This document shows, one piece after another, positions 1-64,000 of a stretch of 64,000 nt of DNA. The stretch spans positions 70,514 to 134,513 of the forward strand of contig JAGMDC010000003.1 of the NCBI GenBank assembly GCA_023128895.1, written 5' to 3'. The notes under the pieces are model-generated. The model was given only the letters and a program-made list of their open reading frames with translations. It was not told the DNA's origin and searched no databases. The DNA is from Candidatus Parcubacteria bacterium (GTDB taxonomy: Bacteria; Patescibacteriota; Minisyncoccia; Minisyncoccales; JAGMDC01). The translations under genes and the position numbers were made by a program. Positions within the stretch are counted from its first letter, which is position 1. Each line of letters starts with the position of its first letter.

Positions 1-130
1 TACTTGGGCTTGAAAACAAAATTCGTCTGTTAAAACTTGACAAATTAGAAATAAAGAAGTATAATATAATCAGCAATGATGATAATTTCGTCATATTAAA
101 ATTAAATAAGGATTGTTTTTAGAATTTTAC

Positions 131-170
131 ATCACCGAATTGTCCGTCTTACGCGGACAGCTCGGTGATG
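131..170. promoter_or_regulatory. 17-bp imperfect inverted repeat (CATCACCGAATTGTCCG / CGGACAGCTCGGTGATG) ending 5 nt before the ATG of the downstream gene
   Basis: Read directly in sequence; stem arms differ at 2 positions. Confidence 0.5.
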
Positions 171-174
171 TAAA

Positions 175-1275
175 ATGATAGTAATAGTCGGAGACCTACA
201 TCTTGTGGATGAGAGCGTAATGCCAAATATGCCATCAGCGACAATAGAAAAAATTTTCGCAAAAATAATCAAAAGTATAGAACAAACAAAACCAAACAGA
301 CTCACATTAGTTCTAAACGGAGACATCTTTGATACGCTTACTTCTGAACTGTGGCTCACAAATGAGTTCAATGGAGACACAGCGATAAAAGTGTTCCGGG
401 GTGTCCAAAAAACAGAAAGCGCGAAAATTTTCCAAAGAAAAATCAACAAACTTTGTTCAATGATTTCAGTAGAAATCCAGTATATCAGCGGTAATCACGA
501 TTTAACAAACGAATTTCCGCAATTGCGAAAAAAAATCAGCGATTTTCTTGGAATGGAAGTAGGAAAAAATATTTTCTTCGTAGACGAATTCTTTGACAAA
601 GCAACATCTGTTTACGCGACGCACGGGGACAAAAACGACGCATGGAAAATCTGGAAAACTAATTTTGGGAACCAAATGCAAATATGGTTCACAGTGAAAG
701 CATTGGTTGATATCAGAGACAAGACAGGCAACTTGAATTTCAAAAAAATCGCTAATGTCGGCGAAGTTCTTCCCAGAAAAAGAACTGAATTTATAAAAGC
801 AGTCCTGGGAGAGAAAGACGGAAACACAGCGAAAATAATAATAAGGCAGACAACAGAACAATTTTTCGCCAGTGATTCCACAAGAAACGCAATCAGAGCG
901 TTTTTCAATAAAAGACCAGTAATGGCGAAAATAACGGAAAAAATAGTTTGCAACAAAATAACTGCTGGGATTCTATCCCGCTTATTATTAGCATACTATT
1001 ACACAATAGAGAGAGATTTCAGAAACGCAAAACAAAAAAAGGAGATAAATAAATATCTCCGCGACAAAGGAATTCAAGCAAGATACATTGTCGTGGGGCA
1101 TACCCACGAAGAAGAACATTCAAAAATAGCGGGAACAGGCATAAAGTTCGTCAACCTCGGGTATTGTCAAAAACCCGGAGAAGGACTAGAAAAGTACAAT
1201 AAAATCAGAGGAAATATTTTTGTTTCCGACGAGTCATCCACAAAAATCATAAATATAAAAATCCCTGGCGCTTAA
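175..1275 (+). CDS. calcineurin-like metallophosphoesterase
   Basis: Motifs GDLHL, GDIFD, GNHD, VVGHTHEE typical of the metallophosphatase fold. Confidence 0.75.
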   Translation: MIVIVGDLHLVDESVMPNMPSATIEKIFAKIIKSIEQTKPNRLTLVLNGDIFDTLTSELWLTNEFNGDTAIKVFRGVQKTESAKIFQRKINKLCSMISVEIQYISGNHDLTNEFPQLRKKISDFLGMEVGKNIFFVDEFFDKATSVYATHGDKNDAWKIWKTNFGNQMQIWFTVKALVDIRDKTGNLNFKKIANVGEVLPRKRTEFIKAVLGEKDGNTAKIIIRQTTEQFFASDSTRNAIRAFFNKRPVMAKITEKIVCNKITAGILSRLLLAYYYTIERDFRNAKQKKEINKYLRDKGIQARYIVVGHTHEEEHSKIAGTGIKFVNLGYCQKPGEGLEKYNKIRGNIFVSDESSTKIINIKIPGA

Positions 1276-1322
1276 ACGGCTAAAATTGTTTTAAGTACCA
1301 GGGAAAATTTTTTTTACTAAAT

Positions 1323-4109
1323 TTATTCAATTTTGATTTTTGGAGATTTGCGTGTTTGGATTTTTTCTTGAATTTGAATTATCTTAAATTCTTCGTCATC
1401 GCTTTGCGGCGGCTCAATTTCTATTCTGTCGCCTTTTTTAATTTGGTCCGACAAAATCGCTTTTGCCAGCACGTTTTCCACTGTATTTTGAATTACTCTA
1501 TTCATTTCCCGCGCGCCAAAAGCAGGAGAATATCCTAATTCCACAATTTTCGTTTTCAAAGCAGGTGTGATATGAAAATCAATTTCTTTTTTCTTTAGCC
1601 CTTGCCTTACTTTATTCAGCATTAACGCAGAAATCCCCAATAAATGCCTTTTTGTTAACGGCTTGAACAGAACTACTGCGTCAAATCTATTGATAAATTC
1701 GGGCCTAAACATTCTTTTTTCAAACAGCATGCTCATAAGGTCTTTTTTAATAAGATCCATTTTAGTGTCTTCTTCAAGGTCCCTTACGATAATAGCGGCG
1801 CCGGCGTTTGAAGTCGCGATAATAATACAATTGCGAAAATTAACTCCCCTGCCCAATCCGTCAGTCAAATGACCTTCGTCCAAGACTTGCAAAAACAAAT
1901 TCAAAATATTTGGATGCGCTTTTTCTATTTCATCCAATAAAATTAAAGAAAACGGATTCCTTCTCACTTTACTGGTTAAAAGCCCGAACTGCTCTGTGGA
2001 TCCAATCAAACGCGCAATATCTTCTGTAGTTTGAAACTCTGACATATCCAACCGTATCATTTTATCTTCTCTTCCAAAATAAATTTCGCTTAACGCCTTT
2101 GAGGTCTCAGTCTTCCCTACTCCAGTAGGGCCCAAGAATAAGAACGTTCCGATCGGCTTCTTTCTTTGTTTAATCTCAGCGCGCGCGCGGCGCATGCTCG
2201 CGGAAATTTCTTTAACCGCTTCTTCCTGATTAATAATGCGCTGGTGAATTAATTTCTCCAAATTCAATAATTTTTCTTTTTCTTTTGTTTCTACATCCCC
2301 TACAGGGATTTCTGTTTTCTTGGTGATAATTTCCGCAACATGCTTTGGCACAACTATTTTGTTTCCCCTTTTTTTCGCGGTATGGACAACCACCTCGTCC
2401 AGTAAATCCAGGGCTTTTTTGGGAAAAGGAATATCCTCTAAATACCGCTCGGAATATTGTATCGCGCTCTTTAACGCTGAATAACTTATAAACACGCCAT
2501 GCCTGTTTTCAAACCTTGGCGATGAATTTTCTAAAACTCTTAATGTTTCTTTTTTGGAAAGTTCCGGAACTTTGACTTTCTCAAAAAGAGACGCTGTTGA
2601 AGCGTTACGCTCAATCTGATTAAGCCCGGCAATGCTTGTTATGGCAATAATCTGAAATTTAGGAGAACCGAGAAACGGTCCGAGTATCGCTGATATATTC
2701 ACGGCTCCGGCTTTATTCACTGTTCCAAAATAATTATGGAACTCGTCAATCACTAAAATAACATTTCCAGCGAAAATACATTCATCAAAAATTTTCAGCA
2801 AAACGGCTTCTACCTCTTCAACGCTTTCAAGTTGGGCAACTAAACCGGATAAATTCAATTCTATTATCCTCTTATAATTCAAGGGCGAGGAACTCAAGCC
2901 GAAAACGCTTTTTTGCGCAAGCGCCTTAACAATATTTTTCTTTCCAACCCCTGGCCTTCCAGCAAGCAGAATATTATTTATCTGGGAGCGGCATAAAATT
3001 TTCTCCATCTGGTCAATCTTGGAAAAATGCCCTACTTGTTCATAATGCGCGTATCGCATATATTTGCTCCAATTTACTGAATACTGGTCCAAGGTAATAG
3101 TATAAGCCATTGCCCAGTCCTTTGCCAAACTTCCTTTTTTCGCTAAATTTTTAGGGTCCCAAAATCTTTTATCCTGTTCAATTCTTTGTTCTATTCTCGT
3201 TTTCCAATCGCATAAATTGCTGATATCCTCAGGCTTGAGACTATTTTTTGTCAAAAAATTTTTAAAAGTTTGGTTATGTTTGGCAAGGGACAACAGGATG
3301 TCGCACGTACTCACGCGTTCGCGCTTTTTCTGAAAAGCGATTATTAAAGATTCCAAAATAACATCATGGAAGTCCACAAAATAATCCGAACTATCCGGTT
3401 TTGCGCGGAAATGAGTCTGGGATTGGCGCAATTTCGCTTTTAATAATTTTTGAATTTCTTGCGTCAACAAAAGCGCCCTGTTAAACACAAAATTTAATTC
3501 AGGATTTTTGTCTATAAGAAAATAGAACAAAATCGACGAATTCAAAGGAATTTTATTTTTCTTCGCAAATTTTATTGCTGCTGATACCGCGCTCGCTGAG
3601 CCAAAATCTAAAAATTCGGCAAGATTGTGTTTGCCTACAATATACATTTCGTCTTTCTTCTGTCTTTCATAGATACCTTTTTTGCGAACTTTCACAATGC
3701 TGGACAAAGGCGCTTTCAAAGCAGGATTTTTGAGATACTCAAAAAACTTTTCCAAAATCAAAGACGCGATTCCGAAACACAGAAAGATCATTGACAAACC
3801 CAATAACCGCAAACATATTGGATTGGAATAGATAAACGTTAAAGAAAATGTCTTTATTACGTCTATTAAATATATTTCAAACACTTTTATAATTTCTGTG
3901 TCGCCTCTTTGCGCGAAATATGTTTCAATCGGCGAGGTTATAAAAATAAAATAAAAAGTCAGGAGTATACATGCGATAAGACAAATAATGAACAAAATAA
4001 TAAAAATTCGCCTAAAAAAGTTTGCCAACTTAAAAGACGGGTGCTTTGCTACTTTCAGCGCCCTGTAAATATCTGCCTGTTTCAGGTCAAAATAAAATTC
4101 TGAAGCCAT
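1323..4109 (-). CDS. membrane-anchored ClpB/ClpC-like AAA+ ATPase with two nucleotide-binding domains
   Basis: Two Walker A sites (GRPGVGKK; GPTGVGKTE), Walker B (VIDEFH; LLDEIEKAH) and the sensor region NCIIIATSN. The N-terminus has 2 predicted TM helices instead of a canonical Clp_N-only start. Confidence 0.8.
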   Translation of the reverse strand: MASEFYFDLKQADIYRALKVAKHPSFKLANFFRRIFIILFIICLIACILLTFYFIFITSPIETYFAQRGDTEIIKVFEIYLIDVIKTFSLTFIYSNPICLRLLGLSMIFLCFGIASLILEKFFEYLKNPALKAPLSSIVKVRKKGIYERQKKDEMYIVGKHNLAEFLDFGSASAVSAAIKFAKKNKIPLNSSILFYFLIDKNPELNFVFNRALLLTQEIQKLLKAKLRQSQTHFRAKPDSSDYFVDFHDVILESLIIAFQKKRERVSTCDILLSLAKHNQTFKNFLTKNSLKPEDISNLCDWKTRIEQRIEQDKRFWDPKNLAKKGSLAKDWAMAYTITLDQYSVNWSKYMRYAHYEQVGHFSKIDQMEKILCRSQINNILLAGRPGVGKKNIVKALAQKSVFGLSSSPLNYKRIIELNLSGLVAQLESVEEVEAVLLKIFDECIFAGNVILVIDEFHNYFGTVNKAGAVNISAILGPFLGSPKFQIIAITSIAGLNQIERNASTASLFEKVKVPELSKKETLRVLENSSPRFENRHGVFISYSALKSAIQYSERYLEDIPFPKKALDLLDEVVVHTAKKRGNKIVVPKHVAEIITKKTEIPVGDVETKEKEKLLNLEKLIHQRIINQEEAVKEISASMRRARAEIKQRKKPIGTFLFLGPTGVGKTETSKALSEIYFGREDKMIRLDMSEFQTTEDIARLIGSTEQFGLLTSKVRRNPFSLILLDEIEKAHPNILNLFLQVLDEGHLTDGLGRGVNFRNCIIIATSNAGAAIIVRDLEEDTKMDLIKKDLMSMLFEKRMFRPEFINRFDAVVLFKPLTKRHLLGISALMLNKVRQGLKKKEIDFHITPALKTKIVELGYSPAFGAREMNRVIQNTVENVLAKAILSDQIKKGDRIEIEPPQSDDEEFKIIQIQEKIQTRKSPKIKIE

Positions 4110-4467
4110 AAATAAAGCAGGAAAATAAAAAGATTGGCAAAATCAGCCATCCTAAAAAAATTATAATTCCAGCAATAACAACAATTATTTCCGTTATAAT
4201 TCCAATAATAATCATACCTGTTCTGATAATTGAGCCTATCATTCTGGAAATCATATTCATGCAAAATGTTTCAAAATATTCTTTTGGGTCAAACCCCCTT
4301 GCGTACGGTTCCTGATATTTATGCCAATACGAAAACAAAGTTCTCAAAAGTAAAGGCACAGACCAATAATTGAAATTAAAGGCAAGAAAATTTTTCCAAG
4401 CCCTTAAAATCGCGCGCGCCTGCGCGCAATAATGCCAATAAAGATACTGAATTATGATATTAGACAT
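4087..4467 (-). CDS. hypothetical small membrane protein (start uncertain; abuts the tRNA 3' end)
   Basis: ORF with a hydrophobic C-terminal half; no RBS room, overlaps the downstream gene start by 23 nt. Confidence 0.3.
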   Translation of the reverse strand: MSNIIIQYLYWHYCAQARAILRAWKNFLAFNFNYWSVPLLLRTLFSYWHKYQEPYARGFDPKEYFETFCMNMISRMIGSIIRTGMIIIGIITEIIVVIAGIIIFLGWLILPIFLFSCFIYGFRILF

Positions 4468-4469
4468 AG

Positions 4470-4543
4470 TGGACGATACAGGACTCGAACCTGTGGCCTC
4501 TGCGATGTGAACGCAGCGCTCTAACCAACTGAGCTAACCGTCC
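4470..4543 (-). tRNA. tRNA-Val (anticodon CAC)
   Basis: Cloverleaf hand-folded: acceptor GGACGGT/ATCGTCC, anticodon stem CTGCG/CGCAG with loop TTCACAT, T-loop GTTCGAGTC. Confidence 0.85.
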
Positions 4544-4594
4544 TGTTAAATTATATTAACATTTTTCTTTTGTAAAGAAAAGAAGTACAATAGA

Positions 4595-4760
4595 ATGAGA
4601 GTGTGGGACAATATTTTTCGTAGCGAGAGTTTCAAAATTTGAGACAAATTTTTCAAATAATTTTTGAAACCTGTATGGAATACAAGTTGAGGAAATTTTT
4701 GGGAAATTTGACCGAATTTTGGAAGTTGCAGCAGAAAGGATATTGTTCTACACTCTCATA
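4595..4760. repeat. pair of inverted copies of a ~20-22-nt motif (ATGAGAGTGTGGGACAATAT at 4595-4614; GATATTGTTCTACACTCTCATA at 4739-4760) bounding a ~166-bp unit
   Basis: Seen in sequence; a third copy lies upstream of murA (21040-21061, minus). Confidence 0.6.
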
Positions 4761-4763
4761 ATT

Positions 4764-6644
<1,881 letters not shown>

Positions 6645-6677
6645 ATAACAAAAATTCAACAACCCACAACCAAAAAA

Positions 6678-6708
6678 CCAGCGCTTTCAGCACTGGTTTT
6701 GATTTTTT
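6678..6708 (+). terminator. rho-independent terminator (CCAGCGC-TTTCA-GCACTGG + T-run)
   Basis: Hairpin followed by TTTTGATTTTTT immediately after the stop of the 4764..6644 gene. Confidence 0.7.
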
Positions 6709-6757
6709 CCATACATTTTATTTTAATCTGGCGAGCTTTCCATGCCGAATCTCGAAA

Positions 6758-6810
6758 GTAGCCTAAGCGAAACTACGGTTCGCCAAAGGCTACGGCGAAG
6801 CGAAGGCGGG
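6758..6810. repeat. GC-rich palindromic element (GTAGCC...GGCTAC with a GCGAAGCG core)
   Basis: Shares the GCGAAGCG/CGCTTCGC + GGCGGG motif family with the elements at 54464, 55910 and 61772. Confidence 0.5.
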
Positions 6811-6871
6811 AGTTATTGAATAAAGTCTGAACTTTTTTTTCAACAAAATCCCGACGCTGAATTTTGATTTT

Positions 6872-6889
6872 GCCGCGCTTCGCGCGGAC
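6872..6889. repeat. GC palindrome GCCGCGCTTCGCGCGGAC
   Basis: Seen in sequence. Confidence 0.5.
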
Positions 6890-6965
6890 TAACAGGTGGC
6901 AAAAATTTCCCCTCTCAAACTTTCCCCATTTTTGCCGTTTGCTTAATTTCAGAAGGAATTTTGGG

Positions 6966-6996
6966 TTCCCGACCTCGCTTTGCGAGGTCGGGAAAA
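6966..6996. repeat. perfect palindrome TTCCCGACCTCGC-TTT-GCGAGGTCGGGAA between convergent genes
   Basis: Seen in sequence; no flanking U-run, so terminator function is uncertain. Confidence 0.5.
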
Positions 6997-7055
6997 ATTA
7001 TTATTGATTCTTTTTAAAAATGTCTTTTAACTTTCTTTAATCATCTGTTTCTTTT

Positions 7056-7346
7056 TTACTCCAAGAACTTAATCAAAATTGCCGCAAACCATAATATAAA
7101 CAATGTGATGCTCCACCAAAAAAACTTCTTCTGTGCATTTTTATCAAGTACTGATTTCCCTTCTTCTTCTTGACCATAGAGTAAATGAAATGCGTTATCT
7201 ATTACATGACCAGAAATACCATAGATAAAAGTAACTAGACCATAATAAAAATAATCAGGACTCCAAAGTGCAGCGATAGAAAAAGCAAGTCCGAAAACCG
7301 CAATATTTAAAAAATAAGAAACCTTGTCATTTATTAATAAATTCAT
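7056..7346 (-). CDS. hypothetical small membrane protein (3 TM helices)
   Basis: ORF; hydrophobic segments. Confidence 0.5.
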   Translation of the reverse strand: MNLLINDKVSYFLNIAVFGLAFSIAALWSPDYFYYGLVTFIYGISGHVIDNAFHLLYGQEEEGKSVLDKNAQKKFFWWSITLFILWFAAILIKFLE

Positions 7347-7358
7347 AAATTTATTTAC

Positions 7359-8006
7359 TTAATTATTGTTGCTCGACTTCTGATTGTTCTTTTTTGTCTT
7401 TTGCTTTTTCTCAATAATCTCAACAAAAGGAGAATCATTAACAATTTCTATTGTGCCATGCTTGTTAAATTTAGCCCATTGATAAATTCCTAAAATTTTT
7501 AAATAATCATTATAAAAATCCTCGGTTTTCTTTATGACATAATTGACATCCTCTCGGCTGAGATTGTTCCATATCTTTTTTACCTCGGGCAATGCTATCT
7601 TTTTATCACGGTGAGCAGACAATTTATTTCTTACTTTCCTATATTTTCCATTTTTTGAAAATTCTCTTAATTCTTGCAGAAATTGATTAATTTTTTTCAA
7701 TATCTCTTTTTGTTGTTCACATTTAATAGATTGGCATTCAATGATTAGATTTTTAAATTCTTGAAATTTATCATACATTGAACATATATCCATTATTATA
7801 TATTTAAGAATCGCTCTTTTTCTATGCGGATCCTTTTGCTCCGCATATATTTCACTAAGACATGAAACATCGTCGTATATTAGCCTAAAAAGGTAAAGTT
7901 GTTTCGTTAAAGATTCTTCCGGAAAAAATTTGCTTTCGTTATAATCGCTAAAAGGATGATAAATATCATCCCTATCTTTATTGTAAAAATAATTGCTTTT
8001 GTCCAT
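7359..8006 (-). CDS. hypothetical protein with a HEPN-like Rx5H motif (RNKLSAH); possible Abi-like ribonuclease
   Basis: Motif R-x5-H near residue 125; the AT-rich context suggests an acquired segment. Confidence 0.35.
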   Translation of the reverse strand: MDKSNYFYNKDRDDIYHPFSDYNESKFFPEESLTKQLYLFRLIYDDVSCLSEIYAEQKDPHRKRAILKYIIMDICSMYDKFQEFKNLIIECQSIKCEQQKEILKKINQFLQELREFSKNGKYRKVRNKLSAHRDKKIALPEVKKIWNNLSREDVNYVIKKTEDFYNDYLKILGIYQWAKFNKHGTIEIVNDSPFVEIIEKKQKTKKNNQKSSNNN

Positions 8007-8064
8007 AATCTAAAATATTTATTTAACTTCTGCGTCTGGAATTTCAGAAGTTGCAATTATATAG

Positions 8065-9633
8065 TTATAACTCTGGAGTATTAGAATGCGATTCTTCTAA
8101 AATCGGCAAATAGTTTACATAACCTACGCACCTTATATCGTCGTTCCCATCATAAATCATGGATTCTATAATATTTTTATCTTGAGTCCCCCAATAATTT
8201 TCAGAGGCTGAAAAAGTGTTAATACTGCCATCTGATAATTTCAAAACTATATTACTCATATCAATAAAGGAATTGTATTTGATCGTAACTTCTGATGAAT
8301 CTTGACTCATAACTATGATATAAAAATTGAAGTAACCCGTATTATTGATTGAGTGTCCTTTATAAAAAAAATTATTTTTTATACAAACTTTAACATCATT
8401 ATCAGTAAATATTCTAAAACCATATGTATTTACAAACTTATTATAGTTAATATTAATATTTCCGGAAGGAAACGCCATCGTTGACTGTTCGGCTAAATTA
8501 ATAAGTTCAGAATGTTGTAAATGAAAATGTCCATTATGATTGCCACCAGGCCAAAACATAAGTCCATTTTTAACTATACAATACTCTAAATCTAAAAATG
8601 CACTATCATATCCGGTAATATGAAAAAAATCAGAATCATTTCCACCATCAAAAGTAATCCTATCCCCTTTAATACCATGGGCATATATCGTGCCGTTAAT
8701 TAAAAACATATCACCACTTGTAGGTTTTGTAACTATTACGCCCGGTTTAATAGTAAGCGTTACACCTAATGGTATCTGAACAGTGCTGGTTATTATATAG
8801 GGACTATTTTTTGTTGTCCAAATAGTATTTTCAGAAATTATACCGCCTACTTCAGTGCCCGCTATCATCTCTTTCTTATAGAAAACTTGAATCATATCGT
8901 CATAATAAGGTGCTTTATACTGATTGTCAGAATTTTTCACAAACACCCTTAAATGTATTGTTTCTAGGTTAAAGATGTCATTATCAATAGTTACAGTAAC
9001 TTGATCCTCTGTTTGCCAAGTATTTGGAAATCCCGTGCCAACAAATTGGTAAAGAACCGGATTAGCGATTATATTATTAATCTCAACCCTTATTGTAATA
9101 GTTTCTCCCTCCTTTAATTCTGGCCAAGGACTCAACCAAGTGGTATTTTTACCGTTATACTCTGATTGAAGTTGTACATTATCTTTGGTATCGGTCAGCT
9201 TAATTATAGTAGCGTATTTAGTTTTAGATACTTCTTCAGCTTTTTCTTCCTCAACTTCTGGAATAAATTCTGGCCCTGCGGTTTCTTCTTGGATTGGTTG
9301 AATCTCTGATTCAGTTTCTGTTTTTTCTGCTAATTCTTGGTCCTGTTGGACGATTTCGTCTTCATCTATTTTTTGTTGAAAAATTTCTTCCTCTGTTGGT
9401 TCATCTTCTGATTTTGGTTCTTGTCCATTTTGCAATTCTTCTTTTGCTTCCTCATCTTTTACAGTTATAATTTCCTTGTTTTGTTCTAATACTCCAGAAA
9501 TATCAGCGGTAATAGATGGCGATTTTTCCTGCCTATGTAAAACAACACCAGCTCCTACTGATGAGGCGACGATAACTATAATAGCAATTATTAAAATCGG
9601 TATTTGAATAAATCCTTTTTGACTATTCATCAT
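8065..9633 (-). CDS. secreted/surface protein: N-terminal signal anchor, acidic linker, parallel beta-helix-like repeats
   Basis: N-terminal hydrophobic helix, E/D-rich region, N/G-rich repetitive strands. Confidence 0.55.
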   Translation of the reverse strand: MMNSQKGFIQIPILIIAIIVIVASSVGAGVVLHRQEKSPSITADISGVLEQNKEIITVKDEEAKEELQNGQEPKSEDEPTEEEIFQQKIDEDEIVQQDQELAEKTETESEIQPIQEETAGPEFIPEVEEEKAEEVSKTKYATIIKLTDTKDNVQLQSEYNGKNTTWLSPWPELKEGETITIRVEINNIIANPVLYQFVGTGFPNTWQTEDQVTVTIDNDIFNLETIHLRVFVKNSDNQYKAPYYDDMIQVFYKKEMIAGTEVGGIISENTIWTTKNSPYIITSTVQIPLGVTLTIKPGVIVTKPTSGDMFLINGTIYAHGIKGDRITFDGGNDSDFFHITGYDSAFLDLEYCIVKNGLMFWPGGNHNGHFHLQHSELINLAEQSTMAFPSGNININYNKFVNTYGFRIFTDNDVKVCIKNNFFYKGHSINNTGYFNFYIIVMSQDSSEVTIKYNSFIDMSNIVLKLSDGSINTFSASENYWGTQDKNIIESMIYDGNDDIRCVGYVNYLPILEESHSNTPEL

Positions 9634-9824
9634 CTATAACGATAACATAAAACCTTTAATTTTGCAAGTGTTTTTTTTGGTTTTCAATTTTTTTCGGCCC
9701 GTTATTAAAGCAAGCGGGCAAAAAATGGGGCGGATTTTTTGCCTATTAAGATGTCCGCCTTCTTTGGTAAACTAATGAAACGGATTTGAAAGGAAAAAAT
9801 TGTTTCACAATTTTTTCCGCCAAT

Positions 9825-9902
9825 CCCTGTAAAAATTTAATCCAATTCTAATTAAAAAATTTTATGGCGGCGTTTAATATAAAATGTAAAATTTTTACAG
9901 GG
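9825..9902. repeat. 14-bp perfect inverted repeat CCCTGTAAAAATTT / AAATTTTTACAGGG separated by 50 bp
   Basis: Seen in sequence, in the promoter region of the 8065..9633 gene. Confidence 0.5.
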
Positions 9903-9914
9903 TTTGGCTCGCCA

Positions 9915-9947
9915 CCGAAAATAAACAAAACGGCGCTGAAAGCGCCG
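9915..9947 (-). terminator. rho-independent terminator after the tRNA cluster (GGCGCTGAAAGCGCC + U-run on minus)
   Basis: Hairpin followed on the minus strand by UUUUGUUUAUUUUC. Confidence 0.7.
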
Positions 9948-9968
9948 CAATTATCAAAATGTCCTATC

Positions 9969-10046
9969 TGGCGGGAGCGACCGGATTCGAACCGGCGATC
10001 TCATCCGTGACAAGGATGCGCTTTAAACCAGCTAAGCTACGCCCCC
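9969..10046 (-). tRNA. tRNA-Asp (anticodon GTC), CCA encoded
   Basis: Acceptor GGGGGCG/CGCTCCC, anticodon stem CATCC/GGATG, loop TTGTCAC, T-loop GTTCGAATC. Confidence 0.85.
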
Positions 10047-10063
10047 ATAATAGAAAAAGTAAA

Positions 10064-10084
10064 GTGCCTAGGGCAGGAATCGAA
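10064..10084 (-). repeat. 21-nt direct duplicate of the 3' end (T-arm + acceptor) of the adjacent tRNA(CAU)
   Basis: GTGCCTAGGGCAGGAATCGAA is identical to 10205-10225. Confidence 0.8.
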
Positions 10085-10202
10085 GAGTTGCCCGAAGGCG
10101 GTGTTTTACCTCGCTTCGCTCGGCAAAACGCGGGAGGTAGGTTCTCACCACACCCTTAGCAAGTAAGAATTTTAGGCGCCTTCGGCGCTTAAAAATTCTC
10201 AC

Positions 10203-10276
10203 TGGTGCCTAGGGCAGGAATCGAACCTACATTGGCCGCTTATGAGACGGTCTTAGACGCCAGTCTACTCCTAGGC
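10203..10276 (-). tRNA. tRNA-Met-like (anticodon CAT; elongator-type G1-C72), CCA encoded
   Basis: Acceptor GCCTAGG/CCTAGGC, D-stem TAGA/TCTA, anticodon loop CTCATAA, T-stem GTAGG/CCTGC; could also be tRNA-Ile2. Confidence 0.8.
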
Positions 10277-10288
10277 ATGTAGGTATAA

Positions 10289-10972
10289 TCATACTCTGCT
10301 TAATCCCTCTTTCCATCCATTAATTTTTCTCCTCAAGCGAGTCCCCTTGTGCACCAAAACTCTTAAATTACCGTAATGAGTATCGTGATTTGGATAAATT
10401 CTTTTTGATTTAGCTTTTATCAAAGTTGTCTTGGTAAATTGCGACAAAGGAATCCCCGTCACATTTGACCAATACTTTTCTACTTTTTTTACTCTTTCTT
10501 TATGAACTTCGTTAATCCTAATAGATAAAGAAAATCTTTCTTTAGAAACTTTACAAATTTCTTCAAACCATTTCAACATTAATAAAACTATCCGCGGGTC
10601 TGAATTTACAAAACCAACTTGGTCATTGCTTGAATGATTATATCCTTCACTCCAATATATTGAAATTCCGCTTATAAAAAGGTCTCGCCTACTAATTTTG
10701 CCTACTTCCTTTACCCCTTCTTTCTTTAATTTGGCTGTTTCTTCTATTCTGGTCTTTCTCACCTTTTCTAAAAAAATCATTCTTCCTTTATAACTACCGG
10801 CGCTTTGTTTCTTCGCCAATCTTTCAATTTGTTCAGGGGCGAGGGATATATCTCGACACCAACTGCTTATAGTGCCGCTTTTCTGCATATCAAGTTTTCT
10901 CGCAATTTCACTTATACTAAAACCTTTCTTGCGAAATTCTTGCGCTAAATATTTTTTCTTAATCACTGCCAT
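10289..10972 (-). CDS. hypothetical protein with an N-terminal helix-turn-helix motif
   Basis: Segment FSISEIARKLDMQKSGTISSW is HTH-like; start moved to the internal ATG (MAVIKKK) because the upstream part overlaps the tRNA 3' exon/terminator. Confidence 0.5.
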   Translation of the reverse strand: MAVIKKKYLAQEFRKKGFSISEIARKLDMQKSGTISSWCRDISLAPEQIERLAKKQSAGSYKGRMIFLEKVRKTRIEETAKLKKEGVKEVGKISRRDLFISGISIYWSEGYNHSSNDQVGFVNSDPRIVLLMLKWFEEICKVSKERFSLSIRINEVHKERVKKVEKYWSNVTGIPLSQFTKTTLIKAKSKRIYPNHDTHYGNLRVLVHKGTRLRRKINGWKEGLSRV

Positions 10973-10990
10973 ATAAAAATATAAAACTTG

Positions 10991-11270
10991 TTGCGGTGCC
11001 TGGAATTGCACCAGGGTCTCGAGCTTCTTTTATATTAACCATTTGTTTCCAAATGGAATGGACTATCCCATCCCCCCGCTTACTTAAATGGGGGGCTCTC
11101 ATTATAGTCTCTGAACCTTCCGAGCGCTCAAAGCGTTGAGTGCTTGGCTTGGCTGCTGATTGTCCAATTAAGGAGTTCCCAGCAATTTCGAGAGTTTGTC
11201 TGCGGAATATTACTATTCCGAGCCACACAATCTGTATGGGGCTCGCAAGATACTACTTCTCCACACCGCT
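10991..11270 (-). tRNA. tRNA(CAU) gene (Met/fMet/Ile2 type, A1xA72 mismatch) interrupted by a group I intron after nt 36
   Basis: Exons 11236-11270 and 10991-11026 fold into a cloverleaf (acceptor GCGGUG/CACCGC, D-stem GAGA/UCUU, anticodon stem CGAGC/GCUCG, loop CCCAU|AA, T-arm CCUGG-UGCAAUU-CCAGG). Confidence 0.75.
11027..11235 (-). ncRNA. group I intron (~209 nt, small bacterial tRNA-intron type)
   Basis: Conserved cores: P AAAUUGCUGGGAAC, Q AAUCAGCAGCCAAGCC, R GGUUCAGAGACUAUAA, S GGGAUAGUCC. P1 pairs exon GAGCCCCAU with IGS GUGUGGCUC with a U.G at the 5' splice site; the intron ends in G. Confidence 0.75.
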
Positions 11271-11305
11271 ATAAAAAAAATATCTACGAAAAATTTTCGT
11301 TGTAT

Positions 11306-11339
11306 ATCTATATCATACCGTAAAATAAAAAAAAATCAA
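11306..11339 (-). promoter_or_regulatory. sigma70-like promoter (TTGATT-16-TATGAT) driving the intron-containing tRNA
   Basis: Read on the minus strand ~35 nt upstream of the tRNA 5' end. Confidence 0.55.
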
Positions 11340-11376
11340 GGCGCGGCGCGCTTTGAATTATATCTGCGTGAATATT

Positions 11377-11940
11377 TTACAGCAATCCCAAACTAATTAA
11401 TACAGATCTGTATGTTTCTAAAATTTTCTTTGTTTGTTCCGCTTCTAATTTGAAATCGGGATCCGCAATAATATAATTTCTGTTCTTATGCGCTTTTAGC
11501 AATTGTTCTTTGTCTTTGAAAATCATTGGACTTAAATTTTTAACTTTTTCTTCAAATGTCTTACCTGAATAACCTGATTTTTTCAGCATCTCGTCAAGCA
11601 AAGAATCCGCTTCTATCACTGCCAGCTTATATTCTGTTTCCCTGCCTGTGTCTATTTTCTTAAAAATCCTGTCCCACTGTTTAGTCAATCGTTTTACGCC
11701 ATACGGTTTGAAAGTTAAAAACTGAACAATATTTTCTACATACCTTAGCCGCAGCCAATCGGTCTTGGCAATGAGAAATACCAGCCATAAAATCAAAAAC
11801 AAAGAAAAGGCCCAAAATATCGGCTTTGCAATCCCTAAAATCTGTTGCATTACCAAGGGCATTTCTGTTTGCGCGACTTGCGCGAATATTACCTGCGGTT
11901 CAAAACTTTCAATATATGAAATAATGTCTTTTGGCTCCAT
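11377..11940 (-). CDS. hypothetical membrane-anchored protein
   Basis: ORF with one TM helix. Confidence 0.5.
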   Translation of the reverse strand: MEPKDIISYIESFEPQVIFAQVAQTEMPLVMQQILGIAKPIFWAFSLFLILWLVFLIAKTDWLRLRYVENIVQFLTFKPYGVKRLTKQWDRIFKKIDTGRETEYKLAVIEADSLLDEMLKKSGYSGKTFEEKVKNLSPMIFKDKEQLLKAHKNRNYIIADPDFKLEAEQTKKILETYRSVLISLGLL

Positions 11941-11943
11941 ACT

Positions 11944-11977
11944 CTAAATTATTCTAAATTCTAAATTCTAAATTCTA
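11944..11977. repeat. heptamer tandem repeat (CTAAATT)x4-5
   Basis: Seen in sequence, intergenic. Confidence 0.8.
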
Positions 11978-13411
11978 TACCCTATATTCTAATTCCCTCG
12001 CGATGTCTAAAATTTTTTCTTCTTCAAACACATTACCGATAAGTTGAAGCCCTACTGGAAGATTATCAACTTTGCCGCACGGCAAAGACAAAGCAGGCAG
12101 GCCAGCCAAATTCACTGAAATAGTGAAAATATCAGAAAGATACATAGTAATAGGGTCGTCAACTTTTTCTCCGAGTTTGAAAGCAGTAGTGGGCGAAACT
12201 GGCGCCATAATAACATCTATATCCTGAAACGCTTTATTAAAATCCTCAATAATTCTTGTTCTCACTTTCTGCGCCTTCAAATAATACGCGTCATAATATC
12301 CAGCGGAAAGCGCGTAAATCCCAAGCATAATCCTGCGCCGAACTTCCTTGCCAAAGCCCTTTCCTCTTGTCTGTAAATATACATCCAAAAGATTATCCTG
12401 ATTTTTGGATTCTGAATAACCGTATTTTATTCCGTCAAATCTCGCGAGATTGGCGCTTGCTTCAGACGGAGAAATAATATAATAAACAGCTAACGCGTAT
12501 TTTGTGTGAGGCAAAGAGATTTCCTTTATTTTCGCGCCCATTTTCTCGTATTGTTTAATCGCGCTTCTGATTGTTTTCTCAACTTCCGGATTTATGCCTT
12601 TTACAAAATATTCCTTCGGAACCCCTATTCTTAAATTTTGAATTTTGCTTTGCCACGCCGTAGTTTTAGCGGAGGCGGGATTTATTTCTACGCTTGTGGA
12701 ATCCATCTCGTCTCTGCCGCGTATCGCGTTAAACACTATTTTAGCGTCCTCAACTGTTTTCGTTATTGGTCCAATCTGGTCCAAAGAAGAAGCAAACGCG
12801 ATTAAACCATTCCTGGAAACAGCGCCGTAACTCGGCTTCAGCCCGACTACTCCGCAAAAAGACGCCGGCAAACGGACAGACCCGCCGGTGTCAGAGCCAA
12901 GCGCGAAAGCGCACTCGTCTGCCGCAACCGCCGCGGCTGACCCTCCTGAAGAACCGCCCGGTACGCGCTCCAAATCGCAGGGATTTTTTGTGGGCCCAAA
13001 CGCGGAATTTTCTGTTGACGAACCCATTGCAAATTCGTCTAAATTTGTTTTTCCTAAAAACACACTCCCCTGCTTATTAAGTTTTTTTATTACTCCAGCA
13101 TCGTATGGGGCGATATAATTTTCTAAAATTTTTGAACCGGCAGTGCTTTGTTCTCCTTTAATCAAAATATTATCTTTAATGGCGCAGGGAATTCCAGCAA
13201 GCAGCGGCAATTTTTCGTTTTTAAAAATTAAATCATCAATTTTTTTTGCCTGTTCTATTGCTAACTTTTCAGTAACATGTAAATAAGCGAAAATATCCTT
13301 ATCGCTTTGTTTTATTTTATCTAAATACGCGTTAGCCAATTCTAATGCTGAAAATTTTTTATCTTTCAGTCCCTGATGAGTTTGTGTGATTGTAAGAGTA
13401 GTCAAATTCAC
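11975..13411 (-). CDS. gatA: Glu/Asp-tRNA amidotransferase subunit A
   Basis: Amidase signature GGSSGGSAAAVA. Confidence 0.9.
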   Translation of the reverse strand: MNLTTLTITQTHQGLKDKKFSALELANAYLDKIKQSDKDIFAYLHVTEKLAIEQAKKIDDLIFKNEKLPLLAGIPCAIKDNILIKGEQSTAGSKILENYIAPYDAGVIKKLNKQGSVFLGKTNLDEFAMGSSTENSAFGPTKNPCDLERVPGGSSGGSAAAVAADECAFALGSDTGGSVRLPASFCGVVGLKPSYGAVSRNGLIAFASSLDQIGPITKTVEDAKIVFNAIRGRDEMDSTSVEINPASAKTTAWQSKIQNLRIGVPKEYFVKGINPEVEKTIRSAIKQYEKMGAKIKEISLPHTKYALAVYYIISPSEASANLARFDGIKYGYSESKNQDNLLDVYLQTRGKGFGKEVRRRIMLGIYALSAGYYDAYYLKAQKVRTRIIEDFNKAFQDIDVIMAPVSPTTAFKLGEKVDDPITMYLSDIFTISVNLAGLPALSLPCGKVDNLPVGLQLIGNVFEEEKILDIARELEYRV

Positions 13412-13686
13412 AATATTGGTTTAACTTTTACATATCTATTTTTTGTTTCTGGTGCTGATTTCACTAATTGAGCAACTGTTTTCGGCAATTGTTTTTTCGC
13501 CACATCCTCTCTAACAATATTTTCCAAAAAATAAGCATGGCTTGTTGGTTTGACATCAGAGACATCCACTTGTTCTAATTCTTTAAAAAAATCAAAAATC
13601 GAAGAAAGTTCTTTTTGTATTTTTGCCAGTTCCTGCGCTGACAATCCCAAACGCGCCAATTTAGCAATGTGTTTAACATCAAACAT
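13408..13686 (-). CDS. gatC: Glu/Asp-tRNA amidotransferase subunit C
   Basis: Size, position before gatA, conserved N-terminal motif. Confidence 0.8.
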   Translation of the reverse strand: MFDVKHIAKLARLGLSAQELAKIQKELSSIFDFFKELEQVDVSDVKPTSHAYFLENIVREDVAKKQLPKTVAQLVKSAPETKNRYVKVKPIL

Positions 13687-13690
13687 AATT

Positions 13691-14764
13691 TTACTTGGGT
13701 GGTTCTAATTCCTCTGCGTCTACAAGCACTTCCTGAAGTTCGTCAAGATTCTCTAACACCATTCCAGCACCGCGCGCTACTGCTGTTAAAGGGTCGTCAA
13801 TAATCTTGCAGGGAATTTTTGTTTCTTTGGTAATTAAAGTATCAAGGCCCCTTAAAAGCGAACCGCCGCCGCCTAAATGTATGCCTTTAGACATAATGTC
13901 GGCTAATAACTCCGGCGGGGTCTCTTCTATTGTTGTTTTGACCATATCAACAATCTGCTTTACTGATTTTTCCAAAGCCCTGCGAATATCTTGGTCTGTT
14001 ACTGCAATTTCTTCAGGCAAACCAGTAACTAAATTTCTTCCCCTAATAGGCATTTCTCTTTTTTCTTTCAACGGATACGCGGATCCAATACCGATTTTGA
14101 CATCTTCAGCTGTTCTTTCCCCCACCAACAGCTTAAACTCCTCCTGCGCAAAATAAATAATGTCTTGATTCAACTTATCACCTGCTATTCTCAAACTTTT
14201 AGAAATCACCAAGCCGCCCAAAGATATCACCGCGATTTCAGTGGTACCGCCGCCAATGTCCACAATAAAATTTCCGCCCGCTTCCTGAACAGGAAGACGC
14301 GCGCCAATAGCAGACGCCATTGGCTGTTCTATTAAATACACTTTTCTCGCGCCGGCTGATTTAGTGGCGTCCTGAACCGCCTTTTTTTCCACCTCTGTTA
14401 CTCCGCAGGGAATGCCAATAATCACCCGCGGAGAAGAAATCAGCATAAATTTGCTTTTGCGAATTTTCTCAATAAAATATTTTAGCATCTGTTCTGTCAC
14501 TTCAAAATCAGAAATAACTCCTTTTACCAAAGGACGAGTGGCAACAATATTGCCCGGAGTTCTGCCAACCATTTTTTTTGCCTCGTTTCCAATGGCAAGA
14601 ACTCTGCCTGTCTTTTGGTTTATCGCGACAACAGACGGTTCTGAAATAACAATTCCTCTGCCACGGACATAAACTAAAGAATTTGCCGTACCCAAATCAA
14701 TGGCAATATCCTGCGAAAAACGAGAAAGAATTTTATTTAAAATATTTGTAATTTTGATATGCAT
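13691..14764 (-). CDS. mreB: rod-shape-determining protein MreB
   Basis: Actin-like ATPase motifs DLGTANSLVYV, DIGGGTTE. Confidence 0.9.
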   Translation of the reverse strand: MHIKITNILNKILSRFSQDIAIDLGTANSLVYVRGRGIVISEPSVVAINQKTGRVLAIGNEAKKMVGRTPGNIVATRPLVKGVISDFEVTEQMLKYFIEKIRKSKFMLISSPRVIIGIPCGVTEVEKKAVQDATKSAGARKVYLIEQPMASAIGARLPVQEAGGNFIVDIGGGTTEIAVISLGGLVISKSLRIAGDKLNQDIIYFAQEEFKLLVGERTAEDVKIGIGSAYPLKEKREMPIRGRNLVTGLPEEIAVTDQDIRRALEKSVKQIVDMVKTTIEETPPELLADIMSKGIHLGGGGSLLRGLDTLITKETKIPCKIIDDPLTAVARGAGMVLENLDELQEVLVDAEELEPPK

Positions 14765-15975
14765 TTGATTAATCTAATTTGTTTCTTATTTCTTTGTTTA
14801 ACTTCTACGCAATTTTTCTCCAAAGTTTTTTCGCTTACAACAATTCTATAAGGTATCCCCATTAAATCAGCATCGGCAAACTTTTCGCCCGGCGACTTGT
14901 CTTCTCTATCGTCATACAATATTTCAATTCCTTGTTTTTCTAAATCTTGATATACTTTCTCTGTTTGTTTTTTAATTTTCAAGTTATTGCCTATTTGAAT
15001 TAAATGCGCTTGATACGGCGCAATCTCTTTTGGCCAGATAATTCCTTTGTCATCGTGATGAATTTCTACAACCGCGCCCATCAAACGAGGAAGTCCAATG
15101 CCGTAACAGCCCATTTCCACTAATTTTTTTGAGCCGTCTTGAGCTGTAAAAAAGAAATTAAACGGTTCAGTATATTTTGTCCTTAATTTAAAAATATTGC
15201 CAGCTTCTATGGCTTTTTCCTGCCTAAACTTTGTTTTACCGCACTCAGGGCATTTTGAATGTTCCTGTTTAATTTCCTTATTAATGGCTAATCCGCAATT
15301 TTCGCAAATATAAATAGTATCCTCTCCAGCAGAAGTTATTGTTTGAAATTCATGAGAATATTTTGAAAAACTTCCGCCGCTCGCCAAAGTTAGATGAGTC
15401 TGCAAACCAATCCCGCATCGCTTGAATATCTTAAAATACGCTTTCTTGGCTTTCTCATAATAAATATCCAAATCCTTTTCTGAAGTATGGAAAGAATACA
15501 AATCTTTCATAACAAATTCCTTGCTCCTTAAAATACCTGATTTAGCTCTTAATTCGTCTCTGAATTTATCCTGAATTTGATACACATAGCAAGGTAAATC
15601 CTTGTATGACGAAACATATTTCTGGACTAATGGAACAATAACTTCTTCGTGAGTGGCTCCTAAACCGTACTCCTGCCCTGATTTTCCTTTGACTTTATAA
15701 AGTTCTTCAAAAATTTTCCACCTATTTGTTTGCTCCCAATTTTTTTTTGGAACTAATGCGGGCATTAAAATTCTTTGCCCTCCAATTGCCTGTATTTCTT
15801 CACAAATTATTTTCTCAATTTTTTCCAAAACGCGCAACCCCGTTGGCAAAAAAACATAAACGCCAGCGCTCAATTTATCAACAAAACCAGCCCTTATTAA
15901 AAACTGAGCATTAACGCTTTTCTCATCTTTCGGCGCTTGTTTAACTGTTTTGGTGAACAATTTTGACTGCCTCAT
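14737..15975 (-). CDS. proS: prolyl-tRNA synthetase (compact form with a Cys4 ribbon between motifs 2 and 3)
   Basis: Class II motif 2 FRDELRAKSGILRSKEFVMKDLYSF; start set at MRQSKLF (the track extends to 16002). Confidence 0.8.
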   Translation of the reverse strand: MRQSKLFTKTVKQAPKDEKSVNAQFLIRAGFVDKLSAGVYVFLPTGLRVLEKIEKIICEEIQAIGGQRILMPALVPKKNWEQTNRWKIFEELYKVKGKSGQEYGLGATHEEVIVPLVQKYVSSYKDLPCYVYQIQDKFRDELRAKSGILRSKEFVMKDLYSFHTSEKDLDIYYEKAKKAYFKIFKRCGIGLQTHLTLASGGSFSKYSHEFQTITSAGEDTIYICENCGLAINKEIKQEHSKCPECGKTKFRQEKAIEAGNIFKLRTKYTEPFNFFFTAQDGSKKLVEMGCYGIGLPRLMGAVVEIHHDDKGIIWPKEIAPYQAHLIQIGNNLKIKKQTEKVYQDLEKQGIEILYDDREDKSPGEKFADADLMGIPYRIVVSEKTLEKNCVEVKQRNKKQIRLIKCISKLQIF

Positions 15976-16064
15976 ATTATTTAATCTTATCCCAAAATTC
16001 AAAATTAATCAAATTAAAAATTCCGAGAAATCTTCTCGGAATTTTTAATTTCTACAAGTAATTG

Positions 16065-17147
16065 TTAAAACAAGCGTTGAATATCTTTGAATGTGACGAA
16101 AATCAATAATAATATTAATAGATAGAAAAAGAAAACCGTGAGATTCTGTTCAACTTTTTGGGACACTGGCTTTTTTCTGATTGCCTCAATTCCCAAGAAT
16201 ACTAATTTGCCGCCGTCCAACGCGGGAATCGGCAAAATATTAAACAGCGCCAGGAAAATAGAAATTGTGGCTATAAGCTGAATAAAATAACTCGCGCCCA
16301 AAGAACTCATTTTAGCCAATAAGCCAAAAATTCCTACTGGACCCATTACTTGCGCTCCTGCCGGCATTCCCTGTCCGTTGATTAAATTGGAAATCACCAT
16401 GCCCCAGCCGCGCACAGCGCCGATAGTCAAATCAACAACGCTTATCGCGCCATGGATTGGCGCTTCATACCAGGGATAGGATTTTGTTGATGTTCTTATT
16501 AAACCCACTCCCATAGCGCCTTCGTTTTCAGGCGGCTCTTTCCTTGGCGTCAAACCTGTTTCAAAAATTTTCTCTCCTCTTTCAATGGTCAAAAATATTT
16601 CCTTGCCTAAATTCTCTCTAACTAATTCCTGCAATTCTACAACTTTGTCAATTTCTGTTCTTGAGTCCCCGGCGTTAATTTTTATTACAGCGTCTCCGGG
16701 CATTAATCCCGCTTGTTCCGCTGGCGAATTCGGCGCAATCATTATCACGCGAACCCTGGGGTCTATTAAGCCCTGCGCCTCATCACTCACAGCCGCCGGT
16801 ACGCCAAGACTCAATGCTATGCTAATAAGAATCCAGGAAATAATCCAGAACATTACAACACCGCCGAGAACAATTAACATTCTCTGGTAAATCGGTTTCT
16901 TGGCAAAACTTTTTATATCTTCTATGCCGCCCTCTTCTCCCCTGACCCTCACAAACGCGCCTAAAGGAATAAGATTTAATGAATAAATCGTATCCCCTAT
17001 TTTTTTGCCGAAAATGCGCGGCGGATAACCAATGCCAAATTCGTCAACAGCCACCCCGAATTTCTTGGCTAAAATAAAATGCCCGAACTCATGCAGGACA
17101 ATTAAACTCATCAAAGCGATAAACGCTATAATAATAGTAAAAACCAT
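16065..17147 (-). CDS. rseP: RseP-like site-2 zinc metalloprotease with PDZ domain
   Basis: HEFGH motif, multiple TM helices, PDZ-like segment. Confidence 0.85.
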   Translation of the reverse strand: MVFTIIIAFIALMSLIVLHEFGHFILAKKFGVAVDEFGIGYPPRIFGKKIGDTIYSLNLIPLGAFVRVRGEEGGIEDIKSFAKKPIYQRMLIVLGGVVMFWIISWILISIALSLGVPAAVSDEAQGLIDPRVRVIMIAPNSPAEQAGLMPGDAVIKINAGDSRTEIDKVVELQELVRENLGKEIFLTIERGEKIFETGLTPRKEPPENEGAMGVGLIRTSTKSYPWYEAPIHGAISVVDLTIGAVRGWGMVISNLINGQGMPAGAQVMGPVGIFGLLAKMSSLGASYFIQLIATISIFLALFNILPIPALDGGKLVFLGIEAIRKKPVSQKVEQNLTVFFFYLLILLLIFVTFKDIQRLF

Positions 17148-17171
17148 AAATTAGATATTAAATATTAAATA

Positions 17172-17762
17172 TTACGATTCTATTTCTTTTCTCTTATTCT
17201 CTCCCATTTCCTCAACTTTTTTGTTATATTTGTCAACCAAATCCTGCAAATCATCTTTTGCCCTGTACTTATTGTCTTCTGAAATCTCCCCTGCCATTTG
17301 CTTGTCTTGAATTTCTCTCCACGCATCCTCCCTCCAATGCCTTATTGTTTTTCTCGCGTCTTCCTGCTTTTCAGAAATAAATTTTAACAAATTTTTTCTA
17401 TATTCTTCTGTCAGCGGAGGAAAACTTAAACGAATTGTTTCCTTGTCTACTATTGGCGAAGCAACAACTGCGGACTGGGCAATAGATTTTTCAATCGACT
17501 CTAAATACGACTTATCCCAGGGCTGAATAACAATCTCACGCGGCCCTGTCACAGAAATCGTGGCTAATTGCTTTAAGGGAAACTTCTGGCCAAAACAATC
17601 CGCAACAATATCTTCAACTAAAGAAGGAGAGACTCTGCTCGTCCTTAATTTCGCCATCTCTTTTTCCAAAAATTCAATCACCTTTTCCATTTCCGGCTCA
17701 ATTTTTTTAATAATCTCATCATACATATATTTTATGATAGCAAAAACTCTGCTATCCGACAA
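17172..17762 (-). CDS. frr: ribosome recycling factor
   Basis: Size and conserved RRF sequence pattern. Confidence 0.85.
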   Translation of the reverse strand: MSDSRVFAIIKYMYDEIIKKIEPEMEKVIEFLEKEMAKLRTSRVSPSLVEDIVADCFGQKFPLKQLATISVTGPREIVIQPWDKSYLESIEKSIAQSAVVASPIVDKETIRLSFPPLTEEYRKNLLKFISEKQEDARKTIRHWREDAWREIQDKQMAGEISEDNKYRAKDDLQDLVDKYNKKVEEMGENKRKEIES

Positions 17763-17765
17763 GGA

Positions 17766-18734
17766 TCAAAATTCTAACATCAGGGTTTCAAGGGCTAATC
17801 TGGTATTGATGTTAGTCGTAGCAAAAGAAAACTGGAGTTTTGAAATGGTCTTAATAATTTTTTGCAATTGTATTAGAGAATAATTTTTCTGTTTTGGATT
17901 CTGTTCCGCGGATTTCAAAGTATTTATTATTCTGTTCCTAATATGCCTGGACCAAATACTCAAGACTTTTTTAATGTCCTGCGGCTCTTGTTTAGACAAT
18001 TCCTGGACATATTGGAATCGCGCGAACAAATCAAATTGGCTCAATTTATTAAAATCTTTTACTCTTTGCTCTATCTCCAGCAATTTTTTTGGGTCTTTTA
18101 AAAAATTCAACGCCAAACCAGGCCTGCCCAAAGAAAAATCAACAATTTTTTCAATTTGAGATTCAGGAACACTTTGTTCTTTAATTTCCGCGCTGATTTC
18201 GCTTTTATCCACTAAAGAAAATTTAATTTTCTGAACCCTGGACAAAATGGTAGGCAAAATTCTGTCGGGATATTCAGTTATTAAAATAAAAAGCGCCCTT
18301 CCTTTTGGTTCTTCCAAAGTTTTCAAAAAAGAATTCTGCGCTTCCTGAGTCATAGAATGCGCCTGGTCTATCACGGCTGTCTTGAATAAAGAACGAGACG
18401 GGCTTAAAGAAAAATAATACTCTAATTTTCTTAATTGCGCGATTTTCATTTCTTTGTTGTCCGGCTTTAATAATGTAAAATCCGGAAAAATTCCTTTTTC
18501 AATATCACGGCAATTGCGGCAAACCCCGCATGGCTTGTTTGACTCTTTCTCGCCCGCCTGCAACGCTTTCGGCGTAGCCGATGCGGGCAGGCAATTCAGA
18601 AATTTAATAAATTCTATGGCTAATGTTTTCTTGCCAATATGCGACGGCCCATAAAATAAATAAGCGTGGGAAAGCCGTCCCAGCTTATAGGAATTTTCTA
18701 AAAATTTCCATTGTTTTTGATGCCCTAAAATCAT
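17766..18734 (-). CDS. holB: DNA polymerase III delta' subunit
   Basis: Walker A GPSHIGKKT and zinc module CGVCRNCRDI. Confidence 0.8.
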   Translation of the reverse strand: MILGHQKQWKFLENSYKLGRLSHAYLFYGPSHIGKKTLAIEFIKFLNCLPASATPKALQAGEKESNKPCGVCRNCRDIEKGIFPDFTLLKPDNKEMKIAQLRKLEYYFSLSPSRSLFKTAVIDQAHSMTQEAQNSFLKTLEEPKGRALFILITEYPDRILPTILSRVQKIKFSLVDKSEISAEIKEQSVPESQIEKIVDFSLGRPGLALNFLKDPKKLLEIEQRVKDFNKLSQFDLFARFQYVQELSKQEPQDIKKVLSIWSRHIRNRIINTLKSAEQNPKQKNYSLIQLQKIIKTISKLQFSFATTNINTRLALETLMLEF

Positions 18735-18757
18735 AAACTAAAACATCAAAGTTCAAA

Positions 18758-19765
18758 TTACTTCTTTGACATTATGCTTTTCTTATATATATCCAAATTT
18801 TCCAAAACCGCGCCAGTGCCTTTTGCAACGCAAAGCAAAGGATTTTCCGCCACGAAACAAGGAACCCCTGTTTCCTGAGAAATTTTTTCCTCAATATTTC
18901 TTAATAAAGCCCCTCCTCCGGAAATTACCATTCCTTTATCCATTATGTCTGCTGAAATCTCAGGCGGCGTTTCCCTTAAGACAATTTTCACATTTTGAAT
19001 TATTTCATTTAAGACATCTGAAGTCGCTTCACAAATCTCGTTAGACGAAACCTTAATTGTTCTTGGGAGCCCTGAAATCAAATCCCTTCCCCTGATTTCC
19101 AATTTTTTTTCTTCTTTCTCGGGCAAAGCTGTCCCGATTTTTATCTTTATATCTTCCGCTGTTTGTTCCCCTACCGCTAAATTGTGCTTTCTTTTAATGT
19201 ACTCTGATATTACATAATTAATTTTATCGCCGGCCACTCTTAACGAAGACGATGTTACAATCCCGCCCAAAGAAATAGCCGCTACTTCAGAAGTGCCTCC
19301 TCCAATATCTACTATTAAATGCCCAGAACAAGTATTAATGGGAATACCAGCGCCAATTGCCGCTAAAATCGGCTCTTTCGCGATATACACCGCTTTCGCG
19401 CCTGCGTTCATTCCCGCCTCTATTACTGCCCTCTTTTCTGTGGAAGTAATTCCGGCAGGGACGGCAATCATTAATTCCGGTTTAAAAAATCGGAACGAAC
19501 CGACAACTTTAACAATAAAATACCTGATCATTGCCTGCGTTACTCTAAAATCAGCAATTACGCCGTCTTTTAACGGCCTGTAAACTTTAATAGTGCCTGG
19601 AGTTCTGCCTATCATTTCCTTTGCCTGCGCCCCTACTGCCAAAATTTTATTCTCGTCTAAAGATACCGCCACAACTGACGGCTCCTGCAAAACAATGCCT
19701 TTGTTTGGAACAAAAACCAAAGAGTTTGCTGTTCCTAAATCTATGCCAATTTTTTTAATAAACAT
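18758..19765 (-). CDS. MreB paralogue
   Basis: DLGTANSLVFV, DIGGGTSE. Confidence 0.85.
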   Translation of the reverse strand: MFIKKIGIDLGTANSLVFVPNKGIVLQEPSVVAVSLDENKILAVGAQAKEMIGRTPGTIKVYRPLKDGVIADFRVTQAMIRYFIVKVVGSFRFFKPELMIAVPAGITSTEKRAVIEAGMNAGAKAVYIAKEPILAAIGAGIPINTCSGHLIVDIGGGTSEVAAISLGGIVTSSSLRVAGDKINYVISEYIKRKHNLAVGEQTAEDIKIKIGTALPEKEEKKLEIRGRDLISGLPRTIKVSSNEICEATSDVLNEIIQNVKIVLRETPPEISADIMDKGMVISGGGALLRNIEEKISQETGVPCFVAENPLLCVAKGTGAVLENLDIYKKSIMSKK

Positions 19766-19776
19766 AATTCTTGATT

Positions 19777-21039
19777 TTAAATTTTTATTCTTTTAATATC
19801 CGCGCCTAAACTTTGGAGTTTCTGTTCAAAATTTTCATATCCTCTGTCAATTTGATTAATATTATTCATAATTGTTTCTCCTTTTGCCAGCAAAGCCGCA
19901 ACAACAAGAGACGCGCCAGCCCTAATATCCCAACTTTCAATACTTAAACCGCACAGAGAAGTTTTTCCGAATATAATAGCCCTGTGCGGGTCAACAATTT
20001 CTATGTCAGCTCCCATTTTTCGCAATTCTTGAAGATAATTAAACCTTGATTCATACAAAGGATCGTGCACCAAACTCTTGCCCTGAGCTTGAGTCAAAAG
20101 CACGGAAGTAAAAGGCAGAAAATCAGTGGGAAACCCTGGATAGAAAAATGTTTGCACTCTTGCCGGCTTAAGATTTGGAGAATACCCGACTGTGATGGAA
20201 TTTTCCCCTTTCTTAAAATTAACTCCTATTTCTTCTAATTTGTCTAAAAACAAATCTAAATGGTCAAGGCGGATATTTTTAATATTTACTTCACCAGGAG
20301 TCACGCATCCGGCAGTAATAAAAGTTACAGTCACAATAGGGTCCGGAATTATTGTATGCTCTACTCCTTTCAAATCCTCCCTGCCCCTGATTGTAATAGT
20401 ATGACCTCCCAATCCATTAATTTCCACGCCCATCTTTTTCAGCATTTCTCCGACATCCTGCACTTGCGGTTCGCAAGCCGCTCCCTTTATAATCGTTTCG
20501 CCCGGAAGAAGCGATGCCGCAAGCATAACATTTTCAGTAGCAGTTACGCTAAACTCTTTTAAGACAATTTCTGTTGGCACCAAATTTTTTGCTTGAAAAA
20601 AATAAAAATCTCCCTGTTCTTTAATTTCCGCGCCTAATTTCTTTAATGCTTCCAAATGAGTTGTAATAGGCCTTAAACCGATTTTGTCGCCCCCTGGACG
20701 CGGAATTTTTAATGACCCAAACCTTGCGAGCAATGGCCCTATCAGTAAAACAGATAATCGTGTTTTCGCGAATTTCTCAAAATCAAGATTTTCCGGCTTG
20801 ACTTCTCTTGTGTTGATTCTTATTTTCTTTGTGTCCAAGCGCTCTATTTTCGCGCCCATATCTTTGAGAATATTTAATATCACAAAAACATCTTCTACCA
20901 GAGGAAGATTGTCAATAATCACATCTTCATTGGTTAAAAGCGAAGCGGTTAATACGGGACCGGCAGAATTTTTATATCCCTCAATTTCAACTTCGCCGTT
21001 CAACGGTTTTCCGCCCTGAATAATAAATTTCTCTGACAT
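19777..21039 (-). CDS. murA: UDP-N-acetylglucosamine 1-carboxyvinyltransferase
   Basis: MurA N-terminal pattern FIIQGGKPLNGEV; start set at MSEKF (the track's longer start abuts a terminator T-run). Confidence 0.9.
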   Translation of the reverse strand: MSEKFIIQGGKPLNGEVEIEGYKNSAGPVLTASLLTNEDVIIDNLPLVEDVFVILNILKDMGAKIERLDTKKIRINTREVKPENLDFEKFAKTRLSVLLIGPLLARFGSLKIPRPGGDKIGLRPITTHLEALKKLGAEIKEQGDFYFFQAKNLVPTEIVLKEFSVTATENVMLAASLLPGETIIKGAACEPQVQDVGEMLKKMGVEINGLGGHTITIRGREDLKGVEHTIIPDPIVTVTFITAGCVTPGEVNIKNIRLDHLDLFLDKLEEIGVNFKKGENSITVGYSPNLKPARVQTFFYPGFPTDFLPFTSVLLTQAQGKSLVHDPLYESRFNYLQELRKMGADIEIVDPHRAIIFGKTSLCGLSIESWDIRAGASLVVAALLAKGETIMNNINQIDRGYENFEQKLQSLGADIKRIKI

Positions 21040-21115
21040 TGTGTTGCTATGAGAGTGTAGAACAATATCATTATACCCCCAAAAATCCCCTCCTGTCAAA
21101 TTTCGCGCGCTCATA

Positions 21116-21137
21116 AAAAAAAGCGGCTCAACGAGCC
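21116..21137 (-). terminator. terminator hairpin GGCTCAACGAGCC flanked by A8/T-run (bidirectional)
   Basis: Seen in sequence directly after the stop of the 21138..22304 gene. Confidence 0.7.
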
Positions 21138-22304
21138 TTAATTTTTTATTTTATAAGTGGCGTATTCGAAAGGGAGCCATGGATTTGCATAAAGAAGCTT
21201 TGCTACAAACGAAAAGGAAGATATCCCTGAAAAATCAATCCCCTGCAAGGAACGACCCAATTTATTTAATTTTTCGTCTTCCAAAGCGCGAGCAAACTTC
21301 GTAAATTTATAGAGTTTATCAAACTCTTTCCCTGTCTTTTCCCAAAGAATTTTTTCGTACTCTCTCAATCCTTCAGCGCTTGTGTCTCCATTTTTAATAG
21401 CGTTATACGCGGTGCGCGCTGCAAAATTTCCCGACAGCATAGCATATCTTATACCGCCCCCTGTCAATGGATTAACTTCCCTCGCCGCGTCTCCTACAAG
21501 GAGAATGTTGTCCGCGCTATGCGCTTTTATAGACGCCCCTGGAATTTTTCCTGCAGATATGCCCATAATCCCGTATTTAGAAAAATTCGCGTTCACGAAC
21601 TTATCTAAATAACCAGCAATAATACTTCTGTCTGCATCAAACATACCTATCCCAACATTTGCGAGACCGTTTCCTTTTGGAAAAATCCAAACATATCCTC
21701 CGCCTGGCGTATATTTATTGCCTATATAAATCTTTGCGCGGTCTAAATCCTTTAACTCTAAGGAATATAAAAGATATTGTTGGCAATATATCCAATCGGC
21801 GTTATCTATTCCAACGTTTATCCCGGCTAATCGTCCTATGTTTGAGTTTGGGCCATCTGCTGCAATCACTACATTAGCAAAAAGAGAAAATTTCTCACCA
21901 GAATGTAAAATCTCAAGTTTGGCTTTTCCATTCTCTTTTGCAAATCCTTTCGCTTTAGCGCGCATCAAAATATCAGCGCCAGCATCCATTGCTCTCGTTG
22001 CCAAATGTCTCTCAAAAAGCGGCCTGTCTAAAATATAAGCTCTGTCGTTAACAGAAGCATTAGTTCCGTCAGGGAAAAAGACGTCAAGACCTTTTATTTC
22101 CGTGGATACATATTTTTTATCCACTGGTCCTAAAATTTCTTCAATGTGCCTTTGTCCCACTCCTTCCGCGCAATTGGAGGAATATCCTATACTCCTTTGC
22201 TGCTCCACTAATAAAACATTCAAACCTATTTCAGCTGCTATTTTCGCAGCCCAGGACCCGCCGGGTCCAGCCCCAACAACTATCACATCATATTCTTTTT
22301 CCAT
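21138..22304 (-). CDS. FAD-dependent oxidoreductase, geranylgeranyl-reductase family
   Basis: N-terminal GxGxxG FAD fold YDVIVVGAGPGGSWAAKIAAEIGLNVLLVE. Confidence 0.75.
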   Translation of the reverse strand: MEKEYDVIVVGAGPGGSWAAKIAAEIGLNVLLVEQQRSIGYSSNCAEGVGQRHIEEILGPVDKKYVSTEIKGLDVFFPDGTNASVNDRAYILDRPLFERHLATRAMDAGADILMRAKAKGFAKENGKAKLEILHSGEKFSLFANVVIAADGPNSNIGRLAGINVGIDNADWIYCQQYLLYSLELKDLDRAKIYIGNKYTPGGGYVWIFPKGNGLANVGIGMFDADRSIIAGYLDKFVNANFSKYGIMGISAGKIPGASIKAHSADNILLVGDAAREVNPLTGGGIRYAMLSGNFAARTAYNAIKNGDTSAEGLREYEKILWEKTGKEFDKLYKFTKFARALEDEKLNKLGRSLQGIDFSGISSFSFVAKLLYANPWLPFEYATYKIKN

Positions 22305-22340
22305 TTTCTATCCTCTCCTGTTTTTTTATATATTCAAAAT

Positions 22341-22409
22341 CTTATGTGCCGATGGCTTCCTATTTTCGCCATCAAGCAAATATTAACACTTTTCTTTCCT
22401 GTTTGTCAA
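22341..22409 (-). promoter_or_regulatory. promoter (TTGACA-17-TTAATAT) plus leader hairpin GATGGC-N11-GCCATC; copy 1 of a duplicated module
   Basis: ~65-bp direct repeat with 23238-23304. Confidence 0.6.
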
Positions 22410-22555
22410 TTTTTTTTTACAACAAGCGGCATAAAAAAAAATGCCTAATCGTGTCAGCTAAATTTCAGCCAAACACTAATTAAACAAATGTTTGCGATTA
22501 TGGCGCTAATGCCCCTTAACCCACTTTATAACTTCTTTCATTTGTTTTATCCCCT

Positions 22556-23200
22556 CTATATCGCCCGTATCCTCAAAAAAATATCCAATGCCAGTTCTCC
22601 ATAAATCCCAGCATAGTGTTTTTCTCCCAATTCTTTGTAACACTCTGATATTCCGGCATAAGTCAACGCCTCACCTCTCTCGTCGCCTACTTTCTTACGA
22701 GCAGCCAATGCCATTTCGTAGAGCAAAATCGCTCTCTCCGCACTCCCTTTCACTTGCTCAATATACGCAACACTCTGCATCATATTTCCGACATCCTTAT
22801 CACTCGCCGCATGGTCACTCTCACTCATCGCTTTCAAAAGCGCCATTTTCGTTGCTTCTACCTCTTCGTCCGAAATCGGAATATTACCATAGACTTTGCA
22901 GATAAACATCTCAAACCACGTATAAGCAAGTTGAATTGGATCATCATTCCTGTACCCAGCCGCGTGTTGCAAACTTTCAACCGCATACTCGTATTTGCCC
23001 ATTGCCCGAAGTATTCTACCTTCACAATGGCAAATCAATCCTTTTAATATTCTTGATTTGCTTTCGGGTAAAAAATCTGCTTGGTCCCATGCTTCCCTCA
23101 ATGCTTGTAACGCCGCATTGTTATTGCCTTTCTCTGAAAGCCCATTTGCTCTATCAATCATTTTCTTTATTTCTTTTCTATCCATTTTTTTCTTTTTCAC
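22556..23200 (-). CDS. hypothetical TPR-like helical repeat protein
   Basis: ORF; helical repeat character. Confidence 0.5.
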   Translation of the reverse strand: MKKKKMDRKEIKKMIDRANGLSEKGNNNAALQALREAWDQADFLPESKSRILKGLICHCEGRILRAMGKYEYAVESLQHAAGYRNDDPIQLAYTWFEMFICKVYGNIPISDEEVEATKMALLKAMSESDHAASDKDVGNMMQSVAYIEQVKGSAERAILLYEMALAARKKVGDERGEALTYAGISECYKELGEKHYAGIYGELALDIFLRIRAI

Positions 23201-23237
23201 TTCCTGTTCTTTTTATTATTTATCTATTATTCATATC

Positions 23238-23304
23238 CTTATGTGCCGATGGCCTCTTTTTTCGCCATCAAGCAAACGTTAACACTTTATTTTTTATTTG
23301 TCAA
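23238..23304 (-). promoter_or_regulatory. promoter + leader hairpin module, copy 2
   Basis: Direct repeat of 22341-22409. Confidence 0.6.
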
Positions 23305-24753
23305 ATCAGAATGTTTGACAAGGACTTTTTTCTCGAAATATTGTAAAAGATATGGGAGTTTATCGCGCGGACGCAGTTTATCGCGCGAGCGCTGTTCAGC
23401 GATTTTCCAACTCAGATAAAACGCTGTAATACATTCTTTCTTTGTTCCAACGCACTCCAACGGCTTTACTTTCTTCTCCCCTATCAATTCCTTCATAATC
23501 GGCAATAATTCTTTTTTCTCAAAAAGGTTTTCGTGAAAAATTATGAGCAGTTCTTTCTCTTTTAAAAACGGATATAAAATTGAAAATACAAACAAACATT
23601 TGGAACAATTGTTGCACCACTTTCCTAACGGCTTTCTTGTTCCTGAATGAGTTTTTCGCGCTTCATTGCAGCTCAAAAATACGGAAAAATATCGCGAAAA
23701 TTTGGAAAACATTTTAGCGATTTGTATTTCGTCAAACTTTCTTAAAAAATTAAAATAATTAATGTCTTTTGTTAGATATTTTTTAATATAATTTTTGAAT
23801 TTTTTTTCAAAATCCGCGGTTTTTGAATACTGGTGATTGATAATTTTCCCTAAATATTCTACATTGCCTTCGTTAGCGCTTTTCTCGCACGACATTGCCA
23901 CATTTTCATATCCAAACAGCGCGGCGCAGAAAACAGCCAAATTAGAAACAATAGCAGTTATAGGAGTATGGCCGTTAAGAAACTCTTTTTGAATTAGTTT
24001 TATTAAAGCAGGGTCAATTTTCCGCTTTATAATTATAGGATTTTTAATGCCGGCGATTTTGAAAATCTTAAAATGCTCTTTTGTAGGATTTAAAACAAAA
24101 CAATTTAATTGTTTCACGGACAACTCGCTTTTCAATGTTTCCAATGTTGTGATAGAATCCTTGCCCTCGCCCATTGGAATCAGCACCTTGCCATTTATAG
24201 CTTGCGGAGGCCGGGTCTCCACACCAATTCCATTGGCGTGGGGGCGGGCCTCCGTCAATTTTGCGGAGGTCGGGTTTCCTTTTGCTTTGCCTGTTGAAAC
24301 AATTTTTAAAAAATTTGGCTGTTTGAAATCAATTTTATTCTCATAAAAGAACTGCCCCATTCCATTCAATATAAAGTCCTCCCACCATTTGATTTGCGCT
24401 TTATTAAGATACCCTGCTCTGATTTCTATTTTTGGCGAACAAGTCGTTTTCCAATAACTTGGAATTTCCATCATTCCAATATGGAAAACAAAATTATCAA
24501 ACGCGCTCTCCCCTATTTTTTCTTTTATTCTCTTAATTTGTTTTTGATTCACATTCTCAATCAAAATTCTCGGCTTAAATTCAATACTACGAGAACGGTT
24601 CTCGTAGTGTTGAATTTTAAAATCAAAAAACAATTCCAAATTATTTTTAGATATTTTGCAGGAATAATCCTGATAAACAAACTTTGGATATTTTTTCCTT
24701 AAATCCTTTGCTTTCATATACTTCATTATTGCTAAAAACCCTGAAAAAAGCAA
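23287..24753 (-). CDS. hypothetical protein; possible PP-loop-like (GEGKDS) ATP-pyrophosphatase domain with C-terminal CxxC
   Basis: SGGKDS-like motif LIPMGEGKDS; CNNCSKC. Confidence 0.35.
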   Translation of the reverse strand: MLFSGFLAIMKYMKAKDLRKKYPKFVYQDYSCKISKNNLELFFDFKIQHYENRSRSIEFKPRILIENVNQKQIKRIKEKIGESAFDNFVFHIGMMEIPSYWKTTCSPKIEIRAGYLNKAQIKWWEDFILNGMGQFFYENKIDFKQPNFLKIVSTGKAKGNPTSAKLTEARPHANGIGVETRPPQAINGKVLIPMGEGKDSITTLETLKSELSVKQLNCFVLNPTKEHFKIFKIAGIKNPIIIKRKIDPALIKLIQKEFLNGHTPITAIVSNLAVFCAALFGYENVAMSCEKSANEGNVEYLGKIINHQYSKTADFEKKFKNYIKKYLTKDINYFNFLRKFDEIQIAKMFSKFSRYFSVFLSCNEARKTHSGTRKPLGKWCNNCSKCLFVFSILYPFLKEKELLIIFHENLFEKKELLPIMKELIGEKKVKPLECVGTKKECITAFYLSWKIAEQRSRDKLRPRDKLPYLLQYFEKKVLVKHSDLTNKK

Positions 24754-24801
24754 AAAAAAATAACTGGGTTGAATTTTAACTCAGCTTGATTTTTTTTAAT
24801 T

Positions 24802-25203
24802 TCATTGCATCTTTTGAACATCTATCATTTTATTGGAACAGCGCTTACAGCGTGACTTAGTGGTTATTTGGTAAATTGTCCCTATCTCCCATTCATTGAA
24901 TTTCGAAGAGCCTATCGTTATAGAAAAACCATTCTCGAAAACAATGATGTGTCTGAGTGTGAATATTCTAATTTCAACCACTTTCCCGATATATCTTTTT
25001 TTCTCTGAAGACCATCTATGTTCCTTTGGTATTTCAACTATTATAGTTTCTACAACACTTTGATTAACTGGCTCCTTGACTTTAATATCTTTGCACGTAA
25101 CGATTACTGGTTGTTCCTCGTATCTTACTGATGTTGCTATCAACCCAAATAAAAACGCTGCTGCAATCACAACAAATATCACATTTCTTGTTCTTTCCCT
25201 CAT
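24802..25203 (-). CDS. hypothetical protein with an N-terminal TM anchor
   Basis: ORF. Confidence 0.45.
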   Translation of the reverse strand: MRERTRNVIFVVIAAAFLFGLIATSVRYEEQPVIVTCKDIKVKEPVNQSVVETIIVEIPKEHRWSSEKKRYIGKVVEIRIFTLRHIIVFENGFSITIGSSKFNEWEIGTIYQITTKSRCKRCSNKMIDVQKMQ

Positions 25204-25299
25204 GCCTTTCTACCTCCTATTTTTTTTTAAATTTGATGAAAATTTTCTTTTTCTCATCTCTGTCTTTCTTTTAACAAATCTTTAAGGATTAGTCAATGA

Positions 25300-26400
25300 T
25301 TATAACCCTTCTTCGGAAAGTTGTTTGAGCAGGTCCTTTTGCTTTCTGGAAAGATGCTTTGGAATATCAACATCTAATTTTACATAAAGGTGGCCCCTGC
25401 CAAATCCGGAAAAATGCGGAATTCCTTTTCTGGAAATTCTCAATATCTTGCCTGACTGAGTAGCGCTCGGAACTTTTAATAAAATTTTAGTGCCATCCAA
25501 ATTAGAAATTTCTATCTCGCTTCCCAGAGCTGCCCGCGAAAAAGAAACTGGGACTGAAATATGCAAGTCGTCGCCTGTTCTCTTAAACACAGGATGCTTC
25601 TTGACAAAAATGCGGACATATATATTTCCTGACTCGCCTCCCCTAATTCCAGCATCGCCTTTGCCTTCAATTTTTATTACTTGATTGCTATCAACTCCTG
25701 CCGGGATAAAAATTTTAATTTTTTCTTCGCCCTGTACTCTTCCCTCGCCTTTGCAGACATTGCAGGGTTTTTCCGGTTTTGTTCCTTCGCCTTTACACTC
25801 CGGACAAATAGTATAATGCGTTATAGAGCCAAGAAATGTTCTTTTAATCTGCTGAACCTGTCCCGTTCCCCTGCAGGAAAAACACTCTTTTACAGCAGTA
25901 CCCGGCTCCGCGCCTGTCCCTTTGCATCTGGAGCAGGTATTCATTTTATAAAGTTTGATTTCGCGCGCCTGATTTTTTAACACTGCTTCCAAAGGAAGTT
26001 CTATGTCTATTTGAATATTATCCCCTCTTTTAATATCTGTTTTTCGCTCAGCCCTGCCAAACCCATGACCAAAAAACTCTCCAAATATATCTCCCATATC
26101 TCCAAATCCAAATTCCGCTCCCTGCCCGAATTTATCTCTCATCGCTTCAAAATCAAATCCGCCAGCGCCGAAACCGGGACCTCCTTGCGCGCCGCCTTCA
26201 AATACCCTGCCAAATTTGTCATATTGCTCTCTCTTGCTTTTATCAGAAAGAATTTGATAAGCTTCGTTTATCTCCTTAAATTTTTTTTCGTCGCCGCCTT
26301 TGTCTGGATGGTATTTATGGGCAAGCTTCCTATATGCTTTTTTTATATCCTGTTCTGTGGCATTCTTCGCCACCCCCAGGATTTGATAATAATCAGCCAT
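25300..26400 (-). CDS. dnaJ: chaperone DnaJ
   Basis: J-domain HPD motif, G/F region, four CxxCxGxG repeats. Confidence 0.95.
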
Positions 26401-26415
26401 AAATAAAAAAATGAT

Positions 26416-26586
26416 GAGCGAGGCAACAAGCCCTCAATGGCAAACATCGGAGGCGCCTGAGCATGGTCCGAGCCCCCACACCTAATTTAGGTGTGGGGGC
26501 TCGGTCAGGCGCTGAGATATTAGACCCCAAAATCCCGCTGGGATTTTGAGGGTCGGTGCCTTGAGGACTTCGTTGCCGAGCGAATT
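26416..26586. repeat. ~170-nt structured intergenic element, copy 1 (between dnaK and dnaJ)
   Basis: Terminal ~20-bp inverted repeats GAGCGAGGCAACAAGCCCTCAA/TTGAGGGCTTCGTTGCCgaGCG, with internal hairpins CCGAGCCCCCACACC...GGTGTGGGGGCTCGG and CAAAATCCC-GCT-GGGATTTTG. Confidence 0.85.
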
Positions 26587-26595
26587 ATTTATGAA

Positions 26596-28491
26596 TTACT
26601 TCTCCTTATATTCGCCTTCTTCCGCGGTTTTGTCGTCAGTTTGTTTGTCGTCTTTATTTTCTCCTTCCTGCGGAGGAGTTTGCTGCTGCGTTTGCTGATA
26701 CATTTGCGCCCCTACTTTCTGAATTGCTTGGGACAATTCTTCTGTCTTTTGTTTAATTTCTTCTATGCTATCGCTATCTTTTACTTTCCTTAACGCTTCT
26801 ATTTTTTCTTCTATCTCTTTTTTTGTTTCTGCTGAAACCTTGTCTCCAGCGTCTTTCAGGGTCTTTTTTGTTGTGTATATCAAACTATCCGCCAAATTTT
26901 TTGCTTCAATTGTTTCTTTCTTTTTCCTGTCTTCTTCAGCGTGCAATTCCGCGTCTTTTTTCATTTTATCCACTTCTTCGTCTGACACGCCGCAAGAACC
27001 CTCAATCCTTATTGATTGGGTTTTCCCGCTCGCTTTATCTTTCGCTGAAACATTTAAAATTCCGTTCGCGTCAATGTCAAAACTCACTTCTATTTGAGGC
27101 ACGCCGCGCGGCGCGGGCGGAATTCCGTCTAAAATAAATCTGCCCAATGTCTTATTATCCGCGGAACTCGGCCTCTCGCCCTGCAAAATATGAATTTCCA
27201 CTGAGGGCTGATTGTCAGCAGCAGTTGAAAAAACCTGCGTCTTGGAAGTTGGAATAGTTGTATTTTTTGAAATCAAAATAGTGTTAACCTGTCCCATTGT
27301 TTCAATACCCAAAGACAACGGCGTTACATCTAAAAGCAAAACATCTTTTACTTCCCCTTGTAATATGCCCGCCTGGACCGCGGCGCCCATTGCGACAACT
27401 TCGTCAGGATTAATGCCTTTATGCGGCTCTTTGCCGAATAAATTTTTAATTTCTTCCTGTATTTTCGGCATTCTTGTCTGGCCTCCTACCAACACTATCT
27501 CGTGGATATCTTTTATTTCCATACCAGCGTCCTTTAATGTTTGTTTTGTTAATTCAATTGACCTGTCAACATATTCTTTGACTAATTCTTCAAACTCCGC
27601 GCGCGTTAATTTATAAAGAAGATGCTTGGGTCCGGAACTATCAGAAGTCACAAATGGAATATTAATTTCTGTCTCTAATGTAGTGGACAATTCAACTTTG
27701 GCTTTCTCCGCCGCTTCTTTTAGCCGCTGTAAAGCCAATTGGTCTTGCGATAAATCAATTCCCTGATCTTGCTTAAATTTATCCACCAGCCATGTAATAA
27801 TTTTTTGGTCAAAATCATCTCCCCCTAAATGAGTGTCTCCGCCAGTAGATTTCACTTCCACTGTATCCTCACTCACATCCAAAACAGAAACATCAAATGT
27901 TCCTCCGCCAAAGTCATATACAATAATGTTTTTCTCTCCCTGCTTTGTTAAGCCGTAAGCCAGCGCCGCGGCAGTTGGCTCGTTAATTATTCTTTTCACT
28001 GTAAATCCAGCTACCTCGCCCGCGACTTTTGTCGCCTTTCTCTGTGAATCGTCAAAATAAGCGGGACAAGTGATAATCGCTTCTGTGATTTTTTCGCCTA
28101 ATTTCTCTTCCGCGTCTGCTTTCAATTTCTGCAAAAACATTGCTGAAATTTCCAATGGCTTGTACCATTTATCTCCCATTTTTACTTCCACTCCCCCATC
28201 AGACGCCTCTTTTAATTCATAAGGGAGAAGTTTTTTGTCCTTTTGAATTTCTAAATCAGAAAACCGGCGGCCTACCAGCCGTTTAACAGAAAAAATAGTA
28301 TTTTGGGAATTAGTTATCTGCTGTCTTTTTGCCAAAATACCTGCTAATCTCTCATTATTTTTGCCCAACGCAACAACAGAAGGCGTGGTACGCGCACCCT
28401 CTTTATTTTCAATAATTTTCGGCTCCCCTGCCTCAACAACGGCCATTGCCGAATAAGTTGTTCCTAAATCAATACCTAATATCTTTGACAT
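26596..28491 (-). CDS. dnaK: chaperone DnaK (Hsp70)
   Basis: [16 protein letters not shown] motifs. Confidence 0.95.
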
Positions 28492-28540
28492 ATTTGTGAT
28501 TAAATACCACCCCTAAACAGACAGCATAGAGATGGTTTTC

Positions 28541-28578
28541 TATACATTATATATTATACATTATACATTATACAAAAT
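28541..28578. repeat. tandem heptamer (ACATTAT/ATTATAC)x4 in the dnaK upstream region
   Basis: Seen in sequence. Confidence 0.8.
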
Positions 28579-28590
28579 AGCGCGTAAAAA

Positions 28591-30984
28591 TCAAGATTTG
28601 GTTTGTCTTAATTTTGACAAAAGAAAAATTGTCTTAATGATTGTATCTGGGTTCAAAGAAATACTCTCTATCCCTTCTTTAACTAAAAATTCCGCAAACG
28701 CCGGAAAGTCGCTCGGAGCGTTTCCGCAGATGCCGCAGTATTTTTTCTTTTTGTTGCAAAGTTTAATAACTTGCGATATCATTTCTTTCACAGCTGGATT
28801 TCTTTCGTCGCTGATATGCGCGATGCGCGCGTTATCTCTGTCCATTCCCAATATTAATTGCGTTAAATCGTTTGACCCGATAGACATTCCGTCAAAAATT
28901 TCTAAAAATTCATCTGCTAAAATAACATTAGACGGAATCTCGCACATTACAATTACTTTCAACTCATCTTTGCCTTTTTCCAAGCCAAATTTTTTCATTA
29001 AAGCGATCACGGCTCTTCCCTCTTCCGGGGTTCTGCAAAATGGAACCATTACTGTAATATTTTTCAAACCGAATTCATCACGCGTTTTCTTTATCGCCTT
29101 ACATTCCATTTCAAACGCTGGCTGAAATTCCTTGTCTAAATAACGGCAAGCGCCTCTAAATCCAAGCATTGGATTTGATTCTTCGTTTTCAAATAATTCC
29201 CCTCCAATAAGATTTTTATATTCATTAGTCTTGAAATCAGACAGACGCACAATCACTTCTTTCGGATAGAACGCAGACGCGATTATCCCCACGCCTTCCG
29301 CAAGTTTATCCACAAAATACTGCTCTTTGTCTTTATACCCAATCGTCAACTCCTCCACCTTCTTAATTATTTTTTTGAATTTCTGGCTTGGGATTTCCTT
29401 GAATTTATTCAGGGCTAATGGATGTATTCTAATCTTCTCGGCAATAATAAATTCCTCGCGCGCCAGACCAACCCCATTATTCGGCAAAAACGAATTCTTA
29501 AAAGCAATATCCGGCGTTCCGATATTAAGCATTATCTTTGTTTTAATCTTTGGAATTTTCTTCAAATTATATTTCTTAATTTCGAATGAAATTTTTCCAG
29601 AATAAATTTTCCCGTCCAGCCCCTGAGAGCAGTCAATGGTAATTTCTTGGTTATTTTTCAAAATTTTAGTGCCGCGCAAAGTTCCTACAATGCAGGGAAT
29701 TCCCAATTCTCTTGAAACAATTGCCGCGTGGCATACCTTGGAGCCTTCGTCGGTAATAACAGCGCTGGCTATTCTTATCGCAGGCACCCAGTCAGGGTCG
29801 GTCATCTTAGTTACCAAAATTTCTCCTTTCTGAAACTGAGCAATTTCAGAAACATTTGAAATAATTCTCACTCTCCCTTGCCCAATTTTATTTCCAACAG
29901 CAATCCCGCGCAAAATCGGTTTATCTTTTGATTTAATTTTATATTCTTCGTAAAATGTTTTAACTTGCGCTGCGTGAACTGTTTCAGGCCTGGATTGGAC
30001 AATAAATAAATCCCCTGTCTTTCCGTCTTTCGCCCATTCGATATCCTGCGGCAGATTATAAAGCTTTTCTATATCGCAAGCCCATTGGGCCAGCTTCAAA
30101 ATTTCATCATCAGAAAGTGAAAATTTTGTTTGGTCTTTTGGCAAAACTTTTGTTTGTTTCAACCCGCCCTTCCTATTATAAACATACTTTATATTTTTTC
30201 TGCCTAAACTGCGGGAAATTATTGGCTTATAGCCCTGCTTCAATGTCGGCTTAAACACGTAAAATTCGTCCGGGGTAATCTTTCCTTTTACAATGAGCTC
30301 CCCTACTCCATATATTGAATTTATTAAAATAACATCAGGAAATCCAGTTTCAGTATCCAGAGTGAACATTACGCCGGCAGAACCCAAATCAGACCTTACC
30401 ATTTTCTGTATACACACAGACAAAGCGATTTTCAAATGCTCAAATCCCTTTTCCTCGCGATACGCGATAGCTCTGTCAGTGAACAAAGAAGCCATGCATT
30501 TTTTAACCGAGCTTAATAATTCCCGCTCGCCAGTAATATTAAGATATGATTCATGCTGTCCAGCAAAACTAGCGCTCGGCAGGTCTTCCGCTGTTGCCGA
30601 ACTCCTAACAGCAACACTCAAATTCTTCTCATTATATTCCTGCGACAATTTTCTATAATTTTTCAAAATCGCTTTTTCCAAATCTTCTGGAAAATTTGCC
30701 GCTAAAACCAAATCCCGCGCGCTTTTCCCGGTTTCTTGCAAATTCTTAATGCTCTTGGGATTAAATTTCTTAAAAATTTCTTTTAATTCCTTGTCAATCT
30801 TATTTTCTTTCAAAAAATACCAAAACGCGTCTGCCGTAAGCGCGAACCCGTCAGGAATTTTTATTCCTTTTTTAGTTAATTGCGAAAACATCTCGCCCAA
30901 TGACGCGTTCTTGCCCCCGACCAAACCAACATCGCTCTTGCGAATCTCCTTAAACCATAAAATATATTTTTGATTTTTCATCAT
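28591..30984 (-). CDS. ppsA: phosphoenolpyruvate synthase / pyruvate, water dikinase
   Basis: PEP-utilising mobile domain CHAAIVSRELGIPCIVG; ATP-grasp N-terminal. Confidence 0.85.
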   Translation of the reverse strand: MMKNQKYILWFKEIRKSDVGLVGGKNASLGEMFSQLTKKGIKIPDGFALTADAFWYFLKENKIDKELKEIFKKFNPKSIKNLQETGKSARDLVLAANFPEDLEKAILKNYRKLSQEYNEKNLSVAVRSSATAEDLPSASFAGQHESYLNITGERELLSSVKKCMASLFTDRAIAYREEKGFEHLKIALSVCIQKMVRSDLGSAGVMFTLDTETGFPDVILINSIYGVGELIVKGKITPDEFYVFKPTLKQGYKPIISRSLGRKNIKYVYNRKGGLKQTKVLPKDQTKFSLSDDEILKLAQWACDIEKLYNLPQDIEWAKDGKTGDLFIVQSRPETVHAAQVKTFYEEYKIKSKDKPILRGIAVGNKIGQGRVRIISNVSEIAQFQKGEILVTKMTDPDWVPAIRIASAVITDEGSKVCHAAIVSRELGIPCIVGTLRGTKILKNNQEITIDCSQGLDGKIYSGKISFEIKKYNLKKIPKIKTKIMLNIGTPDIAFKNSFLPNNGVGLAREEFIIAEKIRIHPLALNKFKEIPSQKFKKIIKKVEELTIGYKDKEQYFVDKLAEGVGIIASAFYPKEVIVRLSDFKTNEYKNLIGGELFENEESNPMLGFRGACRYLDKEFQPAFEMECKAIKKTRDEFGLKNITVMVPFCRTPEEGRAVIALMKKFGLEKGKDELKVIVMCEIPSNVILADEFLEIFDGMSIGSNDLTQLILGMDRDNARIAHISDERNPAVKEMISQVIKLCNKKKKYCGICGNAPSDFPAFAEFLVKEGIESISLNPDTIIKTIFLLSKLRQTKS

Positions 30985-30987
30985 ATT

Positions 30988-31623
30988 TTAAACCGCAATA
31001 ATTTTATTTTTAATCAGAAAATCTTTTACTGTTTCAAAAATTTTCTGATGCCCAACGGAATTCGGATGCACTCCGTCTTCTAATAATTTTTTATAATCCA
31101 ATTTGAGCCAATCCTCAAAAATTTCAATAAAATGAACATTATTTTTCTTGCAAACTTGCTTTATTATTTGGTCGTATTTTTGAATGTATTCATTTTTGTA
31201 TGACTCATCCGAGTTCCAAGGGATTGGATTGACTTTTACTTCTTCAACAGGAGTCAGCCCAGCAAAAATAATCTTTGAAGAAAATTTTTGGACAATATTT
31301 GTCAACTTTTGAATATTATTTTCAAAATTTTTTATTGAAACTCTCGAACTATTTTTACTATAAATAAATTCGGAATCATTTAAACCAGTTTGAATTATTA
31401 TTACATTACTTTCTTTATACTTTTGCTCTATCCTCACCTTACATTCATTTTCAATCCGTTTCAGCAATTGTGTTGAAATATCACCAGGATTCCCTAAATT
31501 AAAAACTTCATTAAATTTTCCAGTTGTCTTAAACCAAATCTTGAATCTATTTACCCAACCGCCATATTTAATATCATCCGCTCCCCAAACTATACTATCT
31601 CCAAAAACTAAAATTCTTGCCAT
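30988..31623 (-). CDS. SGNH/GDSL hydrolase
   Basis: N-terminal GDSIVWG. Confidence 0.7.
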   Translation of the reverse strand: MARILVFGDSIVWGADDIKYGGWVNRFKIWFKTTGKFNEVFNLGNPGDISTQLLKRIENECKVRIEQKYKESNVIIIQTGLNDSEFIYSKNSSRVSIKNFENNIQKLTNIVQKFSSKIIFAGLTPVEEVKVNPIPWNSDESYKNEYIQKYDQIIKQVCKKNNVHFIEIFEDWLKLDYKKLLEDGVHPNSVGHQKIFETVKDFLIKNKIIAV

Positions 31624-31635
31624 GAAATTAATTTA

Positions 31636-32085
31636 TTAAAAAAGTTTTAATGTTAATGTCGTTACTATAACGCCGGCGATCAAAACGCCTAAAAATATCA
31701 ATGGCAGTGCTTTCTTAAATGGAATCCTGAAAATAAAAGCGCAGATAGAGCCTGTCCACGCGCCGGTAAAAGGCAAAGGAATTGCCACTAAAATAACTAA
31801 CGCCAATTCCTTCCAAACTTCAAATTTTTTCTGATGATTTTTTCTGTTTCTATCAAACAGCCATACAAAAAAGCGATTAAATCTATACCACCGATGGCTT
31901 AAATATTCAGAAGCGGGACCTAACAGCAAAAGCAGAAACACTACTGGAACCATATTGCCCAAAACAGAAAACACAAAAGCAGTTTTAACAGGCAGATGAT
32001 AAACCTCTAAGGCAACAGGAATAGACGCGCGCAACTCCCCTATTGGCGTCATCGCGATAAAAAATGTTTGAAGTTCAGCAATCAT
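31636..32085 (-). CDS. small multidrug-export-like membrane protein (COG2426-like)
   Basis: 4 TM helices; TPIGELRASIP motif. Confidence 0.5.
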   Translation of the reverse strand: MIAELQTFFIAMTPIGELRASIPVALEVYHLPVKTAFVFSVLGNMVPVVFLLLLLGPASEYLSHRWYRFNRFFVWLFDRNRKNHQKKFEVWKELALVILVAIPLPFTGAWTGSICAFIFRIPFKKALPLIFLGVLIAGVIVTTLTLKLF

Positions 32086-33122
32086 TGTTTTCTCAAGTAC
32101 TCTGCCGCTTTTTCCGGCTCAATAGTTGAAATCTCTATGCCAGTGCAAAGTTCAAACCCAGCCCAGGTAGATGTTTTTGGCAGAATAGACAAATGCCAGT
32201 GATAAAAATCGTAATTTTTCCCGTCGCACGGCGCTGTATGAATAAAAAAATTATACGACGGATTATTCAACCCTTTATAAAGTTTATGCATTGCCATTTG
32301 CAACACTTCCGCAAGAGCCCATTTCTGTTTCTCGCTGATTCTCTCAAAATAAGCAGAATGCTGTTTGGGCGAAATCACGATTTCAAACGCCATTCTTGAC
32401 GCAAAAGGACATAAAGCTACAAAATATTTATTCTCAAACACAATTCTTTTCTTATTTTTAATATCCCATTTGTTCATTAAGCAGTGAACGCATTTTTTAC
32501 TATCCTTAAAAAATTTTTTGGAGCAGTTTAGCCCTGACTGGATGTCTGGATCCATAATAGGAATAGCGATAATCTGGGAATGCGGATGCGCTATGGAAGC
32601 GCCAGCTTCCGGACCATGATTGTGAAAAATAGAAACATAATTAACGAATTTTTCTTTCATCAAATCAAGATATCTGTCTTGATAAACATCAATTACTTCT
32701 TTAATTTGCGTTTGGGAAAATTGCGCTATCTGCTTTCTATGGTCTTTTGTTATTATTACTTCATGAAAACCCGCGGCGTTCATCAAATGATAAGGGCCTT
32801 CTGTTCTTTTATTTATTTTTTCATTATAAATAAACGCCGGATATTTATTCGGCACTGACACTACAGACCATCGTTTAGGAATCCCGCCTTTTGCGGTTAT
32901 ATCAACCTTCTTGCCGTCATAAAAAACCATCAAAGGTTTCTCCTGTTTGGAAAGATGGCAAAACACGCAATCTCGCGGAGAAACATGCTCTATAATTTTC
33001 TTGTCCTTTTTAAATGTTTCAGGCCTTCGCGCGCGGCCAGTGGCAATGACCACCCAATCTCCGCTTACTAAATCAAAACGAAGTTCTGACGGAAATTTTG
33101 CTTTTTTACTTTTATTTATCAT
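32082..33122 (-). CDS. galT: galactose-1-phosphate uridylyltransferase
   Basis: HIT-like HPHSQIIAIP; zinc ligands CVFC..H. Confidence 0.85.
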   Translation of the reverse strand: MINKSKKAKFPSELRFDLVSGDWVVIATGRARRPETFKKDKKIIEHVSPRDCVFCHLSKQEKPLMVFYDGKKVDITAKGGIPKRWSVVSVPNKYPAFIYNEKINKRTEGPYHLMNAAGFHEVIITKDHRKQIAQFSQTQIKEVIDVYQDRYLDLMKEKFVNYVSIFHNHGPEAGASIAHPHSQIIAIPIMDPDIQSGLNCSKKFFKDSKKCVHCLMNKWDIKNKKRIVFENKYFVALCPFASRMAFEIVISPKQHSAYFERISEKQKWALAEVLQMAMHKLYKGLNNPSYNFFIHTAPCDGKNYDFYHWHLSILPKTSTWAGFELCTGIEISTIEPEKAAEYLRKQ

Positions 33123-33852
33123 CGTACTTTTTCAACACCAAATTTTTTCTAATGTGGAAAACATCTATCAGCATTTTTACCATATTTTTGAAACCCACTG
33201 TGCTTGTAGTGTCGTTTATCCATCTCACTGGTACTTCTTTTATCTCATAACCCATTTTTTTTGCCAAGACCAAAATTTCAACATCAAAAGCAAAACGGTC
33301 AATTTTACACTTTGGAAAAATATCCTCTACCGACTTTGCGGTGAATCCCTTAAACCCGCATTGAGTATCCCAAATTCCCCTTAACCCTGAAACAATTTGG
33401 ACAATTAAATTAAAAATATTGCCAAGTATTATTCTCCACCAGGGCTGAGACACGGCAATATCCGCGCCTTTTATATCCCGCGAGCCAATCACGACTTCGC
33501 GTCCCTTGTCAAATTCAGGCCACATCTTTTCTATGTGGTTTATAGTTGTAGAATTATCAGCGTCCATAAACACGCAAAATTCTCCTTTTGCTTCCAACAT
33601 TCCCTGCCGCGTCACAAAACCTTTCCCGCGATTTTTTTTATTATCAATCAAACGCAAATTTTTAATTTCCGGTAAAACCTGGCTCACTTCCTCTGCTGTC
33701 TTGTCCGGCGAACCGTCATTAACAACAATAATTTCATAAGTATATTTTTGGCTCCTCAAATACTCATCAATTTTTTTTAAGGTATCTCCAATACGACCCG
33801 CTTCTTTATAAGCCGGAATTATAACTGACAAATGAATTTTTTTATTATCCAT
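33112..33852 (-). CDS. family 2 glycosyltransferase (dolichyl-phosphate sugar transferase-like)
   Basis: LSVIIPAYKE ... VVNDGSPD, DAD motif. Confidence 0.85.
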   Translation of the reverse strand: MDNKKIHLSVIIPAYKEAGRIGDTLKKIDEYLRSQKYTYEIIVVNDGSPDKTAEEVSQVLPEIKNLRLIDNKKNRGKGFVTRQGMLEAKGEFCVFMDADNSTTINHIEKMWPEFDKGREVVIGSRDIKGADIAVSQPWWRIILGNIFNLIVQIVSGLRGIWDTQCGFKGFTAKSVEDIFPKCKIDRFAFDVEILVLAKKMGYEIKEVPVRWINDTTSTVGFKNMVKMLIDVFHIRKNLVLKKYDDK

Positions 33853-33883
33853 AATAATTTTTTTATTATTTATCTATTGTACC

Positions 33884-33919
33884 AAAAAAATATAAAAAAA
33901 AGTAGGGTGATAAAACCCT
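33884..33919 (-). terminator. rho-independent terminator (AGGGT-GATAAA-ACCCT + U-run)
   Basis: Seen directly after the stop of the 33921..34490 gene. Confidence 0.65.
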
Positions 33920-33920
33920 T

Positions 33921-34490
33921 TTAATCAATTATATTTTTTACTTGTTCTAAAATCTCTCGCAACTCATTCAATGTGCTGCCATTATGGAACGCTCTAATCT
34001 GCCGTATTACTGAAAAATAACTGGGTATTGCTTGTTCCAATAAACCTGTGCGCAAAAATCTGTCTATTGAACCAGTCTGCATAGTAATATCAGCGTAAAC
34101 ATAGCTAATTCTCTCTTGAATATCCGCAATTTGGCGTACTATATTGTTTCCTTGGAAAGCCGATTCTAATTTATTCAAATGCATTATTATCTTTTGCAGC
34201 CAATCAATGTATCCCTCTAAAATACTTGTGTCTATGTGTAAAACATCTTTATCGCTGACTTTTGTGAAAAAATATTGATTAAACGTTTCAATCTGTTCAA
34301 TCATTTTTTCTAAAAAAACAACAAGTCCTTGCGCGTAATATCCTTCATCAATCATTTTTTTCACAAAAATATTGAATGGCATCAAATCTAAATCTGCTTC
34401 TGTAATTTTTCTAAATCCTGAAATCGATTTTTCTGTTTTTGCCTTTTTATGTACGCCAAAACTTTCAAAAATCTTTTTCATTTCTCCCAT
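33921..34490 (-). CDS. hypothetical protein
   Basis: ORF. Confidence 0.5.
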   Translation of the reverse strand: MGEMKKIFESFGVHKKAKTEKSISGFRKITEADLDLMPFNIFVKKMIDEGYYAQGLVVFLEKMIEQIETFNQYFFTKVSDKDVLHIDTSILEGYIDWLQKIIMHLNKLESAFQGNNIVRQIADIQERISYVYADITMQTGSIDRFLRTGLLEQAIPSYFSVIRQIRAFHNGSTLNELREILEQVKNIID

Positions 34491-34630
34491 AATTATCCCC
34501 TCCTATTTTATGATTTATTGAATGTACTATCTCAAACTTAACAAACTATCTTGAATTTGTAAAGAAAAAATTCAAAAAATAAGTAAAAAAATTCGGGGAA
34601 AGAATTAATTCAAGCCCCATGATTGCGATT

Positions 34631-35026
34631 TTACCAATCGATTACCTCTATGAAGGGATTTTCCGCGCGCATGATCCGAGTCCAAATGTCTATGACTCTC
34701 CGAGGATGGACAGTTTTCCACTCTCCTTTCAAAATAACTCCTATCACACTAACCCTTCTCCCTGGAGTTAAATCTCCAAAATATATATTATTCCAAAGAT
34801 TATAGCTTTCTCCCTCTACTGCCAGATAGTAAGGGCCCAACCTTATCGCTTCACTGAGACACATTCCTTCGCGAGGCATTATTTGGATAATCAATCCTCC
34901 TGCTTTTTCCAATACTTCCATGCAAGAAAGTATTTCTTCTATCATTTGTTCTGTTGTTATCTCTATCTTTTTCTTCCCTTTTATCTCTTTTCCCACCTTT
35001 TTCACTTCTTCCAATATTTTTCCCAT
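34631..35026 (-). CDS. hypothetical small protein, unit 3 of the tandem array (paralogue of 35571..35960)
   Basis: Shares the N-terminal pattern MGxxLxxxxEV..K..KKxT.EAMIEEIxxCM with the 129-aa paralogue; C-terminus divergent. Confidence 0.6.
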   Translation of the reverse strand: MGKILEEVKKVGKEIKGKKKIEITTEQMIEEILSCMEVLEKAGGLIIQIMPREGMCLSEAIRLGPYYLAVEGESYNLWNNIYFGDLTPGRRVSVIGVILKGEWKTVHPRRVIDIWTRIMRAENPFIEVIDW

Positions 35027-35171
35027 ATTTATCTATCACATCCTAATTTGTGCTAAATTTAGTATTACTTATCGTCTTATTTCTGTCAAGACTTTGGTGT
35101 CATGAGTTTGAAAAAATAAGTAAAAAAATTCGGGGAAAAAATTGATTCAATCCCCATGTTCACTATATGTG
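35027..35171 (-). repeat. repeat unit: terminator-like hairpin + remnant of the map 3' end (carrying TTGACA) + RBS region
   Basis: Near-identical to 35427-35570 and partially to 34578-34630 and 35961-36040. Confidence 0.8.
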
Positions 35172-35426
35172 TTAATCCCAAAACTTTTTTGTTGCCCTTA
35201 TTCCGAACTCTGGTTTGCCTTCTCTTGTGACTATGATAAATTCAAACTTATCTTCTCGTTTGACTAAAATCGAATTTATGGCTTGCATCATTTCTTCTTC
35301 ACTAAATGATGTAAATTGTTGCGCGCTTAAATTCTTTTTTATCTCCTCACAAGTGACAACCCCTTTGGAATACACTATTATTTTCATTACGGCTCTTCTA
35401 AGGCCAACATTTTTTGGTTCTGCCAT
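35172..35426 (-). CDS. hypothetical small protein, unit 2 of the tandem array
   Basis: ORF preceded by the same duplicated promoter/RBS module. Confidence 0.55.
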   Translation of the reverse strand: MAEPKNVGLRRAVMKIIVYSKGVVTCEEIKKNLSAQQFTSFSEEEMMQAINSILVKREDKFEFIIVTREGKPEFGIRATKKFWD

Positions 35427-35570
35427 ATTACACCCCTTAATTTATGCTAAATTTAACATAAACTAATCCTTGATTTCTGTCAAGACTTTGGTGTCATGAG
35501 TTTGAAAAAATAAGTAAAAAAATTCGGGGAAAGAATTAATTCAAGCCCCATGATTGCGCCGCCACAAAAA
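35427..35570 (-). repeat. repeat unit (as 35027-35171)
   Basis: Contains CATGACACCAAAGTCTTGACAGAAATCAAGGATTAG, copied from the map C-terminus (..HGPKVLTEIKD*). Confidence 0.8.
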
Positions 35571-35960
35571 TCATCTCACTATTTTTACACTAAAATTCTC
35601 GGAAAGAATTATGTCTTCCCAAATTTTTCTCGCTTGGGCAAGCACTGGGGTCCCTTTCTCCCATAATCGATCCAACCCGCCAGCAAATATTTCATATAAC
35701 TGTTGTTCTAAGGTATCTGAAGTTTGAACTAACAAGTTGCTCCACCCAGCATGAGGTATAGACAAATAATTCCCTGCTATTCTTATCTTTCGTTTCGAAT
35801 CCATCGAATCAACTATCGCAATCTCTAACACTTTTCCAATTTCCGCTGCTTTAGCCATACACTTCATGATTTCTTCTATCATCGCTTCAGATGTCAATTT
35901 TTTTCTCGATTTTTTTTCTTTTTCCACGACTTCATTAATTTTATCTAACACATTTCCCAT
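35571..35960 (-). CDS. hypothetical small protein, unit 1 of the tandem array
   Basis: ORF immediately downstream of map. Confidence 0.6.
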   Translation of the reverse strand: MGNVLDKINEVVEKEKKSRKKLTSEAMIEEIMKCMAKAAEIGKVLEIAIVDSMDSKRKIRIAGNYLSIPHAGWSNLLVQTSDTLEQQLYEIFAGGLDRLWEKGTPVLAQARKIWEDIILSENFSVKIVR

Positions 35961-35998
35961 TTTTTATCACCCCTAATTAGTGCTAAATATAGCATAAA

Positions 35999-36751
35999 CT
36001 AATCCTTAATTTCTGTCAAGACTTTGGGACCATGAGCAGTAATTGCGATAGTGTGCTCAAAGTGCGCGCAGACAGACCCGTCAATTGTTTGAAAAGCATG
36101 CCCGTCTGGACCTCTTCTAATTTTCCAATCCCCTGTAGTGAGCATTGGCTCAATGCAAAAAACCATTCCCGGTTTAATAACCGCGCCAGCGCGGCGCTTG
36201 CCGTAATTCAAAACTTCTGGCTCTTCGTGAAGTTCTTTGCCAATCCCATGCCCGCATAGTTCGCGCACAACTCCGAATCCTTGGTCTTCAGCGTGGCGCT
36301 GGATAGTGTTCCCAATATCTCCAAAAGTGTTTCCTGGACGCGATTTCTTAATTCCCCTCTTCAGCGCTTTCTTTGTCGCCCTTATTAAACGCAAAATTTC
36401 CGGAACAACTTCTCCAACTGGAACAGTTATTGCCATATCAGAAAGATATCCTTTATATTTCAAACCTAAATCTAAGGTTATAATATCTCCCTGCTTTAAC
36501 TTATAATCACACGGAACTTCGTGGACGATTGACTGATTTACTGACGAACACAATGCCGCTGGATACCCGCCATAACCCTTGAATGCCGGTTCTGTGTTAT
36601 ATTTAAAAATAAGGTCCTCTGCGGCCTTATCTAATTGTTTGGTAGTAATCCCCACATCAACCATCTGCTCCAATTGTTTCACAATTTTTGCCAAAATTTT
36701 ACCCGCTTCCGCCATTATTGCGATTTCCTGTTTGGTTTTTATAGAAATCAT
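35999..36751 (-). CDS. map: methionine aminopeptidase type I
   Basis: Pita-bread fold metal ligands (D..D..H..E..E). Confidence 0.9.
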   Translation of the reverse strand: MISIKTKQEIAIMAEAGKILAKIVKQLEQMVDVGITTKQLDKAAEDLIFKYNTEPAFKGYGGYPAALCSSVNQSIVHEVPCDYKLKQGDIITLDLGLKYKGYLSDMAITVPVGEVVPEILRLIRATKKALKRGIKKSRPGNTFGDIGNTIQRHAEDQGFGVVRELCGHGIGKELHEEPEVLNYGKRRAGAVIKPGMVFCIEPMLTTGDWKIRRGPDGHAFQTIDGSVCAHFEHTIAITAHGPKVLTEIKD

Positions 36752-37407
36752 TTAATTTTCTCAAGGATTTCTTTGAAGACATCGTCAATCGGCTGTTCGC
36801 CGTTAATTTTAATAAGCCGATTTTGTTGTTTATAATACTCAACTACTTCTACAACTGTATTATCATAATAATCAAGACGATTATTTATGGCTTCAACGCT
36901 ATCATCGCGCCGAGTAATTAACTCTCCCCCGCATTTATCGCAAACTTTCAATTTCTTAAATTCGCCCACCCATGGAATTAATCGCCCACACTCCTTGCAA
37001 ATCCTTCTTTTGGTCAAACGGCCAATCGCTTCTTCTCTGGAAATATCAATTAATAAATTAAAAGTATTTTCTTTGCGTTCCAAAAATTCTAAAAATCTAT
37101 CTAATGCTTGCGCCTCGCTAACTCTGCGAGGAGCGCCATCAAGAATAAATCCCTGATCTTCTTTAAGATTATAAGCAAAACTATGCATCCATAAAGTTGC
37201 TGCCAAATCATCTAATGGGAATCCGCCCTCTCTCACAATTTTTTTAACTCTCGCGCCCGTGTCTGTGTCAGCTTTTAATAAATCTCTAAATAAATCACCA
37301 GTGGAAATATAACAAAAATCGCCAAATTCTTTCATTAAAAGTTTCGCTTGTGTCCCTTTGCCTGAACCAGACCTTCCTATTAAAGTAAAATTTATTGGTT
37401 TGTCCAT
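36748..37407 (-). CDS. adk: adenylate kinase with zinc-ribbon LID
   Basis: P-loop GRSGSGKGTQ; CKECG...CDKCG; start set at MDKPINF because the track's upstream extension lies inside repeat copy 2. Confidence 0.85.
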   Translation of the reverse strand: MDKPINFTLIGRSGSGKGTQAKLLMKEFGDFCYISTGDLFRDLLKADTDTGARVKKIVREGGFPLDDLAATLWMHSFAYNLKEDQGFILDGAPRRVSEAQALDRFLEFLERKENTFNLLIDISREEAIGRLTKRRICKECGRLIPWVGEFKKLKVCDKCGGELITRRDDSVEAINNRLDYYDNTVVEVVEYYKQQNRLIKINGEQPIDDVFKEILEKIK

Positions 37408-37417
37408 AATGATAAAT

Positions 37418-37589
37418 GAGCAAGGCAACAAGTCCTCAATGGCAAACATCGGAGGCGCCTGAGCATGGTCCGAGCCCCTACACCTAAATTAGGTGTGGGG
37501 GCTCGGTCAGGCGCTGAGATATTAGACCCCAAAACCCACCTTAGGGGTTTGAGGGTCGGTGCCTTGAGGGCTTCGTTGCCTTGCGAATT
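37418..37589. repeat. ~170-nt structured intergenic element, copy 2 (between secY and adk)
   Basis: Same architecture as 26416-26586 with compensatory substitutions in stems. Confidence 0.85.
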
Positions 37590-37599
37590 TAATTAAACG

Positions 37600-38877
37600 T
37601 TAAAATGTTTCGTAGTCCCTCATTTGCAATTGCGCGTTAATCTGCTTCATTGTTTCCAGCACAACTGACACAATAATCAAGAGAGCTGTTCCTCCCAACA
37701 AGAACTGAAACACCATCACGCCGGTAATTCCGCCTATAATAGACGGCATTATCGCGATAGTTCCCAAAAATAAAGCCCCAAAAAGCAAAATCCTGTTCAG
37801 AATATAATACAAAAAATTAGCAGTTGACTCTCCCGGCCTTATTCCAGGCACAAAGCCCCCCATTTTCTGCAAATTTGTTGCTATCGCCTTAGGGTCAAAA
37901 GTTACAGCAGTGTAAAAATAAGTGAACAGCACAACTAAAATAAAATACAAAGTCGCGTAGACCCAGGGATTTTGAAATAAATCCCCTACTGTTTGCGCGA
38001 CACTTCCAACTATGCCGCCCGCGCCTGCCAAAAAACTGGCGATCATTCCCGGGAAAAGCATTAGAGACAAAGCGAAAATAATAGGGATTACGCCTGCCGG
38101 ATTAATATTTAATGGCAAATAAGTTGAGACCCCGCCATACATTTTCTGCCCCCGCACTCTTTTTGCGTAAGAAACAGGGATATTCCGGCGCGCTTCGTTC
38201 ACAACAACCACGCCGGCAATTATAAGAATAGCCATTATGAAAAAAGCAATGTATGTAGGAATTGCGGAAGGATCCCAAGTGATAAACATCTGGCGAATAT
38301 TATTTGGAAAATCAGCAATAATTCCAGCGAAAATCAAAAGCGAAACTCCATTGCCAATTCCTTTTTCGGTAATCAGTTCTCCCAGCCACATTAAAAACAC
38401 GGCTCCAGCGACCACAGTTAAAATTGAACTGGCCATTAAAGCGGGTGAAAGAGAGCCGATAAGCCCCTGTCTTTGAAATAAAGTTAACATAGCAAATCCC
38501 TGCAATGTAGCCAAAGGCACAGTGAGCACTCTTCCATATTGATTAAATTTTTGCCTGCCTGCTTCCCCTTCCTCTTTATACATTTTTTCAAACGCGGGAA
38601 AAATCATGGTCAAAAGTTGTAAAATAATCACTGCTGTAATATACGGCCCCAATCCAAGCATCACAATGGAAAGATTGTCCAACGCCCCGCCGGTAAACAT
38701 ATTCATAAGCCCGAACATCTGATTTCTCTCAAAAAACTCTCTTAAATTTTCTATATCAATTCCGGGGATAGGAATATTCGCGCACAGCCGAAAAACAAAA
38801 AAAATAAATAAAACAAACAACATTTTATTGCGCAAATCGTGAATTTTCAATATTTGTATAAGTTTATCTAAAATCAT
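37600..38877 (-). CDS. secY: preprotein translocase SecY
   Basis: 10-TM SecY pattern. Confidence 0.95.
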   Translation of the reverse strand: MILDKLIQILKIHDLRNKMLFVLFIFFVFRLCANIPIPGIDIENLREFFERNQMFGLMNMFTGGALDNLSIVMLGLGPYITAVIILQLLTMIFPAFEKMYKEEGEAGRQKFNQYGRVLTVPLATLQGFAMLTLFQRQGLIGSLSPALMASSILTVVAGAVFLMWLGELITEKGIGNGVSLLIFAGIIADFPNNIRQMFITWDPSAIPTYIAFFIMAILIIAGVVVVNEARRNIPVSYAKRVRGQKMYGGVSTYLPLNINPAGVIPIIFALSLMLFPGMIASFLAGAGGIVGSVAQTVGDLFQNPWVYATLYFILVVLFTYFYTAVTFDPKAIATNLQKMGGFVPGIRPGESTANFLYYILNRILLFGALFLGTIAIMPSIIGGITGVMVFQFLLGGTALLIIVSVVLETMKQINAQLQMRDYETF

Positions 38878-39311
38878 TTTAATTCTTTGATTTTTCCGCC
38901 AATTTTTTCTATCTTTTCTTTCGCTGTTTTAGATATTTTGCAATCTTCAATAATCAATGCTTTGGTTATCTGCCCCTTTCCTAAAATTTTAACTCGCGGA
39001 ATTCTTTTTTCTATTTTACGAATTATTCCTTTTTTAAGCAAGGCTGCTGGATTTACTTTTTCTTTATCCTGGAAATATTTTTCAAAAAAAGCAAAATTTA
39101 TTTCCAAAAAATTCTTTGGTTTGGGATTAAATTTATAACCCCTTAATTTTGGGTATCTCTTAAGCAACCCGCGGACCATTGGTTCTTTATTGCTGCCAGA
39201 TCTTGATTTCTGTCCTTTTAATCCGCGTCCAGCATAAGTGCCGCGCTTCCCTCCGCGGGCAACGCGCTTTCTTGTTTTTGTTTTATGATTTGGTTTAAGT
39301 TCATTCAACAT
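38874..39311 (-). CDS. rplO: 50S ribosomal protein L15
   Basis: uL15 sequence pattern; follows rpsE directly (no rpmD). Confidence 0.9.
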   Translation of the reverse strand: MLNELKPNHKTKTRKRVARGGKRGTYAGRGLKGQKSRSGSNKEPMVRGLLKRYPKLRGYKFNPKPKNFLEINFAFFEKYFQDKEKVNPAALLKKGIIRKIEKRIPRVKILGKGQITKALIIEDCKISKTAKEKIEKIGGKIKELK

Positions 39312-39317
39312 AAATTA

Positions 39318-39851
39318 TTACTTTTTAGTTTTTTTATCAACATCGCTACGCTCGCCTGCATCGCTATGCGAAGCATTGCGGGCAGGTGTGTTTCCTAACA
39401 TCTCTAACGCTGCAATAGTTGCTTTTGCGTTGTTTAATTTATTTCTGGTCTTCCCGAGTACCTTTGAAGATATATTTTTAATTCCAGCCAAAGAACAAAT
39501 TACCCTGACTGTGCCGCCTGCGACTAATCCTCTGCCTTCTTTTTGCGGCTTAAGCAGGACTTTTGCGGCTCCAAATTTGGAAATCACTTCATAAGGAATA
39601 GTGCCTTGTGAAATAGGAACTTTGATTAAATTCTTTTTTGCCAACCTGGTTGCTTTTTCTATGCCCTGCGCTACATCAGAACCCTTGGCCACTCCAACTC
39701 CAACTCTCCCTTTTTTATCGCCAACAACCATTACAGCGCGAAACCGAAGACGGCGGCCGCCAGCAGTCACCCGTGTTACTCTTGCCAAATCCAAAAGTTT
39801 AGAATCGAACTCGTCTTTTGGCTTATTTTTACGAAATCTTTGATTAAACAT
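39318..39851 (-). CDS. rpsE: 30S ribosomal protein S5
   Basis: uS5 pattern; start set at MFNQRF (the track extends to 39890). Confidence 0.9.
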   Translation of the reverse strand: MFNQRFRKNKPKDEFDSKLLDLARVTRVTAGGRRLRFRAVMVVGDKKGRVGVGVAKGSDVAQGIEKATRLAKKNLIKVPISQGTIPYEVISKFGAAKVLLKPQKEGRGLVAGGTVRVICSLAGIKNISSKVLGKTRNKLNNAKATIAALEMLGNTPARNASHSDAGERSDVDKKTKK

Positions 39852-39877
39852 AATAAAATAATAAATGATTTTTACTC

Positions 39878-39905
39878 TTGACAAAACCAATCAATGTGCT
39901 ATAAC
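39878..39905 (+). promoter_or_regulatory. sigma70-like promoter TTGACA-16-TATAAC
   Basis: Seen in sequence 20 nt upstream of the SD AAGGAGGT. Confidence 0.6.
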
Positions 39906-39924
39906 CTTATCAAGGAGGTTAAAA

Positions 39925-40164
39925 ATGGAAATAGGAACTACTTTTATTTTTGTGATAGCGCTATGTATAATAAGTTTGTGCCATTTGATTTTTTCTTTCG
40001 GCATAAATTTTACCATGGGAAATATGGTTAAAATCGCTGAATCTAATGGTACCAAACTTGAATCTGCTATCAAAAAAATAAAATATGTTAACAGATTAAG
40101 CAATACGATAGCACTCTGTGTCGCCATGTTAGCGCTGGGGATACTAATAGCACAATCCATTTAA
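39925..40164 (+). CDS. small (79 aa) two-TM membrane protein encoded antisense within the rplR-rpsE gap
   Basis: Strong SD AAGGAGGT 5 nt before the ATG; two hydrophobic helices; weak terminator after the stop. Confidence 0.55.
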   Translation: MEIGTTFIFVIALCIISLCHLIFSFGINFTMGNMVKIAESNGTKLESAIKKIKYVNRLSNTIALCVAMLALGILIAQSI

Positions 40165-40211
40165 ATGTTTGCAGGCGGACAAATTCACCTGTATTTTTTT
40201 TATTCAATTTT

Positions 40212-40613
40212 TTAAAATTTCAATCCTGCTTCGCGGGCTCCCTCTGCCAGGGCTTTCACTCTTCCGTGATATTTATATCCGCCTCTGTCAAAAACAATTT
40301 TTTTAATTTTCTTTTCCAGCGCTCTCTCGGCAACCAACTTCCCTACTGCGTATGCCAGCGCTGTTTTGCCTGCCTGCTCGGTAGGCAGGCCTGCCTGCTC
40401 GGTAGGCAGGGCCTTGCGGTCTCCAGCGTCTGGTTTTTTAATTTCTTTTTCCTGCGCCTCAACAATTGTATTCCCTTTTTCGTCATCAATAAGCTGCGCG
40501 TAAATATGCTGATGCGACCGAAAAACGCAAAGACGCGGAATTTTAATAGTTCCAGACACTTTTGCTCTCACCCGTTTATGCCGCCTAATTTTCTTTTCTT
40601 GTTTCTTTAACAT
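40212..40613 (-). CDS. rplR: 50S ribosomal protein L18 carrying an in-frame 14-aa insertion (LPTEQAG x2)
   Basis: uL18 C-terminal pattern; insertion encoded by the tandem palindromic 21-mers. Confidence 0.9.
40369..40410. repeat. tandem duplication of the palindromic 21-mer CCTGCCTGCTCGGTAGGCAGG inside the rplR coding sequence
   Basis: Seen in sequence; the same 21-mer occurs between genes at 41795 and, as a variant, at 50128. Confidence 0.85.
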
Positions 40614-40636
40614 ATTTTAACTTAAAAATAAATAAT

Positions 40637-40803
40637 GAGCGAGGCAACAAGCCCTCAATGGCAAACATCGGAAGCGCCTGAGCATGGTCTCCGAGCCACG
40701 CCTACTGGCGGGGCGAGGAGTCAGGCACTGAGATATTAGACCCCAAAATTCCGCTGGGAATTTTGAGGGTCGGTGCCTTGAGGGCTTCGTTGCCTTGCGA
40801 ATT
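40637..40803. repeat. ~170-nt structured intergenic element, copy 3 (between rplF and rplR)
   Basis: Outer helix and hairpin A conserved; hairpin B replaced by a different GC-rich hairpin. Confidence 0.85.
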
Positions 40804-40821
40804 GTTATAAACTACAAAACC

Positions 40822-41364
40822 TTACTCTGCTGTCGCGGCTTTTTTGCCCACTTTCTTTCTTACAATTTCTCCTTCATATCTGATTCCTTTGCCTTTATAC
40901 GGCTCTGGAGGCCGAATTTTTCTTATTTTCGCGGCTGTCTGCCCAACTTTTTCCTTATCAATGCCGGAAACAGTGATTATATTTTTCTCTACTGAAAATT
41001 TCACTCCTGGGACAGATGAAAACTCTACTGAATGGCTAAATCCCACCTGTAAAATTAAATCTTCACCTTGCAAATTTGCCTTATATCCCAATCCCTGCAC
41101 CTCTAATTTCTTTTCATAACCATGAACTACTCCTTCCACCATATTAGAAACCAAACTCCTGGTTAATCCCCAAAAAGCATTAGATTTTTTTGTCTCTGCT
41201 TGCAATAAAACAATAATCTCTCCTTGTTTTTGCTCCAACTTAATTTCAGGCCGAATCTCTCGCGAGAGTTCTCCTTTTGGTCCTTTGACCACAATTTTCT
41301 GACCATCAATTTTCACTTCAACGCCTTCTAATATTTTAATTGGTTTTTTACCTATCCTTGACAT
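40822..41364 (-). CDS. rplF: 50S ribosomal protein L6
   Basis: uL6 pattern. Confidence 0.9.
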   Translation of the reverse strand: MSRIGKKPIKILEGVEVKIDGQKIVVKGPKGELSREIRPEIKLEQKQGEIIVLLQAETKKSNAFWGLTRSLVSNMVEGVVHGYEKKLEVQGLGYKANLQGEDLILQVGFSHSVEFSSVPGVKFSVEKNIITVSGIDKEKVGQTAAKIRKIRPPEPYKGKGIRYEGEIVRKKVGKKAATAE

Positions 41365-41383
41365 AAATAATAATTTTCAATTT

Positions 41384-41770
41384 TTACCATACTTCGCATA
41401 TTATTTCGCCGCCTAAATTCTGCTTGCGCGCGTCTTCGTCTGTCATTAAACCCTTTGAAGTGGAAATAACAGACATACCAAATCCGCCTTTAACTTTTTT
41501 AAGTTTATCTTTAACGCTATAAATTCTCTGGCCTTGTTTGGAAACTCTTTTAAGCCCCTGTATAGCCGGCCGTTTATCCTGATATTTCAACGCAATCTCT
41601 ATTACAGCACGAGTTTTTCTTCCCTTTTTCTCTACCTTGCCTAAAAATCCCTGTTTTTCTAAAATTTTAGCAATCTCATACTTAAAATTAGAAAATGGAA
41701 TATTCACTGATGGATGTTCCACCATTTGCGCGTTCCTTATTCTATTGAGCATATCAACAATTGTATCCAT
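41384..41770 (-). CDS. rpsH: 30S ribosomal protein S8
   Basis: uS8 pattern. Confidence 0.9.
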   Translation of the reverse strand: MDTIVDMLNRIRNAQMVEHPSVNIPFSNFKYEIAKILEKQGFLGKVEKKGRKTRAVIEIALKYQDKRPAIQGLKRVSKQGQRIYSVKDKLKKVKGGFGMSVISTSKGLMTDEDARKQNLGGEIICEVW

Positions 41771-41794
41771 AATAAATTTAAAACTTAAAATTTG

Positions 41795-41815
41795 CCTGCC
41801 TGCTCGGTAGGCAGG
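41795..41815. repeat. hairpin element CCTGCC-TGCTCGGTA-GGCAGG upstream of the rpsH start
   Basis: Identical 21-mer to the rplR insertion. Confidence 0.8.
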
Positions 41816-41824
41816 AAACTTGAT

Positions 41825-42010
41825 TTACCAAGAAGATTTTTTTACTCCGGGAATTTCGCCTTTATTCGCCATTTCCCTAAAACATATACGGCATAAACCA
41901 AACTTTCTCATATATCCCCTATTTCTGCCGCACTTAAAACAACGCAGCACTTTACGAGTGGAAAACTTTGGTTTCTTTTTTGATTTTGCTATTTGTGATT
42001 GTTTAGCCAT
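41825..42010 (-). CDS. rpsN: 30S ribosomal protein S14 (Zn-ribbon type Z)
   Basis: CxxC...CxxC, 61 aa. Confidence 0.9.
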
Positions 42011-42013
42011 AAA

Positions 42014-42571
42014 TTATTTTTTTATGGGAAATCCTAATAATTTAAATAACTCTAATCCTTGTTCTTTATTTTTAGCTGTGGTCGCAATCACGGTCTCAAA
42101 TCCAAACATAACTTTTGATTTTTCAGGAGATATTTCTGGAAAAGAAATATGTTCTTTCACAGCAATAGTTAAATTACCAGTAGCGTCAACAGATTTTGCG
42201 TCAATTCCTCTAAAATCTCTTGACCGAGGAAGCGCTATATGAATCAACCTGTCTAAAAAATCATACATCTTTTTTCTCCTTAGCGCAACCATTGCGCCGA
42301 TAATCATACCCTCGCGAATTTTGAAACCAGCGATTGATTTTTTTGCCTTGGTCAAAACAGGCGCCTGCCCGCAAATCAAAGACAAATCATGCGCGATTGA
42401 CTCTTGAATTTTCTTTTTCTCGTCAGATGTCTTATCTGAAACCAATCTGCCAAAACCAGTATTAACAACCACTTTATCAATTTTAGGCACTGCCATATCA
42501 TTCTTATAACCGAATTTTTTCTTCATTGCGCCTACAACTTCCTTTTGATATTTTTCTTTTAAATTTATCAT
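42014..42571 (-). CDS. rplE: 50S ribosomal protein L5
   Basis: uL5 pattern. Confidence 0.9.
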   Translation of the reverse strand: MINLKEKYQKEVVGAMKKKFGYKNDMAVPKIDKVVVNTGFGRLVSDKTSDEKKKIQESIAHDLSLICGQAPVLTKAKKSIAGFKIREGMIIGAMVALRRKKMYDFLDRLIHIALPRSRDFRGIDAKSVDATGNLTIAVKEHISFPEISPEKSKVMFGFETVIATTAKNKEQGLELFKLLGFPIKK

Positions 42572-42879
42572 ATTTCTTCACCGCACTTTTTACAAATTCT
42601 ATTTTTTATTTTCTTTTCTTTGTCAACTTTATATCCTATTCTCACTGCTTTACCGCATTTAGGACATATTATTTTTACATTGGAAATACTCAAAGGCCCG
42701 GGCATTTCAACAATCTGCCCTTTTTCTCCGCTTTTTTTCGGCCTCACGCTCTTTTTTCTAATATTGATTCCTTCCACCAAAACTTTCCCTTTTTTTGGAA
42801 GCGCTTGCAAGACCTTGCCTTTCCTGCCGCGGTCTTTGCCGGAAATTATTAAAACTGTGTCATTTTTGCGTATTTTCAT
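42568..42879 (-). CDS. rplX: 50S ribosomal protein L24 with a C-terminal zinc-ribbon extension
   Basis: KOW motif; CPKCG...CKKCG. Confidence 0.9.
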   Translation of the reverse strand: MKIRKNDTVLIISGKDRGRKGKVLQALPKKGKVLVEGINIRKKSVRPKKSGEKGQIVEMPGPLSISNVKIICPKCGKAVRIGYKVDKEKKIKNRICKKCGEEI

Positions 42880-43247
42880 ACTATATCTTTTGCCATTCCC
42901 GCAATTTTTTCATAACCCATTTCTTTTATTTCGCGGGCTATGGGACCTAAAATTCTCCCGCCTTTGGGATTTTTAGTAGTGCCCTCTAAAATTACAGCGG
43001 CATTATCGTCAAATCTAATATAAGAGCCGTCTTTTCTCCTAAATTCTTTTTTTTGCCTTACAATCACCGCCCTCACTTTATCATGCTTTTTCACAATTTT
43101 TCTTGGTTCCGCTTTTTTCACAGCAGCAACAATAACATCTCCTATTCGCGCGTATCTCCTGCGGCTCCCGCCCAATACCTTAAAACACTGAACTATTTTT
43201 GCTCCAGTATTATCTGCTATTTTTAACATTGTTTGCGGCTGAATCAT
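42876..43247 (-). CDS. rplN: 50S ribosomal protein L14
   Basis: uL14 pattern. Confidence 0.9.
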   Translation of the reverse strand: MIQPQTMLKIADNTGAKIVQCFKVLGGSRRRYARIGDVIVAAVKKAEPRKIVKKHDKVRAVIVRQKKEFRRKDGSYIRFDDNAAVILEGTTKNPKGGRILGPIAREIKEMGYEKIAGMAKDIV

Positions 43248-43474
43248 AATTTTTTAATTACTCGCCAACATTTATCTTTTGATATTGGTCTGGTTTCCTC
43301 AATTACTACTTTATCTCCAACTTTATATTCTCCCTCTTCATAATGCGCTTTATATTTTTTGTGAAGCTTAAAACGCCTCTTATATTTAGGGTCTTTTTTA
43401 ATTCTTTCAACCTTAACAACCAATGTGTTCTTCATTTTGTCTGAAACAATTATTCCTGTTAATTGATGTTTCAT
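43244..43474 (-). CDS. rpsQ: 30S ribosomal protein S17
   Basis: uS17 pattern. Confidence 0.9.
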   Translation of the reverse strand: MKHQLTGIIVSDKMKNTLVVKVERIKKDPKYKRRFKLHKKYKAHYEEGEYKVGDKVVIEETRPISKDKCWRVIKKL

Positions 43475-43653
43475 AATTTAGTTAGTATAGTTAGTATTCG
43501 CGCGATGTCTCTTCTTTTTGAACGAATTTCCCGCACATTTTTCACCTTACCAGAAGCCAAATCAAAACGCAACTGGCGAAGTTTTTCTCTATCCTGTTCT
43601 AAAAGTCCTTTTAATTCTTTTTCTGATTTTTGTCTTAATTCGTTTGGTTTCAT
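43471..43653 (-). CDS. rpmC: 50S ribosomal protein L29
   Basis: uL29 pattern. Confidence 0.85.
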   Translation of the reverse strand: MKPNELRQKSEKELKGLLEQDREKLRQLRFDLASGKVKNVREIRSKRRDIARILTILTKL

Positions 43654-43664
43654 CGTTATATAAA

Positions 43665-44069
43665 TTATCGCATTATGAACTTAGTTCTTATAGGCATTTT
43701 CTCTCCAGCGCGCTTTAACGACTCTTTTGCCGCCTCCTCTTCTATGCCGTCAATCTCAAACATAATTCTACCCGGCTTTATTGGAAAACAATAATATTCC
43801 ACTCCGCCCTTTCCTCCTCCCATAGGCGTTTCATTTCCTTTTTGCGTCACTGGCTTGTATGGAAAAATTCTTATCCAAAGCTTTCCTCTTTTTTTCAAAT
43901 ATCTAATAATCGCCCTGCGCGCGGCTTCAATCTGTCTAGAATTTATCCATTTTGCTTCCAGTGCTTTTAATCCAAAACTGCCAAAAGCCAATTCTGTTCC
44001 TCTTGTCTCTATCCCTTTTGAACTGCCCTTATGCCATTTGCGATGTTTAACTTTTTTAGGAATTAACAT
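43665..44069 (-). CDS. rplP: 50S ribosomal protein L16
   Basis: uL16 pattern. Confidence 0.9.
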   Translation of the reverse strand: MLIPKKVKHRKWHKGSSKGIETRGTELAFGSFGLKALEAKWINSRQIEAARRAIIRYLKKRGKLWIRIFPYKPVTQKGNETPMGGGKGGVEYYCFPIKPGRIMFEIDGIEEEAAKESLKRAGEKMPIRTKFIMR

Positions 44070-44085
44070 ATACTGTGATTGCTAA

Positions 44086-44811
44086 TTAATCAAATTTTTC
44101 ACCTTTATATATCCATACTTTTATTCCAACAACCCCATAATTGCAATGAGCACTGGCTGTGCCATAATCAATTTCCGCTCTTAGTGTTTGCCTTGGTAAA
44201 GACCCGATTTTCAGCCATTCCTTGCGCGCAATTTCTTTCCCGTCCAACCTGCCGGCGACCTGAATCCGCGCGCCTTTTATTCCCTTTGAATTCATTATTT
44301 TGTCCAATCCCTGTTTAAGCGCCCTTCTGTATGGAAAACGTTTTTCCAATTGAGATGCCACCAATTGAGCCACCAAACTTGATTTTGTCCACGGCTCTCT
44401 AATTTCCTTAATGTCAATTTTTACTTTCTTGGTTTGTTTGGTGTCGCTTACGCTGATTTCTTTTTTTGCTTTTTCCTTGTTTTTTATTTTCTTGAGAGAA
44501 AGTGTCTCTTTCCTCCTGGAAATTTTAGAAATTTTTTGTTCTATTTTTTCTCTTAATTCTTCCACGCCCTTGCCGCCTCTCCCAATAATCAAACCAGGCC
44601 TTGAAGTATTTATAATAATATTTATTTTGTCAGGGGACTTTTCTATCTCAACGCTTTGCAGACCGCAGTCCTTTAACTGTTTTTCCAGAAAACTCCGTAT
44701 CACAAAATCCTCCTCTAAAAATTCTGCGAGATTTTTCTTTGTCTGCCACCTTGAATCCCAATCATTGGCATCTCTTAAACGATATGCTTTTGGGTGAACT
44801 CTATGAGACAT
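44086..44811 (-). CDS. rpsC: 30S ribosomal protein S3
   Basis: KH domain, uS3 pattern. Confidence 0.9.
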   Translation of the reverse strand: MSHRVHPKAYRLRDANDWDSRWQTKKNLAEFLEEDFVIRSFLEKQLKDCGLQSVEIEKSPDKINIIINTSRPGLIIGRGGKGVEELREKIEQKISKISRRKETLSLKKIKNKEKAKKEISVSDTKQTKKVKIDIKEIREPWTKSSLVAQLVASQLEKRFPYRRALKQGLDKIMNSKGIKGARIQVAGRLDGKEIARKEWLKIGSLPRQTLRAEIDYGTASAHCNYGVVGIKVWIYKGEKFD

Positions 44812-44813
44812 AA

Positions 44814-45356
44814 TTAAAATGCTTTTCGCCTAAACACTCTTTTTAATCCTGTTGCGCGCTCCGGCCTTTGTTTTTCAAATTCCGGCTTTATTTTTCGCTT
44901 CTTCACCTTAACAGGTATTTTTCTCTCTCTTTCTGCTTCTATCTTTTCTTTTGTCGGCTCCTCAACACCTTTTTTGGGCAAAATTTTCTTTTTCTTTTTT
45001 ATTTCTTTTTTCTCAATTTCATCCAATACCAAGGTAATATGCGAAGTCCTTTTCCGAATCTCATTAGCCCTGCCCCGTGATACTGGACGCCATCGTTTAG
45101 GTTTGGGGCCCTCGTCAACTAACAATTTAGAGATATAAAGCTCGGCAATATTTTCTATTTGAAAATTATTTTTTGCGTTGGCAATTGCGGAGTTTAATAA
45201 TTTCAACATAGGAATACTCGCTTTTTTATCCGCAAAATTCAAAATCTTTTGAGCTTTCTCAACTGATTTTCCTTTTATCAAATCAGCAATTAATCTTACT
45301 TTCCTTGGTGTAATATGTAAATAACTTAATTTCGCTTTTATAATCATAATTCTCAT
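44814..45356 (-). CDS. rplV: 50S ribosomal protein L22 with a K/R-rich C-terminal extension
   Basis: uL22 pattern. Confidence 0.9.
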
Positions 45357-45649
45357 TTCTCTTGTTTCACTTTTGCTTCCTGCTCTCTCTGCATTTTGCC
45401 TCCATGCCTTACAAATTTTGTGGTAAAAGAGAACTCTCCCAACTTATGCCCCACCATATCTTCAGTGATATACACAGGAGCAAATTCTTTTCCATTATGG
45501 ACCCCAAAAGTAAAACCCACCATTTCAGGCGTGATAATACAAAAACGCGCCCATGTTTTAATAATGGTTTTATCTTCTTTTCTCAAATTGCTGATTTTCT
45601 TCATCAACTTCTCGTCTATATATGGTCCTTTCTTTAAACTTCTAGACAT
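45353..45649 (-). CDS. rpsS: 30S ribosomal protein S19
   Basis: uS19 pattern. Confidence 0.9.
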
Positions 45650-45673
45650 ATTCTATTTTTAAGTGAAGCGAGG

Positions 45674-45705
45674 GAAGTCCAAGTGAGCTTGCTCGCTTGG
45701 ACTTC
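45674..45705. repeat. 15-bp stem hairpin GAAGTCCAAGTGAGC-TTG-CTCGCTTGGACTTC between rpsS and rplB
   Basis: Seen in sequence. Confidence 0.7.
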
Positions 45706-45737
45706 AGAGCGAACGCAGAAAATTTATCCCGCAGGGT

Positions 45738-46574
45738 TCATTTTCTTTTCTTTATTTTCCTTCTTCTAATAATAAACTTGTTTGTTTGTTTGTTCTTTTT
45801 TCTAGTTCTTGCGCCTAAAGCCGGCTTTCCCCACGGTGTCTTTGGATGCGGCATTCCAGCCCCTGATCTTCCTTCTCCGCCGCCCATTGGATGGTCGCAA
45901 GGATTCATAGCGCTTCCTCTCACTGTAGGCCTTTTTCCCATATGCCTTTTTCTGCCTGCTTTGCCTAATTTAATAAACCGATGTTCTGGATTGGAAACTA
46001 TTCCTATCGAAGCAAATCCTTGCATAGGAACTTTCCTAATCTCAGAAGACGGCATTTCCAAATGAATATATTTTCCCTCTTGGCCTAAAACTTTGGCTGA
46101 AGTTCCCGCGCCTCTCACTATCTGTCCTCCCTGCCCGGGACTAAGTTCAATATTGTGAACCATTGTCCCTGCTGGAATATTTCTCAATTCCATTCTATTG
46201 CCTGGTTTTAATTCCGTTTTTTTCGAAAAAATAATCTCATCCCCGACTTTCATATTCTGCGCGGCTAAAATATATTTTCTCTCTTTGTCTTTATACTCCA
46301 AAAGCGCAATAAAGGCAAATCGATTAGGGTCGTATTCTACGGCAATCACTTTCGCAGGCACATCTATTTTACTCTGCCCAAATTCAATAATTCTGTAAAT
46401 ATGTTTAGCGCCCCCTCCTCTGTGCCTCACTGTAATTCTGCCTGATAAATTTCTTCCTGATTTTTTCTTCAATGATTTAATCAGCGCCCTTTCAGGCTTT
46501 TTTTTAGTCAATCCAGAAAAATCCGCGCCTCTCGTCCCTCTTGTCCCTGAAGTTGTTGGTTTATATATTTTCAT
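45738..46574 (-). CDS. rplB: 50S ribosomal protein L2
   Basis: uL2 pattern. Confidence 0.95.
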   Translation of the reverse strand: MKIYKPTTSGTRGTRGADFSGLTKKKPERALIKSLKKKSGRNLSGRITVRHRGGGAKHIYRIIEFGQSKIDVPAKVIAVEYDPNRFAFIALLEYKDKERKYILAAQNMKVGDEIIFSKKTELKPGNRMELRNIPAGTMVHNIELSPGQGGQIVRGAGTSAKVLGQEGKYIHLEMPSSEIRKVPMQGFASIGIVSNPEHRFIKLGKAGRKRHMGKRPTVRGSAMNPCDHPMGGGEGRSGAGMPHPKTPWGKPALGARTRKKNKQTNKFIIRRRKIKKRK

Positions 46575-46600
46575 AATTATGAGTGAGGGAGGAATACAAA

Positions 46601-46628
46601 AACTTGTTTTTGTATTCCAACCGAGCGA
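46601..46628. repeat. 12-13-bp stem hairpin GGAATACAAAAAC-TTG-TTTTTGTATTCC between rplB and rplW
   Basis: Seen in sequence. Confidence 0.7.
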
Positions 46629-46657
46629 GTAATTATGCGGCTTTGCCGCAATAAAAT

Positions 46658-47119
46658 TTATCGTGGAAGTAACTCTATCTTCTGTCCTTCCTTAACTTTT
46701 ACAATGGCTTTTCTATACCCCTGTTTCCAACCCATAGTTTTTCCAACCCGTCTTTTCCTTCTGGGAATATTAATCACATTAACCCTTACAACATCTACGC
46801 CGTAAACATCTTCCACTGCTTGTCTAATTTCCTGTTTGTTCGCTTTTTGCGCAACATTAAAAATATACTGATTTTTTTCAACCAAATCAGTTGCTTTTTC
46901 TGAAATATGAGGGATTTTCAATATTTTATAACTTATTCCTGTTTTTATTACTGATTTTCTTTTTTTAGCAACTATTTTCTTCTCTGCTGGCTTCTTTAGT
47001 TTCGCTGGCTTAACACCAACTCTTTCTTCTTTCTTTTCCTTTACTGCCTTTACTTCTTCTTTCTTTTCCTCTTTTATTTCCTCTTTTTTCTTTTTCCTTA
47101 AAAAATTAAATATACTCAT
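46658..47119 (-). CDS. rplW: 50S ribosomal protein L23 with a K/E-rich N-terminal extension
   Basis: uL23 pattern. Confidence 0.9.
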   Translation of the reverse strand: MSIFNFLRKKKKEEIKEEKKEEVKAVKEKKEERVGVKPAKLKKPAEKKIVAKKRKSVIKTGISYKILKIPHISEKATDLVEKNQYIFNVAQKANKQEIRQAVEDVYGVDVVRVNVINIPRRKRRVGKTMGWKQGYRKAIVKVKEGQKIELLPR

Positions 47120-47125
47120 AAAATT

Positions 47126-47782
47126 TCATTTAACAAATGTTTTTTCTATTACTTTTATTGATGGCCTTGCCATCATAATATATTTATATTTTAAAATATC
47201 CAAACAATTCAAGTCTTTTGCCTGCATTACCGCTGTATCAGGAATGTTTCTCGCTGCTCTGACTATATTCTCGTCTTTTTCCGGAATAACAATCAAAAAA
47301 CTTGCTTTTTCTTTATTTTGTTTTGCTATTAAATTCGCGATTTCTTTTGTTTTTGGCTTGTCTAGCTTGAACTCGTCTAAAATAATCAACAACCCATTCT
47401 TTGCTTTTTGGCTTAAAGCCATAATCAGGGCTTTCCTTCTCATTTTTAATGGAATAATTTTCTTAAAATTTCGCTTATTTGTAGGCCCAAAAGTTATACC
47501 GCCGCCGCGCCATATAGGAGACCTGTTTGACCCTACTCTTGCCCTGCCTGTCCCTTTCTGGCGCCAGGGCTTTCGTCCGCCGCCTCTCACCTCTCCCTTG
47601 TCTTTTGTATGGGCTGAAACCTGCCTTCTATTCGCCATTTGCGATACAACCACCTGATGCACCAAATCAGAATTAAAATCCTCGCCAAACACCTTGTCCG
47701 GCAAATCCATGTTCTTTGTTTCATCTTTCTCGATTTTCTTGGGTTTATCTTTTTTTTGATTGTCTAATTGTGTTTCTGCCAT
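47126..47782 (-). CDS. rplD: 50S ribosomal protein L4
   Basis: uL4 pattern. Confidence 0.9.
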   Translation of the reverse strand: MAETQLDNQKKDKPKKIEKDETKNMDLPDKVFGEDFNSDLVHQVVVSQMANRRQVSAHTKDKGEVRGGGRKPWRQKGTGRARVGSNRSPIWRGGGITFGPTNKRNFKKIIPLKMRRKALIMALSQKAKNGLLIILDEFKLDKPKTKEIANLIAKQNKEKASFLIVIPEKDENIVRAARNIPDTAVMQAKDLNCLDILKYKYIMMARPSIKVIEKTFVK

Positions 47783-47798
47783 TGTTTTTTTTAATTTT

Positions 47799-48395
47799 TC
47801 ATCCTCTGATTTCCAGTAATGTGCCGCGCCTGCCGGGAACCGCGCCTTTTACAGCGATTAAATTATTCTCTTTGTCTATTTTAACTATTTTCAAATTCTT
47901 TACAGTTGTTCTGTCAGCGCCCATTCTGCCAGGCATTTTTCTTCCCTTGATAACTCTTTGCGGCCAAGCACTCCCCACTGACCCTATTGTTCTTTCTTCG
48001 TGTTTAGCTCCATGCGTCGCTTTCCTGCCGTGGAACCCATGCCTTTTTACGCCCCCTTGAAACCCCTTTCCTTTGGAAATTCCTGAAATTTTTACTTTGT
48101 CCATTAGGTCAAAAACTGAAACATCAATTGCATCGCCTTGTTTAATATCTTTAATATCCTGTTCAACAATTCTATATTCTCTAATGTATTTATATTCTTT
48201 GCCTTTTTCTGTTTTCTTTATATTTTTTGTTTTCTTATCAAAACCGATTTGTATTGCTTCGTATTCATCCGTGTCCTTTGTCTTGAGCTGCAATACCTTG
48301 CAGGGACCTGCTTCAATCAAAGTAACTGGAATTACATTCCCTTGTTCGTCAAAGAGCTGGCTCATTTCTAATTTTTTACCTAAAATAAATTTCAT
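47799..48395 (-). CDS. rplC: 50S ribosomal protein L3
   Basis: uL3 pattern. Confidence 0.9.
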   Translation of the reverse strand: MKFILGKKLEMSQLFDEQGNVIPVTLIEAGPCKVLQLKTKDTDEYEAIQIGFDKKTKNIKKTEKGKEYKYIREYRIVEQDIKDIKQGDAIDVSVFDLMDKVKISGISKGKGFQGGVKRHGFHGRKATHGAKHEERTIGSVGSAWPQRVIKGRKMPGRMGADRTTVKNLKIVKIDKENNLIAVKGAVPGRRGTLLEIRG

Positions 48396-48410
48396 CTTTT
48401 TTTTCTAATC

Positions 48411-48436
48411 AAAAACTGAGCGCTAGCCCAGTTTTT
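48411..48436. repeat. hairpin AAAAACTG-N10-CAGTTTTT between rplC and rpsJ
   Basis: Seen in sequence. Confidence 0.6.
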
Positions 48437-48526
48437 AATATACAGACTAGTTTAATTTTTCATTTATCAATTTTGGAATATGTGCCTAAAACAATTGTCA
48501 TATTCTTAAAATTTATTCAAAAACAT

Positions 48527-48859
48527 TCACATTTTAATTTCAATATCCACGCCAGCAGGCAAAGTCAAATTTGTCAAAGCGTCAATAATCCTTGAATTTG
48601 GATTTAAGATGTCAATCAGCCGCTTGTGGGTTCTCATTTCAAACTGTTCTCTGCTGTCTTTATGGATAAAAGTAGACCTATTCACAGTATATTTGTGAAT
48701 TTCTGTTGGCAAAGGAATAGGCCCTAAAACCTCGGCTCCATAACGCAAAGCAGTCTCCACGATTTGTCGACTGCTTGTGTCAATTACTTTATGGTCGTAA
48801 GCCCGAAGTTTTATCCGTAATTTTGGCTTAACTTCTTCTGCTAATTTTTTTGTTGCCAT
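48527..48859 (-). CDS. rpsJ: 30S ribosomal protein S10
   Basis: uS10 pattern. Confidence 0.9.
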
Positions 48860-48903
48860 CTTAAAGAACTTTTGTCTAAATTATGAATTATGAATTCTTA
48901 ATT

Positions 48904-50103
48904 CTATTTTATGATTTTTGTTACTACCCCTGCTCCCACTGTTTTGCCGCCTTCTCTGATAGCAAATCTCTGCTGTTCTTCCATAGCAATAGGAACAATT
49001 AATTTGATTTTCAGAGTGGCCGTATCTCCTGGCATAACCATTTCTGTTCCTTCCGGCAAGACCACATCTCCCGTAACATCAGTTGTTCTGAAATAAAACT
49101 GCGGCTTGTATCCGCTGAAAAACGGAGAATGCCTTCCTCCTTCTTCTTTACTCAATACGTAAACCTCTCCATCAAATTCAGTATGAGGCGTAATGGTTCC
49201 CGGTTTTGACAAAACTTGGCCTCTTTCAACATCTTCTTTTTTAAGTCCGCGCAATAAAACCCCGACATTATCCCCTGCTCGCGCTTCGTCCAATGTTTTA
49301 TTAAACATCTCCATGCTCACCGCAACTGTTTTTTGGGTTGGTTTGATTCCAACAACCTCTATTTCGTCGTTTGAATGAATAACGCCTCTTTCAACTCTGC
49401 CCGTTGGCACAGTCCCCCTGCCAGCAATAGAAAACACATCCTCAACAGCCATTAAAAACGGCTTGTCAATGTCTCTTTCCGGTTCTGGAATAAATTCGTC
49501 CACCTTGTCCATCAACTCCAAAATTGGCTTTATATTTTCATCGTCAACAGATTTGCCTTCCAAAGCTTTTAACGCGGAACCTCTTATAATAGGAACTTTA
49601 TCTCCGGGATATTCATATTTGGTTAAAAGTTCGCGAATTTCCGATTCCACTAAATCAATAATTTCTGGGTCGTCCACTGCGTCGCATTTATTCAAAAATA
49701 CCACTAATGAAGGCAGGCCAACCTGGCGAGCCAAAAGAATATGCTCTCTTGTCTGCGGCATAGCGCCGTCAGGAGCGGAAACAACTAAAATCGCTCCGTC
49801 CATCTGCGCCGCGCCAGTCACCATATTTTTAATATAATCAGCGTGCCCTGGGCAATCAATATGCGCGTAATGGCGTTTTTCCGTTTCATATTCAACATGG
49901 CAGACATTAATAGTAACGCCGCGCTCTTTTTCCTCCGGTGCTGAATCAATCTCGCTCACGCCTTTTTCGCTCGCTTTCAGGCCTTTTAATTTAAGCGCGT
50001 GTAAAATCGCGGCTGTTAAAGTGGTTTTGCCGTGATCCACATGGCCAATAGTGCCGATATTCAAATGAGGTTTTACTCTCTCAAATTTTTCTTTCTCTGC
50101 CAT
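48904..50103 (-). CDS. tuf: elongation factor Tu
   Basis: [18 protein letters not shown]; start set at MAEKEKF (the track extends to 50175). Confidence 0.95.
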
Positions 50104-50127
50104 GAAAAACTTAAAACTTGAAACATA

Positions 50128-50147
50128 CCTGCCTGCCGATAGGCAGG
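50128..50147. repeat. hairpin CCTGCC-GATA-GGCAGG flanked by direct repeats GTTTCAAGTTT, immediately upstream of the tuf start
   Basis: Variant of the 21-mer element at 41795 and in rplR. Confidence 0.75.
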
Positions 50148-50261
50148 AAACTTGAAACTTAATTAAAGGTTTCAAATTTTATATCTCAAATTCATAAAAT
50201 TATATTATGTTATATTATGTTAATATATCAAAATTAAAAAAAAAGTCAACAGTTATTCATC

Positions 50262-50561
50262 TTACACAGGTAAATTCTCAATATCTGCTTCTTCATCTTC
50301 TTCCTGGATAGGTATTTCTAAAAAATTCTTGCCTTCCTGGCTCAAACCTTCCTGCTCGCGCTCGCGTTCCTTGTCCTGCTCCTGCTTCTTATCCTGCTCA
50401 ATTATTAAATCCGCTTTGTCAAAAGGGTTGTTCTTATATCCTTCCACTATCTTTTTATAATCACCGAAACTCATCACAGTTAAAACAGGCCTGCCGTCCT
50501 CAACAATTATAAACTTGCCGCCGTCTTTTTCTATTAAATTTTTAATCTCATCTAAATTCAT
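50262..50561 (-). CDS. hypothetical small acidic protein (Phd/YefM-antitoxin-like N-terminus, weak)
   Basis: ORF between tuf and fusA. Confidence 0.4.
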   Translation of the reverse strand: MNLDEIKNLIEKDGGKFIIVEDGRPVLTVMSFGDYKKIVEGYKNNPFDKADLIIEQDKKQEQDKEREREQEGLSQEGKNFLEIPIQEEDEEADIENLPV

Positions 50562-50728
50562 ATAATTTACTTATAGCAAACTTTCCAAAAAAAATCAAAT
50601 TATTAAATAAAAATTTTTACTGTCGAACAACAGCATCAAATAATTTCAAACCCATAGACCAGTCCGTAGGTCTATCTTTAAAACTAACAATTGGAATTCA
50701 AAAATTATTTCTCGCTCTCATCTTCATC

Positions 50729-50953
50729 CTAGTTTTCGCTCACTTTTTCTAATTTCTCGCGGGTTTCCTCTAATTCTTTTTGCTTTTTATTCTCTTCCGC
50801 TTCCTGAACAAGTTTCATCCTGGTGGTTTTTTCTAATTTCTCTTTATCCGGTTTCAAGCCCCCTTTTTCTTCTTTAGTTCCTCCCGTATCTTTTTCCACT
50901 AATCTTCTTCGAACTCCTTTAAAATAACTTTTCTCTAAAAAACCTCTTGGCAT
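50729..50953 (-). CDS. hypothetical small K/E-rich protein
   Basis: ORF. Confidence 0.4.
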   Translation of the reverse strand: MPRGFLEKSYFKGVRRRLVEKDTGGTKEEKGGLKPDKEKLEKTTRMKLVQEAEENKKQKELEETREKLEKVSEN

Positions 50954-51090
50954 AATTTTTATAATTTTTTATTTATATTTTGAACCCGACCTTTTTCAAT
51001 CGATTTTTTGAATTCCTTATTTTTGTAATTCTGATATTCTCCATATTTAACATATTCTATCACAAATAGAATTTTATGGAAAACTAAAAT

Positions 51091-51113
51091 GTCCCGAGAA
51101 ATATTCTCGGGAC
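51091..51113 (-). terminator. terminator hairpin GTCCCGAGAA-ATAT-TCTCGGGAC downstream of fusA
   Basis: Seen in sequence. Confidence 0.65.
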
Positions 51114-51116
51114 ATT

Positions 51117-51170
51117 TTCTTATTCTATATTCTATATTCTATATTCTATATTCTATATTCTATATTCTAT
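51117..51170. repeat. heptamer tandem repeat (TATTCTA)x7 overlapping the fusA stop codon
   Basis: Seen in sequence. Confidence 0.85.
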
Positions 51171-53272
51171 ATTCTCTTGCCTTCAATGATTTCTTGTGTG
51201 ATGTTTGCAGGTATCTCTTCATAATCGTCAAATTCCATTGTGAAATTGCCTCTGCCCTGCGTCAGAGAACGTAAAGCAGTAGCATACCCAAACATTTCAG
51301 ATAAAGGAATTTTCGCGCTTATAACTTTCGTATTCAACCTATCTTCTGTTTCTTCAATCTTGCCGCGTCTGCTGGACAAATCGCCGATAACATCGCCGAA
51401 AAATTCTTCTGGAATAACTACTTCTAATTTCATAATTGGTTCTAATAGATACGCTTGCGCGCGCTTAGCCGCGCTCTGCAAAGCCATTGACCCGGCAATT
51501 TTAAACGCGATTTCAGAAGAATCAACCTCGTGGAAAGACCCGTCATATAGGGCGCAGGACAAATCAATCAATGGATAACCAGCCACAACGCCTTTTGACA
51601 TTGCTTCTTTAATTCCTTTTTCTACCGCCGAAATAAATTCTTTTGGAATAACTCCTCCTTTTATCTCGTCAATAAATTCAAAGCCCTCTCCTCTTTCTTT
51701 TGGCTCAACTCTGACCCAAACATGGCCGTATTGTCCCCTGCCGCCTGACTGCTTAATGTATTTCGCTTCTGCTTGAGCTTCTGTCTTAATTGTTTCTTTA
51801 TACGCAACCTGGGGCCTGCCAACATTTGCTTCAACATTAAATTCTCTTTTCATTCTATCCACAAGAATATCCAAATGAAGTTCGCCCATTCCGGAAATAA
51901 TTGTTTCGCCGGTGTCCGGGTCTCCTTTAATTTTGAAAGTCGGGTCTTCGTCTGACAATTTTTTAAGCGCCAAGCCCATTTTCTCCTGGTCTGCTTTTGT
52001 CTTTGGTTCAATGCGGATGGAAATTACCGGCTCTGGGAAAGTAATCTCTTCTAAAATCACAGGAGCGTTTTCCGCGCACAAACTATTTCCAGTTCCAGTA
52101 TTTTTAAGACCCACTGTTGCCGCGATGTCGCCGGCAAATAATTCATCAACCTCCTCCCTTTCCGCGGCATGCATTCTCAAAATTCTTCCCAAACGCTCTT
52201 TTTCGCCAGTATTGGCGTTTACGATATAAGAACCCTTTATTATAGAACCGGAATAAACTCTGAAATATGTCAAGGTTCCCACATAAGGGTCTGCGGCGAT
52301 TTTGAAAGCCAAAGCGCAGAACGGTTCGTCATCGCTTGCTTTCTTTTCAACCTCCTTGTTTGTCTTGGGGTCTATGCCTTTAATTGGAGGCAGGTCAACA
52401 GGCGAAGGCAGGTAATCAACAGCAGCGTCCAATACCAGCTGAACTCCGGTATTTTTCAGCGCTGAACCGCAAAATACTGGAATCAGTTTATAGTCAATAG
52501 TTGCTTTTCTTAAAACTTGTTTGATTTTCTCAACAGGAATTTCTTTGCCGGCAAGATATTGCTCCAACATTTCCGCATCTTCCGCAGCAACTTTTTCAAT
52601 AAGTTTTTCGCGCCATTTTTTCGCGTCGTCTAATAAATCCGCAGGAACCTCTTCTTCCTTCACTTCCTCGCCTAACTTGCCCCCAAATCTCATTGCCTTC
52701 ATAGACAGCAAATCAATCACGCCTTTAAGATTTTCTTCCAAACCAATGGGAATCTGCATTGCTACAGCATTAGGGGAAAGTTTTTGCCCAATTGAAGCAA
52801 AACTCTTTTCAAAAGACGCGCCCATTCTGTCTAATTTATTTATAAAACAAATTCTTGGAACATTAAATTTATCTGCCTGTCGCCACACTGTTTCTGACTG
52901 CGGCTCCACTCCGGCAACTCCGTCAAAAACAACCACAGCGCCGTCCAGTACCCGCAGAGACCTTTGGACCTCCACTGTAAAGTCAATATGTCCGGGAGTG
53001 TCAATAATATTTATCCTGTGTTCATTGGTCTTGTCTTTTGTGGTATATTCTCTTGGAGACCAAAAACAAGTTGTTGCCGCGGAAGTAATGGTTATACCTC
53101 TTTCCCGCTCCTGTTCCATCCAGTCCATAACTGCCTCGCCCTCGTGGACTTCGCCGATTTTATGGGAAATTCCCGTGTAAAACAAAACACGCTCGGTAAA
53201 TGTTGTCTTGCCGGCGTCAATATGAGCTATTATACCTATGTTACGATATTTTTCTATTGAATATTTGCGCAT
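51167..53272 (-). CDS. fusA: elongation factor G
   Basis: [14 protein letters not shown] and EF-G domain IV/V patterns. Confidence 0.95.
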
Positions 53273-53361
53273 AAAATAATTACTACCACAAAGTCAGCAA
53301 AAAATAAATCAGAATTAATACTAAAATAAAAGTAAAAATGAAATCTATTGGACCAGCCATA

Positions 53362-53417
53362 AGAATAGAATTTAGAATATAGAATTTAGAAGAATTATTC
53401 CAGATTCTATATTCTAT
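53362..53417. repeat. heptamer repeats (TAGAATT/TAGAATA) with an inverted copy ATTCTATATTCT; overlaps the rpsG stop
   Basis: Same TTCTAWA family as 51117 and 11944. Confidence 0.8.
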
Positions 53418-53881
53418 CTGGCGAAATGGGCGAAGGCGCGGTTTGCGTCTGCCATACGATGTGTGTCGTTTTTCTTTTTCACCGCGGATCCCTCATTACT
53501 AGACGCGGCAATCAATTCTTCCGCTAATTTTTCTTTCATTGGCTTGCCCTTTTTTGCCTTAGACGCGTTTATCAGCCACCTCATAGCCAAACTAATTTTC
53601 CTCTCCCCTCTCACTTCTCTTGGAACTTGGTAAACAGCTCCTCCAATTCTTTTTGACTTTACTTCCATATCTGGCGCGGCATTCGCCATTGCCAAATCAA
53701 AAATCTCTAATGGATCTTTCTTTGTTTTTTCTTTAATAATGTCAAAAGCGCTATAAACGATTTTTACAGCAATAGTTTTCTTGCCTTTGCGCATTATCTG
53801 GTTGATAAATTTGGCAACCATTACATTGTCATACACAATATCCCCTGGAATTATTCTTTTTGAAATTTTTTTGCGAGCCAT
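53414..53881 (-). CDS. rpsG: 30S ribosomal protein S7
   Basis: uS7 pattern. Confidence 0.9.
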
Positions 53882-53889
53882 AATAAATA

Positions 53890-54300
53890 TTATTTTGGTT
53901 TCTTGGTGCCATACTTGCTTCTTACTTGTTTTCGCCCTTCCACTCCGCCAGTATCCAAAACGCCCCTCACAATATGATACCGCACTCCGGGCAAATCCTT
54001 TACTCTGCCTCCCCTTAATACAACAACTGAATGCTCCTGTAAATTATGCCCAATGCCTGGAATATACGCTGTCACCTCCATTCCATTGCTCAACCGCACC
54101 CTTGCGACTTTGCGCATTGCTGAATTCGGCTTTTTGGGAGTAGTTGTAAAAACTTTTAAGCACACTCCCCTCTTGAAAGGAGAAGGATGTTTAATTGGCT
54201 TGTTTTTTAACACATTAAAACTGAAACTCAAAGCAGGCCTTTTAGTCGGCTTTTTCGCTGTTCTCCTATTTTTTTTAAGTAATTGATGAATTGTCGGCAT
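53890..54300 (-). CDS. rpsL: 30S ribosomal protein S12
   Basis: uS12 pattern. Confidence 0.9.
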
Positions 54301-54301
54301 A

Positions 54302-54350
54302 ATAAAATCATTAACGAATTATTCAATTAACGAATTAACGAATTACGAAT
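54302..54350. repeat. tandem AATTAACGAATT-type repeats in the rpsL 5' UTR
   Basis: Seen in sequence. Confidence 0.7.
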
Positions 54351-54360
54351 TAAAATAATT

Positions 54361-54415
54361 AAGCATAAGTATATATGCTTATATATAATCTAACAAAACG
54401 CAAAAAAAAAGTCAA
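54361..54415 (-). promoter_or_regulatory. putative rpsL promoter (TTGACT-17-TAGATT) followed by the palindrome AAGCATAAGTATATATGCTT
   Basis: Read on the minus strand. Confidence 0.5.
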
Positions 54416-54416
54416 A

Positions 54417-54591
54417 TTTTGTAAAAAAAATTGCCCAAAATAGGATGCATTTTTCTGCTCGCTCCTGCCCGCAACGCTTCGCGTAGCGATGCAGGCGGGC
54501 GGAAAAGTAAATAAACTCGCTTCGCTCGCTTATTTTCTTTTCGCTCACTTCTCAAAAAAATGAGGACGCAGCGCGCCCCATAAATTATGTA
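54417..54591. repeat. ~170-bp conserved 3' tail of cassette copy 1, with a GC-rich palindromic core (54464-54502)
   Basis: Near-identical to 55853-56020 (1 indel). Confidence 0.9.
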
Positions 54592-54593
54592 TA

Positions 54594-55457
54594 CTATATT
54601 GTCTCGAGTTTTTTTACGAGTTTATCGACTCTCCTATCGAGTTTCCTTCTAGAAATTTTACCCGAATTCCATTTTTTAGAAAGTTCTATAATCTCTGCCC
54701 GTTCTCTGCCAATCACTATTACTCCCTTATCCCGCAATTTTTCATAAACTCGCGCAGGTTTCTTCAAACCTTTTCTTGGATAGGTTTGCCATGTCAGCAT
54801 ATGGTCCGCCGCTTTCATGATCAGCTTTATTTGCTCTCTGTCAAGCCAGTCAAATCCGAGAAACTTATCTACACTATCCAACAAATTTTCGTGCGCAAAA
54901 ATTTCATTTGCTAAACTCTCTACCGTGCCATGGCATACCATCTGATATATAATCTCCCGCAAGACTTGAGTTCTATACTCTTTCTCGTCTATCCCGACTT
55001 CCTTCACTGCTTCAATCATCTTCTCCACATTATGCGGAAAAGATAATTTACTCGTATTCAGAAACATCTCTTTCCACGGCTCTTTATCTAAACCCTGGCC
55101 TATTCTCTGCGAAAACTGGCTCACTGTTCTTACTTCCTCAACAGTGAAATGTCTGCGGATATCCCTGAACAAAAGGAGCAAACTCGTTCGTCCCAAACTA
55201 ACCATGTCTAATGTTGTGAGCAAACGCAAATCAATGTCTGCAGGAATTTTCAATATTGCTTCCAGCACATCTAGCCAATTTCTCTTGCGCCACGCGTCCC
55301 AAACTTTGCTAATTTGCTCATTTAAGAACAAATTCTTTTGCTCGCTGAAAAATTCCTCGCCCGCCGCGTCCAGAAATCCTATTTCTGAAAGATATGCAAA
55401 CTCTTCTTCTTTCAAAACCGATTTTGCTTTTATTTCTTCTTCCACTTTTATACCCAT
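54594..55457 (-). CDS. 287-aa hypothetical protein P1 (cassette copy 1)
   Basis: Paralogue of 56024..56887: the N-terminal ~150 aa are ~90% identical at DNA level, the C-terminal half diverged. Confidence 0.7.
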   Translation of the reverse strand: MGIKVEEEIKAKSVLKEEEFAYLSEIGFLDAAGEEFFSEQKNLFLNEQISKVWDAWRKRNWLDVLEAILKIPADIDLRLLTTLDMVSLGRTSLLLLFRDIRRHFTVEEVRTVSQFSQRIGQGLDKEPWKEMFLNTSKLSFPHNVEKMIEAVKEVGIDEKEYRTQVLREIIYQMVCHGTVESLANEIFAHENLLDSVDKFLGFDWLDREQIKLIMKAADHMLTWQTYPRKGLKKPARVYEKLRDKGVIVIGRERAEIIELSKKWNSGKISRRKLDRRVDKLVKKLETI

Positions 55458-55458
55458 T

Positions 55459-55650
55459 TTATACCTCCTTTTTTTCTTTCAAATTCTGCTCCCATAATTC
55501 ATCTCTTCTCTCTTTTTCCGCTTTTTCCAACAGGACTTCGCAGCGCTTCACATTTTCCTGCGCTTCCTCCAACTCATTTTTTTTCAACTCAACATATGCC
55601 TTAGCAAGCCCAACTCTGGCCCTGCAAGACTCAACCTCTCTTTCGCCCAT
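55459..55650 (-). CDS. 63-aa coiled-coil protein (cassette copy 1), translationally coupled to P1
   Basis: Stop TAA then ATG of P1 1 nt later; SD GGAGG inside its 3' end; shares the C-terminus ..LWEQNLKEKKEV with 56891..57079. Confidence 0.6.
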   Translation of the reverse strand: MGEREVESCRARVGLAKAYVELKKNELEEAQENVKRCEVLLEKAEKERRDELWEQNLKEKKEV

Positions 55651-55721
55651 TTTTTTTCCTATCTTTTCTGATCAAAACACTTTCCTTAGTATGCTTTCCT
55701 CTACAAATTGTAATGTGCTTC

Positions 55722-55782
55722 TCTGATATCCATTATATTACAATTTTCTCCTAAATTGTCAAATAACTTTCAGCGCGCCGAG
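55722..55782 (-). promoter_or_regulatory. cassette 1 promoter TTGACA-17-TAATATAAT with the downstream operator-like palindrome TACAAATTGTA
   Basis: Duplicated at 57137-57197. Confidence 0.65.
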
Positions 55783-55852
55783 GCCACAGCGAAGTGACCT
55801 CGGCAGAATACCTTCGCTTGATGGTGGGGTATTAAAAATGTATCCCTGAGGT

Positions 55853-56020
55853 ACATTTGTAAAAAAAATTGCCCCAAATAGGATGCATTTTTCTGCTCGC
55901 TCCTGCCCGCAACGCTTCGCGTAGCGATGCAGGCGGGCGGAAAAGTAAATAAACTCGCTTCGCTCGCTTATTTTCTTTTCGCTCACTTCTCAAAAAAATG
56001 AGGACGCAGCGCGCCCCATC
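55853..56020. repeat. ~170-bp conserved 3' tail of cassette copy 2
   Basis: Direct repeat of 54417-54591. Confidence 0.9.
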
Positions 56021-56023
56021 ATA

Positions 56024-56887
56024 TTATTTTATTTCTATCGCAAGCCCGGCTTTCTTGATTACCCGCTTGACTTTCCTGACCATTTTTTCATATGAGAATT
56101 TATTTCTGTCGTATCCGTCGCGAATCTCTATTATCTTCTCTCTCGCTTCACCAATCCAGACATCGTGTCCCTCTTCTATTAGCGTTTTATACACATTGCA
56201 CGCGGCTCTAAAACTCTTTCGCGACAGCAGAGTATCACCTGCTTGTAACAGTTCTCTTGCGTGCATCTGTTGCCCGTGCATATACTTATCCATATATGCC
56301 ACAATTTCAACAAAATCACTGTTACCCTCTAGATATTCAACCAAACCTTGGTTTTCCTTGGTTATTTCAATCATGTGTTCCCAAATTACTTGTATATACT
56401 CGTCTTTGTCTATCCTTGTTTCCGCTACTGCTTCAATCATCTTTTCTATGCCGTCCTCCGCATCTGGAAAATACTTTCTTGCCATTTCCAGAAACATCTC
56501 TTTCCACGGCTCTTTATTTAAATCCTGACCTGCTCTCCGCGAAAACTGACTCACTGTTCTTACTTCCTCAATAGTGAAATGTCTGCGGATATTCCAGAAC
56601 AAAAGGAGCAAACTCGTTCGTCCCAAATTAACCATGTCTAATGTTGTGAGTAAACGCAAATCAATGTCTGAATCAATGTCTGCAGGAATTTTCAATATTG
56701 CTTCAAGCACGCCTAGCCAATTTCTCTCGTACCACGCGTCCCAAACTTTGCTAACTTGCTCATTTAAGAACAAATTCTTTTGCTCGCTGAAAAATTCCTC
56801 GTCTGCCGCATCCCAAAACCCTACTCCTAAAAGATACGCAAACTCTTCTTCTTTCAAAACCGATTTTGCTTTTATTTCTCCTACCAT
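56024..56887 (-). CDS. 287-aa hypothetical protein P2 (cassette copy 2)
   Basis: See P1. Confidence 0.7.
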   Translation of the reverse strand: MVGEIKAKSVLKEEEFAYLLGVGFWDAADEEFFSEQKNLFLNEQVSKVWDAWYERNWLGVLEAILKIPADIDSDIDLRLLTTLDMVNLGRTSLLLLFWNIRRHFTIEEVRTVSQFSRRAGQDLNKEPWKEMFLEMARKYFPDAEDGIEKMIEAVAETRIDKDEYIQVIWEHMIEITKENQGLVEYLEGNSDFVEIVAYMDKYMHGQQMHARELLQAGDTLLSRKSFRAACNVYKTLIEEGHDVWIGEAREKIIEIRDGYDRNKFSYEKMVRKVKRVIKKAGLAIEIK

Positions 56888-56890
56888 ATC

Positions 56891-57079
56891 TTATACCTCC
56901 TTTTTTTCTTTCAAATTCTGCTCCCATAATTTATCGTCTTCCTCTTTTTCCACTTGTTCTAATTGTCCTTTCCAATACGCCAAATCTTCCATCGCTCCCT
57001 CAAATGCCACTCTTTTTCGCTCAACATCCATCTCTGCGGCCTCAACCATACGCTTACAATGCTCTTTTTTTTCTTCCAC
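56891..57079 (-). CDS. 62-aa coiled-coil protein (cassette copy 2), GTG start
   Basis: SD AAGGAGG 9 nt upstream of the GTG. Confidence 0.55.
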   Translation of the reverse strand: MEEKKEHCKRMVEAAEMDVERKRVAFEGAMEDLAYWKGQLEQVEKEEDDKLWEQNLKEKKEV

Positions 57080-57136
57080 TTTTCATGCCTCCTTTTTTTT
57101 CTTTCATTATAGCACTCGCCTCAATATGCTTGCCTC

Positions 57137-57197
57137 TACAAATTGTAATGTGCTTCTTTGGTATCCATTATATTACAATTTTCTCCCAATTTGTCAA
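57137..57197 (-). promoter_or_regulatory. cassette 2 promoter + operator palindrome
   Basis: Same as 55722-55782. Confidence 0.65.
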
Positions 57198-57232
57198 ATA
57201 ACTTTTAGTGAATTTCACTCCCAAGCACAATT

Positions 57233-57272
57233 AAAATGACAATCCGTGCCAACGCGCACGGATTGTCATTTT
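57233..57272. terminator. perfect 17-bp inverted repeat AAAATGACAATCCGTGC-caacgc-GCACGGATTGTCATTTT (bidirectional terminator)
   Basis: Seen in sequence after the stop of the M50 peptidase gene. Confidence 0.75.
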
Positions 57273-57310
57273 AATGATAATATTGCTTTCCCTCGTAGTT
57301 TTCGCACTTC

Positions 57311-57952
57311 TCAAAAGAACGGAACGCCGACGATTAAATAAAACAAATAGTTAATCAAAGGCAATATCCATTGAAGGCAGAAAAAAATCACGAAAAGCAA
57401 AATAAACAAACCGTACTGAGTTAAAATGATTTTTACATTTTCCATACTTCGCGGCAGAAACGCGAAAAGAATATGAGACCCGTCCAACGGCGGGATTGGC
57501 AAAAGATTAAACACTGCTAAAAGCAGATTAACCCATACAATATATCCGAAAACAAAAATCAAACTCTGGGAAAAATGGTCCATTCCAAAAGGCAAAAATC
57601 TCAATAATAACCCAAACACAATTGCCAATGAAATATTTGCCAAGGGTCCTGCGGCGCCGACTTTTGCCGCGCCGTATTTCTGGTCTCGGAAATTATACGG
57701 ATTTATTGGAACTGGCTTTGCCCAACCGAAAATCACGCCAGCGCCAGTAAGCATACTTGTTAAAATCAAAAACCCTGGCACAATGATAGAACCTATTGGG
57801 TCCAAGTGCTTTAATGGATTTAATGTCAGACGGCCAGCCATTTTCGCGGTGGGGTCGCCCAAAAAATTAGCGACTTCGCCGTGCGCAACCTCATGTATCA
57901 CAACCGAAAAAAGAAATATAATAATAATTAAAATCAATACAAAAATTTCCAT
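57311..57952 (-). CDS. M50-family site-2 protease-like membrane metalloprotease
   Basis: HEVAHG motif, multi-TM. Confidence 0.8.
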   Translation of the reverse strand: MEIFVLILIIIIFLFSVVIHEVAHGEVANFLGDPTAKMAGRLTLNPLKHLDPIGSIIVPGFLILTSMLTGAGVIFGWAKPVPINPYNFRDQKYGAAKVGAAGPLANISLAIVFGLLLRFLPFGMDHFSQSLIFVFGYIVWVNLLLAVFNLLPIPPLDGSHILFAFLPRSMENVKIILTQYGLFILLFVIFFCLQWILPLINYLFYLIVGVPFF

Positions 57953-58053
57953 ATTTTTATTATATCAAAAAATCAAACTCTTGCCAAATTTTTGGAAATG
58001 GTCTATGATAACGATTGACTAATTATCATTTATCAGTAATCATTTATCTAATT

Positions 58054-58269
58054 ATGAAACAGTGTCCTATTTGCCAAAAAAAATCAATAATGGCACGAAA
58101 GTTGAACAAACTAAGGGGAAAGTATAACCCAAGCCCTAAAAAACGAAAATATCCCAATCTGCAATGGGTAAGAGTTCCTATGGATGTAAAACCAAAATTC
58201 AAGGAATTTGCGGGCAAAAGAATTCTTGCCTGCACAAAATGCATTAAATCGCTTTCAAAATTAAAATAA
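58054..58269 (+). CDS. rpmB: 50S ribosomal protein L28 (Zn-ribbon)
   Basis: CPICQKK...ACTKC; start set at MKQCPIC. Confidence 0.75.
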   Translation: MKQCPICQKKSIMARKLNKLRGKYNPSPKKRKYPNLQWVRVPMDVKPKFKEFAGKRILACTKCIKSLSKLK

Positions 58270-58271
58270 CA

Positions 58272-58304
58272 AAAGCCCTAATATCAGGGCTTTCGTTTTA
58301 TTTT
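58272..58304 (+). terminator. rho-independent terminator AGCCCT-AATATC-AGGGCT + T-run
   Basis: Seen in sequence. Confidence 0.8.
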
Positions 58305-58350
58305 CGGCGATTTTTTTTTACAAAAAAAATCCCGCATTTGCGAGATAAGT

Positions 58351-58520
58351 TAAAGCCCTGCGTTCTTTTTGTTGCAAAGATCACTAGATAGTCAAAGCCC
58401 TGCGTTCTCTTTAGAATCTGGAAAGCAATCCATAAGGGTGCTCCCTTTTGTTGCAAAGATCACTAGATAGTCAAAGCCCTGCGTTCTCTTTAGAATCTGG
58501 AAAGCAATCCACGTGGGTGT
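58351..58520. repeat. 79-bp tandem repeat, ~2.2 copies
   Basis: Units 58367-58431 and 58446-58510 identical; partial leading copy. Confidence 0.85.
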
Positions 58521-58672
58521 CCGCATACATAGCCCAAGGGCTATCTAAATATAGAACTCCCGAAGAAAACTTTTGTCCCAGAATCTATTTAGAAAACAAC
58601 AGGACCATTATCAGTGTAGCATATTTTACCCCCAAAAGTCAATACTAAATTTTACAGCTGCGTAGGTCACTG

Positions 58673-59737
58673 TTAAACTTTTAGGATATCAACTAATTGA
58701 TGGATTAGGGACAGAACAACCGGAGGAGGCATTAAACTGTAAACTGGCTCGTTCTTTTCATCTTGGACTACCCATGGCTTTTCAATTATTCTCGCTTTTC
58801 CTTCCTGTTTATCCCATTGATAAGAATATGCGGGAGTAATCTCATATTTATCAATATATTCGTCTGCCTTGTCCACGGGCACTGAATTTCTTAATAAAAT
58901 TTTGGGAATTCCGCGCAAAGAAAATGCTTTCTTGATTAACTCATCGTCTAAATTCAATCGCTCCCTTATCGGCTTTATGCCAAACTCGTCCCCTTCTTTT
59001 TGGAGCATTTCCGCGTTCTCGCACCCTGGCTCGTCGCACATTAGAAAAAATTCCTTTTCCTGCTCCCTGTATCCGATTTTTGAAGTCGGCAATAATTTCA
59101 AATTTCTTGATGTCTTGCACTTTGGACAAACCCTTCTGTATTTTATTCTCTCATCAATTATATTTTCCGGTACATCAATCAAAACAAAAATATCAGGATC
59201 CTGCCTGTAATCAATCAAATCCCTAAAAAACAAAGAAAAGCCAATCTGGTCCAGTGCCCTGGGAAAACCGTCAATGAAAATCGCTTTGCCTTTTTGTTTG
59301 GCTATTTCCCTTTTAACCAAACATAAAACCAATTCTGTTGGAAGCAATTTTTTTGTGCTTCTTAACTCCAATAAGGAAATTATTTCTTCAATCCCGAGCC
59401 AGCCGCGATAATTATTTTTCAGAAATTCAATCAATTGCGCGCGCTTGTCTTTGTCTTTCAATTCCTCGTCTATTTCCCTTGCCATATCCCCTACTGAAAA
59501 ATGGAATATTTTTTCAGGGCCTATTATTTCGGCAAACATTTTCGCGTAAGTCCCTTTGCCTGAATTTTTTTTGCCCAGAAGATAAATAATAAAACTATTG
59601 TGTTCCAAATATTCTTTTATTTTTTTTATTTCCTTTTCTGCCTTCAATTCAAAATACTCCTTTCTTTGCGCAGGGTCTGTTAAATCAAATTTCTTGTCTA
59701 TATCTTGTTTCTTTGTCTTAAAAAGAGGAAAGTCCAT
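58673..59737 (-). CDS. adenylate-kinase-family P-loop protein with zinc ribbon and a ~120-aa C-terminal extension
   Basis: GKKNSGKGT P-loop; CPKCK...CDEPGC. Confidence 0.6.
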   Translation of the reverse strand: MDFPLFKTKKQDIDKKFDLTDPAQRKEYFELKAEKEIKKIKEYLEHNSFIIYLLGKKNSGKGTYAKMFAEIIGPEKIFHFSVGDMAREIDEELKDKDKRAQLIEFLKNNYRGWLGIEEIISLLELRSTKKLLPTELVLCLVKREIAKQKGKAIFIDGFPRALDQIGFSLFFRDLIDYRQDPDIFVLIDVPENIIDERIKYRRVCPKCKTSRNLKLLPTSKIGYREQEKEFFLMCDEPGCENAEMLQKEGDEFGIKPIRERLNLDDELIKKAFSLRGIPKILLRNSVPVDKADEYIDKYEITPAYSYQWDKQEGKARIIEKPWVVQDEKNEPVYSLMPPPVVLSLIHQLVDILKV

Positions 59738-60623
59738 AATTATCTTGCGTTTTAATTTTTAAATTACTGCCATCGGAAAAAATTTTAATGTCGCCGTTTT
59801 GGTCTGTTCTTAATATATTTATATCAAATTTTTCCAAAGTTGCCAATGTTTCAGGATATGGATGCCCATATCTATTATTTCTCCCGCACTGTATCACCGC
59901 GATTTTTGGACTCACTGCTTCAATAAATTCCTGTGCTGTTGATGTTTTGCTCCCGTGATGCCCGACTTTCAGCACATCTGAATCCAAATAAATCCCTTCT
60001 TCTATCAATTCATTCTCTACTGATTTGAAAGCGTCGCCTGTGAATAAAAAAGAATTTTCTCCAAAACTTAAACGCGCGATAACAGAAGTGTTATTAACGC
60101 TCTTAATTTCCTGACTTTCTAAACTCTCAAATGGATAAAGGACTTCCAGTTTATAATATTCAGAACTATTGCCTGAAAAAATTTTCACACCCGCTTGCGC
60201 TATAATTATATTCGCGCCTTCGTCTTGAATAATTTTTTGCCACTCCTTATATTCTGCCGTGTTTCTTATAATGCCTGTCCATAAAATATTTTCCACTTTG
60301 TATGATTTCAACACTTCAATCAGGCCCGCTATATGGTCGTGCTCCGGATGGGTCAAAATAATCAAATCAATTGTCCTGTCCCAATACGGCATTGTTTGCG
60401 ATAATTTTCTCAAAATCGCTGTACTGCTAGGTCCGCCGTCAATTAAAATCTGGTGCTGTTGCGGCGTTTGAATAAAAATCGCGTCGCCTTGGCCTATATC
60501 AAAAAAATTGACTTCTAATGGCTGGGGTTTGGTTAAATCCCATAAAATCAATCCAGCTGTAGCGTTGCACAGAAGCAGACCAAACAAAATATATTTTGTA
60601 TAATTAATCTCTTTCTTGTACAC
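59718..60623 (-). CDS. metallo-beta-lactamase-fold hydrolase (ComEC C-terminal-domain-like), membrane anchored
   Basis: HPEHDHIAG motif. Confidence 0.75.
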   Translation of the reverse strand: MYKKEINYTKYILFGLLLCNATAGLILWDLTKPQPLEVNFFDIGQGDAIFIQTPQQHQILIDGGPSSTAILRKLSQTMPYWDRTIDLIILTHPEHDHIAGLIEVLKSYKVENILWTGIIRNTAEYKEWQKIIQDEGANIIIAQAGVKIFSGNSSEYYKLEVLYPFESLESQEIKSVNNTSVIARLSFGENSFLFTGDAFKSVENELIEEGIYLDSDVLKVGHHGSKTSTAQEFIEAVSPKIAVIQCGRNNRYGHPYPETLATLEKFDINILRTDQNGDIKIFSDGSNLKIKTQDNYGLSSF

Positions 60624-60643
60624 GATTATGTAATCATATTCAA

Positions 60644-60678
60644 ATAGCCAAAAACCGCTTTCAGCGGTTTTTGGCTAT
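60644..60678. terminator. hairpin CCAAAAACCGCT-TTCA-GCGGTTTTTGG
   Basis: Seen in sequence. Confidence 0.75.
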
Positions 60679-60698
60679 TTGATAACTATCAAAATCTG

Positions 60699-60878
60699 TT
60701 ACTTTTTGCTCGGAAGAATTTTAAACATCTTTGTCCCGCATTCAGGGCAAATTCCTGTCATTGCTCTTCTCTTTGTTCCGCCTTTGCCTTTCATAGTAAT
60801 TTCCTTCGGATCATTCATAGTTCTTTTTTCTTTACATTTTACGCAATAAGCGATATTTTCAGTTTTTTCTTCAGCCAT
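60699..60878 (-). CDS. 59-aa zinc-ribbon protein (CVKCKEK...CPECGTKMF), not in the supplied ORF track
   Basis: Hand translation: MAEEKTENIAYCVKCKEKRTMNDPKEITMKGKGGTKRRAMTGICPECGTKMFKILPSKK. Confidence 0.55.
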   Translation of the reverse strand: MAEEKTENIAYCVKCKEKRTMNDPKEITMKGKGGTKRRAMTGICPECGTKMFKILPSKK

Positions 60879-61023
60879 AATATTAAATAATTAATAATTA
60901 ATAATTCTCCGACCTTTACCCTGTTAAATAATTTCGCCTTTGGCGAAATTGCCGCAAAGCGGCATTTAACGGGGTGAACTTTTCTACAACTTTATTTTAC
61001 CTTAAATCAAGTAAAAAAGATAG

Positions 61024-62415
61024 TCAACCCCTATCATTGCGAAATTTATTCTGGAAAAAATCTTTGAGGTCTTTGACTTTTATTCTTTGCTGCTTCATTG
61101 TAATGCGGTCACGGACTGTTAAATCATCATTTTCCAATGTTTCAAAATCTATTGTCAGGCAGAAAGGCGTGCCAATTTCGTCCTGGCGGCGGTAGCGGCG
61201 GCCTATTGAGCCAACCTCGTCATACTGGCAAACAAACTTAAATTTTAACAACTGATATACTTCTTTTGCTTTTTTTACCAAATCCGGCTTGTTTTTTACT
61301 AATGGAAAAACAGCGATTTTCACAGGCGACAAGCGCTTATCCAAGTTTAGAACCGCCTCAACCTCTTTCACTGATTTGGTTGTTTCTGTTCTTCCGCCTT
61401 TTATCTCGGAATACGCCTCGCATAGAAACGCCAAAGCGCTTCTTCCTACTCCAACAGATGTTTCAATAACATAAGGCGTATATTTCTCTTTTGTGTCAGG
61501 GTTAAAATACTTTAATTCCTCTTTGCTGTGTTTGGTATGATTAGATAAATCATAATCTCCCCTATTATGGACTCCTTCTATTTCCTTCCATCCAAAGGGA
61601 AACTTGTATTCAATGTCAATTTGCCTCTTAGCGTAATGCGCTCTGTCCTTTCTTGGTATTTCTATGGCGCGCAGGTTTTCTTTTTTAATCCCTAAATCAA
61701 TATACCAGTTCATTCGCTGTTCTTTCCAATATTCAAACCAGTCATCCGGAGTTTTCGCGTCTTTCGGATTACCCGCCCGCATCGCTACGCTTCGCTTGCG
61801 AAGCGTTGCGGGCGGGGAGAACCATTGCATTTCCATTTGCTCAAACTCGCGCACGCGAAAAATAAAATTTCCCGGAGTTATCTCGTTTCTAAACGCTTTG
61901 CCAATTTGCGCGATTCCGAAAGGCGGCTTCAGGCGCATGGAATTCATCACATTCAAAAAATTTACATAAATCCCCTGACAGGTTTCAGGCCTTAAATACG
62001 CAATAGAACTGTCATCTTCAACAGGCCCAACAAATGTTTTCATCATCAAATTAAATTTTTTCGGCTTTGTGAGCCCGCCGCCGCACTCCGGACAAATATT
62101 TTTTTGAAGTTCATCCAGCTTAAATCGCTTGTGGCATTTCCTGCACTCAACTAATTCATCGGCAAACCCGGCTGTAAGATGGCCTGACGCCTGCCATACT
62201 TTTGGCGACATTAAAATACTCGCGTCTATCCCAACAATATTATCCTGTTTTTTTGTCATTTCATCCCACCAGAGTTGTTTAATATTTCTTTTCATCTCCG
62301 CGCCCAACGGCCCAAAATCATAACAACTGCCAAAACCGCCGTATATCTCTGACGACAAAAAAACAAATCCGCGGCGTTTGCACAAAGATATAATTTTATC
62401 CATTAAATTAATCAT
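61024..62415 (-). CDS. glyQS: glycyl-tRNA synthetase (alpha2 type) with an in-frame palindromic-element insertion
   Basis: Class II motifs; FRNEITPGNFIFRVREFEQMEMQWF. Confidence 0.9.
   Translation of the reverse strand: MINLMDKIISLCKRRGFVFLSSEIYGGFGSCYDFGPLGAEMKRNIKQLWWDEMTKKQDNIVGIDASILMSPKVWQASGHLTAGFADELVECRKCHKRFKLDELQKNICPECGGGLTKPKKFNLMMKTFVGPVEDDSSIAYLRPETCQGIYVNFLNVMNSMRLKPPFGIAQIGKAFRNEITPGNFIFRVREFEQMEMQWFSPPATLRKRSVAMRAGNPKDAKTPDDWFEYWKEQRMNWYIDLGIKKENLRAIEIPRKDRAHYAKRQIDIEYKFPFGWKEIEGVHNRGDYDLSNHTKHSKEELKYFNPDTKEKYTPYVIETSVGVGRSALAFLCEAYSEIKGGRTETTKSVKEVEAVLNLDKRLSPVKIAVFPLVKNKPDLVKKAKEVYQLLKFKFVCQYDEVGSIGRRYRRQDEIGTPFCLTIDFETLENDDLTVRDRITMKQQRIKVKDLKDFFQNKFRNDRG
61772..61817. 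repeat. GC-rich palindromic element CCCGCCCGCATCGCTACGCTTCGC-TTGC-GAAGCGTTGCGGGCGGGG inside glyQS (encodes ..SPPATLRKRSVAMRAGNP..)
   Basis: Related in sequence to the cassette-tail core at 54464-54502. Confidence 0.8.
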
Positions 62416-63992
62416 TGGACTATTCCCTGCTCCTCGCTCACAGATTGGTCGTCAGGTAGAGTAGTATTAACAGCAGGGCTCTTAATAGACAGAAGCTGTT
62501 CTGTCCAGATATCTTCGCCAATTATTTCCGCTTCGCTGATAATATCAGGAATACTGCCTCTCTGGGCTTCATCAGGCGTAAAAGCAACCTGGAAAGCAAT
62601 ATTAGGCGTAGAAGTCGCATTCAACGACGCTTCATCTGTAAACAAATCCCCAACATCCCAAACAATTTCCCTGGACACAGAATCAAACGCAAATTTTTCT
62701 TTTTGCTCCTCCGGGAAAATCTCGCCCGTGAGTTCAGATTGCGGCGGCAAAATCGCTTTCACTTTCACATTTTCAATATCATTATAATAATCCCCTACCT
62801 GCCACATAATAGTATAAGTATTTCTTTCTCCGGCCCTTGGCGGTACGGGTCCGGAATTCCCGAAAATTTCGTCCTGAAAATATCCTTTTTGCGCAAACTC
62901 CAGAACAGTGTTTATTTTTGTTGCAAATTCCTGGCGCGCCTGGCTCAAAATAATTTTGTCTTTTACCACAAGATTTCTGTCCTCCCCGGTAATATCCCAT
63001 CTTTCTTTTAATTCTATCCAAAATTCCACTATTCCTTCTTCTTGCGCGTCTAAAAATTTAAGTTTTGGCACTCTGCGCGAATCAAAAATTATGGAATTGT
63101 CTCCTGTTTCAAAACTGCCTGTATTAGACCTCAATGTTTGAAAATCATAAGCATGACCCTGCAGTTTTACAACTAAAAACAAATCCGTGAGTAAATCCTG
63201 TCCTATATTTTTGAAAAAAATCTCATAATGAAGCAAACTGCCCGGGTCGGCAATATACTCTGGATTTCCGTTTATCTGCTGTGATATGAACAACGACGGT
63301 TCAACTATTTCTATGCTCTGGAATATCTGCTTTAGCAAAACAAACTCTCCATTCTGCCAAATGCCCAATTCCGCTTGCAAAAGTTTCCGCTCGTTCGGTT
63401 CCCCGAATACTTCGCCAAAAACCTCAATTTTGCCTCCCTGAGCTTTGCTCAAAACCCCGATATCCCACTCTGTTTTTTCTATTGCTTTTGGCTTGCTGGA
63501 TATAAACTCAAAACCAGAAGGATATATTATTTTTACCCTTAATCCGGAAATCGGATAGTCAATATTTGAAAAATAATTCAAACGAAATTTGCTTTGTTTT
63601 CCTGCTTCGGTTTTGGAAGGAAAATCAAATTCAAAAGTCAGAGGAACTTTTTCTATTATTGTAGTAAAACTTGTCGTTGATTCATATTTCGCCTGTAAAT
63701 TTTTAGGAACATAACTTAACCATGCCTTGGCTATTTTTGCGTCGCCATCTTTGCCCAATAATCTTGCTTTAAATTTGAAAGTTCTTTCTTCACCGGGATA
63801 AATTGCTTCCCCTAAATCTTCTGAATGTAAAATTTCTCTTAACAAACCATTTTCAACAATGGAATTTTCTGGATATTCAAAAATCAATTCTGGATTCTCT
63901 ACTCTAACATTTCCGTTATTTTTATATTTAACAATATATTCCACTTCCTGGGCCAAATCCGCGCTTTCCATACCTAAAATTTCCAGCTTCAC
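62412..63992 (-). CDS. large hypothetical protein (possibly extends beyond the window end)
   Basis: ORF; first Met 8 nt from the window edge. Confidence 0.5.
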   Translation of the reverse strand: MKLEILGMESADLAQEVEYIVKYKNNGNVRVENPELIFEYPENSIVENGLLREILHSEDLGEAIYPGEERTFKFKARLLGKDGDAKIAKAWLSYVPKNLQAKYESTTSFTTIIEKVPLTFEFDFPSKTEAGKQSKFRLNYFSNIDYPISGLRVKIIYPSGFEFISSKPKAIEKTEWDIGVLSKAQGGKIEVFGEVFGEPNERKLLQAELGIWQNGEFVLLKQIFQSIEIVEPSLFISQQINGNPEYIADPGSLLHYEIFFKNIGQDLLTDLFLVVKLQGHAYDFQTLRSNTGSFETGDNSIIFDSRRVPKLKFLDAQEEGIVEFWIELKERWDITGEDRNLVVKDKIILSQARQEFATKINTVLEFAQKGYFQDEIFGNSGPVPPRAGERNTYTIMWQVGDYYNDIENVKVKAILPPQSELTGEIFPEEQKEKFAFDSVSREIVWDVGDLFTDEASLNATSTPNIAFQVAFTPDEAQRGSIPDIISEAEIIGEDIWTEQLLSIKSPAVNTTLPDDQSVSEEQGIVQ

Positions 63993-64000
63993 GCTTTCTT

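Follow-up and report, generated by a model that had tools for sequence, protein, structure and literature searches.

An initiator-type tRNA(CAU) gene split at 36/37 by a compact group I intron in a Candidatus Parcubacteria genome, beside a gene for a putative homing endonuclease

Layout of the interrupted tRNA locus

The window, by which we mean the whole 64-kb stretch of Candidatus Parcubacteria DNA analysed here (GCA_023128895.1, JAGMDC010000003.1:70514-134513), carries on its minus strand a tRNA(CAU) gene in two parts. The 5' exon, AGCGGTGTGGAGAAGTAGTATCTTGCGAGCCCCAT (11270..11236), is 35 nt long and covers tRNA positions 1-36; its 3' end reads GAGCCCCAU and closes with the anticodon CAU, so that U36 is the base directly before the splice site (U-1). 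The 3' exon, AAGCTCGAGACCCTGGTGCAATTCCAGGCACCGCAA (11026..10991; 36 nt, positions 37-73), extends from AAGCUCGAG to CACCGCAA, and CCA is not encoded in it. Between the two lie 209 nt of group I intron (11235..11027), which start with ACAGAUUGUGUGGCUC and end with UUAAUAUAAAAG (...AAAAG), the terminal G being at 11027. Joining the exons gives a tRNA of 71-72 nt, and ARAGORN calls the hand-spliced exons as tRNA-Met(cat). The unspliced precursor yielded no tRNA to ARAGORN with intron search (-i, -i0,400), and a run over the 64-kb window reported none at the intron locus, the intact tRNAs being Val, Asp and Met(cat) only.

Downstream on the same strand are a 227-aa gene (10972..10289), whose ATG stands 18 nt after the tRNA, and a second tRNA(CAU) gene (10203..10276), which is found by ARAGORN and by Rfam (34 bits), is of the elongator type with G1:C72, encodes CCA and has no intron. 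Upstream of the interrupted tRNA are GatA (11975..13411) and, on the minus strand, a gene for a 187-aa protein of unknown function (11940..11377); the synteny of these two genes is kept at eight genome loci.

A terminator-like hairpin followed by a run of 10 T lies 3' of the 187-aa gene (11356..11326, read on the minus strand; the hairpin was reported on the other strand). Because this element would end the upstream gene, the tRNA needs a promoter, and the original prediction had indeed assigned it one of its own. Promoter-like boxes do exist: a candidate TTGATT-16-TATGAT (11339..11312, minus strand) stands 42 nt 5' of the tRNA with 9/12 consensus matches, overlapping the 3' side of the terminator. 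Against this, a consensus scan of the region gave three promoter-like sites where 2.1 are expected by chance from shuffled sequence, which is not above chance. Relatives carry clear TTGCxx-17-TATAAT boxes that end about 6 nt before the tRNA, whereas the candidate in the window differs in geometry, leaving a leader of 42 nt, and does not stand out statistically. In view of the clear boxes in its relatives, a dedicated promoter for this tRNA is plausible.

Identity and structure of the intron

Hand-folding had suggested a group I intron with canonical cores at this place, and Rfam RF00028 had been named as the check. Scanned over the window, the RF00028 model matches 11248..11039 on the minus strand over its full length (model positions 1-253) with 78.0 bits (E 4e-18), against a curated gathering score of 50 bits, and group I intron is the sole non-tRNA RNA family matched in the 64 kb. 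The four core blocks quoted in the original prediction fall on the P4, P4'/P6, P7/P3' and P7' strands of the Rfam alignment. The match stops at the P9 hairpin (11039), and the true terminal G lies 12 nt beyond it, at 11027. The predicted boundaries, with exons of 35 and 36 nt and about 209 nt between them, were reproduced on the minus strand. They are also matched by intron-less alleles in two related metagenome contigs, L069:507-578 and L094:744-816, which carry the same tRNA joined at exactly the predicted junction (...GGCCCAT/AACCTCG... and ...GCCCCAT/AAGCTGG..., respectively); the T loop of these two alleles reads TGCAAAT, that of the window TGCAATT.

Homologues were collected by searching a single genome from each GTDB species for the core pattern of this intron, which gave 41 loci; every U/G combination of splice sites was enumerated and ARAGORN re-run on the spliced candidates. 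A tRNA(CAU) split at 36/37 was found in 13 genomes labelled Patescibacteria, Parcubacteria or Saccharibacteria and in five Planctomycetota genomes, where the split tRNA is Ile2-like (L002, L003, L007, L018 and L027). A metagenome scan seeded with the protein encoded downstream added 80 further loci, nearly all with the same precursor. The intron-bearing precursor is thus widespread, in 13 species-representative genomes and more than 60 metagenome contigs. From the GTDB genomes and JGI metagenomes, 46 distinct precursors were aligned end to end; the structure was drawn from the window sequence and its pairs were then counted across this alignment.

Over the 46 homologues, the intron helices P1-P9, including the P7 pseudoknot strand, are 97.9% paired, and 29/49 pairs show compensatory change; controls with slid partners are 31-44% paired, and 0/500 shuffles match the observed values. 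The P2 hairpin, GGAAUA-GUAA-UAUUCC (11204..11219), is 99.6% paired and compensated at 6/6 pairs. P3 (11194..11190 with 11100..11096; 5/5 pairs compensated, 100% paired) encloses P4-P5-P6/P6a and the P7 5' strand (11111..11105), so that this domain spans 11096..11194; P4 is nearly invariant, and P5 and P6a covary. The next element (11060..11095) holds the P8 hairpin (11095..11072; 6/6 pairs compensated), J8/7 and the P7 3' strand UAGUCC (11065..11060), P7 being 100% paired with two compensated pairs. The P9 hairpin, CCAUUUG-GAAA-CAAAUGG (11039..11056), has seven pairs, five of them compensated (99.7% paired), and leads into a 12-nt tail closed by the terminal G. All of these elements are on the minus strand. 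L2 and L9 are GNRA tetraloops in 46/46 homologues, and the periphery is minimal: there is no P5abc and no P7.1/P7.2, J7/3 is 4 nt long, and P3' runs directly into P8. The exons covary as well, with a cloverleaf over both that is 95.9% paired and compensated at 14/21 pairs; the acceptor, D and anticodon stems covary, and the T stem is compensated at 4/5 pairs. U-1, the terminal G, A37 and A38 are each present in 46/46 homologues, in keeping with the U.G at the splice site and the terminal intron G that had been predicted.

The P1 helix was proposed to form between the exon end and the internal guide sequence GUGUGGCUC (11220..11228, minus strand), the P1 3' strand. In the window this register, GAGCCCCAU with GUGUGGCUC, is possible with 8/9 pairs and U35.G43. 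The family as a whole shares another register, which selects an identical splice site and in which U-1 pairs with a G two bases downstream: there UG (columns 37:49), AU and CG are each found in 46/46 homologues, and the fourth pair covaries (CG in 39, UA in 7). Within the family, C31:G39 in the anticodon stem is peculiar to the window, and the guide of the window reads GGCUC where GGCCC is found elsewhere. This change of the guide in step with C31:G39 favours the register first proposed, and guide and exon look co-adapted in the window.

The same alignment bears on whether the intron stretch could instead be protein-coding, either as an 89-aa ORF on the minus strand (10959..11228) that public gene callers annotate or as small plus-strand ORFs. 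No frame on either strand is open throughout the 46 homologues over the intron; the longest open frame shifts strand and frame between them, indels are not multiples of three, and the covarying RNA structure accounts for the whole sequence. We give the coding reading practically no credence, public annotation notwithstanding, and rejected it for want of a conserved frame. The absence of a conserved reading frame makes the small ORFs over the intron spurious, which upholds half of an earlier dismissal of two overlapping ORFs at this place; the other half fails, since the 240-aa ORF at 10289..11011 is the flanking gene in a GTG-started version that overlaps the tRNA, and this gene is genuine, its true start being the ATG at 10972. 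With the tRNA missed by ARAGORN and spurious ORFs called over the locus, the genome would seem to have no initiator tRNA. It is chiefly for annotation that the intron itself matters, and its interest is modest.

By homology with characterised group I introns, splicing would run as follows. The precursor would be transcribed from a promoter upstream of 11270, and the guide sequence would pair with the 5' exon end (...CCCAU) in P1, placing a U.G wobble at the splice site. An external guanosine, held in P7, would attack after U36; the terminal G (11027) would next take the same P7 site, and the freed 3'-OH of U36 would attack the 3' splice site. Ligation of ...CAU to AAGCUCG... would restore the 7-nt anticodon loop CCCAUAA in a 71-nt tRNA, the ligated junction reading ...CCCAUAAGCUCG..., and RNase P and the CCA-adding enzyme would complete the tRNA. 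Catalytic activity, initiator function and the promoter are what we infer here, whereas the identity of the intron, its secondary structure, its two boundaries, the tRNA cloverleaf and the occurrence of intron-less alleles come out of the sequence comparison itself. The presence of a small group I intron at 36/37 of this tRNA(CAU) gene is confirmed at sequence level by the RF00028 match, by covariation in intron and exons, and by the intron-less alleles.

The interrupted tRNA and comparison with known introns

The sequence shows all three features described originally: a mismatch A1xA72, CC-CAU-AA as the anticodon loop and CCUGG-UGCAAUU-CCAGG as the T arm. Position 1:72 is never a strong pair in the family: the window has AxA, and the 46 homologues have CxA (30), AxA (7), AxG (3), U-A (4) or U.G (2), which leaves it unpaired in 40/46 and weak in the six with U-A or U.G. 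A11:U24 is present in 42/46 and A73 in 46/46. Compared with tRNA-fMet of Omnitrophota, Desulfobacterota and Nitrospirota (sequences from the supplement of PMC13011429), the spliced tRNAs show 62-86% identity; with an Ile2-like tRNA and the second tRNA(CAU) of the window, they show 51-62%. The initiator signature of three G:C pairs (29:41, 30:40 and 31:39) is incomplete, with A29:U41, G30:C40 and C31:G39 in the window and, in the family, A:U at 29:41 in 44/46, G:C at 30:40 in 46/46 and G:C at 31:39 in 36/46; we therefore call the tRNA initiator-type and not canonical tRNA-fMet. Further oddities, namely C33, G55 and the lack of GG (G18G19) in the D loop, are conserved family-wide, and positions 18:55 covary, as A18:G55 in 43 homologues and G18:U55 in three. 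The interrupted tRNA thus appears initiator-like, of a kind made unusual by C33 and the A18:G55 swap.

An elongator tRNA-Met, or a lysidine-modified tRNA-Ile2 (CAU) as in the Azoarcus tRNA-Ile intron at 36/37, would be the other candidates for the host. The site and the CAU/AA flanks equal those of the Planctomycetota Ile2-type introns, the three-G:C signature is incomplete as noted, and similar Microgenomatia genes are labelled 'Met' by Nakagawa et al. (PMC13011429). An elongator identity is nevertheless unlikely, given that 1:72 is mismatched or weak in 46/46, that A11:U24 (42/46) and the invariant A73 accompany it, and that identity is 62-86% to tRNA-fMet vs 53-62% to Ile2-like tRNA. In every relative, moreover, an elongator-type tRNA(CAU) adjoins the interrupted one, and the Planctomycetota Ile2 introns are distant, scoring 24-33 bits where family members score 155-191. 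The presence of a second, intron-less tRNA(CAU) nearby, to which the original prediction had drawn attention, is correct, but it is a different isoacceptor; being elongator-type (G1:C72) and part of a gene order fMet-Met-Asp that is kept in relatives, it is not a redundant or spare copy.

The oddities of the tRNA (A1xA72, C33, G55 and no G18G19) might also mark the locus as decayed, the intron being a non-splicing remnant and the split tRNA a pseudogene; the failure of ARAGORN's intron mode on the precursor and a window P5 that is the shortest in the family point the same way. Such decay is very improbable, however, for the core helices are all intact, the window fits a structure maintained by compensatory changes over 46 homologues, and conservation extends to U-1, the terminal G and the P7 pairs. 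The family as a whole shares the odd tRNA features, which covary, and the exons covary too.

The Azoarcus tRNA-Ile intron lies at 36/37, after U36 of a CAU anticodon. The window intron is like it in interrupting the gene after U36 of CAU and before A37, in an exon CAU that pairs with a GUG-containing guide, and in its size of about 200 nt, lack of an ORF, minimal P1-P9 and GNRA loops on P2 and P9; it differs in its host, which is initiator-like and not Ile2, and its sequence relationship is distant. With an HMM of the family, members score 155-191 bits, the Patescibacteria Asn/Asp 35/36 introns 43-57 bits and the Planctomycetota Ile2-type introns 24-33 bits, placing the window intron nearer some proteobacterial introns and the Patescibacteria Asn introns than the Ile2-type. 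An IC3 intron closely related to the Azoarcus-type Ile2 introns was also considered, and the HMM scores do not support that close relationship. The minimal periphery with GNRA-capped P2 and P9 is of the IC3 kind; by HMM score, the nearest outsiders include Asn 35/36 introns classed IA in PMC13011429.

Introns at 33/34 of tRNA-fMet ('fMet.2Ug') occur in Cyanobacteriota, Nitrospirota, Omnitrophota and others, and two Microgenomatia tRNA-Met(CAU) introns are also at 33/34. They share with the window an initiator-type tRNA(CAU) host with a mismatched or weak 1:72 and exons that are 62-86% identical, and differ in their site, 33/34 vs 36/37, and in their core sequence (AAUUCGGGGAA / GGUGUAGAGACU); with C33, the window tRNA offers no U-1 at 33. 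One metagenome contig (L082) has a 33/34 intron in a window-type initiator tRNA, with the same flanking gene. The Patescibacteria Asn/Asp introns at 35/36 belong to the same phylum as the window, share the core AAUUGCNGGGAA...AAUCNGCAGCC...GGUUCAGAGACUA, are among the nearest outside relatives (43-57 bits) and are adjoined by a paralogue of the flanking gene. Unlike the window intron, they are at 35/36, are longer and have extra hairpins between P3' and P7'; they are classed IA in PMC13011429, and some have internal HNH genes.

The four classical bacterial tRNA intron classes are Leu 34/35, Arg 36/37, fMet 33/34 and Ile2 36/37, all IC3, to which the 2020 tFind preprint adds 17 further classes. 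A small tRNA intron had been called notable in this lineage by the original prediction, which overstates the case, as tRNA group I introns of Patescibacteria have already been surveyed (PMC13011429). The accessible portion of that survey (Nakagawa et al., 2026) gives 22 tRNA introns in 95 complete Patescibacteria genomes, most of them in Asn or Asp at 35/36 and two in Met(CAU) at 33/34, and lists among these 95 genomes no CAU-tRNA intron at 36/37 and none classed IC. Measured against that portion, an initiator-type tRNA interrupted at 36/37 combines host and site in a way new to the phylum, which adds to the Patescibacteria introns catalogued in print. The account that best explains the locus as a whole, and very probably the right one, would be a minus-strand gene for an initiator-type tRNA(CAU), split between U36 and A37 by a compact, ORF-less group I intron, with an endonuclease encoded alongside as a hypothesis.

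The flanking HTH and LAGLIDADG-type gene

The 227-aa product of the gene that follows the tRNA, a candidate free-standing homing endonuclease, is predicted to combine an N-terminal helix-turn-helix (HTH) with a C-terminal divergent LAGLIDADG-type fold (alpha-beta-beta-alpha-beta-beta-alpha), in an AlphaFold model with pLDDT 85 built from 40 homologues. Foldseek found nothing, and sequence searches of Pfam, NCBIfam and PDB gave no match to LAGLIDADG or other nuclease profiles and returned the HTH only. Within the motif ...FIAGxAMYWSEG... the terminal E109-G110 is invariant in the 40 and 23 sequences of two subfamilies, and E109 may be the counterpart of the catalytic Asp/Glu. The transcription factor WhiA has two degenerate LAGLIDADG domains, a C-terminal HTH and no catalytic acid, whereas in the flanking protein a single domain follows an N-terminal HTH and the Glu is invariant; a Pfam search with it gave no WhiA match.

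Gene and tRNA are closely associated. At all of the approximately 77 metagenome loci with enough upstream sequence, the gene is immediately preceded, on its own strand, by this type of tRNA gene; the tRNA carries the 36/37 intron at about 75, is intron-less at two (L069 and L094) and has the 33/34 intron at one (L082). The reverse does not hold, the intron being present without the flanking gene at 7/13 genome loci. At six of these seven a tRNA-Met follows 12-80 nt after the initiator tRNA; the locus counted as the seventh (L005) has a classical LAGLIDADG ORF between tRNA-Met and tRNA-Asp. A locus with the gene (L017) and two without it (L025 and L031) have identical tRNAs, and what sets them apart is a cassette of about 770 nt that includes a promoter of its own. 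As judged from sequence, the linkage of this HTH and LAGLIDADG-fold gene family with intron-bearing tRNA genes is tight and previously unreported.

The flanking gene most likely encodes, as a working hypothesis, a free-standing homing endonuclease of divergent LAGLIDADG type, which would cut intron-less alleles and so promote or maintain the unit of intron plus gene. Alternatively, the protein could be no nuclease at all, serving to regulate the tRNA cluster as a WhiA-like DNA-binding protein or to aid intron folding as a maturase, a reading that we rather doubt while giving it real weight. The Glu that ends a LAGLIDADG-like motif is invariant in both subfamilies, and the gene is sporadic, missing from more than half of the intron-bearing genome loci and present or absent between identical tRNA genes, a distribution typical of selfish endonuclease genes and not of core regulators. 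An essential maturase was downgraded, since the 7/13 loci with intron but without gene indicate that the intron does not need the protein. The endonuclease hypothesis has its own difficulty in the two contigs where the gene stands beside an intron-less tRNA, which counts against the simplest homing model.

Collaborative homing, in which a free-standing endonuclease serves an ORF-less intron, is known from phages (review PMC3984707). The likeness lies in the ORF-less intron, the endonuclease-like gene just outside the interrupted gene and the sporadic presence (PMC3984707); the phage systems differ in their setting and in their nuclease families, whereas here the interrupted gene is a cellular tRNA gene and the fold of the putative nuclease is LAGLIDADG-type. 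We put forward tentatively, as a possibility that falls a little short of even, that Parcubacteria-type Patescibacteria may harbour a new family of free-standing endonucleases with an HTH and a single LAGLIDADG domain that mobilise or stabilise ORF-less tRNA introns by collaborative homing. If so, it would be the first cellular, non-phage case, and would account for the frequency and persistence of 'endonuclease-less' tRNA introns in such minimal genomes. A nuclease-fold gene beside intron-bearing tRNA genes offers a testable alternative account of how such introns spread and persist, and the flanking gene could matter more than the intron itself.

The second, paralogous subfamily is 40% identical to the first and has at least 376 members, which lie 15-40 nt upstream of tRNA-Asn(GUU). 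Each of the two paralogues adjoins one specific tRNA gene, usually intron-bearing, the one placed 3' of the initiator tRNA and the other 5' of tRNA-Asn. The tRNA-Asn beside the paralogue has a 35/36 group I intron at five loci (L001, L127, L129, L130 and L131) and is intron-less at L128; the L127 genome, GCA_026016225.1, appears in Table 1 of PMC13011429, and L129 is Ca. Microsyncoccus archaeolyticus.

Unusual loop positions in the initiator-type tRNA and its alleles

The initiator-type tRNA is unusual in both its D and T loops, as read from its sequence and from an alignment of 46 distinct homologous intron-bearing precursors: the D loop (AGUAGUA, window 11251-11257) is without G18G19, and in the T loop (UGCAAUU, window 11004-11010) G replaces the near-universal U55. 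Positions 18 and 55 combine as A:G in 43 of the 46 homologues and as G:U in the other three, and the G19:C56 pair is retained in all 46; going by the sequences, the 18:55 pattern looks like a coupled swap of the tertiary pair. Anticodon-loop position 33 (window 11239) is C in 39 of 46 family members rather than the near-universal U, and therefore the U that serves the fMet 33/34 introns as U-1 is gone.

One locus elsewhere (L082:1563-1858) has the initiator-type tRNA and flanking gene as in the window, with its group I intron at 33/34, not 36/37; the intron scores 66 bits against RF00028 and its junctions read GGCU|...|CAUAACC. Both intron-less alleles that retain the flanking gene (L069:507-578 and L094:744-816) have the T loop UGCAAAU, whereas in alleles with the 36/37 intron this loop is UGCAAUU or, in rare cases, UGCAACU, a difference that may be a lineage signal or may bear on target recognition.

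Candidate endonuclease genes beside tRNA genes

Paralogues of the flanking gene, about 40% identical to it, form a separate subfamily of 376 or more members (e.g. L001:355-1023, minus strand, and positions 1501-2172 of L127-L131). A tRNA-Asn(GUU) gene lies 15-40 nt downstream of the paralogue, and in five of six loci examined this tRNA is interrupted by a group I intron at 35/36. Loci combining the paralogue with an intron-bearing tRNA-Asn include GCA_026016225.1, a genome of the published survey (PMC13011429), and Ca. Microsyncoccus archaeolyticus.

Endonuclease genes seem to be attracted to the tRNA cluster. The relative L005 has no HTH gene; roughly 100-770 nt past its initiator tRNA, between tRNA-Met and tRNA-Asp, it carries an inserted classical LAGLIDADG ORF with an LGFIAADGS motif and a weak match to Pfam LAGLIDADG_3.

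Downstream repeat, public gene calls and a gene with an AbiU2 match

A perfect 21-nt direct repeat (window 10064-10084 and 10205-10225) repeats the 3'-terminal portion of the second tRNA(CAU), spanning the T loop to the first C of CCA. The 120 nt between its copies are strongly structured (fold z-score -4.5); in relatives, a gap of just 2-25 nt separates tRNA-Met from tRNA-Asp. The arrangement looks like either a scar left when an element integrated into the 3' end of the tRNA or the insertion of a small RNA.

In the public gene calls for the identical sequence (L122-L126), the initiator-type tRNA is absent, an 89-aa ORF spans the intron (window 10959-11228, minus strand), and the flanking gene appears as a 240-aa, GTG-started version (10289-11011, minus strand) that overlaps the tRNA. 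The tRNA cluster is followed, after about 2 kb, by a minus-strand gene (window 7359-8006) whose 215-aa product matches Pfam's HEPN AbiU2 abortive-infection domain (E 7e-10).

Follow-up and report, generated by a model that had tools for sequence, protein, structure and literature searches.

The genomes of Patescibacteria (CPR) are very small and tightly packed. In the stretch of 64,000 nucleotides analyzed here (the window; from a Candidatus Parcubacteria bacterium), three operon junctions are each occupied by a copy of the same GC-rich element, and the question raised is whether these copies are RNA structures that serve the genes downstream or mobile DNA that has settled between them. A sequence-only reading of the window had left both options, i.e. 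a conserved structure that acts in translation, processing or attenuation, or a MITE with ~20-bp terminal inverted repeats (TIRs). From the comparisons given below, the three elements are probably copies of a small, non-coding and non-autonomous mobile DNA repeat of the ERIC/Correia/MITE kind, an interspersed imperfect palindrome that is likely to be confined to one genus-level group within the Parcubacteria (Patescibacteria); the kind is known, the family is new.

Location and extent of the copies

The copies c1, c2 and c3 are located in the spacers dnaK–dnaJ, secY–adk and rplF–rplR, respectively, all in gene sense (Table 1), with cores of 169-174 nt whose limits were set, in gene sense, at AATTCGC and GCTCAT. 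Both the copies and their neighbors were found where the sequence-only reading had placed them: core words of 16 and 19 nt occur exactly three times (none of 100 shuffles reached three occurrences, which excludes chance), nhmmer assigned E-values of 1e-59 to 1e-64 to the copies, and the flanking genes were identified by Pfam as HSP70/DnaJ, SecY/ADK and L6/L18. The density amounts to 3 copies per 84 kb. The cores end 13 nt (c1), 8 nt (c2) and 21 nt (c3) before the downstream ATG. A mechanically extended adk reading frame reaches to an ATG at position 37449, within the c2 element. No Shine-Dalgarno (SD) sequence is present between element and ATG, as had been remarked, and this is not a special property of these genes: an SD-like motif was found for 7 of 48 genes in the window, and AU-rich leaders without SD are the norm in the genome.

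The GC content of the cores is 55-56%, versus 38% for the genome. Outside the variable hairpin P5 the cores of c1, c2 and c3 are 90-94% identical; with differences of about 6-9%, none of the copies in hand is the donor of another. The unit that is gained or lost comprises 190-204 nt, that is, the GC-rich core and 8-18 nt of AT-rich sequence on either side; these outermost 8-18 nt vary from copy to copy, so the ends of the mobile unit are approximate.

Table 1. Features of the repeat copies and of the neighboring genes (positions in the window)
Feature	Position	Strand	Remarks and basis
c1, whole segment, absent from strain L058	26406..26595	-	190 nt, dnaK stop to dnaJ ATG
c1, conserved core, 173 nt (AATTCGC...GCTCAT)	26414..26586	-	alignments; CM score 188 bits
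c1, P1 5' arm (GC..GGCAACGAAGUCCUCAAGGCA)	26557..26581	-	MFE fold; partner 26418-26442
c1, P1 3' arm (UGCCAUUGAGGGCUUGUUGCC..GC)	26418..26442	-	MFE fold
c1, P2 hairpin, 14 bp	26523..26554	-	MFE fold; apex pairs covary among copies
c1, long arm (P3, P4, bulge, P5)	26443..26521	-	MFE fold, alignment
c2, core, 174 nt, secY–adk; sole copy common to L058	37416..37589	-	sequence, alignments
secY–adk spacer, entire	37408..37599	-	10 nt AT-rich (CGTTTAATTA) + core + 8 nt (TTATCATT)
c3, whole segment, absent from L058, 204 nt	40618..40821	-	rplF stop to rplR ATG; L058 comparison
c3, conserved core, 169 nt, type-B P5 hairpin (CUCCUCGCCCCGCCAGUAGGCGUGGCUCGGAG)	40635..40803	-	alignments
dnaK, upstream of c1	26596..28491	-	PF00012 HSP70
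dnaJ, downstream of c1	25300..26400	-	PF00226/PF01556/PF00684
secY, upstream of c2	37600..38877	-	PF00344
adk, downstream of c2	36748..37407	-	PF00406; gene call sets start at 37407
rplF (L6), upstream of c3	40822..41364	-	PF00347
rplR (L18), downstream of c3	40212..40613	-	PF00861
Possibly related short element, rplW–rplB spacer	46575..46657	-	ends AATTaCTCGCTCGG...CCTCaCTCAT resemble family ends

Filled and empty junctions in a sister strain

Strain L058, represented by a JGI metagenome contig that matches the window at 99.2-99.4% identity along 20 kb, is without two of the three copies and has kept only that of the secY–adk spacer. Its dnaK–dnaJ junction is empty (AGTAA-TATTT-ATG, a 5-nt spacer), as is its rplF–rplR junction (GAGTAA-AAAT-ATG, a 4-nt spacer), and the copy that it has kept is damaged through loss of 11 nt of the 3' arm of P5, which breaks this helix, and of 1 nt of P2. 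The element is dispensable and, since two copies are absent from a strain of 99.3% identity, it is not a dedicated gene-control RNA. A dedicated role in regulating dnaJ, adk or rplR is not supported, in view of the two empty junctions and of the loss of half of P5 at the third; of the earlier options, the conserved structure stands, and the translational, processing or attenuator role that had been leaned to does not agree with this dispensability.

No target-site duplication of fixed length was found at the filled and empty junctions: c1 shows 0-1 nt (BLAST joins window positions 26595 and 26405 at a single L058 base, leaving a 1-nt ambiguity), and c3 shows 1 nt or, alternatively, the imperfect 5-nt repeat AGTAA/AGTTA that borders its segment. 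Both datable insertions (c1 and c3) are located directly 3' of AGTAA in gene sense, i.e. TTACT on the other strand. Divergence between the window and L058 is raised beside c3 (2.8% over 213 nt), hence the c3 allele may be a recombination import rather than a fresh transposition. Further strain-specific indels occur near c3. The k-mer assemblies of sister samples break within the element, which is a multi-copy signature.

Copies in related species

Five independent copies from three species were compared. L066 has a related copy downstream of secY, and L065 has one upstream of adk. The cores of the window species are 87-91% identical to those of L065/L066; for the methionine aminopeptidase (MAP) genes of the same pairs the values are 76-80% overall and 45-62% at four-fold sites. 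Between L065 and L066 the cores are 97% identical, the MAP genes 82%, and their four-fold sites 54%. The interior of the element is as conserved as its inverted repeats; since only the ends are required in simple MITEs, the fold is apparently constrained as a whole.

Decay and rearrangement were also observed. A footprint in L064 consists of AATTCGC joined to TCGCTTA, that is, the outermost ends remain and everything between them has been deleted, and the 5' flank of the L065 copy is a Mur ligase gene whose reading frame enters the element for 20 codons, indicating a rearrangement at the element boundary. No copy was found after secY in the relatives L018 and L081 (84% and 72% MAP identity, respectively), nor an element upstream of rplR in L018. 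The rplF–rplR spacer of the outgroup at 84% MAP identity is 14 nt long, and secY and adk overlap in the relative at 72% MAP identity; from these two junctions, the empty state is the ancestral one. The constant association with a regulated gene that would characterize a gene-specific leader was not found across L058, L018 and L081.

Predicted fold and covariation

The copies fold as a Y, composed of P1 (22 bp), P2 (14 bp) and a long arm P3-P4-P5, with -92 to -112 kcal/mol on either strand. The c1 fold has -108 kcal/mol (z -12.7) in sense and -111.8 kcal/mol (z -12.2) in antisense orientation; beside P1 and P2 of the above lengths it comprises P3 (6 bp, AAUAUC/GAUGUU), P4 (8 bp, GCGCCUGA/UCAGGCGC), an invariant ACCAUGC bulge, and P5 (17 bp), which is a perfect palindrome (26468-26504). 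The P1 arms, GGCAAC(G)AAGYCCTCAA(N)GGCA, represent terminal inverted repeats of 20-22 bp with a weak AT-rich extension.

Structure-preserving change, on which the sequence-only reading had insisted, is real: four base pairs have changed in both partners, pairing is found in 98.3% of cells, and among the copies P5 is swapped between three unrelated hairpins, each of them self-complementary and a near-perfect palindrome. Four fully compensated pairs are more than expected from ~10 random hits across 51 pairs. Among the individual examples given earlier, the P2 change from AAUCCC/GGGAUU to AAUUCC/GGAAUU was reproduced, as was the exchange of P5 in copy 3 for another self-complementary sequence. 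The change from GCGAGG/CCTCGC to GCAAGG/CCTTGC is not compensatory as quoted: the idealized right arm (...GTTGCCTCGC on the + strand) occurs in no copy, the real arms being ...GCCGAGC in c1 and ...GCCTTGC in c2 and c3, so that c1 has a 2x2 internal loop at the GCGAGG site. The same loop is formed in L065 and L066; full pairing is found only in c2, and half pairing in c3.

P4 is species-specific (CC/GG versus UU/AA), and P5 occurs as type A in c1 and c2, type B in c3 and L066 (the identical hairpin in another species), and type C in L065. Judged from these sequences, the combination of species-specific cores with P5 types common across species appears as a mosaic typical of mobile repeat families. 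Across species, no change affects the ACCAUGC bulge or the interior junctions; the helix apices covary or are swapped. Changes on a single side lead to G-U pairs 3-4 times on the sense strand and 3 times on the antisense strand, and this equality, together with the equal folding of both strands, gives no sign of strand-specific RNA selection.

Coding capacity, RNA families and transposases

The longest ORFs within the element have 23-34 codons, with non-synonymous differences, and its six-frame peptides gave no match among 5.8 billion proteins. In the cmscan-type search that had been suggested earlier no family was matched: none of the three regions reached the gathering threshold of an Rfam 15 model, and c1 at E<=10 gave only generic hairpin matches to miRNA models, with 30 bits versus cut-offs of 77-95. 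In ~250 kb of fetched loci, no called gene carries a Pfam domain of a transposase, and no autonomous insertion sequence bearing the inverted repeats of the element was found; a scan for the inverted-repeat pattern in 185,579 GTDB species genomes yielded chance matches only. A full-text literature search yielded no description of MITE-like repeats in Patescibacteria.

The element shares with MITEs its small size without coding capacity, its terminal inverted repeats, and its dispersed copies that are polymorphic between close relatives; a target-site duplication of fixed length is missing. The earlier alternative of a MITE with ~20-bp TIRs is thereby favored as far as the mobile repeat is concerned, without the clean duplication.

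Proposed mode of spread and alternatives

The mobile repeat lands in the 4-5-nt stop–start spacers of tightly packed operons, and it is presumably moved in trans by an enzyme encoded elsewhere in the genome. With its 20-28-bp terminal inverted repeat the element points to a DDE transposase; a single-strand HUH enzyme (IS200/IS605-like or REP-RAYT-like) would account equally well for its dense hairpins, its uniform orientation and the lack of a target-site duplication. Once inserted, the element would be co-transcribed with the operon as a passenger. In the mRNA, the very stable Y fold is predicted to draw the upstream stop codon near to the downstream AU-rich leader and ATG, which is probably why essential operons tolerate insertions in this mostly SD-less genome. 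The perfect mRNA helix of 22-28 bp would be a natural substrate for RNase III (cleavage is predicted only), and for this reason the likeliest side effect may be cleavage or uncoupling of the polycistronic mRNA, by analogy to the Correia elements of Neisseria. Conservation of sequence and pairing would originate from selection on the element's own propagation, from exchange or gene conversion between copies, and from arm-to-arm correction of the palindromes, rather than from a regulatory role for the host.

An unlikely, though serious, alternative takes the whole Y fold as the mobility substrate, i.e. a structure-dependent non-autonomous element instead of a classical TIR MITE with target-site duplication: either a ssDNA hairpin moved by a HUH/Y1 enzyme (IS200/IS605 PATE-like or REPIN/RAYT-like), or a mini-element with its own guide/bridge-type RNA for a recombinase elsewhere. 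Neither reconstructable junction shows a target-site duplication and AGTAA is placed directly 5' of both datable insertions, which is consistent with HUH-mobilized hairpins (PATE, REP/REPIN); every copy has a single orientation on the same strand, the interior junctions and bulge are invariant beside covarying or swapped apices, core conservation is far above that of neutral sites, and both strands fold. However, the AGTAA match may merely mirror the stop codons, given that harmless insertion has room of only 4-5 nt, and the outer ends of the inserted segments vary, unlike the conserved ends of IS200/IS605. Furthermore, no HUH, RAYT or IS110 gene was found in any fetched locus, no GTAG or CGTC tag (PMC3733652) in the element sequence, and neither HEARO nor another family in the Rfam search.

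In a related reading, which we consider distinctly unlikely, the entire branched fold (RNA or ssDNA) is the functional unit of a mobile element; selection would hold this fold almost unchanged among Parcubacteria species, and the element would home to stop–start junctions of highly expressed operons. Such a unit may be a substrate recognized by a recombinase or HUH enzyme, or a self-carried guide- or bridge-like RNA with P5 as an exchangeable specificity hairpin. It would explain the absent target-site duplication, the single orientation, cores that are far more conserved than the neighboring essential genes, and the P5 module swaps.

It is quite improbable that the element is a cis-acting RNA module of benefit to the host, which selection on the host has maintained at secY–adk and which was recruited elsewhere; its role could then be in mRNA processing or stability, in partial termination, or in insulating translation. 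The strain of 99.3% identity does without two of the three copies at compact and working junctions and carries the common copy in damaged form, L064 has only the footprint, and the element is absent in L018 and L081; in addition, the wobble pairs show no strand bias, and arm-to-arm conversion of palindromes can imitate covariation. These observations have to be set against a copy at secY–adk or secY–CYTH in three species (four-fold sites 45-62%, core 87-89% identical to c2), compensatory changes in P4 and P2, a P5 that is a hairpin in all copies, and a gene-sense orientation without exception. A U-rich tract is located 3' of P1 in c1 and c3, but it starts 6-7 nt beyond the helix, and P1 was not called in the terminator scan.

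Spread that needs no dedicated enzyme appears very improbable; here strains and loci would exchange the repeat through gene conversion and through homologous or illegitimate recombination, and template switching would generate the palindromes. One 170-nt core with sharp ends would hardly come to occupy three unrelated junctions unless a specific mechanism were at work, and its sequence conservation across species implies selection or directed spread. Enzyme-free spread could accommodate the variable flanks of the inserted segments, the junction microhomology of just 1 nt, the raised divergence and other strain-specific indels beside c3, the P5 variants close to perfect palindromes, and the deletion footprint bounded by short repeats. 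An independent small RNA gene on the + strand, antisense to the operons, is scarcely credible. The + strand folds slightly better in five of six copies and has promoter-like hexamers just left of c1 and c3, but these hexamers belong to host coding sequence outside the element, promoter-like matches (62) are barely above those expected from shuffles (44), the element is dispensable between strains, and Rfam gives no match.

Comparison with known systems

For the ERIC/IRU elements of Enterobacteriaceae (127-bp imperfect palindromes), the comparison draws in part on what Hulton 1991 and Wilson & Sharp 2006 reportedly described. Likenesses are the non-coding sequence of 100-200 nt, the position in transcribed intergenic regions (PMC2649163, PMC10969869) within operons, a copy number and location that vary by strain and species with a well-conserved nucleotide sequence, size variants through internal insertion or deletion, and a transcript that would form a long hairpin able to alter the fate of the mRNA (PMC10969869). 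Whereas ERIC is a single hairpin, the present repeat branches at a three-way junction and its terminal hairpin is exchangeable; the two families show no similarity in sequence. The present repeat resides in a Patescibacterium, shows no TA duplication, and has so far been observed in one orientation only.

Correia elements (CREE/NEMIS) of Neisseria are about 100-155 bp long and have terminal inverted repeats of 26 bp; they are mobilized between strains, and their inverted repeats are cut by RNase III (PMC2649163, PMC10969869). Common to both families are presence or absence between closely related strains, co-transcription with the neighbors, and an inverted-repeat helix as RNase III substrate, for which cleavage is here a prediction only. 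The TA duplication, the IHF site and the promoter-creating capacity of Correia elements, however, are not evident here.

The REP/REPIN sequences, which RAYT (Y1 HUH) transposases mobilize, are likewise GC-rich intergenic palindromes without target-site duplication, forming single-strand hairpins and homogenized within a genome (PMC3116915, PMC3733652). REPs have 20-40 nt, though, and REPINs are simple doublet hairpins of ~100 nt with the tag that is missing here; our repeat has a branched fold, and the fetched loci have no RAYT gene.

Integron attC sites are also imperfect palindromes just past stop codons in one orientation, with structure conserved above sequence, and are active as folded single strands. 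Their boxes R''/R' read RYYYAAC / GTTRRRY and are located at cassette boundaries. Identity with attC was rejected: the arms GGCAAC / GTTGCCT do not fit the R' box, the neighbors dnaK, dnaJ, secY, adk, rplF and rplR are housekeeping genes and not cassettes, and the insertion brings no gene.

Implications for streamlined genomes

The mobile repeat would imply that selfish repeats are active even in the streamlined genomes of Patescibacteria, where they break assemblies and risk being mistaken for regulatory RNAs. A GC-rich palindrome of 190-204 nt inside junctions of dnaK–dnaJ and of the spc ribosomal-protein operon, polymorphic at 99.3% strain identity, provides a natural filled versus empty pair for the effect of a very stable RNA fold on translational coupling and operon mRNA processing in a mostly SD-less organism. 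If the conservation across species reflects fold-dependent mobility, the repeat would represent a new type of structured mobile element.

The short element in the rplW–rplB spacer (Table 1) may belong to the repeat family, a kinship for which the resemblance of its ends is only suggestive; it contains a simple hairpin and is present as a tandem duplication in L058.

Occurrence and genomic context of the elements

The element is present in three copies (c1, c2 and c3), and their places, as named in a sequence-only reading, were borne out by reading of the sequence and returned independently by a repeat finder. Words of 16 and 19 nt from the core each have exactly three occurrences in the 64 kb, a number reached in none of 100 shuffles. 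With the variable hairpin left out, the cores are 90–94% identical to each other; they have a GC content of 55–56% (vs 37.7% for the window), share one orientation, and are flanked by 8–18 AT-rich nt that vary from copy to copy. The called genes and their Pfam domains confirmed the proposed neighbours, i.e. HSP70/DnaJ, SecY/adenylate kinase and L6/L18. The window derives from a Parcubacteria/Minisyncoccales-like Patescibacterium, and its genes are also found on metagenome contigs from ENA, Logan, JGI and NCBI. The locations of all features are summarized in the Table.

Table. Locations of the element copies and of other features in the window and on related contigs (L-numbers); dist., distance from core end to downstream ATG.
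Feature	Contig	Position	Strand	Remarks
c1 core (dnaK–dnaJ)	window	26414–26586	− (gene sense)	AATTCGC to GCTCAT; P5 type A; dist. 13 nt
c2 core (secY–adk)	window	37416–37589	− (gene sense)	AATTCGC to GCTCAT; P5 type A; dist. 8 nt
c3 core (rplF–rplR)	window	40635–40803	− (gene sense)	AATTCGC to GCTCAT; P5 type B; dist. 21 nt
Extra segment at c1	window	26406–26595		+190 nt vs L058
Extra segment at c3	window	40618–40821		+204 nt vs L058
Element copy	L066			between secY and CYTH gene; P5 type B
Element copy	L065			upstream of adk; 5' side abuts Mur ligase gene reading 20 codons into element; P5 type C
Element remnant	L064			AATTCGC joined to TCGCTTA, the two outermost ends; interior deleted
MAP gene	window	35999–36751		anchor gene
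tRNA-Asp	window	9969–10046		adjoins intron
tRNA-Met	window	10203–10276		adjoins intron
240-aa ORF	window	10289–11011		just downstream of intron
Group I intron	window	11039–11248	−	Rfam RF00028, 78 bits
Repeat units D7, D8, D10	window	34571–36036		three repeats of 120–190-nt intergenic unit
rplR–rpsE segment	window	39863–40211		~340 nt
99-aa ORF in segment	window	39865–40164	opposite	
Insertion in rplR	window	~40372–40413	−	42 nt, in frame; two tandem 21-nt palindromic units (CTGCCTACCGAGCAGGCAGGC)
Two-hairpin unit, rplW–rplB	window	46575–46657	−	80 nt, one copy; ends AATTaCTCGCTCGG ... CCTCaCTCAT like main element's
Two-hairpin unit	L058	495–656		two tandem copies
Tandem duplication	window	54418–57208		1.43 kb
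287-aa genes	window	54594–55457, 56024–56887		within duplication
79-nt tandem repeat	window	58367–58519		within 720-nt spacer
Spacer insertions	L066	523–695, 1239–1438, 1799–1979		rpsH–rplF, rplF–rplR, rplR–rpsE; 170–200 nt
Terminal-repeat element	L018	11031–11183		150 nt; 16-bp terminal inverted repeats (TGTTGCCTAATAAACC / GGTTTATTAAGCAACA); spacer between galT and next gene

Filled and empty junctions in related strains

The methionine aminopeptidase (MAP) gene was used as anchor, since none of the three sites is more than 10 kb away from it, and contigs encoding an identical MAP protein were fetched. The contig of a sister strain (L058; JGI metagenome 3300040951) matches the window at 99.2–99.4% identity across 20 kb. 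Its dnaK–dnaJ junction (AAGTAA-TATTT-ATG) and its rplF–rplR junction (GAGTAA-AAAT-ATG) are free of the element, each boundary of the extra segments in the window being ambiguous by 1 nt, and the secY–adk copy is retained, although its variable terminal hairpin (P5) has lost 11 nt from the 3' arm and its helix P2 has lost 1 nt. In a relative with 84% MAP identity (L018), the rplF–rplR spacer comprises 14 nt and the spacer after secY 33 unrelated nt; in a 72% relative (L081), secY and adk overlap. The dnaK–dnaJ site could not be polarized with an outgroup, because the relatives reached do not preserve synteny there.

We take the empty junctions to be the ancestral state and the elements to be insertions, because two near-complete spacer deletions (190 of 195 nt and 204 of 208 nt) restoring compact junctions would be far less probable than insertions into such junctions. 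Both datable insertions directly follow AGTAA, and comparison of the filled with the empty junctions revealed no consistent target-site duplication. Beside c3, 213 nt diverge by 2.8% between the window and L058 (vs 0.7% on average), and this stretch holds two further strain-specific insertions; the filled rplR allele may thus have entered the window's lineage by recombination instead of arising there recently.

Distribution of the family

Further copies were sought in relatives with 80–85% MAP identity, and two copies and a remnant were obtained (Table). Core identity is 87–91% when the window's species is compared with L065 or L066, and 97% for L065 against L066; for the neighbouring MAP genes in these genome pairs, it is only 76–82% overall and 45–62% at four-fold degenerate sites. 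The interior of the element is as conserved as its ends. Since the variant of helix P4, unlike the P5 type, tracks the host species, the copies behave as a family homogenized within genomes, and exchanged or under selection, not as neutral relics.

The window and related loci that had been fetched were searched with an nhmmer profile and with a covariance model (R1; ~320 kb), which returned only c1–c3 and the corresponding copies in sister-sample contigs, L058, L065 and L066; no other fetched locus searched with one of these models, whether from a relative or from a sister strain, gave a copy. None was found in a 71% relative, or in the 10 kb past either window end. Among the GTDB species genomes (185,579), a two-block DNA pattern had no match, and an inverted-repeat pattern with both arms had 31, all in unrelated GC-rich taxa and none with nhmmer similarity. 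A pattern scan of JGI metagenomes gave 11 matches, all by chance; four scans of viral contigs gave nothing related (three without matches, one with four matches within phage coding sequence), and BLASTN gave no match in plasmid and phage collections. A composite of the element's six-frame peptides, meant to reveal other copies through genes wrongly called across them, found none among 5.8 billion proteins. Across ~250 kb of related sequence, no gene for a transposase was found.

The Rfam comparison that had been proposed yielded no family (Rfam 15; gathering threshold for the whole window, E ≤ 10 for c1); the latter search gave nothing but generic hairpin matches with models of microRNAs, far under their cut-offs. 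Literature searches on Patescibacteria and CPR repeats brought up nothing comparable. The family is real, new and undescribed in Rfam; the kind of element that it represents is known.

Predicted fold and covariation

The element folds into a three-way junction of an outer helix (P1, 22 pairs), a hairpin (P2, 14 pairs) and a long arm, the latter composed of P3 (6 pairs), P4 (8 pairs), a 7-nt bulge (ACCAUGC) and P5. The fold of c1 has −108 kcal/mol in gene sense (z = −12.7) and −111.8 kcal/mol on the opposite strand (z = −12.2), and that of c3 has −94 kcal/mol. P5 occurs in three unrelated, near-perfectly self-complementary versions (types A–C), and is a 17-bp perfect palindrome in c1.

The idealized right arm quoted in the sequence-only reading is present in no copy, and the exchange of GCGAGG/CCTCGC for GCAAGG/CCTTGC held in part: these segments are paired in c2 and half-paired in c3, but form a 2x2 internal loop in c1. 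The broader claim of compensatory substitutions between copies was substantiated. In six sequences (five independent) with 49 consensus pairs, 98.3% of the cells are standard pairs; both partners are exchanged in four pairs, of which two are located at the P2 apex and two in P4 (C-G to U-A twice, GCGCCUGA/UCAGGCGC to GCGUUUGA/UCAAACGC), and the covariation score (0.084) exceeds that of 497 of 500 shuffles.

Against host selection on the fold count several uncompensated changes in P1, the single-side changes to G-U (3 or 4 times on the sense, 3 times on the antisense strand), and a slightly better antisense fold in five of six copies; a test of G-U vs A-C asymmetry showed no strand-of-function bias. 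Arm-to-arm correction of palindromes in DNA can mimic compensatory change.

Nature of the elements

The data fit a palindromic repeat that is mobile, non-autonomous and dispensable and is carried in operon transcripts, as in the MITE-type alternative raised earlier; the ERIC and Correia elements and further MITE-like elements of bacteria are of the same kind. Elements of the ERIC/Correia type vary from one close strain to the next and form folds within mRNAs, where they undergo RNase III cleavage or expose sites for RNase E (PMC2649163, PMC10969869). Co-transcription with the operon is likely, because the copies lie between tightly linked genes and carry no convincing promoter or terminator. 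Folding would draw the stop codon close to the AU-rich leader and the ATG, and would thus render an insertion tolerable; the modeled P1 is likely a substrate of RNase III. The elements are of importance mainly for CPR genome biology, and offer a naturally occurring case for testing what structured insertions do in coupled operons.

Mobility dependent on the fold, via a single-strand/HUH mechanism or a recombinase with structured RNA, is rather unlikely; it stays alive through the lack of a consistent target-site duplication and of a transposase, the variable outer nucleotides, the AGTAA sites, the single orientation and the conserved interior. A dedicated translational or attenuator role, also suggested earlier, was not supported: a gene-specific leader or attenuator does not fit, because close strains manage without the element, and the reported absence of Shine-Dalgarno sequences before the downstream genes is correct but not special, since only seven of 48 window genes have such a motif 7–18 nt upstream of the start, the remaining leaders being A/U-rich. 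Consensus scans did not support an element-borne intrinsic terminator or promoter, and a small plus-strand ORF within the element was rejected (inter-copy differences non-synonymous, no homologues). The element has neither attC boxes nor the GTAG/CGTC tags of REP sequences.

Other repeats and insertions

ARAGORN predicted no interrupted tRNA at the site of the group I intron. Each of the D7, D8 and D10 units lies upstream of a small Pfam-less gene (129, 84 and 131 aa) and contains TTGACA-type promoter-like hexamers. The rplR insertion, which resembles an RPE-like intragenic palindrome, extends L18 to 133 aa (vs 119) and is found neither in L058 nor in the relatives. The rplR–rpsE segment is also missing from L058 (7-nt-scale spacer there), and the first codons of rpsE differ between the two strains; no similarity was found to a 99-aa ORF between fusA and tuf.

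The spacer insertions in L066 (80% MAP identity) represent a different palindromic repeat family at the same kind of site, two of them sharing GTTTTGAGTTTGAGCGAGCCCGAGCGAGCGACTGAAAGGAGCGAGCAAGGGCGAAGC directly before the ATG. The 150-nt element beside galT is missing from L019, a contig otherwise syntenic with L018, in which the two genes overlap. The segments of the 1.43-kb duplication are 74–99% identical, its two genes have no assigned function, and an NCBI MAG contig ends within it. The spacer with the 79-nt tandem repeat differs by 144 nt between two assemblies of the same organism (L020 and L022).

Follow-up and report, generated by a model that had tools for sequence, protein, structure and literature searches.

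A tandem array of small genes carrying copies of the map 3′ end in a Candidatus Parcubacteria genome

Gene array between map and a glycosyltransferase gene

The window, a 64,000-nucleotide (64-kb) stretch of a Candidatus Parcubacteria bacterium genome, contains three tandem units located 3′ of map, the methionine aminopeptidase (MetAP) gene (Table 1). In each unit, 38 nt matching the map 3′ end precede a −10 box and an RBS, after which come a single small ORF and a GGGG..CCCC hairpin followed by a T-run. The genes of the locus, from map to the GT2 glycosyltransferase gene, lie on the same strand. The sizes of the three unit genes given in the original prediction match the ORF list, and its claim of three self-contained units was borne out, each with its own promoter-like site and hairpin/T-run. 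The GC content of the array (0.32–0.39) is inside the local range (0.27–0.47). A terminator scan indicated that g189 has its own terminator at 33904–33919, which differs from the unit hairpins.

Table 1. Features of the locus, listed from map toward the GT2 gene
Feature	Position	Strand	Description	Evidence
map	35999..36751	minus	methionine aminopeptidase, 250 aa	Pfam Peptidase_M24, E=6e-52; sequence read
Junction J0	35961..36036	minus	map 3′ end with −35 TTGACA (36019-36014), −10 TATGCT (35996-35991), dyad TGCTATATTTAGCA, RBS AGGGGTG; upstream of g129	promoter scan; junction alignment
g129	35571..35960	minus	family A protein, 129 aa, hypothetical KAW43_01280	ORF list
Junction J1	35427..35570	minus	CGCAATCAT motif, hairpin and T-run (35516-35549), map 3′-end copy (35463-35500), −35 (35483-35478), −10 TATGTT (35460-35455), RBS	
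g84	35172..35426	minus	family B protein, 84 aa, basic, pI 9.2	ORF list; homologs B1 and B2 in L102
Junction J2	35027..35171	minus	hairpin and T-run (35122-35155), map 3′-end copy (about 35068-35106), −35 (35089-35084), −10 AATACT (35066-35061), RBS	
g131	34631..35026	minus	131-aa member of family A; full-length g129 paralog	ORF list
Junction J3	34491..34630	minus	third hairpin and T-run (34585-34618), then g189 promoter region	
g189	33921..34490	minus	189 aa, lineage-specific, always flanks the array	homologs in same lineages only
GT2	33112..33852	minus	GT2 glycosyltransferase, far edge of insertion	Pfam Glycos_transf_2, 3e-28; synteny in relatives

The repeated elements were searched for across the window. 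The 17-mer AAAGTCTTGACAGAAAT occurred exactly three times (36009-36025, 35473-35489, and 35079-35095); about 0.55 chance matches would be expected even with three mismatches allowed. The 34-nt hairpin with its T-run was found in J1, J2, and J3 with 0, 3, and 0 mismatches, respectively, against an expectation of 0. A repeat search revealed a 67-nt family (78–87% identity) and a 57-nt family (86–98% identity), each in three copies, with spacings of 536/394 and 537/394 nt, respectively. The source segment inside map corresponds to its last 12 codons and the stop codon (35999-36036, CTCATGGTCCCAAAGTCTTGACAGAAATTAAGGATTAG). As predicted, the −35 box is built from map 3′ codons, and its hexamer TTGACA represents Leu-Thr codons of map. 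Promoter scanning identified TTGACA-17 nt-TATGCT/TATGTT/AATACT, and each of the three sites fits 10 of 12 consensus positions. Judged from sequence alone, all three units have a sigma-70-type layout, with both hexamers and a spacer within 16–18 nt.

In an alignment of 10 junctions from three lineages, GTCTTGACAGAAAT was invariant, and the left boundary CTCATGG, which lies inside map, was identical in all three lineages. Two dyads were observed in the junctions, CTAAATTTAG over the −10 box and GAATTAATTC in the hairpin. The hairpin stem has four G-C pairs and three inner pairs with energies of −6.5 to −9 kcal/mol (z-scores −1 to −1.9), a stability not significantly above that of shuffled sequence, and is followed by an invariant U-run of 7–8. 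The unit hairpins were not called by the terminator scan of the window. The unit hairpin is thus a putative weak terminator; the hairpin and U-run that had been claimed as a terminator do recur three times, but a strong terminator is not indicated. The g189 promoter region in J3 showed weak likeness to the junction promoter (TCTTTACA...; local alignment versus shuffles, p about 0.015). An Rfam search of 33800-36200 gave no matches, and a known RNA was rejected as an identity for the junction. A MITE-like insertion flanked by CATG duplications inside map-like sequence was also considered as a source of the terminator, and fits only if a further 7-nt deletion is assumed.

Proteins encoded in the array

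Comparison of g129 and g131 by BLASTP revealed similarity over the whole length (26% identity, E=1e-6), and the conserved C-terminal positions in family A alignments include W114 and I117. The two proteins are full-length paralogs, contrary to the prediction that they differ completely in their C-terminal parts. The middle protein had been described as unrelated to the other two, and this was supported by profile comparison of families A and B (hhalign probability 0.13%). A frame-shifted origin of B from A was tested, and no relationship was found. Simple duplication does not account for the unrelated B having the same flanks as A. Family A proteins are 126–141 aa long and family B proteins 84–87 aa; no signal peptide was detected in the proteins of the array.

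An exhaustive family A profile search of 1.84 billion representatives (about 15 billion proteins) yielded four real clusters only; P0007, an Ig-like repeat protein, was rejected as a false positive. Word-index searches with g129, g84, and g189 returned matches in the same lineages only. Scans of A, B, and g189 against Pfam, PHROGs, PADLOC, and NCBIfam gave no match above threshold, pattern and tblastn searches for them in viral and phage collections gave none, and the A and B profiles had no match with E<0.1 among PDB sequences. Because no relatives are present among about 15 billion proteins, families A and B and g189 are candidates for lineage-specific interaction or conflict functions.

Between lineages, g131 was 50–54% identical to A1/A2 of the sister species L102, and g189 was 48% identical to g194 of L102. 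The dN/dS values of the compared gene pairs ranged from 0.13 to 0.6 and were below 1 in every pair (0.41 for g129 and its ortholog P0002). Together with the strong RBSs before the array genes, these values indicate that A and B are real coding genes. Families A and B evolve fast and are confined to this lineage group.

AF2 models were obtained for g129 from a three-sequence alignment and for g84 from a single sequence (pLDDT 58–59). The g84 model (pLDDT 58) consists of three helices and a hairpin. Foldseek searches of the models against PDB and BFVD returned no significant match; the matches of g84 were Fur, histone H1, and the cullin WHB domain, with TM values of 0.45–0.51 but E>1. Sub-threshold Pfam matches of g84, likewise of winged-helix type, were Sigma70_r1_1, DUF2551, and FokI_D3. 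Family B may possibly adopt a winged-helix fold. The structure prediction and remote-homology search proposed with the original prediction gave low-confidence models and no significant fold or domain match.

Variation of the array and its junctions among related genomes

Among 35 relatives, a V/I-L-T motif at the MetAP C-terminus was found in 31, all without extra copies, which argues that copying proceeded from map to the units. TTGACA was present at the map 3′ end in 12 of the 35, and none of these has extra copies. In the closest relatives, GT2-GalT lies 50–166 nt after map. In those relatives in which infA-rpmJ-rpsM is seen, it is located 4.4–5.2 kb further on. The suggestion that the array occupies the expected place of infA/rpmJ was therefore not upheld. 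Since map abuts the GT2 gene in relatives, the array and g189 together form an insertion of about 2.1 kb that is specific to this lineage. The CTCATGG boundary is common to the three lineages and therefore suggests one ancient founding event.

The array was observed in three lineages, all from related samples, and several of the contigs are short. The unit order is A-B-A′ in this window. In L102, a hairpin and a map-end copy accompany each of four units in the order A-B-A-B, and the sister strain (L105/L006) has map-P0006-P0002-B, that is, A″-A-B. The comparison of copy number in related genomes, which the original prediction had called for, thus revealed variation in both content and number. 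Among the paralogs of L102, A1 and A2 were 81% identical (dS 0.42), and B1 and B2 were 41% identical. A metagenome scan with the junction pattern gave 8 matches, all by chance (single copy, no map nearby), and a scan of a viral collection gave none.

The promoter segment was 75–90% identical between two species in which 59% of map synonymous sites differ. This conservation, well beyond synonymous-site divergence, indicates that part of the junction likeness certainly comes from purifying selection. Within genomes, the junction copies of L102 were 97% identical, compared with the dS of A1/A2 and the identity of B1/B2 given above; similarly, the junctions flanking P0006 were 97% identical, and P0006 and P0002 share 41% of residues. 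Four substitutions separate the window from strain L008 (99.4% identical) in J1, and the identical four recur in J2; the block J1-g84-J2 is about 4% diverged between them against a background of 0.1–0.5%. ATACAGG/TTAATCT is present in all four L102 junctions. The map end of the sister strain (CCACAAGG), including a Pro-to-His change, is common to its junction copy. Lineage-specific substitutions shared among junction copies argue for gene conversion, and on these comparisons the junctions, including the coding end of map, are evidently homogenized within each genome. Gain, loss, and swapping of units most likely result from unequal crossing-over and allelic replacement at junction homology. 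Of the proposed cassette array with swappable payloads, the variable content was confirmed, but only two payload families occur, and neither a recombinase within ±10 kb nor an attC-like site was found. Homologous recombination and gene conversion between the junction repeats are favoured over a dedicated cassette machinery.

Origin of the array and comparison with known systems

We consider it probable that the locus is a lineage-specific tandem segmental-duplication array between map and GT2, in which the junctions undergo concerted evolution and provide the homology through which units are gained, lost, and replaced. Its shared boundaries suggest that the Val-Leu-Thr codons GTC TTG ACA of map supplied the −35 box, and that a segmental duplication in an ancestor ran from CTCATGG inside map to just past the hairpin/T-run. 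The outcome would be a portable junction of about 150 nt, in which the terminator is followed by 38 nt from the map 3′ end, the −10 box with its dyad, and the RBS. This junction stands before every unit, and the payloads of the units are the two unrelated families A and B. Junction homology would then mediate unequal crossing-over and allelic replacement, giving rise to A-B-A′ here, A″-A-B in the sister strain, and A-B-A-B in the sister species. This recombination is drawn from few genomes, because the array is present in three lineages only, all from related samples. Each unit is probably transcribed alone from its map-derived promoter, and transcription would stop, perhaps partially, at the weak hairpin/T-run.

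The functional part is a guess, because both models are of low confidence and no fold match is significant. Our best guess, held weakly, is that B may be a small DNA-binding protein with a winged-helix fold whose targets are the conserved dyads of the junction. With the same reserve, A may be a cytoplasmic alpha/beta protein that is subject to diversifying pressure, for instance through a part in conflict or in interaction with a host.

Under this explanation, the locus would be a clean natural case of a promoter that arose in coding sequence, the MetAP Val-Leu-Thr codons, and was copied out and reused for new genes. Intergenic regulatory modules, not the ORFs, would evolve in concert and act as the recombination substrate of the array. 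For Patescibacteria/CPR, it would represent a small hypervariable locus inside a streamlined, syntenic region.

Other explanations were weighed against the same data. Plain duplication and divergence, with three old duplicates, no ongoing recombination, and flanks kept alike by selection on the promoter, RBS, and terminator, would agree with the conservation of the junction across species and with the CTCATGG boundary in all lineages. However, selection cannot create lineage-specific substitutions common to all copies, such as ATACAGG/TTAATCT in L102, the four identical substitutions that J1 and J2 show between the window and L008, and the altered map end that the sister strain shares with its junction; the near-identical junctions around the distant P0006 and P0002 and the very unequal divergence of A1/A2 and B1/B2 also speak against it, and we regard this explanation as unlikely. 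A site-specific cassette system, in which the units would be integron-like cassettes or small integrative elements that a recombinase inserts singly at the map 3′ end, using the map-end copy as attachment site, appears still less likely. A partial gene 3′-end copy at each unit boundary is the expected product of 3′-end integration, intergenic repeats are present in all units, content varies among lineages, and CGCAATCAT before the hairpin resembles ATCGCAAT(C/T)A of map. Against this, Pfam lists of the genes called in the ±10 kb around each copy of the locus contained neither an integrase nor a recombinase. An attC site is an imperfect palindrome with R″/L″-L′/R′ cores (GTTRRRY) at the cassette 3′ end, and the repeated hairpin GGGGCTTGAATTAATTCTTTCCCC lacks such cores. 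There are also n map-end copies for n units, whereas n+1 would be expected after integration; what follows the final hairpin is at most a degenerate copy. The payload is limited to two families without relatives in viral collections, and the GC content is not skewed. Membership in integrons, integrative elements, or TA systems was considered and rejected. It is extremely unlikely that the repeats come from a mis-assembled metagenome bin. The short contigs L003-L005, L011, and L012 do break exactly at junction repeats, but the identical full array is present in long contigs from separate samples and pipelines (ENA, 108,865 bp and 11,104 bp; JGI, 31,872 bp; NCBI, 375,150 bp), and a diverged species has the same architecture. 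The same structure in separate assemblies (ENA, JGI, Logan) of several samples indicates that the array is not an artefact.

A and B may also form a conflict module, such as toxin/antitoxin or immunity-like arrays under diversifying selection, akin to orphan immunity arrays. This is compatible with a segmental-duplication array, and we consider it rather doubtful. In all three lineages A and B occur together in alternation, and both are fast-evolving and lineage-restricted, B is small, basic, and possibly winged-helix, and recombinase-associated rAID-1 arrays are also described with intergenic repeats (10.1101/471110). On the other hand, no PADLOC, Pfam, NCBIfam, or PHROG family was matched, every gene comes with a promoter and a terminator signal of its own and not in a bicistronic organization, the A:B ratio varies (2:1 here), dN/dS is below 1 in all pairs compared, and no toxin or secretion genes lie nearby. 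Type II toxin-antitoxin modules pair adjacent, co-transcribed genes in which a toxin or antitoxin domain can be recognized; here the promoter and terminator signals are separate for each gene, and no TA or defence domain appeared in the scans. A broader form of the segmental-duplication explanation, to which we give a similarly low chance, is that the junction, as a terminator-promoter module derived from the coding end of the essential gene map, constitutes a recombinase-free expression cassette platform in a genome-reduced episymbiont. Carrying both expression signals and homology arms, it would allow the orphan genes A, B, and g189 to be captured, multiplied, and exchanged at one hot spot, with changes fed back into the MetAP C-terminus by gene conversion; the payloads would be a new conflict or host-interaction system and B a junction-binding regulator.

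Internal promoters in the 3′ end of an upstream gene are known from ribosomal-protein/secY-adk-map clusters. Likewise, the sigma-70-type −35 box in the coding end of map can drive a downstream gene, but here the coding-derived promoter would have been copied out of the gene and multiplied as non-coding DNA. The vsp/vlp loci of Mycoplasma contain tandem genes with nearly identical 5′ regulatory regions and differing coding regions; their products are surface lipoproteins with signal peptides and internal repeats, and switching relies on site-specific inversion or on slippage in poly-A tracts. The present array shares the common upstream region and the differing coding parts, whereas its proteins have no signal peptide and no invertase or phase-variable tract was seen.

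The rAID-1 loci are recombinase-associated orphan immunity arrays with a conserved XerD-family recombinase at the array head, repetitive intergenic sequences, skewed GC, and ORFs homologous to immunity genes (Ross et al., 10.1101/471110). Small diverse genes, repetitive sequences between ORFs, and strain-variable content are common to our array and to rAID-1 and integron arrays. In contrast to both, the array has only 3–4 units of two families, with no XerD-family or IntI recombinase in ±10 kb and no attC-type sites. It also differs from rAID-1 in having no GC skew and no likeness to known immunity genes, and from integrons, in which an IntI-type tyrosine recombinase with attI and Pc lies next to cassettes that are mostly promoterless and functionally diverse, in having its own promoter in each unit.

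The lpl cluster of S. aureus contains tandem paralogs at one locus, with a highly conserved nucleotide segment in each unit that is a homologous recombination site (Tsuru & Kobayashi 2008, PMC2568036). Between strains, units have been rearranged, gained, and lost, and the intergenic regions belong to the evolving unit (PMC2568036). The array resembles this cluster in its tandem family A paralogs, in the junction repeated in every unit, and in strain differences in units, and rearrangement with incongruent histories of neighbours was found across its three lineages. In lpl, the conserved segment lies in the ORF and half-genes are shuffled, whereas here it is the intergenic terminator-promoter junction, so that whole ORFs are exchangeable. 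The junction also differs from the lpl segment in that it originated in the 3′ coding sequence of an adjacent housekeeping gene, and one junction type here serves two unrelated protein families.

Gene order around the insertion

Three small ORFs and a 189-aa ORF (g189) followed map, the methionine aminopeptidase (MetAP) gene, and the minus strand was the coding strand for every gene in this part of the window. Identical proteins in the database were annotated as hypothetical, 'Candidatus Parcubacteria bacterium'.

Coordinates of the features in the window
Feature	Position	Strand	Remark
map	35999-36751	minus	last gene of the rplO, secY, adk, map order
g129	35571-35960	minus	small ORF, first after map
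g84	35172-35426	minus	small ORF, second after map
g131	34631-35026	minus	small ORF, third after map
g189	33921-34490	minus	189-aa ORF following the three small ORFs
GT2 glycosyltransferase	33112-33852	minus	after g189; GalT-like gene next
G+C-rich repeat	37416-37589		secY-adk spacer
G+C-rich repeat	26414-26586		dnaK-dnaJ spacer
G+C-rich repeat	40625-40815		rplF-rplR spacer

In the closest GTDB relatives (MetAP 53-70% identical), the GT2-GalT pair was located 50-166 nt after map. Because map leads directly to GT2-GalT there, the three units (each a junction plus one small ORF) and g189, ~2.1 kb together, are an insertion between map and GT2. The original prediction had sited the array where infA/rpmJ would be expected, which was not borne out, as GT2-GalT takes this position in relatives. 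Where visible (compared: L023, L029, L030, L042), infA-rpmJ-rpsM was found 4.4-5.2 kb downstream of map, beyond GT2-GalT and other genes; therefore the classical map-infA adjacency was already broken in the clade. None of infA, rpmJ, rpsM, rpsK and rpoA was detectable across the whole 64-kb window.

All insertion proteins began with Met-Gly, Met-Ala or Met-Pro (35958-35960, 35424-35426, 35024-35026, 34488-34490), and the conserved end of the junction included ATGGGA/ATGGCA. The initiator Met of such N-termini is removed by methionine aminopeptidase. That they suit the product of the upstream map gene is probably a coincidence.

Junction repeats and their source

The predicted repeats were confirmed, and the interpretation placed on them was supported in part. 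A 17-mer around the -35 box occurred exactly 3 times (~0.55 expected even with 3 mismatches allowed), a 34-nt hairpin with T-run 3 times against 0 expected, and a repeat search revealed a 67-nt and a 57-nt family with 3 copies apiece. Long contigs obtained from different samples by different pipelines contained the same array, which ruled out an assembly artefact. On the coding strand, the order of parts was constant across junctions: the hairpin GGGGCTTGAATTAATTCTTTCCCC with its tail of 7-8 T preceded a 38-nt copy of the map end (CTCATGG..GTC TTG ACA GAA ATT AAG GAT TAG), after which came a -10-like hexamer 17 nt past TTGACA, a dyad rich in A and T (CTAAATTTAG), a strong RBS and ATG. The hairpin and U-run had been proposed as a terminator; its three copies were found, and it is a weak candidate, with 4 G-C and 3 inner pairs (-6.5 to -9 kcal/mol), a stability that did not clearly exceed that of shuffled sequence, and no call on it by a terminator scan.

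Ahead of the hairpin, CGCAATCAT opened 2 of the 3 window junctions (J1, g129/g84, and J3, g131/g189). This motif was conserved directly before many hairpins (window 35550-35558, 34619-34627; L105 640-650; L102 9157-9172), was a perfect dyad, CGCAAT-C-ATTGCG, in L102/L103, and resembled a sequence of map itself, ATCGCAAT(T/C)A, which precedes the duplicated segment by 20 nt; the likeness may be due to chance, or the motif may be another remnant of map or a binding site.

The MetAP C-terminus carries a conserved (V/I)-L-T motif. Among 35 relatives, Leu-Thr was present within the last 12 residues in 31 and TTGACA in this stretch in 12, and extra copies of the map end were absent in all. Since the motif is conserved in relatives without extra copies, the coding sequence of map is the source from which the array copies derived. 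In all three lineages the segment derived from map had CTCATGG as its left boundary, which points to a single ancient founding duplication. A neat twist is a predicted promoter that was derived from coding sequence and then multiplied.

The g189 promoter region was conserved in both species (window 34491-34575; L102 10200-10269; p<0.0005) and weakly resembled the map-derived junction promoter (TCTTTACA-AATTCAAGA-TAGTT, p about 0.015). Given this likeness, g189 may represent an earlier unit of the series that has since decayed.

Array proteins

The first and third proteins had been described as differing completely in their C-terminal parts. Instead, the alignment of g129 with g131 spanned both proteins from end to end (BLASTP E=1e-6), with common positions spread along the protein, including T23, E30, M35, W73, N75, W114 and I117, so that they are full-length paralogs (family A). 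Profile-profile comparison upheld the claim that the middle protein, g84 (family B), bears no relation to family A, and a test for g84 as a frame-shifted derivative of family A was negative. When 1.84 billion representative proteins were searched exhaustively with a profile, only four real clusters of family A emerged; homologs of family B and g189 were confined to the same few metagenomes as the array.

Because dN/dS was 0.13-0.6 in every comparison, indels preserved the frame and RBSs were strong, the array ORFs are genuine genes. They evolve much faster than MetAP (dN 0.2-0.4 vs 0.11 for the same species split). Low-confidence AF2 models suggested the topology H-H-E-E-E-H-H-E for family A (pLDDT 59) and three helices plus a hairpin for family B (pLDDT 58), and a fold search with these models gave no significant match. 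Since family B is basic and its sub-threshold matches were mostly winged-helix-type domains, a role as a putative junction-binding regulator is reasonable but unproven.

Array variation and comparison with known systems

The sister species L102 (MetAP 84% identical, map dS about 1.2) had four units in the order A-B-A-B between map and a g189 homolog, each with a hairpin/T-run and map-end copy. In the sister strain L105/L006, whose map gene has 92.5% nucleotide identity to that of the window, the order was map-P0006(A'')-P0002(A)-B, in which P0002 is the ortholog of g129. Indels inside hairpins distinguished L102 (8720-8783, 9156-9185) from L103 (2765-2800, 3178-3207), the same species from a different sample: one L102 hairpin had a 20-nt tandem duplication and another had no left arm, while both were intact in L103. 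These represent either strain polymorphism by misaligned recombination or assembly error.

The promoter segment was 75-90% identical between the two species, far better conserved than synonymous map sites (59% differ), and therefore is under purifying selection. Selection alone cannot yield the lineage-specific changes that junction copies of one genome had in common. All four L102 junctions were 90-97% identical, with ATACAGG/TTAATCT in each, despite diverged payloads (A1/A2 dS 0.42; B1/B2 only 41% identical). In L105/L006, the map end, in which one codon is changed from Pro to His, recurred in the first junction copy. Compared with the near-identical strain L008 (99.4% identical), J1 and J2 (g84/g131) carried the same four substitutions, and the J1-g84-J2 block was ~4% diverged versus 0-0.3% for g129 and g131. 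Because of these shared changes, gene conversion or allelic replacement, with the junctions serving as homology, is required. Unequal crossing-over between junction repeats would produce the different unit orders and numbers.

Serial site-specific integration was disfavoured, since n map-end copies accompanied n units and the region upstream of g189 held at most a degenerate copy; this count fits tandem duplication. No recombinase was found within 10 kb of the locus, there were no attC-like cores, and GC content was without skew. An Rfam search of the array gave no match, viral and phage searches found no relatives, and no defence or TA domains were found in the array proteins. The locus is an array of tandem paralogs, with concerted evolution through ordinary recombination. 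The closest system on record is the lpl cluster of tandem paralogs in S. aureus, where every unit repeats a conserved segment that is the recombination site and strains vary by rearrangement (PMC2568036). Unlike in lpl, the conserved segment here is a putative intergenic terminator-promoter module, and therefore whole genes are exchangeable. Repetitive intergenic sequences also occur in rAID-1 arrays and integrons, but these are defined by a recombinase, which the array lacks (10.1101/471110).

An unrelated G+C-rich repeat of ~175-195 nt occurred three times in intergenic spacers of the window (85-92% identity). Two copies (dnaK-dnaJ, rplF-rplR) were cleanly missing in L008 and its secY-adk copy was only 86% identical, which suggests a MITE-like mobile element. 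No Rfam family scored above threshold for this repeat (best, Moco riboswitch, E=0.086, 17 bits vs gathering score 36). Its consensus folded into a long branched hairpin (-90 kcal/mol) of 71 pairs, 4 of them with compensatory changes.

Follow-up and report, generated by a model that had tools for sequence, protein, structure and literature searches.

The DNA analysed here is a stretch of 64,000 nt (hereafter the window) from contig JAGMDC010000003.1 of a Candidatus Parcubacteria bacterium. It contains the S10-spc-alpha ribosomal cluster, which is encoded on the minus strand as are 63 of the 65 crude gene calls of the window. The best matches of its S5 protein among GTDB species representatives come from Candidatus Nealsonbacteria, Minisyncoccales and Parcubacteria MAGs, with at most 80 % identity. 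S5 and L15 are separated by 6 nt only (39312-39317) and the L30 gene is absent between them, the lack of L30 after S5 being commonly described for CPR bacteria. L18 and S5 are separated by a much longer spacer (Table 1). In 150 related loci, taken from genomes and metagenomes, the same gap measures 11 nt in the median and at most 243 nt, compared with 360 nt here, and most of the longer gaps among relatives appear to be S5 N-terminal extensions or small repeats. An earlier reading of the letters alone (the sequence-only reading) had put the gap at about 320 bp and called it unusual; the length is indeed unusual, while the figure has to be corrected. It had also placed an ORF opposite to the operon, which holds once the strands are relabelled, the operon lying on the minus strand and the ORF, here called orf79, on the plus strand.

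An assembly artefact can be excluded, since at least seven independent assemblies, obtained in one study but from different samples, agree at 100 % identity across the gap and over up to 3.3 kb. The layout is also unchanged in an eighth contig, L004, a variant whose sequence has diverged. The insert shows no similarity to the corresponding junctions of relatives, no paralog or DNA source of it was found inside the window, and a check for hallmarks of mobile elements revealed neither terminal inverted repeats nor a target-site duplication around it. An Rfam search of the region 37300-41000 returned nothing useful. Two relatives carry non-coding sequences at their L18|S5 junction that are unrelated to the insert in the window, namely a long palindrome in L009 (3889-4001) and direct repeats in L010 (3799-3986), and this junction may be a recurrent insertion site in the clade.

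Table 1. Features of the L18-S5 region (window coordinates) and of the parallel locus L027 (coordinates of that locus)
Feature	Position	Strand	Remarks
L6	40822-41364	-	Pfam
rplR (L18)	40212-40613	-	Pfam PF00861, E = 3.7e-39; convergent with orf79
Lineage-specific insert (L18-S5 intergenic gap)	39852-40211		360 nt, GC 0.27-0.35
-35 hexamer TTGACA	39878-39883	+	candidate promoter; identical in L004
Extended -10 TGcTATAAC	39897-39905	+	TG at 39897-98; identical in L004
-10 hexamer TATAAC	39900-39905	+	5/6 match, final T missing
Shine-Dalgarno AAGGAGGT	39912-39919	+	5 nt upstream of ATG; unchanged in L004
orf79, 79 codons + stop	39925-40164	+	ATG 39925, stop 40162-40164; open in L004
Intrinsic terminator	40170-40201	+	hairpin 40170-40193, T8 at 40194-40201
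Shadow ORF, 89 codons	39891-40160	-	wobble positions coincide with those of orf79; no SD
Candidate leaderless S5 promoter	39858-39884	-	TTGTCA (39884-39879), 15 nt, TATTAT (39863-39858), 6 nt, S5 ATG (39851)
rpsE (S5)	39318-39851	-	Pfam PF00333 and PF03719; divergent from orf79
L15	38874-39311	-	Pfam
SecY	37600-38877	-	adenylate kinase downstream
L027, S8|L6 gap	2516-3001		486 nt; opposite-strand 67-codon ORF at 2718-2921

The canonical signals of a gene (promoter, SD 4-9 nt from the start codon, open frame, terminator) are all present on the plus strand of the insert. Inspection of the sequence confirmed the SD, the ATG, the 79-aa ORF and the downstream terminator where they had been described. 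The promoter had been called consensus, and its elements do lie at the sites given, with a spacer of 16 nt that ends in TGc; this label is nevertheless too generous, as the -10 hexamer lacks its final T, a position that is normally invariant. Likely promoters elsewhere in the genome follow the pattern TTGACA-17/18-TAnnnT, a type with which the -35 hexamer and the TG-extended -10 of the cassette agree. The terminator hairpin has a predicted stability of -9 kcal/mol (z = -2.76) and the element ends 11 nt short of the L18 stop codon; its stem is retained in L004, where the tail is T9, and a U-tract is absent after the hairpin on the minus strand. A 5-mer SD precedes only 6 of the 65 window genes, and the SDs of the window are mostly found downstream of a TTGACA-17/18-TAnnnT promoter or within a long AT-rich intergenic leader. 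The layout of the cassette thus agrees with that of independently transcribed genes in this genome. With the candidate promoter the predicted leader would span only about 11-14 nt, and a transcription start so near to the SD is unusual, which counts against the explanation favoured below. The ORF is also predicted by the gene callers of independent sources and figures in public records as an unnamed protein, in a 79-aa or a 99-aa version. The 99-codon version, with a start at 39865, was rejected, since it would begin upstream of the -35 hexamer and without an SD.

To what degree these signals exceed chance differs from one to the next. When the gap was shuffled 5000 times with dinucleotides preserved, 0.9 % of the shuffles contained an ATG-started ORF of at least 79 aa. 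The 8-mer AAGGAGGT, which lies at an optimal distance from the ATG, is found five times in 128 kb (the two strands of the window together), and two of its four further copies precede real gene starts; the probability of meeting it at SD distance from any given ATG is about 2e-4. The promoter match alone adds little, given how frequent pairs of promoter-like hexamers are in DNA this rich in AT (41 observed, 27 expected). The GC skew over 39800-40100 switches to the sign expected for plus-strand coding. Codon usage of orf79 reaches 0.07 bits per codon, compared with 0.33 +/- 0.10 for the window genes, and thus lies at the bottom of their range, while the antisense shadow frame scores slightly higher (0.18); as both frames are stop-free and low-scoring, this test did not discriminate between them. 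The combination of unusual codons and low GC is as compatible with non-coding DNA as with a gene that is foreign or young.

The sequence-only reading had credited the 79-aa product with two hydrophobic helices, and both approaches applied to it agree. In Kyte-Doolittle profiles (19-residue windows) the maxima are 2.7 (residues 7-25) and 2.3 (residues 61-79), with hydrophobic segments at about residues 3-27 and 58-79, which flank a K/R-rich loop of 30 residues with five Lys, one Arg and two Glu. AlphaFold2, run with no alignment, models helices at residues 3-39 and 44-78 with a mean pLDDT of 73, and a Foldseek search of the PDB with this model retrieved generic helical hairpins only (E > 5). 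The C-terminus (...GILIAQSI) lies within the second helix, without a polar or aromatic tail. By the positive-inside rule, the protein would most likely form a hairpin in the membrane, its two termini outside and its basic helical tip in the cytoplasm. A lipoprotein or signal-peptide N-terminus was discarded on reading the sequence, which has neither a positively charged n-region nor a proper lipobox. The ORF also contains an 18-nt inverted repeat (39942-39959/40066-40083, 94 % complementary), in which the FIFVIA codons are the reverse complement of the AIKKIK codons. One arm is altered in L004 without compensation, so that a conserved RNA stem is unlikely; the repeat may be a trace of the origin of the ORF or a chance match of A/T runs.

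Database searches identify orf79 as an orphan (taxonomically restricted) gene whose homologs are confined to one species-level lineage. A word-indexed search of 5.8e9 clusters returned only orf79 itself and one variant (P0002) with 80 % identity. In 1.84e9 representative proteins, phmmer found orf79 itself and one other match (E = 1e-4); the latter, a 1259-aa repeat protein whose score sums four weak repeated matches, is spurious. Nothing came near family thresholds in Pfam, NCBIfam, PHROGs or PADLOC, the best PHROGs match being no better than E = 0.14. SecG and SecE of Pfam gave no match at E <= 10, SecF was dismissed at 16.8 bits compared with an NCBIfam cut-off of 160, and a weak match to DicB fell far below the family cut-off. 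JGI metagenome contigs, IMG/VR, and phage and plasmid collections contained no relative of orf79. Among the 150 related loci there was neither a tblastn match to orf79 nor any hydrophobic opposite-strand ORF at the L18-S5 junction.

The variation of orf79 is documented by two alleles in a single comparison (window and L004). They differ by 18 substitutions and no indels, which cause 16 amino-acid changes and leave the frame open (Sd 1.5 of 52 sites, Nd 16.5 of 185 sites). In this single comparison, purifying selection on orf79 as a whole (dN/dS < 1) was not detected (within-ORF test, p = 0.38). In the surroundings, the last 50 codons of L18 show a pS of 0.028 and a pN of 0.009, the 73 nt with the promoter and SD carry two changes, both outside the signals, and the first 30 codons of S5 none. 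Divergence around the gap is low and mosaic, with a pS of 0.33 in the first half of L18. Non-synonymous sites of orf79 have evolved about three times faster than the adjoining neutral-like sites (Fisher p = 0.01-0.04), and seven changes are crowded into 17 nt that encode the predicted tip of the hairpin (residues 40-45). The distribution over codon positions 1, 2 and 3 is nonetheless uneven (11:4:3, p = 0.04), and in the membrane-segment codons all nine substitutions avoid position 2 and amount to conservative swaps of hydrophobic or small residues, namely among I, V, L, M and F plus T6A and A67S. In simulations, the observed hydrophobicity was attained in 2 % of the trials (p = 0.02), and 83 % of the trials introduced a polar or charged residue, a Pro or a stop. 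Constraint in orf79 thus appears to be limited to the hydrophobicity of the membrane segments. As a separate observation, L18 contains a perfect 21-nt tandem duplication at 40369-40410, which encodes LPTEQAG twice. The corresponding segment of L004 has a different sequence and is one codon shorter, which marks it as a variable insertion.

Transcription of orf79 is predicted to begin 6-9 nt downstream of the -10 element, at about 39911-39914, and to end at the T-run 40194-40201. Such a transcript would overlap neither the L18 coding sequence (stop codon 40212-14) nor that of S5 (ATG 39851). The description of the gene as antisense to essential transcripts consequently applies to the intercistronic spacer of a read-through operon mRNA only and not to the two coding sequences. 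Since the gap contains no terminator-like site on the minus strand, transcription may read from L18 through to S5 and would then be convergent with that of orf79. The collision with operon read-through foreseen for this gene, which converges on L18, was thus a fair expectation. The gap further includes a candidate leaderless promoter for S5 in the divergent orientation, both hexamers of which are unchanged in L004; its TTGTCA arises on the minus strand from the TTGACAA of the plus-strand -35 element, so that the two promoters would share their -35 region. A similar geometry, TTGGCA-17-TATAAT-6-ATG, precedes the gene at 57311-57952. S5-L15-SecY may also be transcribed as a leaderless mRNA from the divergent promoter, in which case the insertion splits the operon.

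A number of other elements in the window were recorded in the course of this analysis. A GC-rich structured element of about 175 nt is present in three minus-strand copies (40630-40805, 37415-37589 and 26405-26599; 82-85 % identity) at the L6|L18, SecY|Adk and DnaK|DnaJ junctions, i.e. between co-transcribed genes, and ends just upstream of the next ATG. A further copy with 73 % identity occupies the L6|L18 junction of a Nealsonbacteria relative (L008, 3366-3545). The consensus fold of the three window copies reaches -67 kcal/mol, and the four copies together show compensatory changes in 10 predicted pairs; Rfam gave no match at E <= 10. It may represent an intercistronic RNA element not described so far and is arguably of more interest than orf79. 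The promoter-to-ATG layout of the gene at 57311-57952 (upstream region 57953-57990) suggests a leaderless mRNA, and that of the gene at 50262-50561 is similar. Two 287-aa ORFs (54594-55457 and 56024-56887), presumably paralogs, lie on the same strand about 570 nt apart and have near-identical upstream regions, with AAGGAGGT 5-7 nt before their starts.

A comparable arrangement was found in one relative. All fetched loci were scanned for TTGAC[AT], 15-18 nt and TAnnnn, with an SD and an ORF with its start codon behind them, and only three strongly hydrophobic cases emerged: the window, L004 and L027 (contig DAOWKS010000046, isolate CSMAG_2101; S5 68 % identical). A cruder scan for opposite-strand ORFs in the gaps of related loci yielded mostly shadow ORFs of L15, and L027 alone survived inspection. 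Its cassette reads TTGACA-17-TGcTATTTC-7-AGGAGGT-7-ATG, followed by the 67-codon ORF, a hairpin and a T-run. This ORF resembles orf79 in its orientation opposite to the spc operon, its signal layout, its two TM segments and its orphan status. It differs in having a short loop and a charged C-terminal tail and in its S8|L6 site, and the two share no sequence similarity. Head-on cassettes for putative small membrane proteins have thus entered this operon on at least two independent occasions in the clade. The parallel in L027 raises our belief in orf79 as a real gene. There is also a small chance that the location of the two cassettes is no accident; the sample consisted of ribosomal loci only, and no enrichment in the spc operon is therefore claimed.

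Taken as a whole, the evidence makes it probable that orf79 is an expressed protein-coding gene, if all readings with a translated plus-strand ORF are counted. The more specific reading that we prefer, and hold to be rather likely, is that of a real, young and fast-evolving cassette for a small membrane protein, inserted head-on and splitting the operon. According to this scheme, the L18|S5 junction of the spc operon in this Nealsonbacteria-like lineage of Patescibacteria would have gained a self-contained, lineage-specific unit on the opposite strand, consisting of a sigma-70-type promoter with an extended -10 element, a strong SD, the 79-codon ORF and an intrinsic terminator. Its monocistronic mRNA would extend from about 39912 to 40201, measure about 290 nt including a leader of some 13 nt, and be translated efficiently by virtue of its SD. 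Its product would enter the membrane as a helical hairpin, of which the tip and one membrane helix would have changed between the two variants while hydrophobicity was strictly kept, the gene being young and fast-evolving. There, the protein would most likely bind or perturb a membrane partner rather than regulate the ribosomal operon. S5-L15-SecY would be expressed by read-through across the insert, from the candidate leaderless promoter, or both.

The most serious competitor, which we nevertheless regard as unlikely, sees in the 360 nt a piece of non-coding junk or a decayed foreign remnant, inserted so recently that the motifs still persist, and not translated into any protein. It agrees with a dN/dS that is not below 1, with codon usage at the bottom of the gene range and an antisense frame that is open too, with the failure of database searches to find homologs anywhere, and with the non-coding repeats and palindromes that L009 and L010 carry at the same junction; moreover, the remnant of a once-real gene would still account for most features of the cassette. 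What it explains poorly is the co-occurrence by chance of the ORF (p about 0.01), the SD (about 2e-4), two TM helices with a positive-inside loop and a terminator, or why the substitutions in L004 spare codon position 2 in the membrane segments. A protein could also be made from the other strand. If the real gene were the 89-codon minus-strand ORF, co-transcribed between L18 and S5, orf79 would be its shadow; this ORF is open in both variants, shares its strand with 63 of the 65 window genes, lacks an SD like most genes here and has a codon score (0.18) slightly above that of orf79. Against it, antisense frames with coinciding wobble positions are usually regarded as the commonest type of shadow ORF. 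The comparison with L004 also speaks against it, since the start codon of the 89-codon ORF changes from ATG to AGG and 11 of the 18 substitutions fall on second positions of its codons and bring radical replacements (A to E, I to T and P to S among them). On these two grounds we take the plus frame as the coding one. In addition, the minus-strand product has no homologs, the protein databases hold only the plus-strand product, and the ORF would overlap a conserved plus-strand promoter and SD, so that we consider this option highly improbable.

A regulatory role has been considered in two forms. The first is a module resembling type I toxins, with the orf79 mRNA silenced by the operon read-through RNA, or an interference switch that throttles the passage from L18 to S5-L15-SecY. 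The small hydrophobic product and the convergence of its gene with a highly expressed operon are compatible with such a device, as is the lack of a minus-strand terminator, which would make any read-through RNA complementary to the orf79 mRNA over its full length; the non-synonymous change faster than the local neutral background (p = 0.01-0.04) is also as seen in conflict genes. However, the size, the number of TM helices and the C-terminus all depart from published features of type I toxins (PMC2887945). The sole promoter-like site on the minus strand within the ORF (40073 to 40046) is destroyed in L004, so that a dedicated antisense RNA is not indicated; the leader is too short for the structured 5' UTR usual in such toxins, there are no tandem copies, and PADLOC, Pfam and NCBIfam contain no matching toxin or defence family. 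A conserved regulatory design of the operon is impossible because the arrangement is absent from all 150 relatives. We therefore give this form little credence. The second form would see the head-on orphan cassettes, with the stereotyped promoter-SD layout of the window and L027, as repeated colonisers of spc junctions in Nealsonbacteria-like Patescibacteria and as interference gates that uncouple the upstream ribosomal genes from S5-L15-SecY, or would have the read-through RNA silence a positively selected membrane effector; we rate it as a long shot.

Few gene arrangements in bacteria are as conserved as the S10-spc-alpha cluster, which rarely contains a head-on gene (at L18|S5, not one of the 150 relatives does). 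If orf79 is expressed, even the spc operon tolerates a convergent insertion, and the locus would offer a compact natural case of transcription collision in a highly expressed essential operon. By the same token, a fast-evolving membrane protein would join the surface repertoire of a probable episymbiont. The phylum is commonly regarded as rich in uncharacterised orphan ORFs. On present evidence it is the placement that is surprising, orf79 itself being one more orphan ORF with no function tied to its position.

Among known systems, the type I toxins were the first to be invoked for this gene. They are proteins of less than 60-70 aa with one TM region and a polar or aromatic C-terminal stretch, controlled by dedicated antisense sRNAs and at some chromosomal loci tandemly duplicated (Fozo et al., PMC2887945). 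What orf79 has in common with Hok, Ldr, Fst, TisB, Ibs and TxpA is a small hydrophobic product encoded in an intergenic region and a possible fully complementary antisense RNA. In contrast, it has 79 aa, two TM helices and no tail, and it has no conserved dedicated sRNA promoter, no long structured leader and no tandem copies. With toxin homology missing as well, the resemblance suggested by the sequence-only reading is not supported.

Class II holins come closer in size and number of TM helices. These are proteins of 65-95 aa with two TM domains and a charged cytoplasmic C-terminal tail, encoded next to the endolysin in phage lysis cassettes. Unlike them, orf79 has no charged tail, and its neighbours are L18 and S5 instead of endolysin or phage genes. 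A holin was accordingly rejected, for want of the tail, of a lysis context and of any meaningful match in PHROGs, phage collections or IMG/VR.

The enterobacterial small membrane regulators AcrZ, MgrB, MgtS and KdpF, mostly below 50 aa and with one TM helix, are transcribed from their own promoters and bind larger membrane proteins. The product of orf79 is likewise small and hydrophobic and would have its own promoter, although it is larger, has two TM segments and shares no homology with them. By analogy, a small membrane protein acting on a larger membrane partner is the most likely functional class.

In terms of origin, the nearest counterparts are the orphan genes for small membrane proteins, including de novo TM ORFs, which arise from AT-rich or T-rich DNA. 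With these, orf79 shares its short length, TM helices, atypical codons, low GC, fast evolution and narrow lineage. It differs from them by its full expression kit (promoter, strong SD and terminator) and its head-on site in a most highly conserved operon, and for these two reasons the acquisition of a cassette is favoured over gradual de novo birth.
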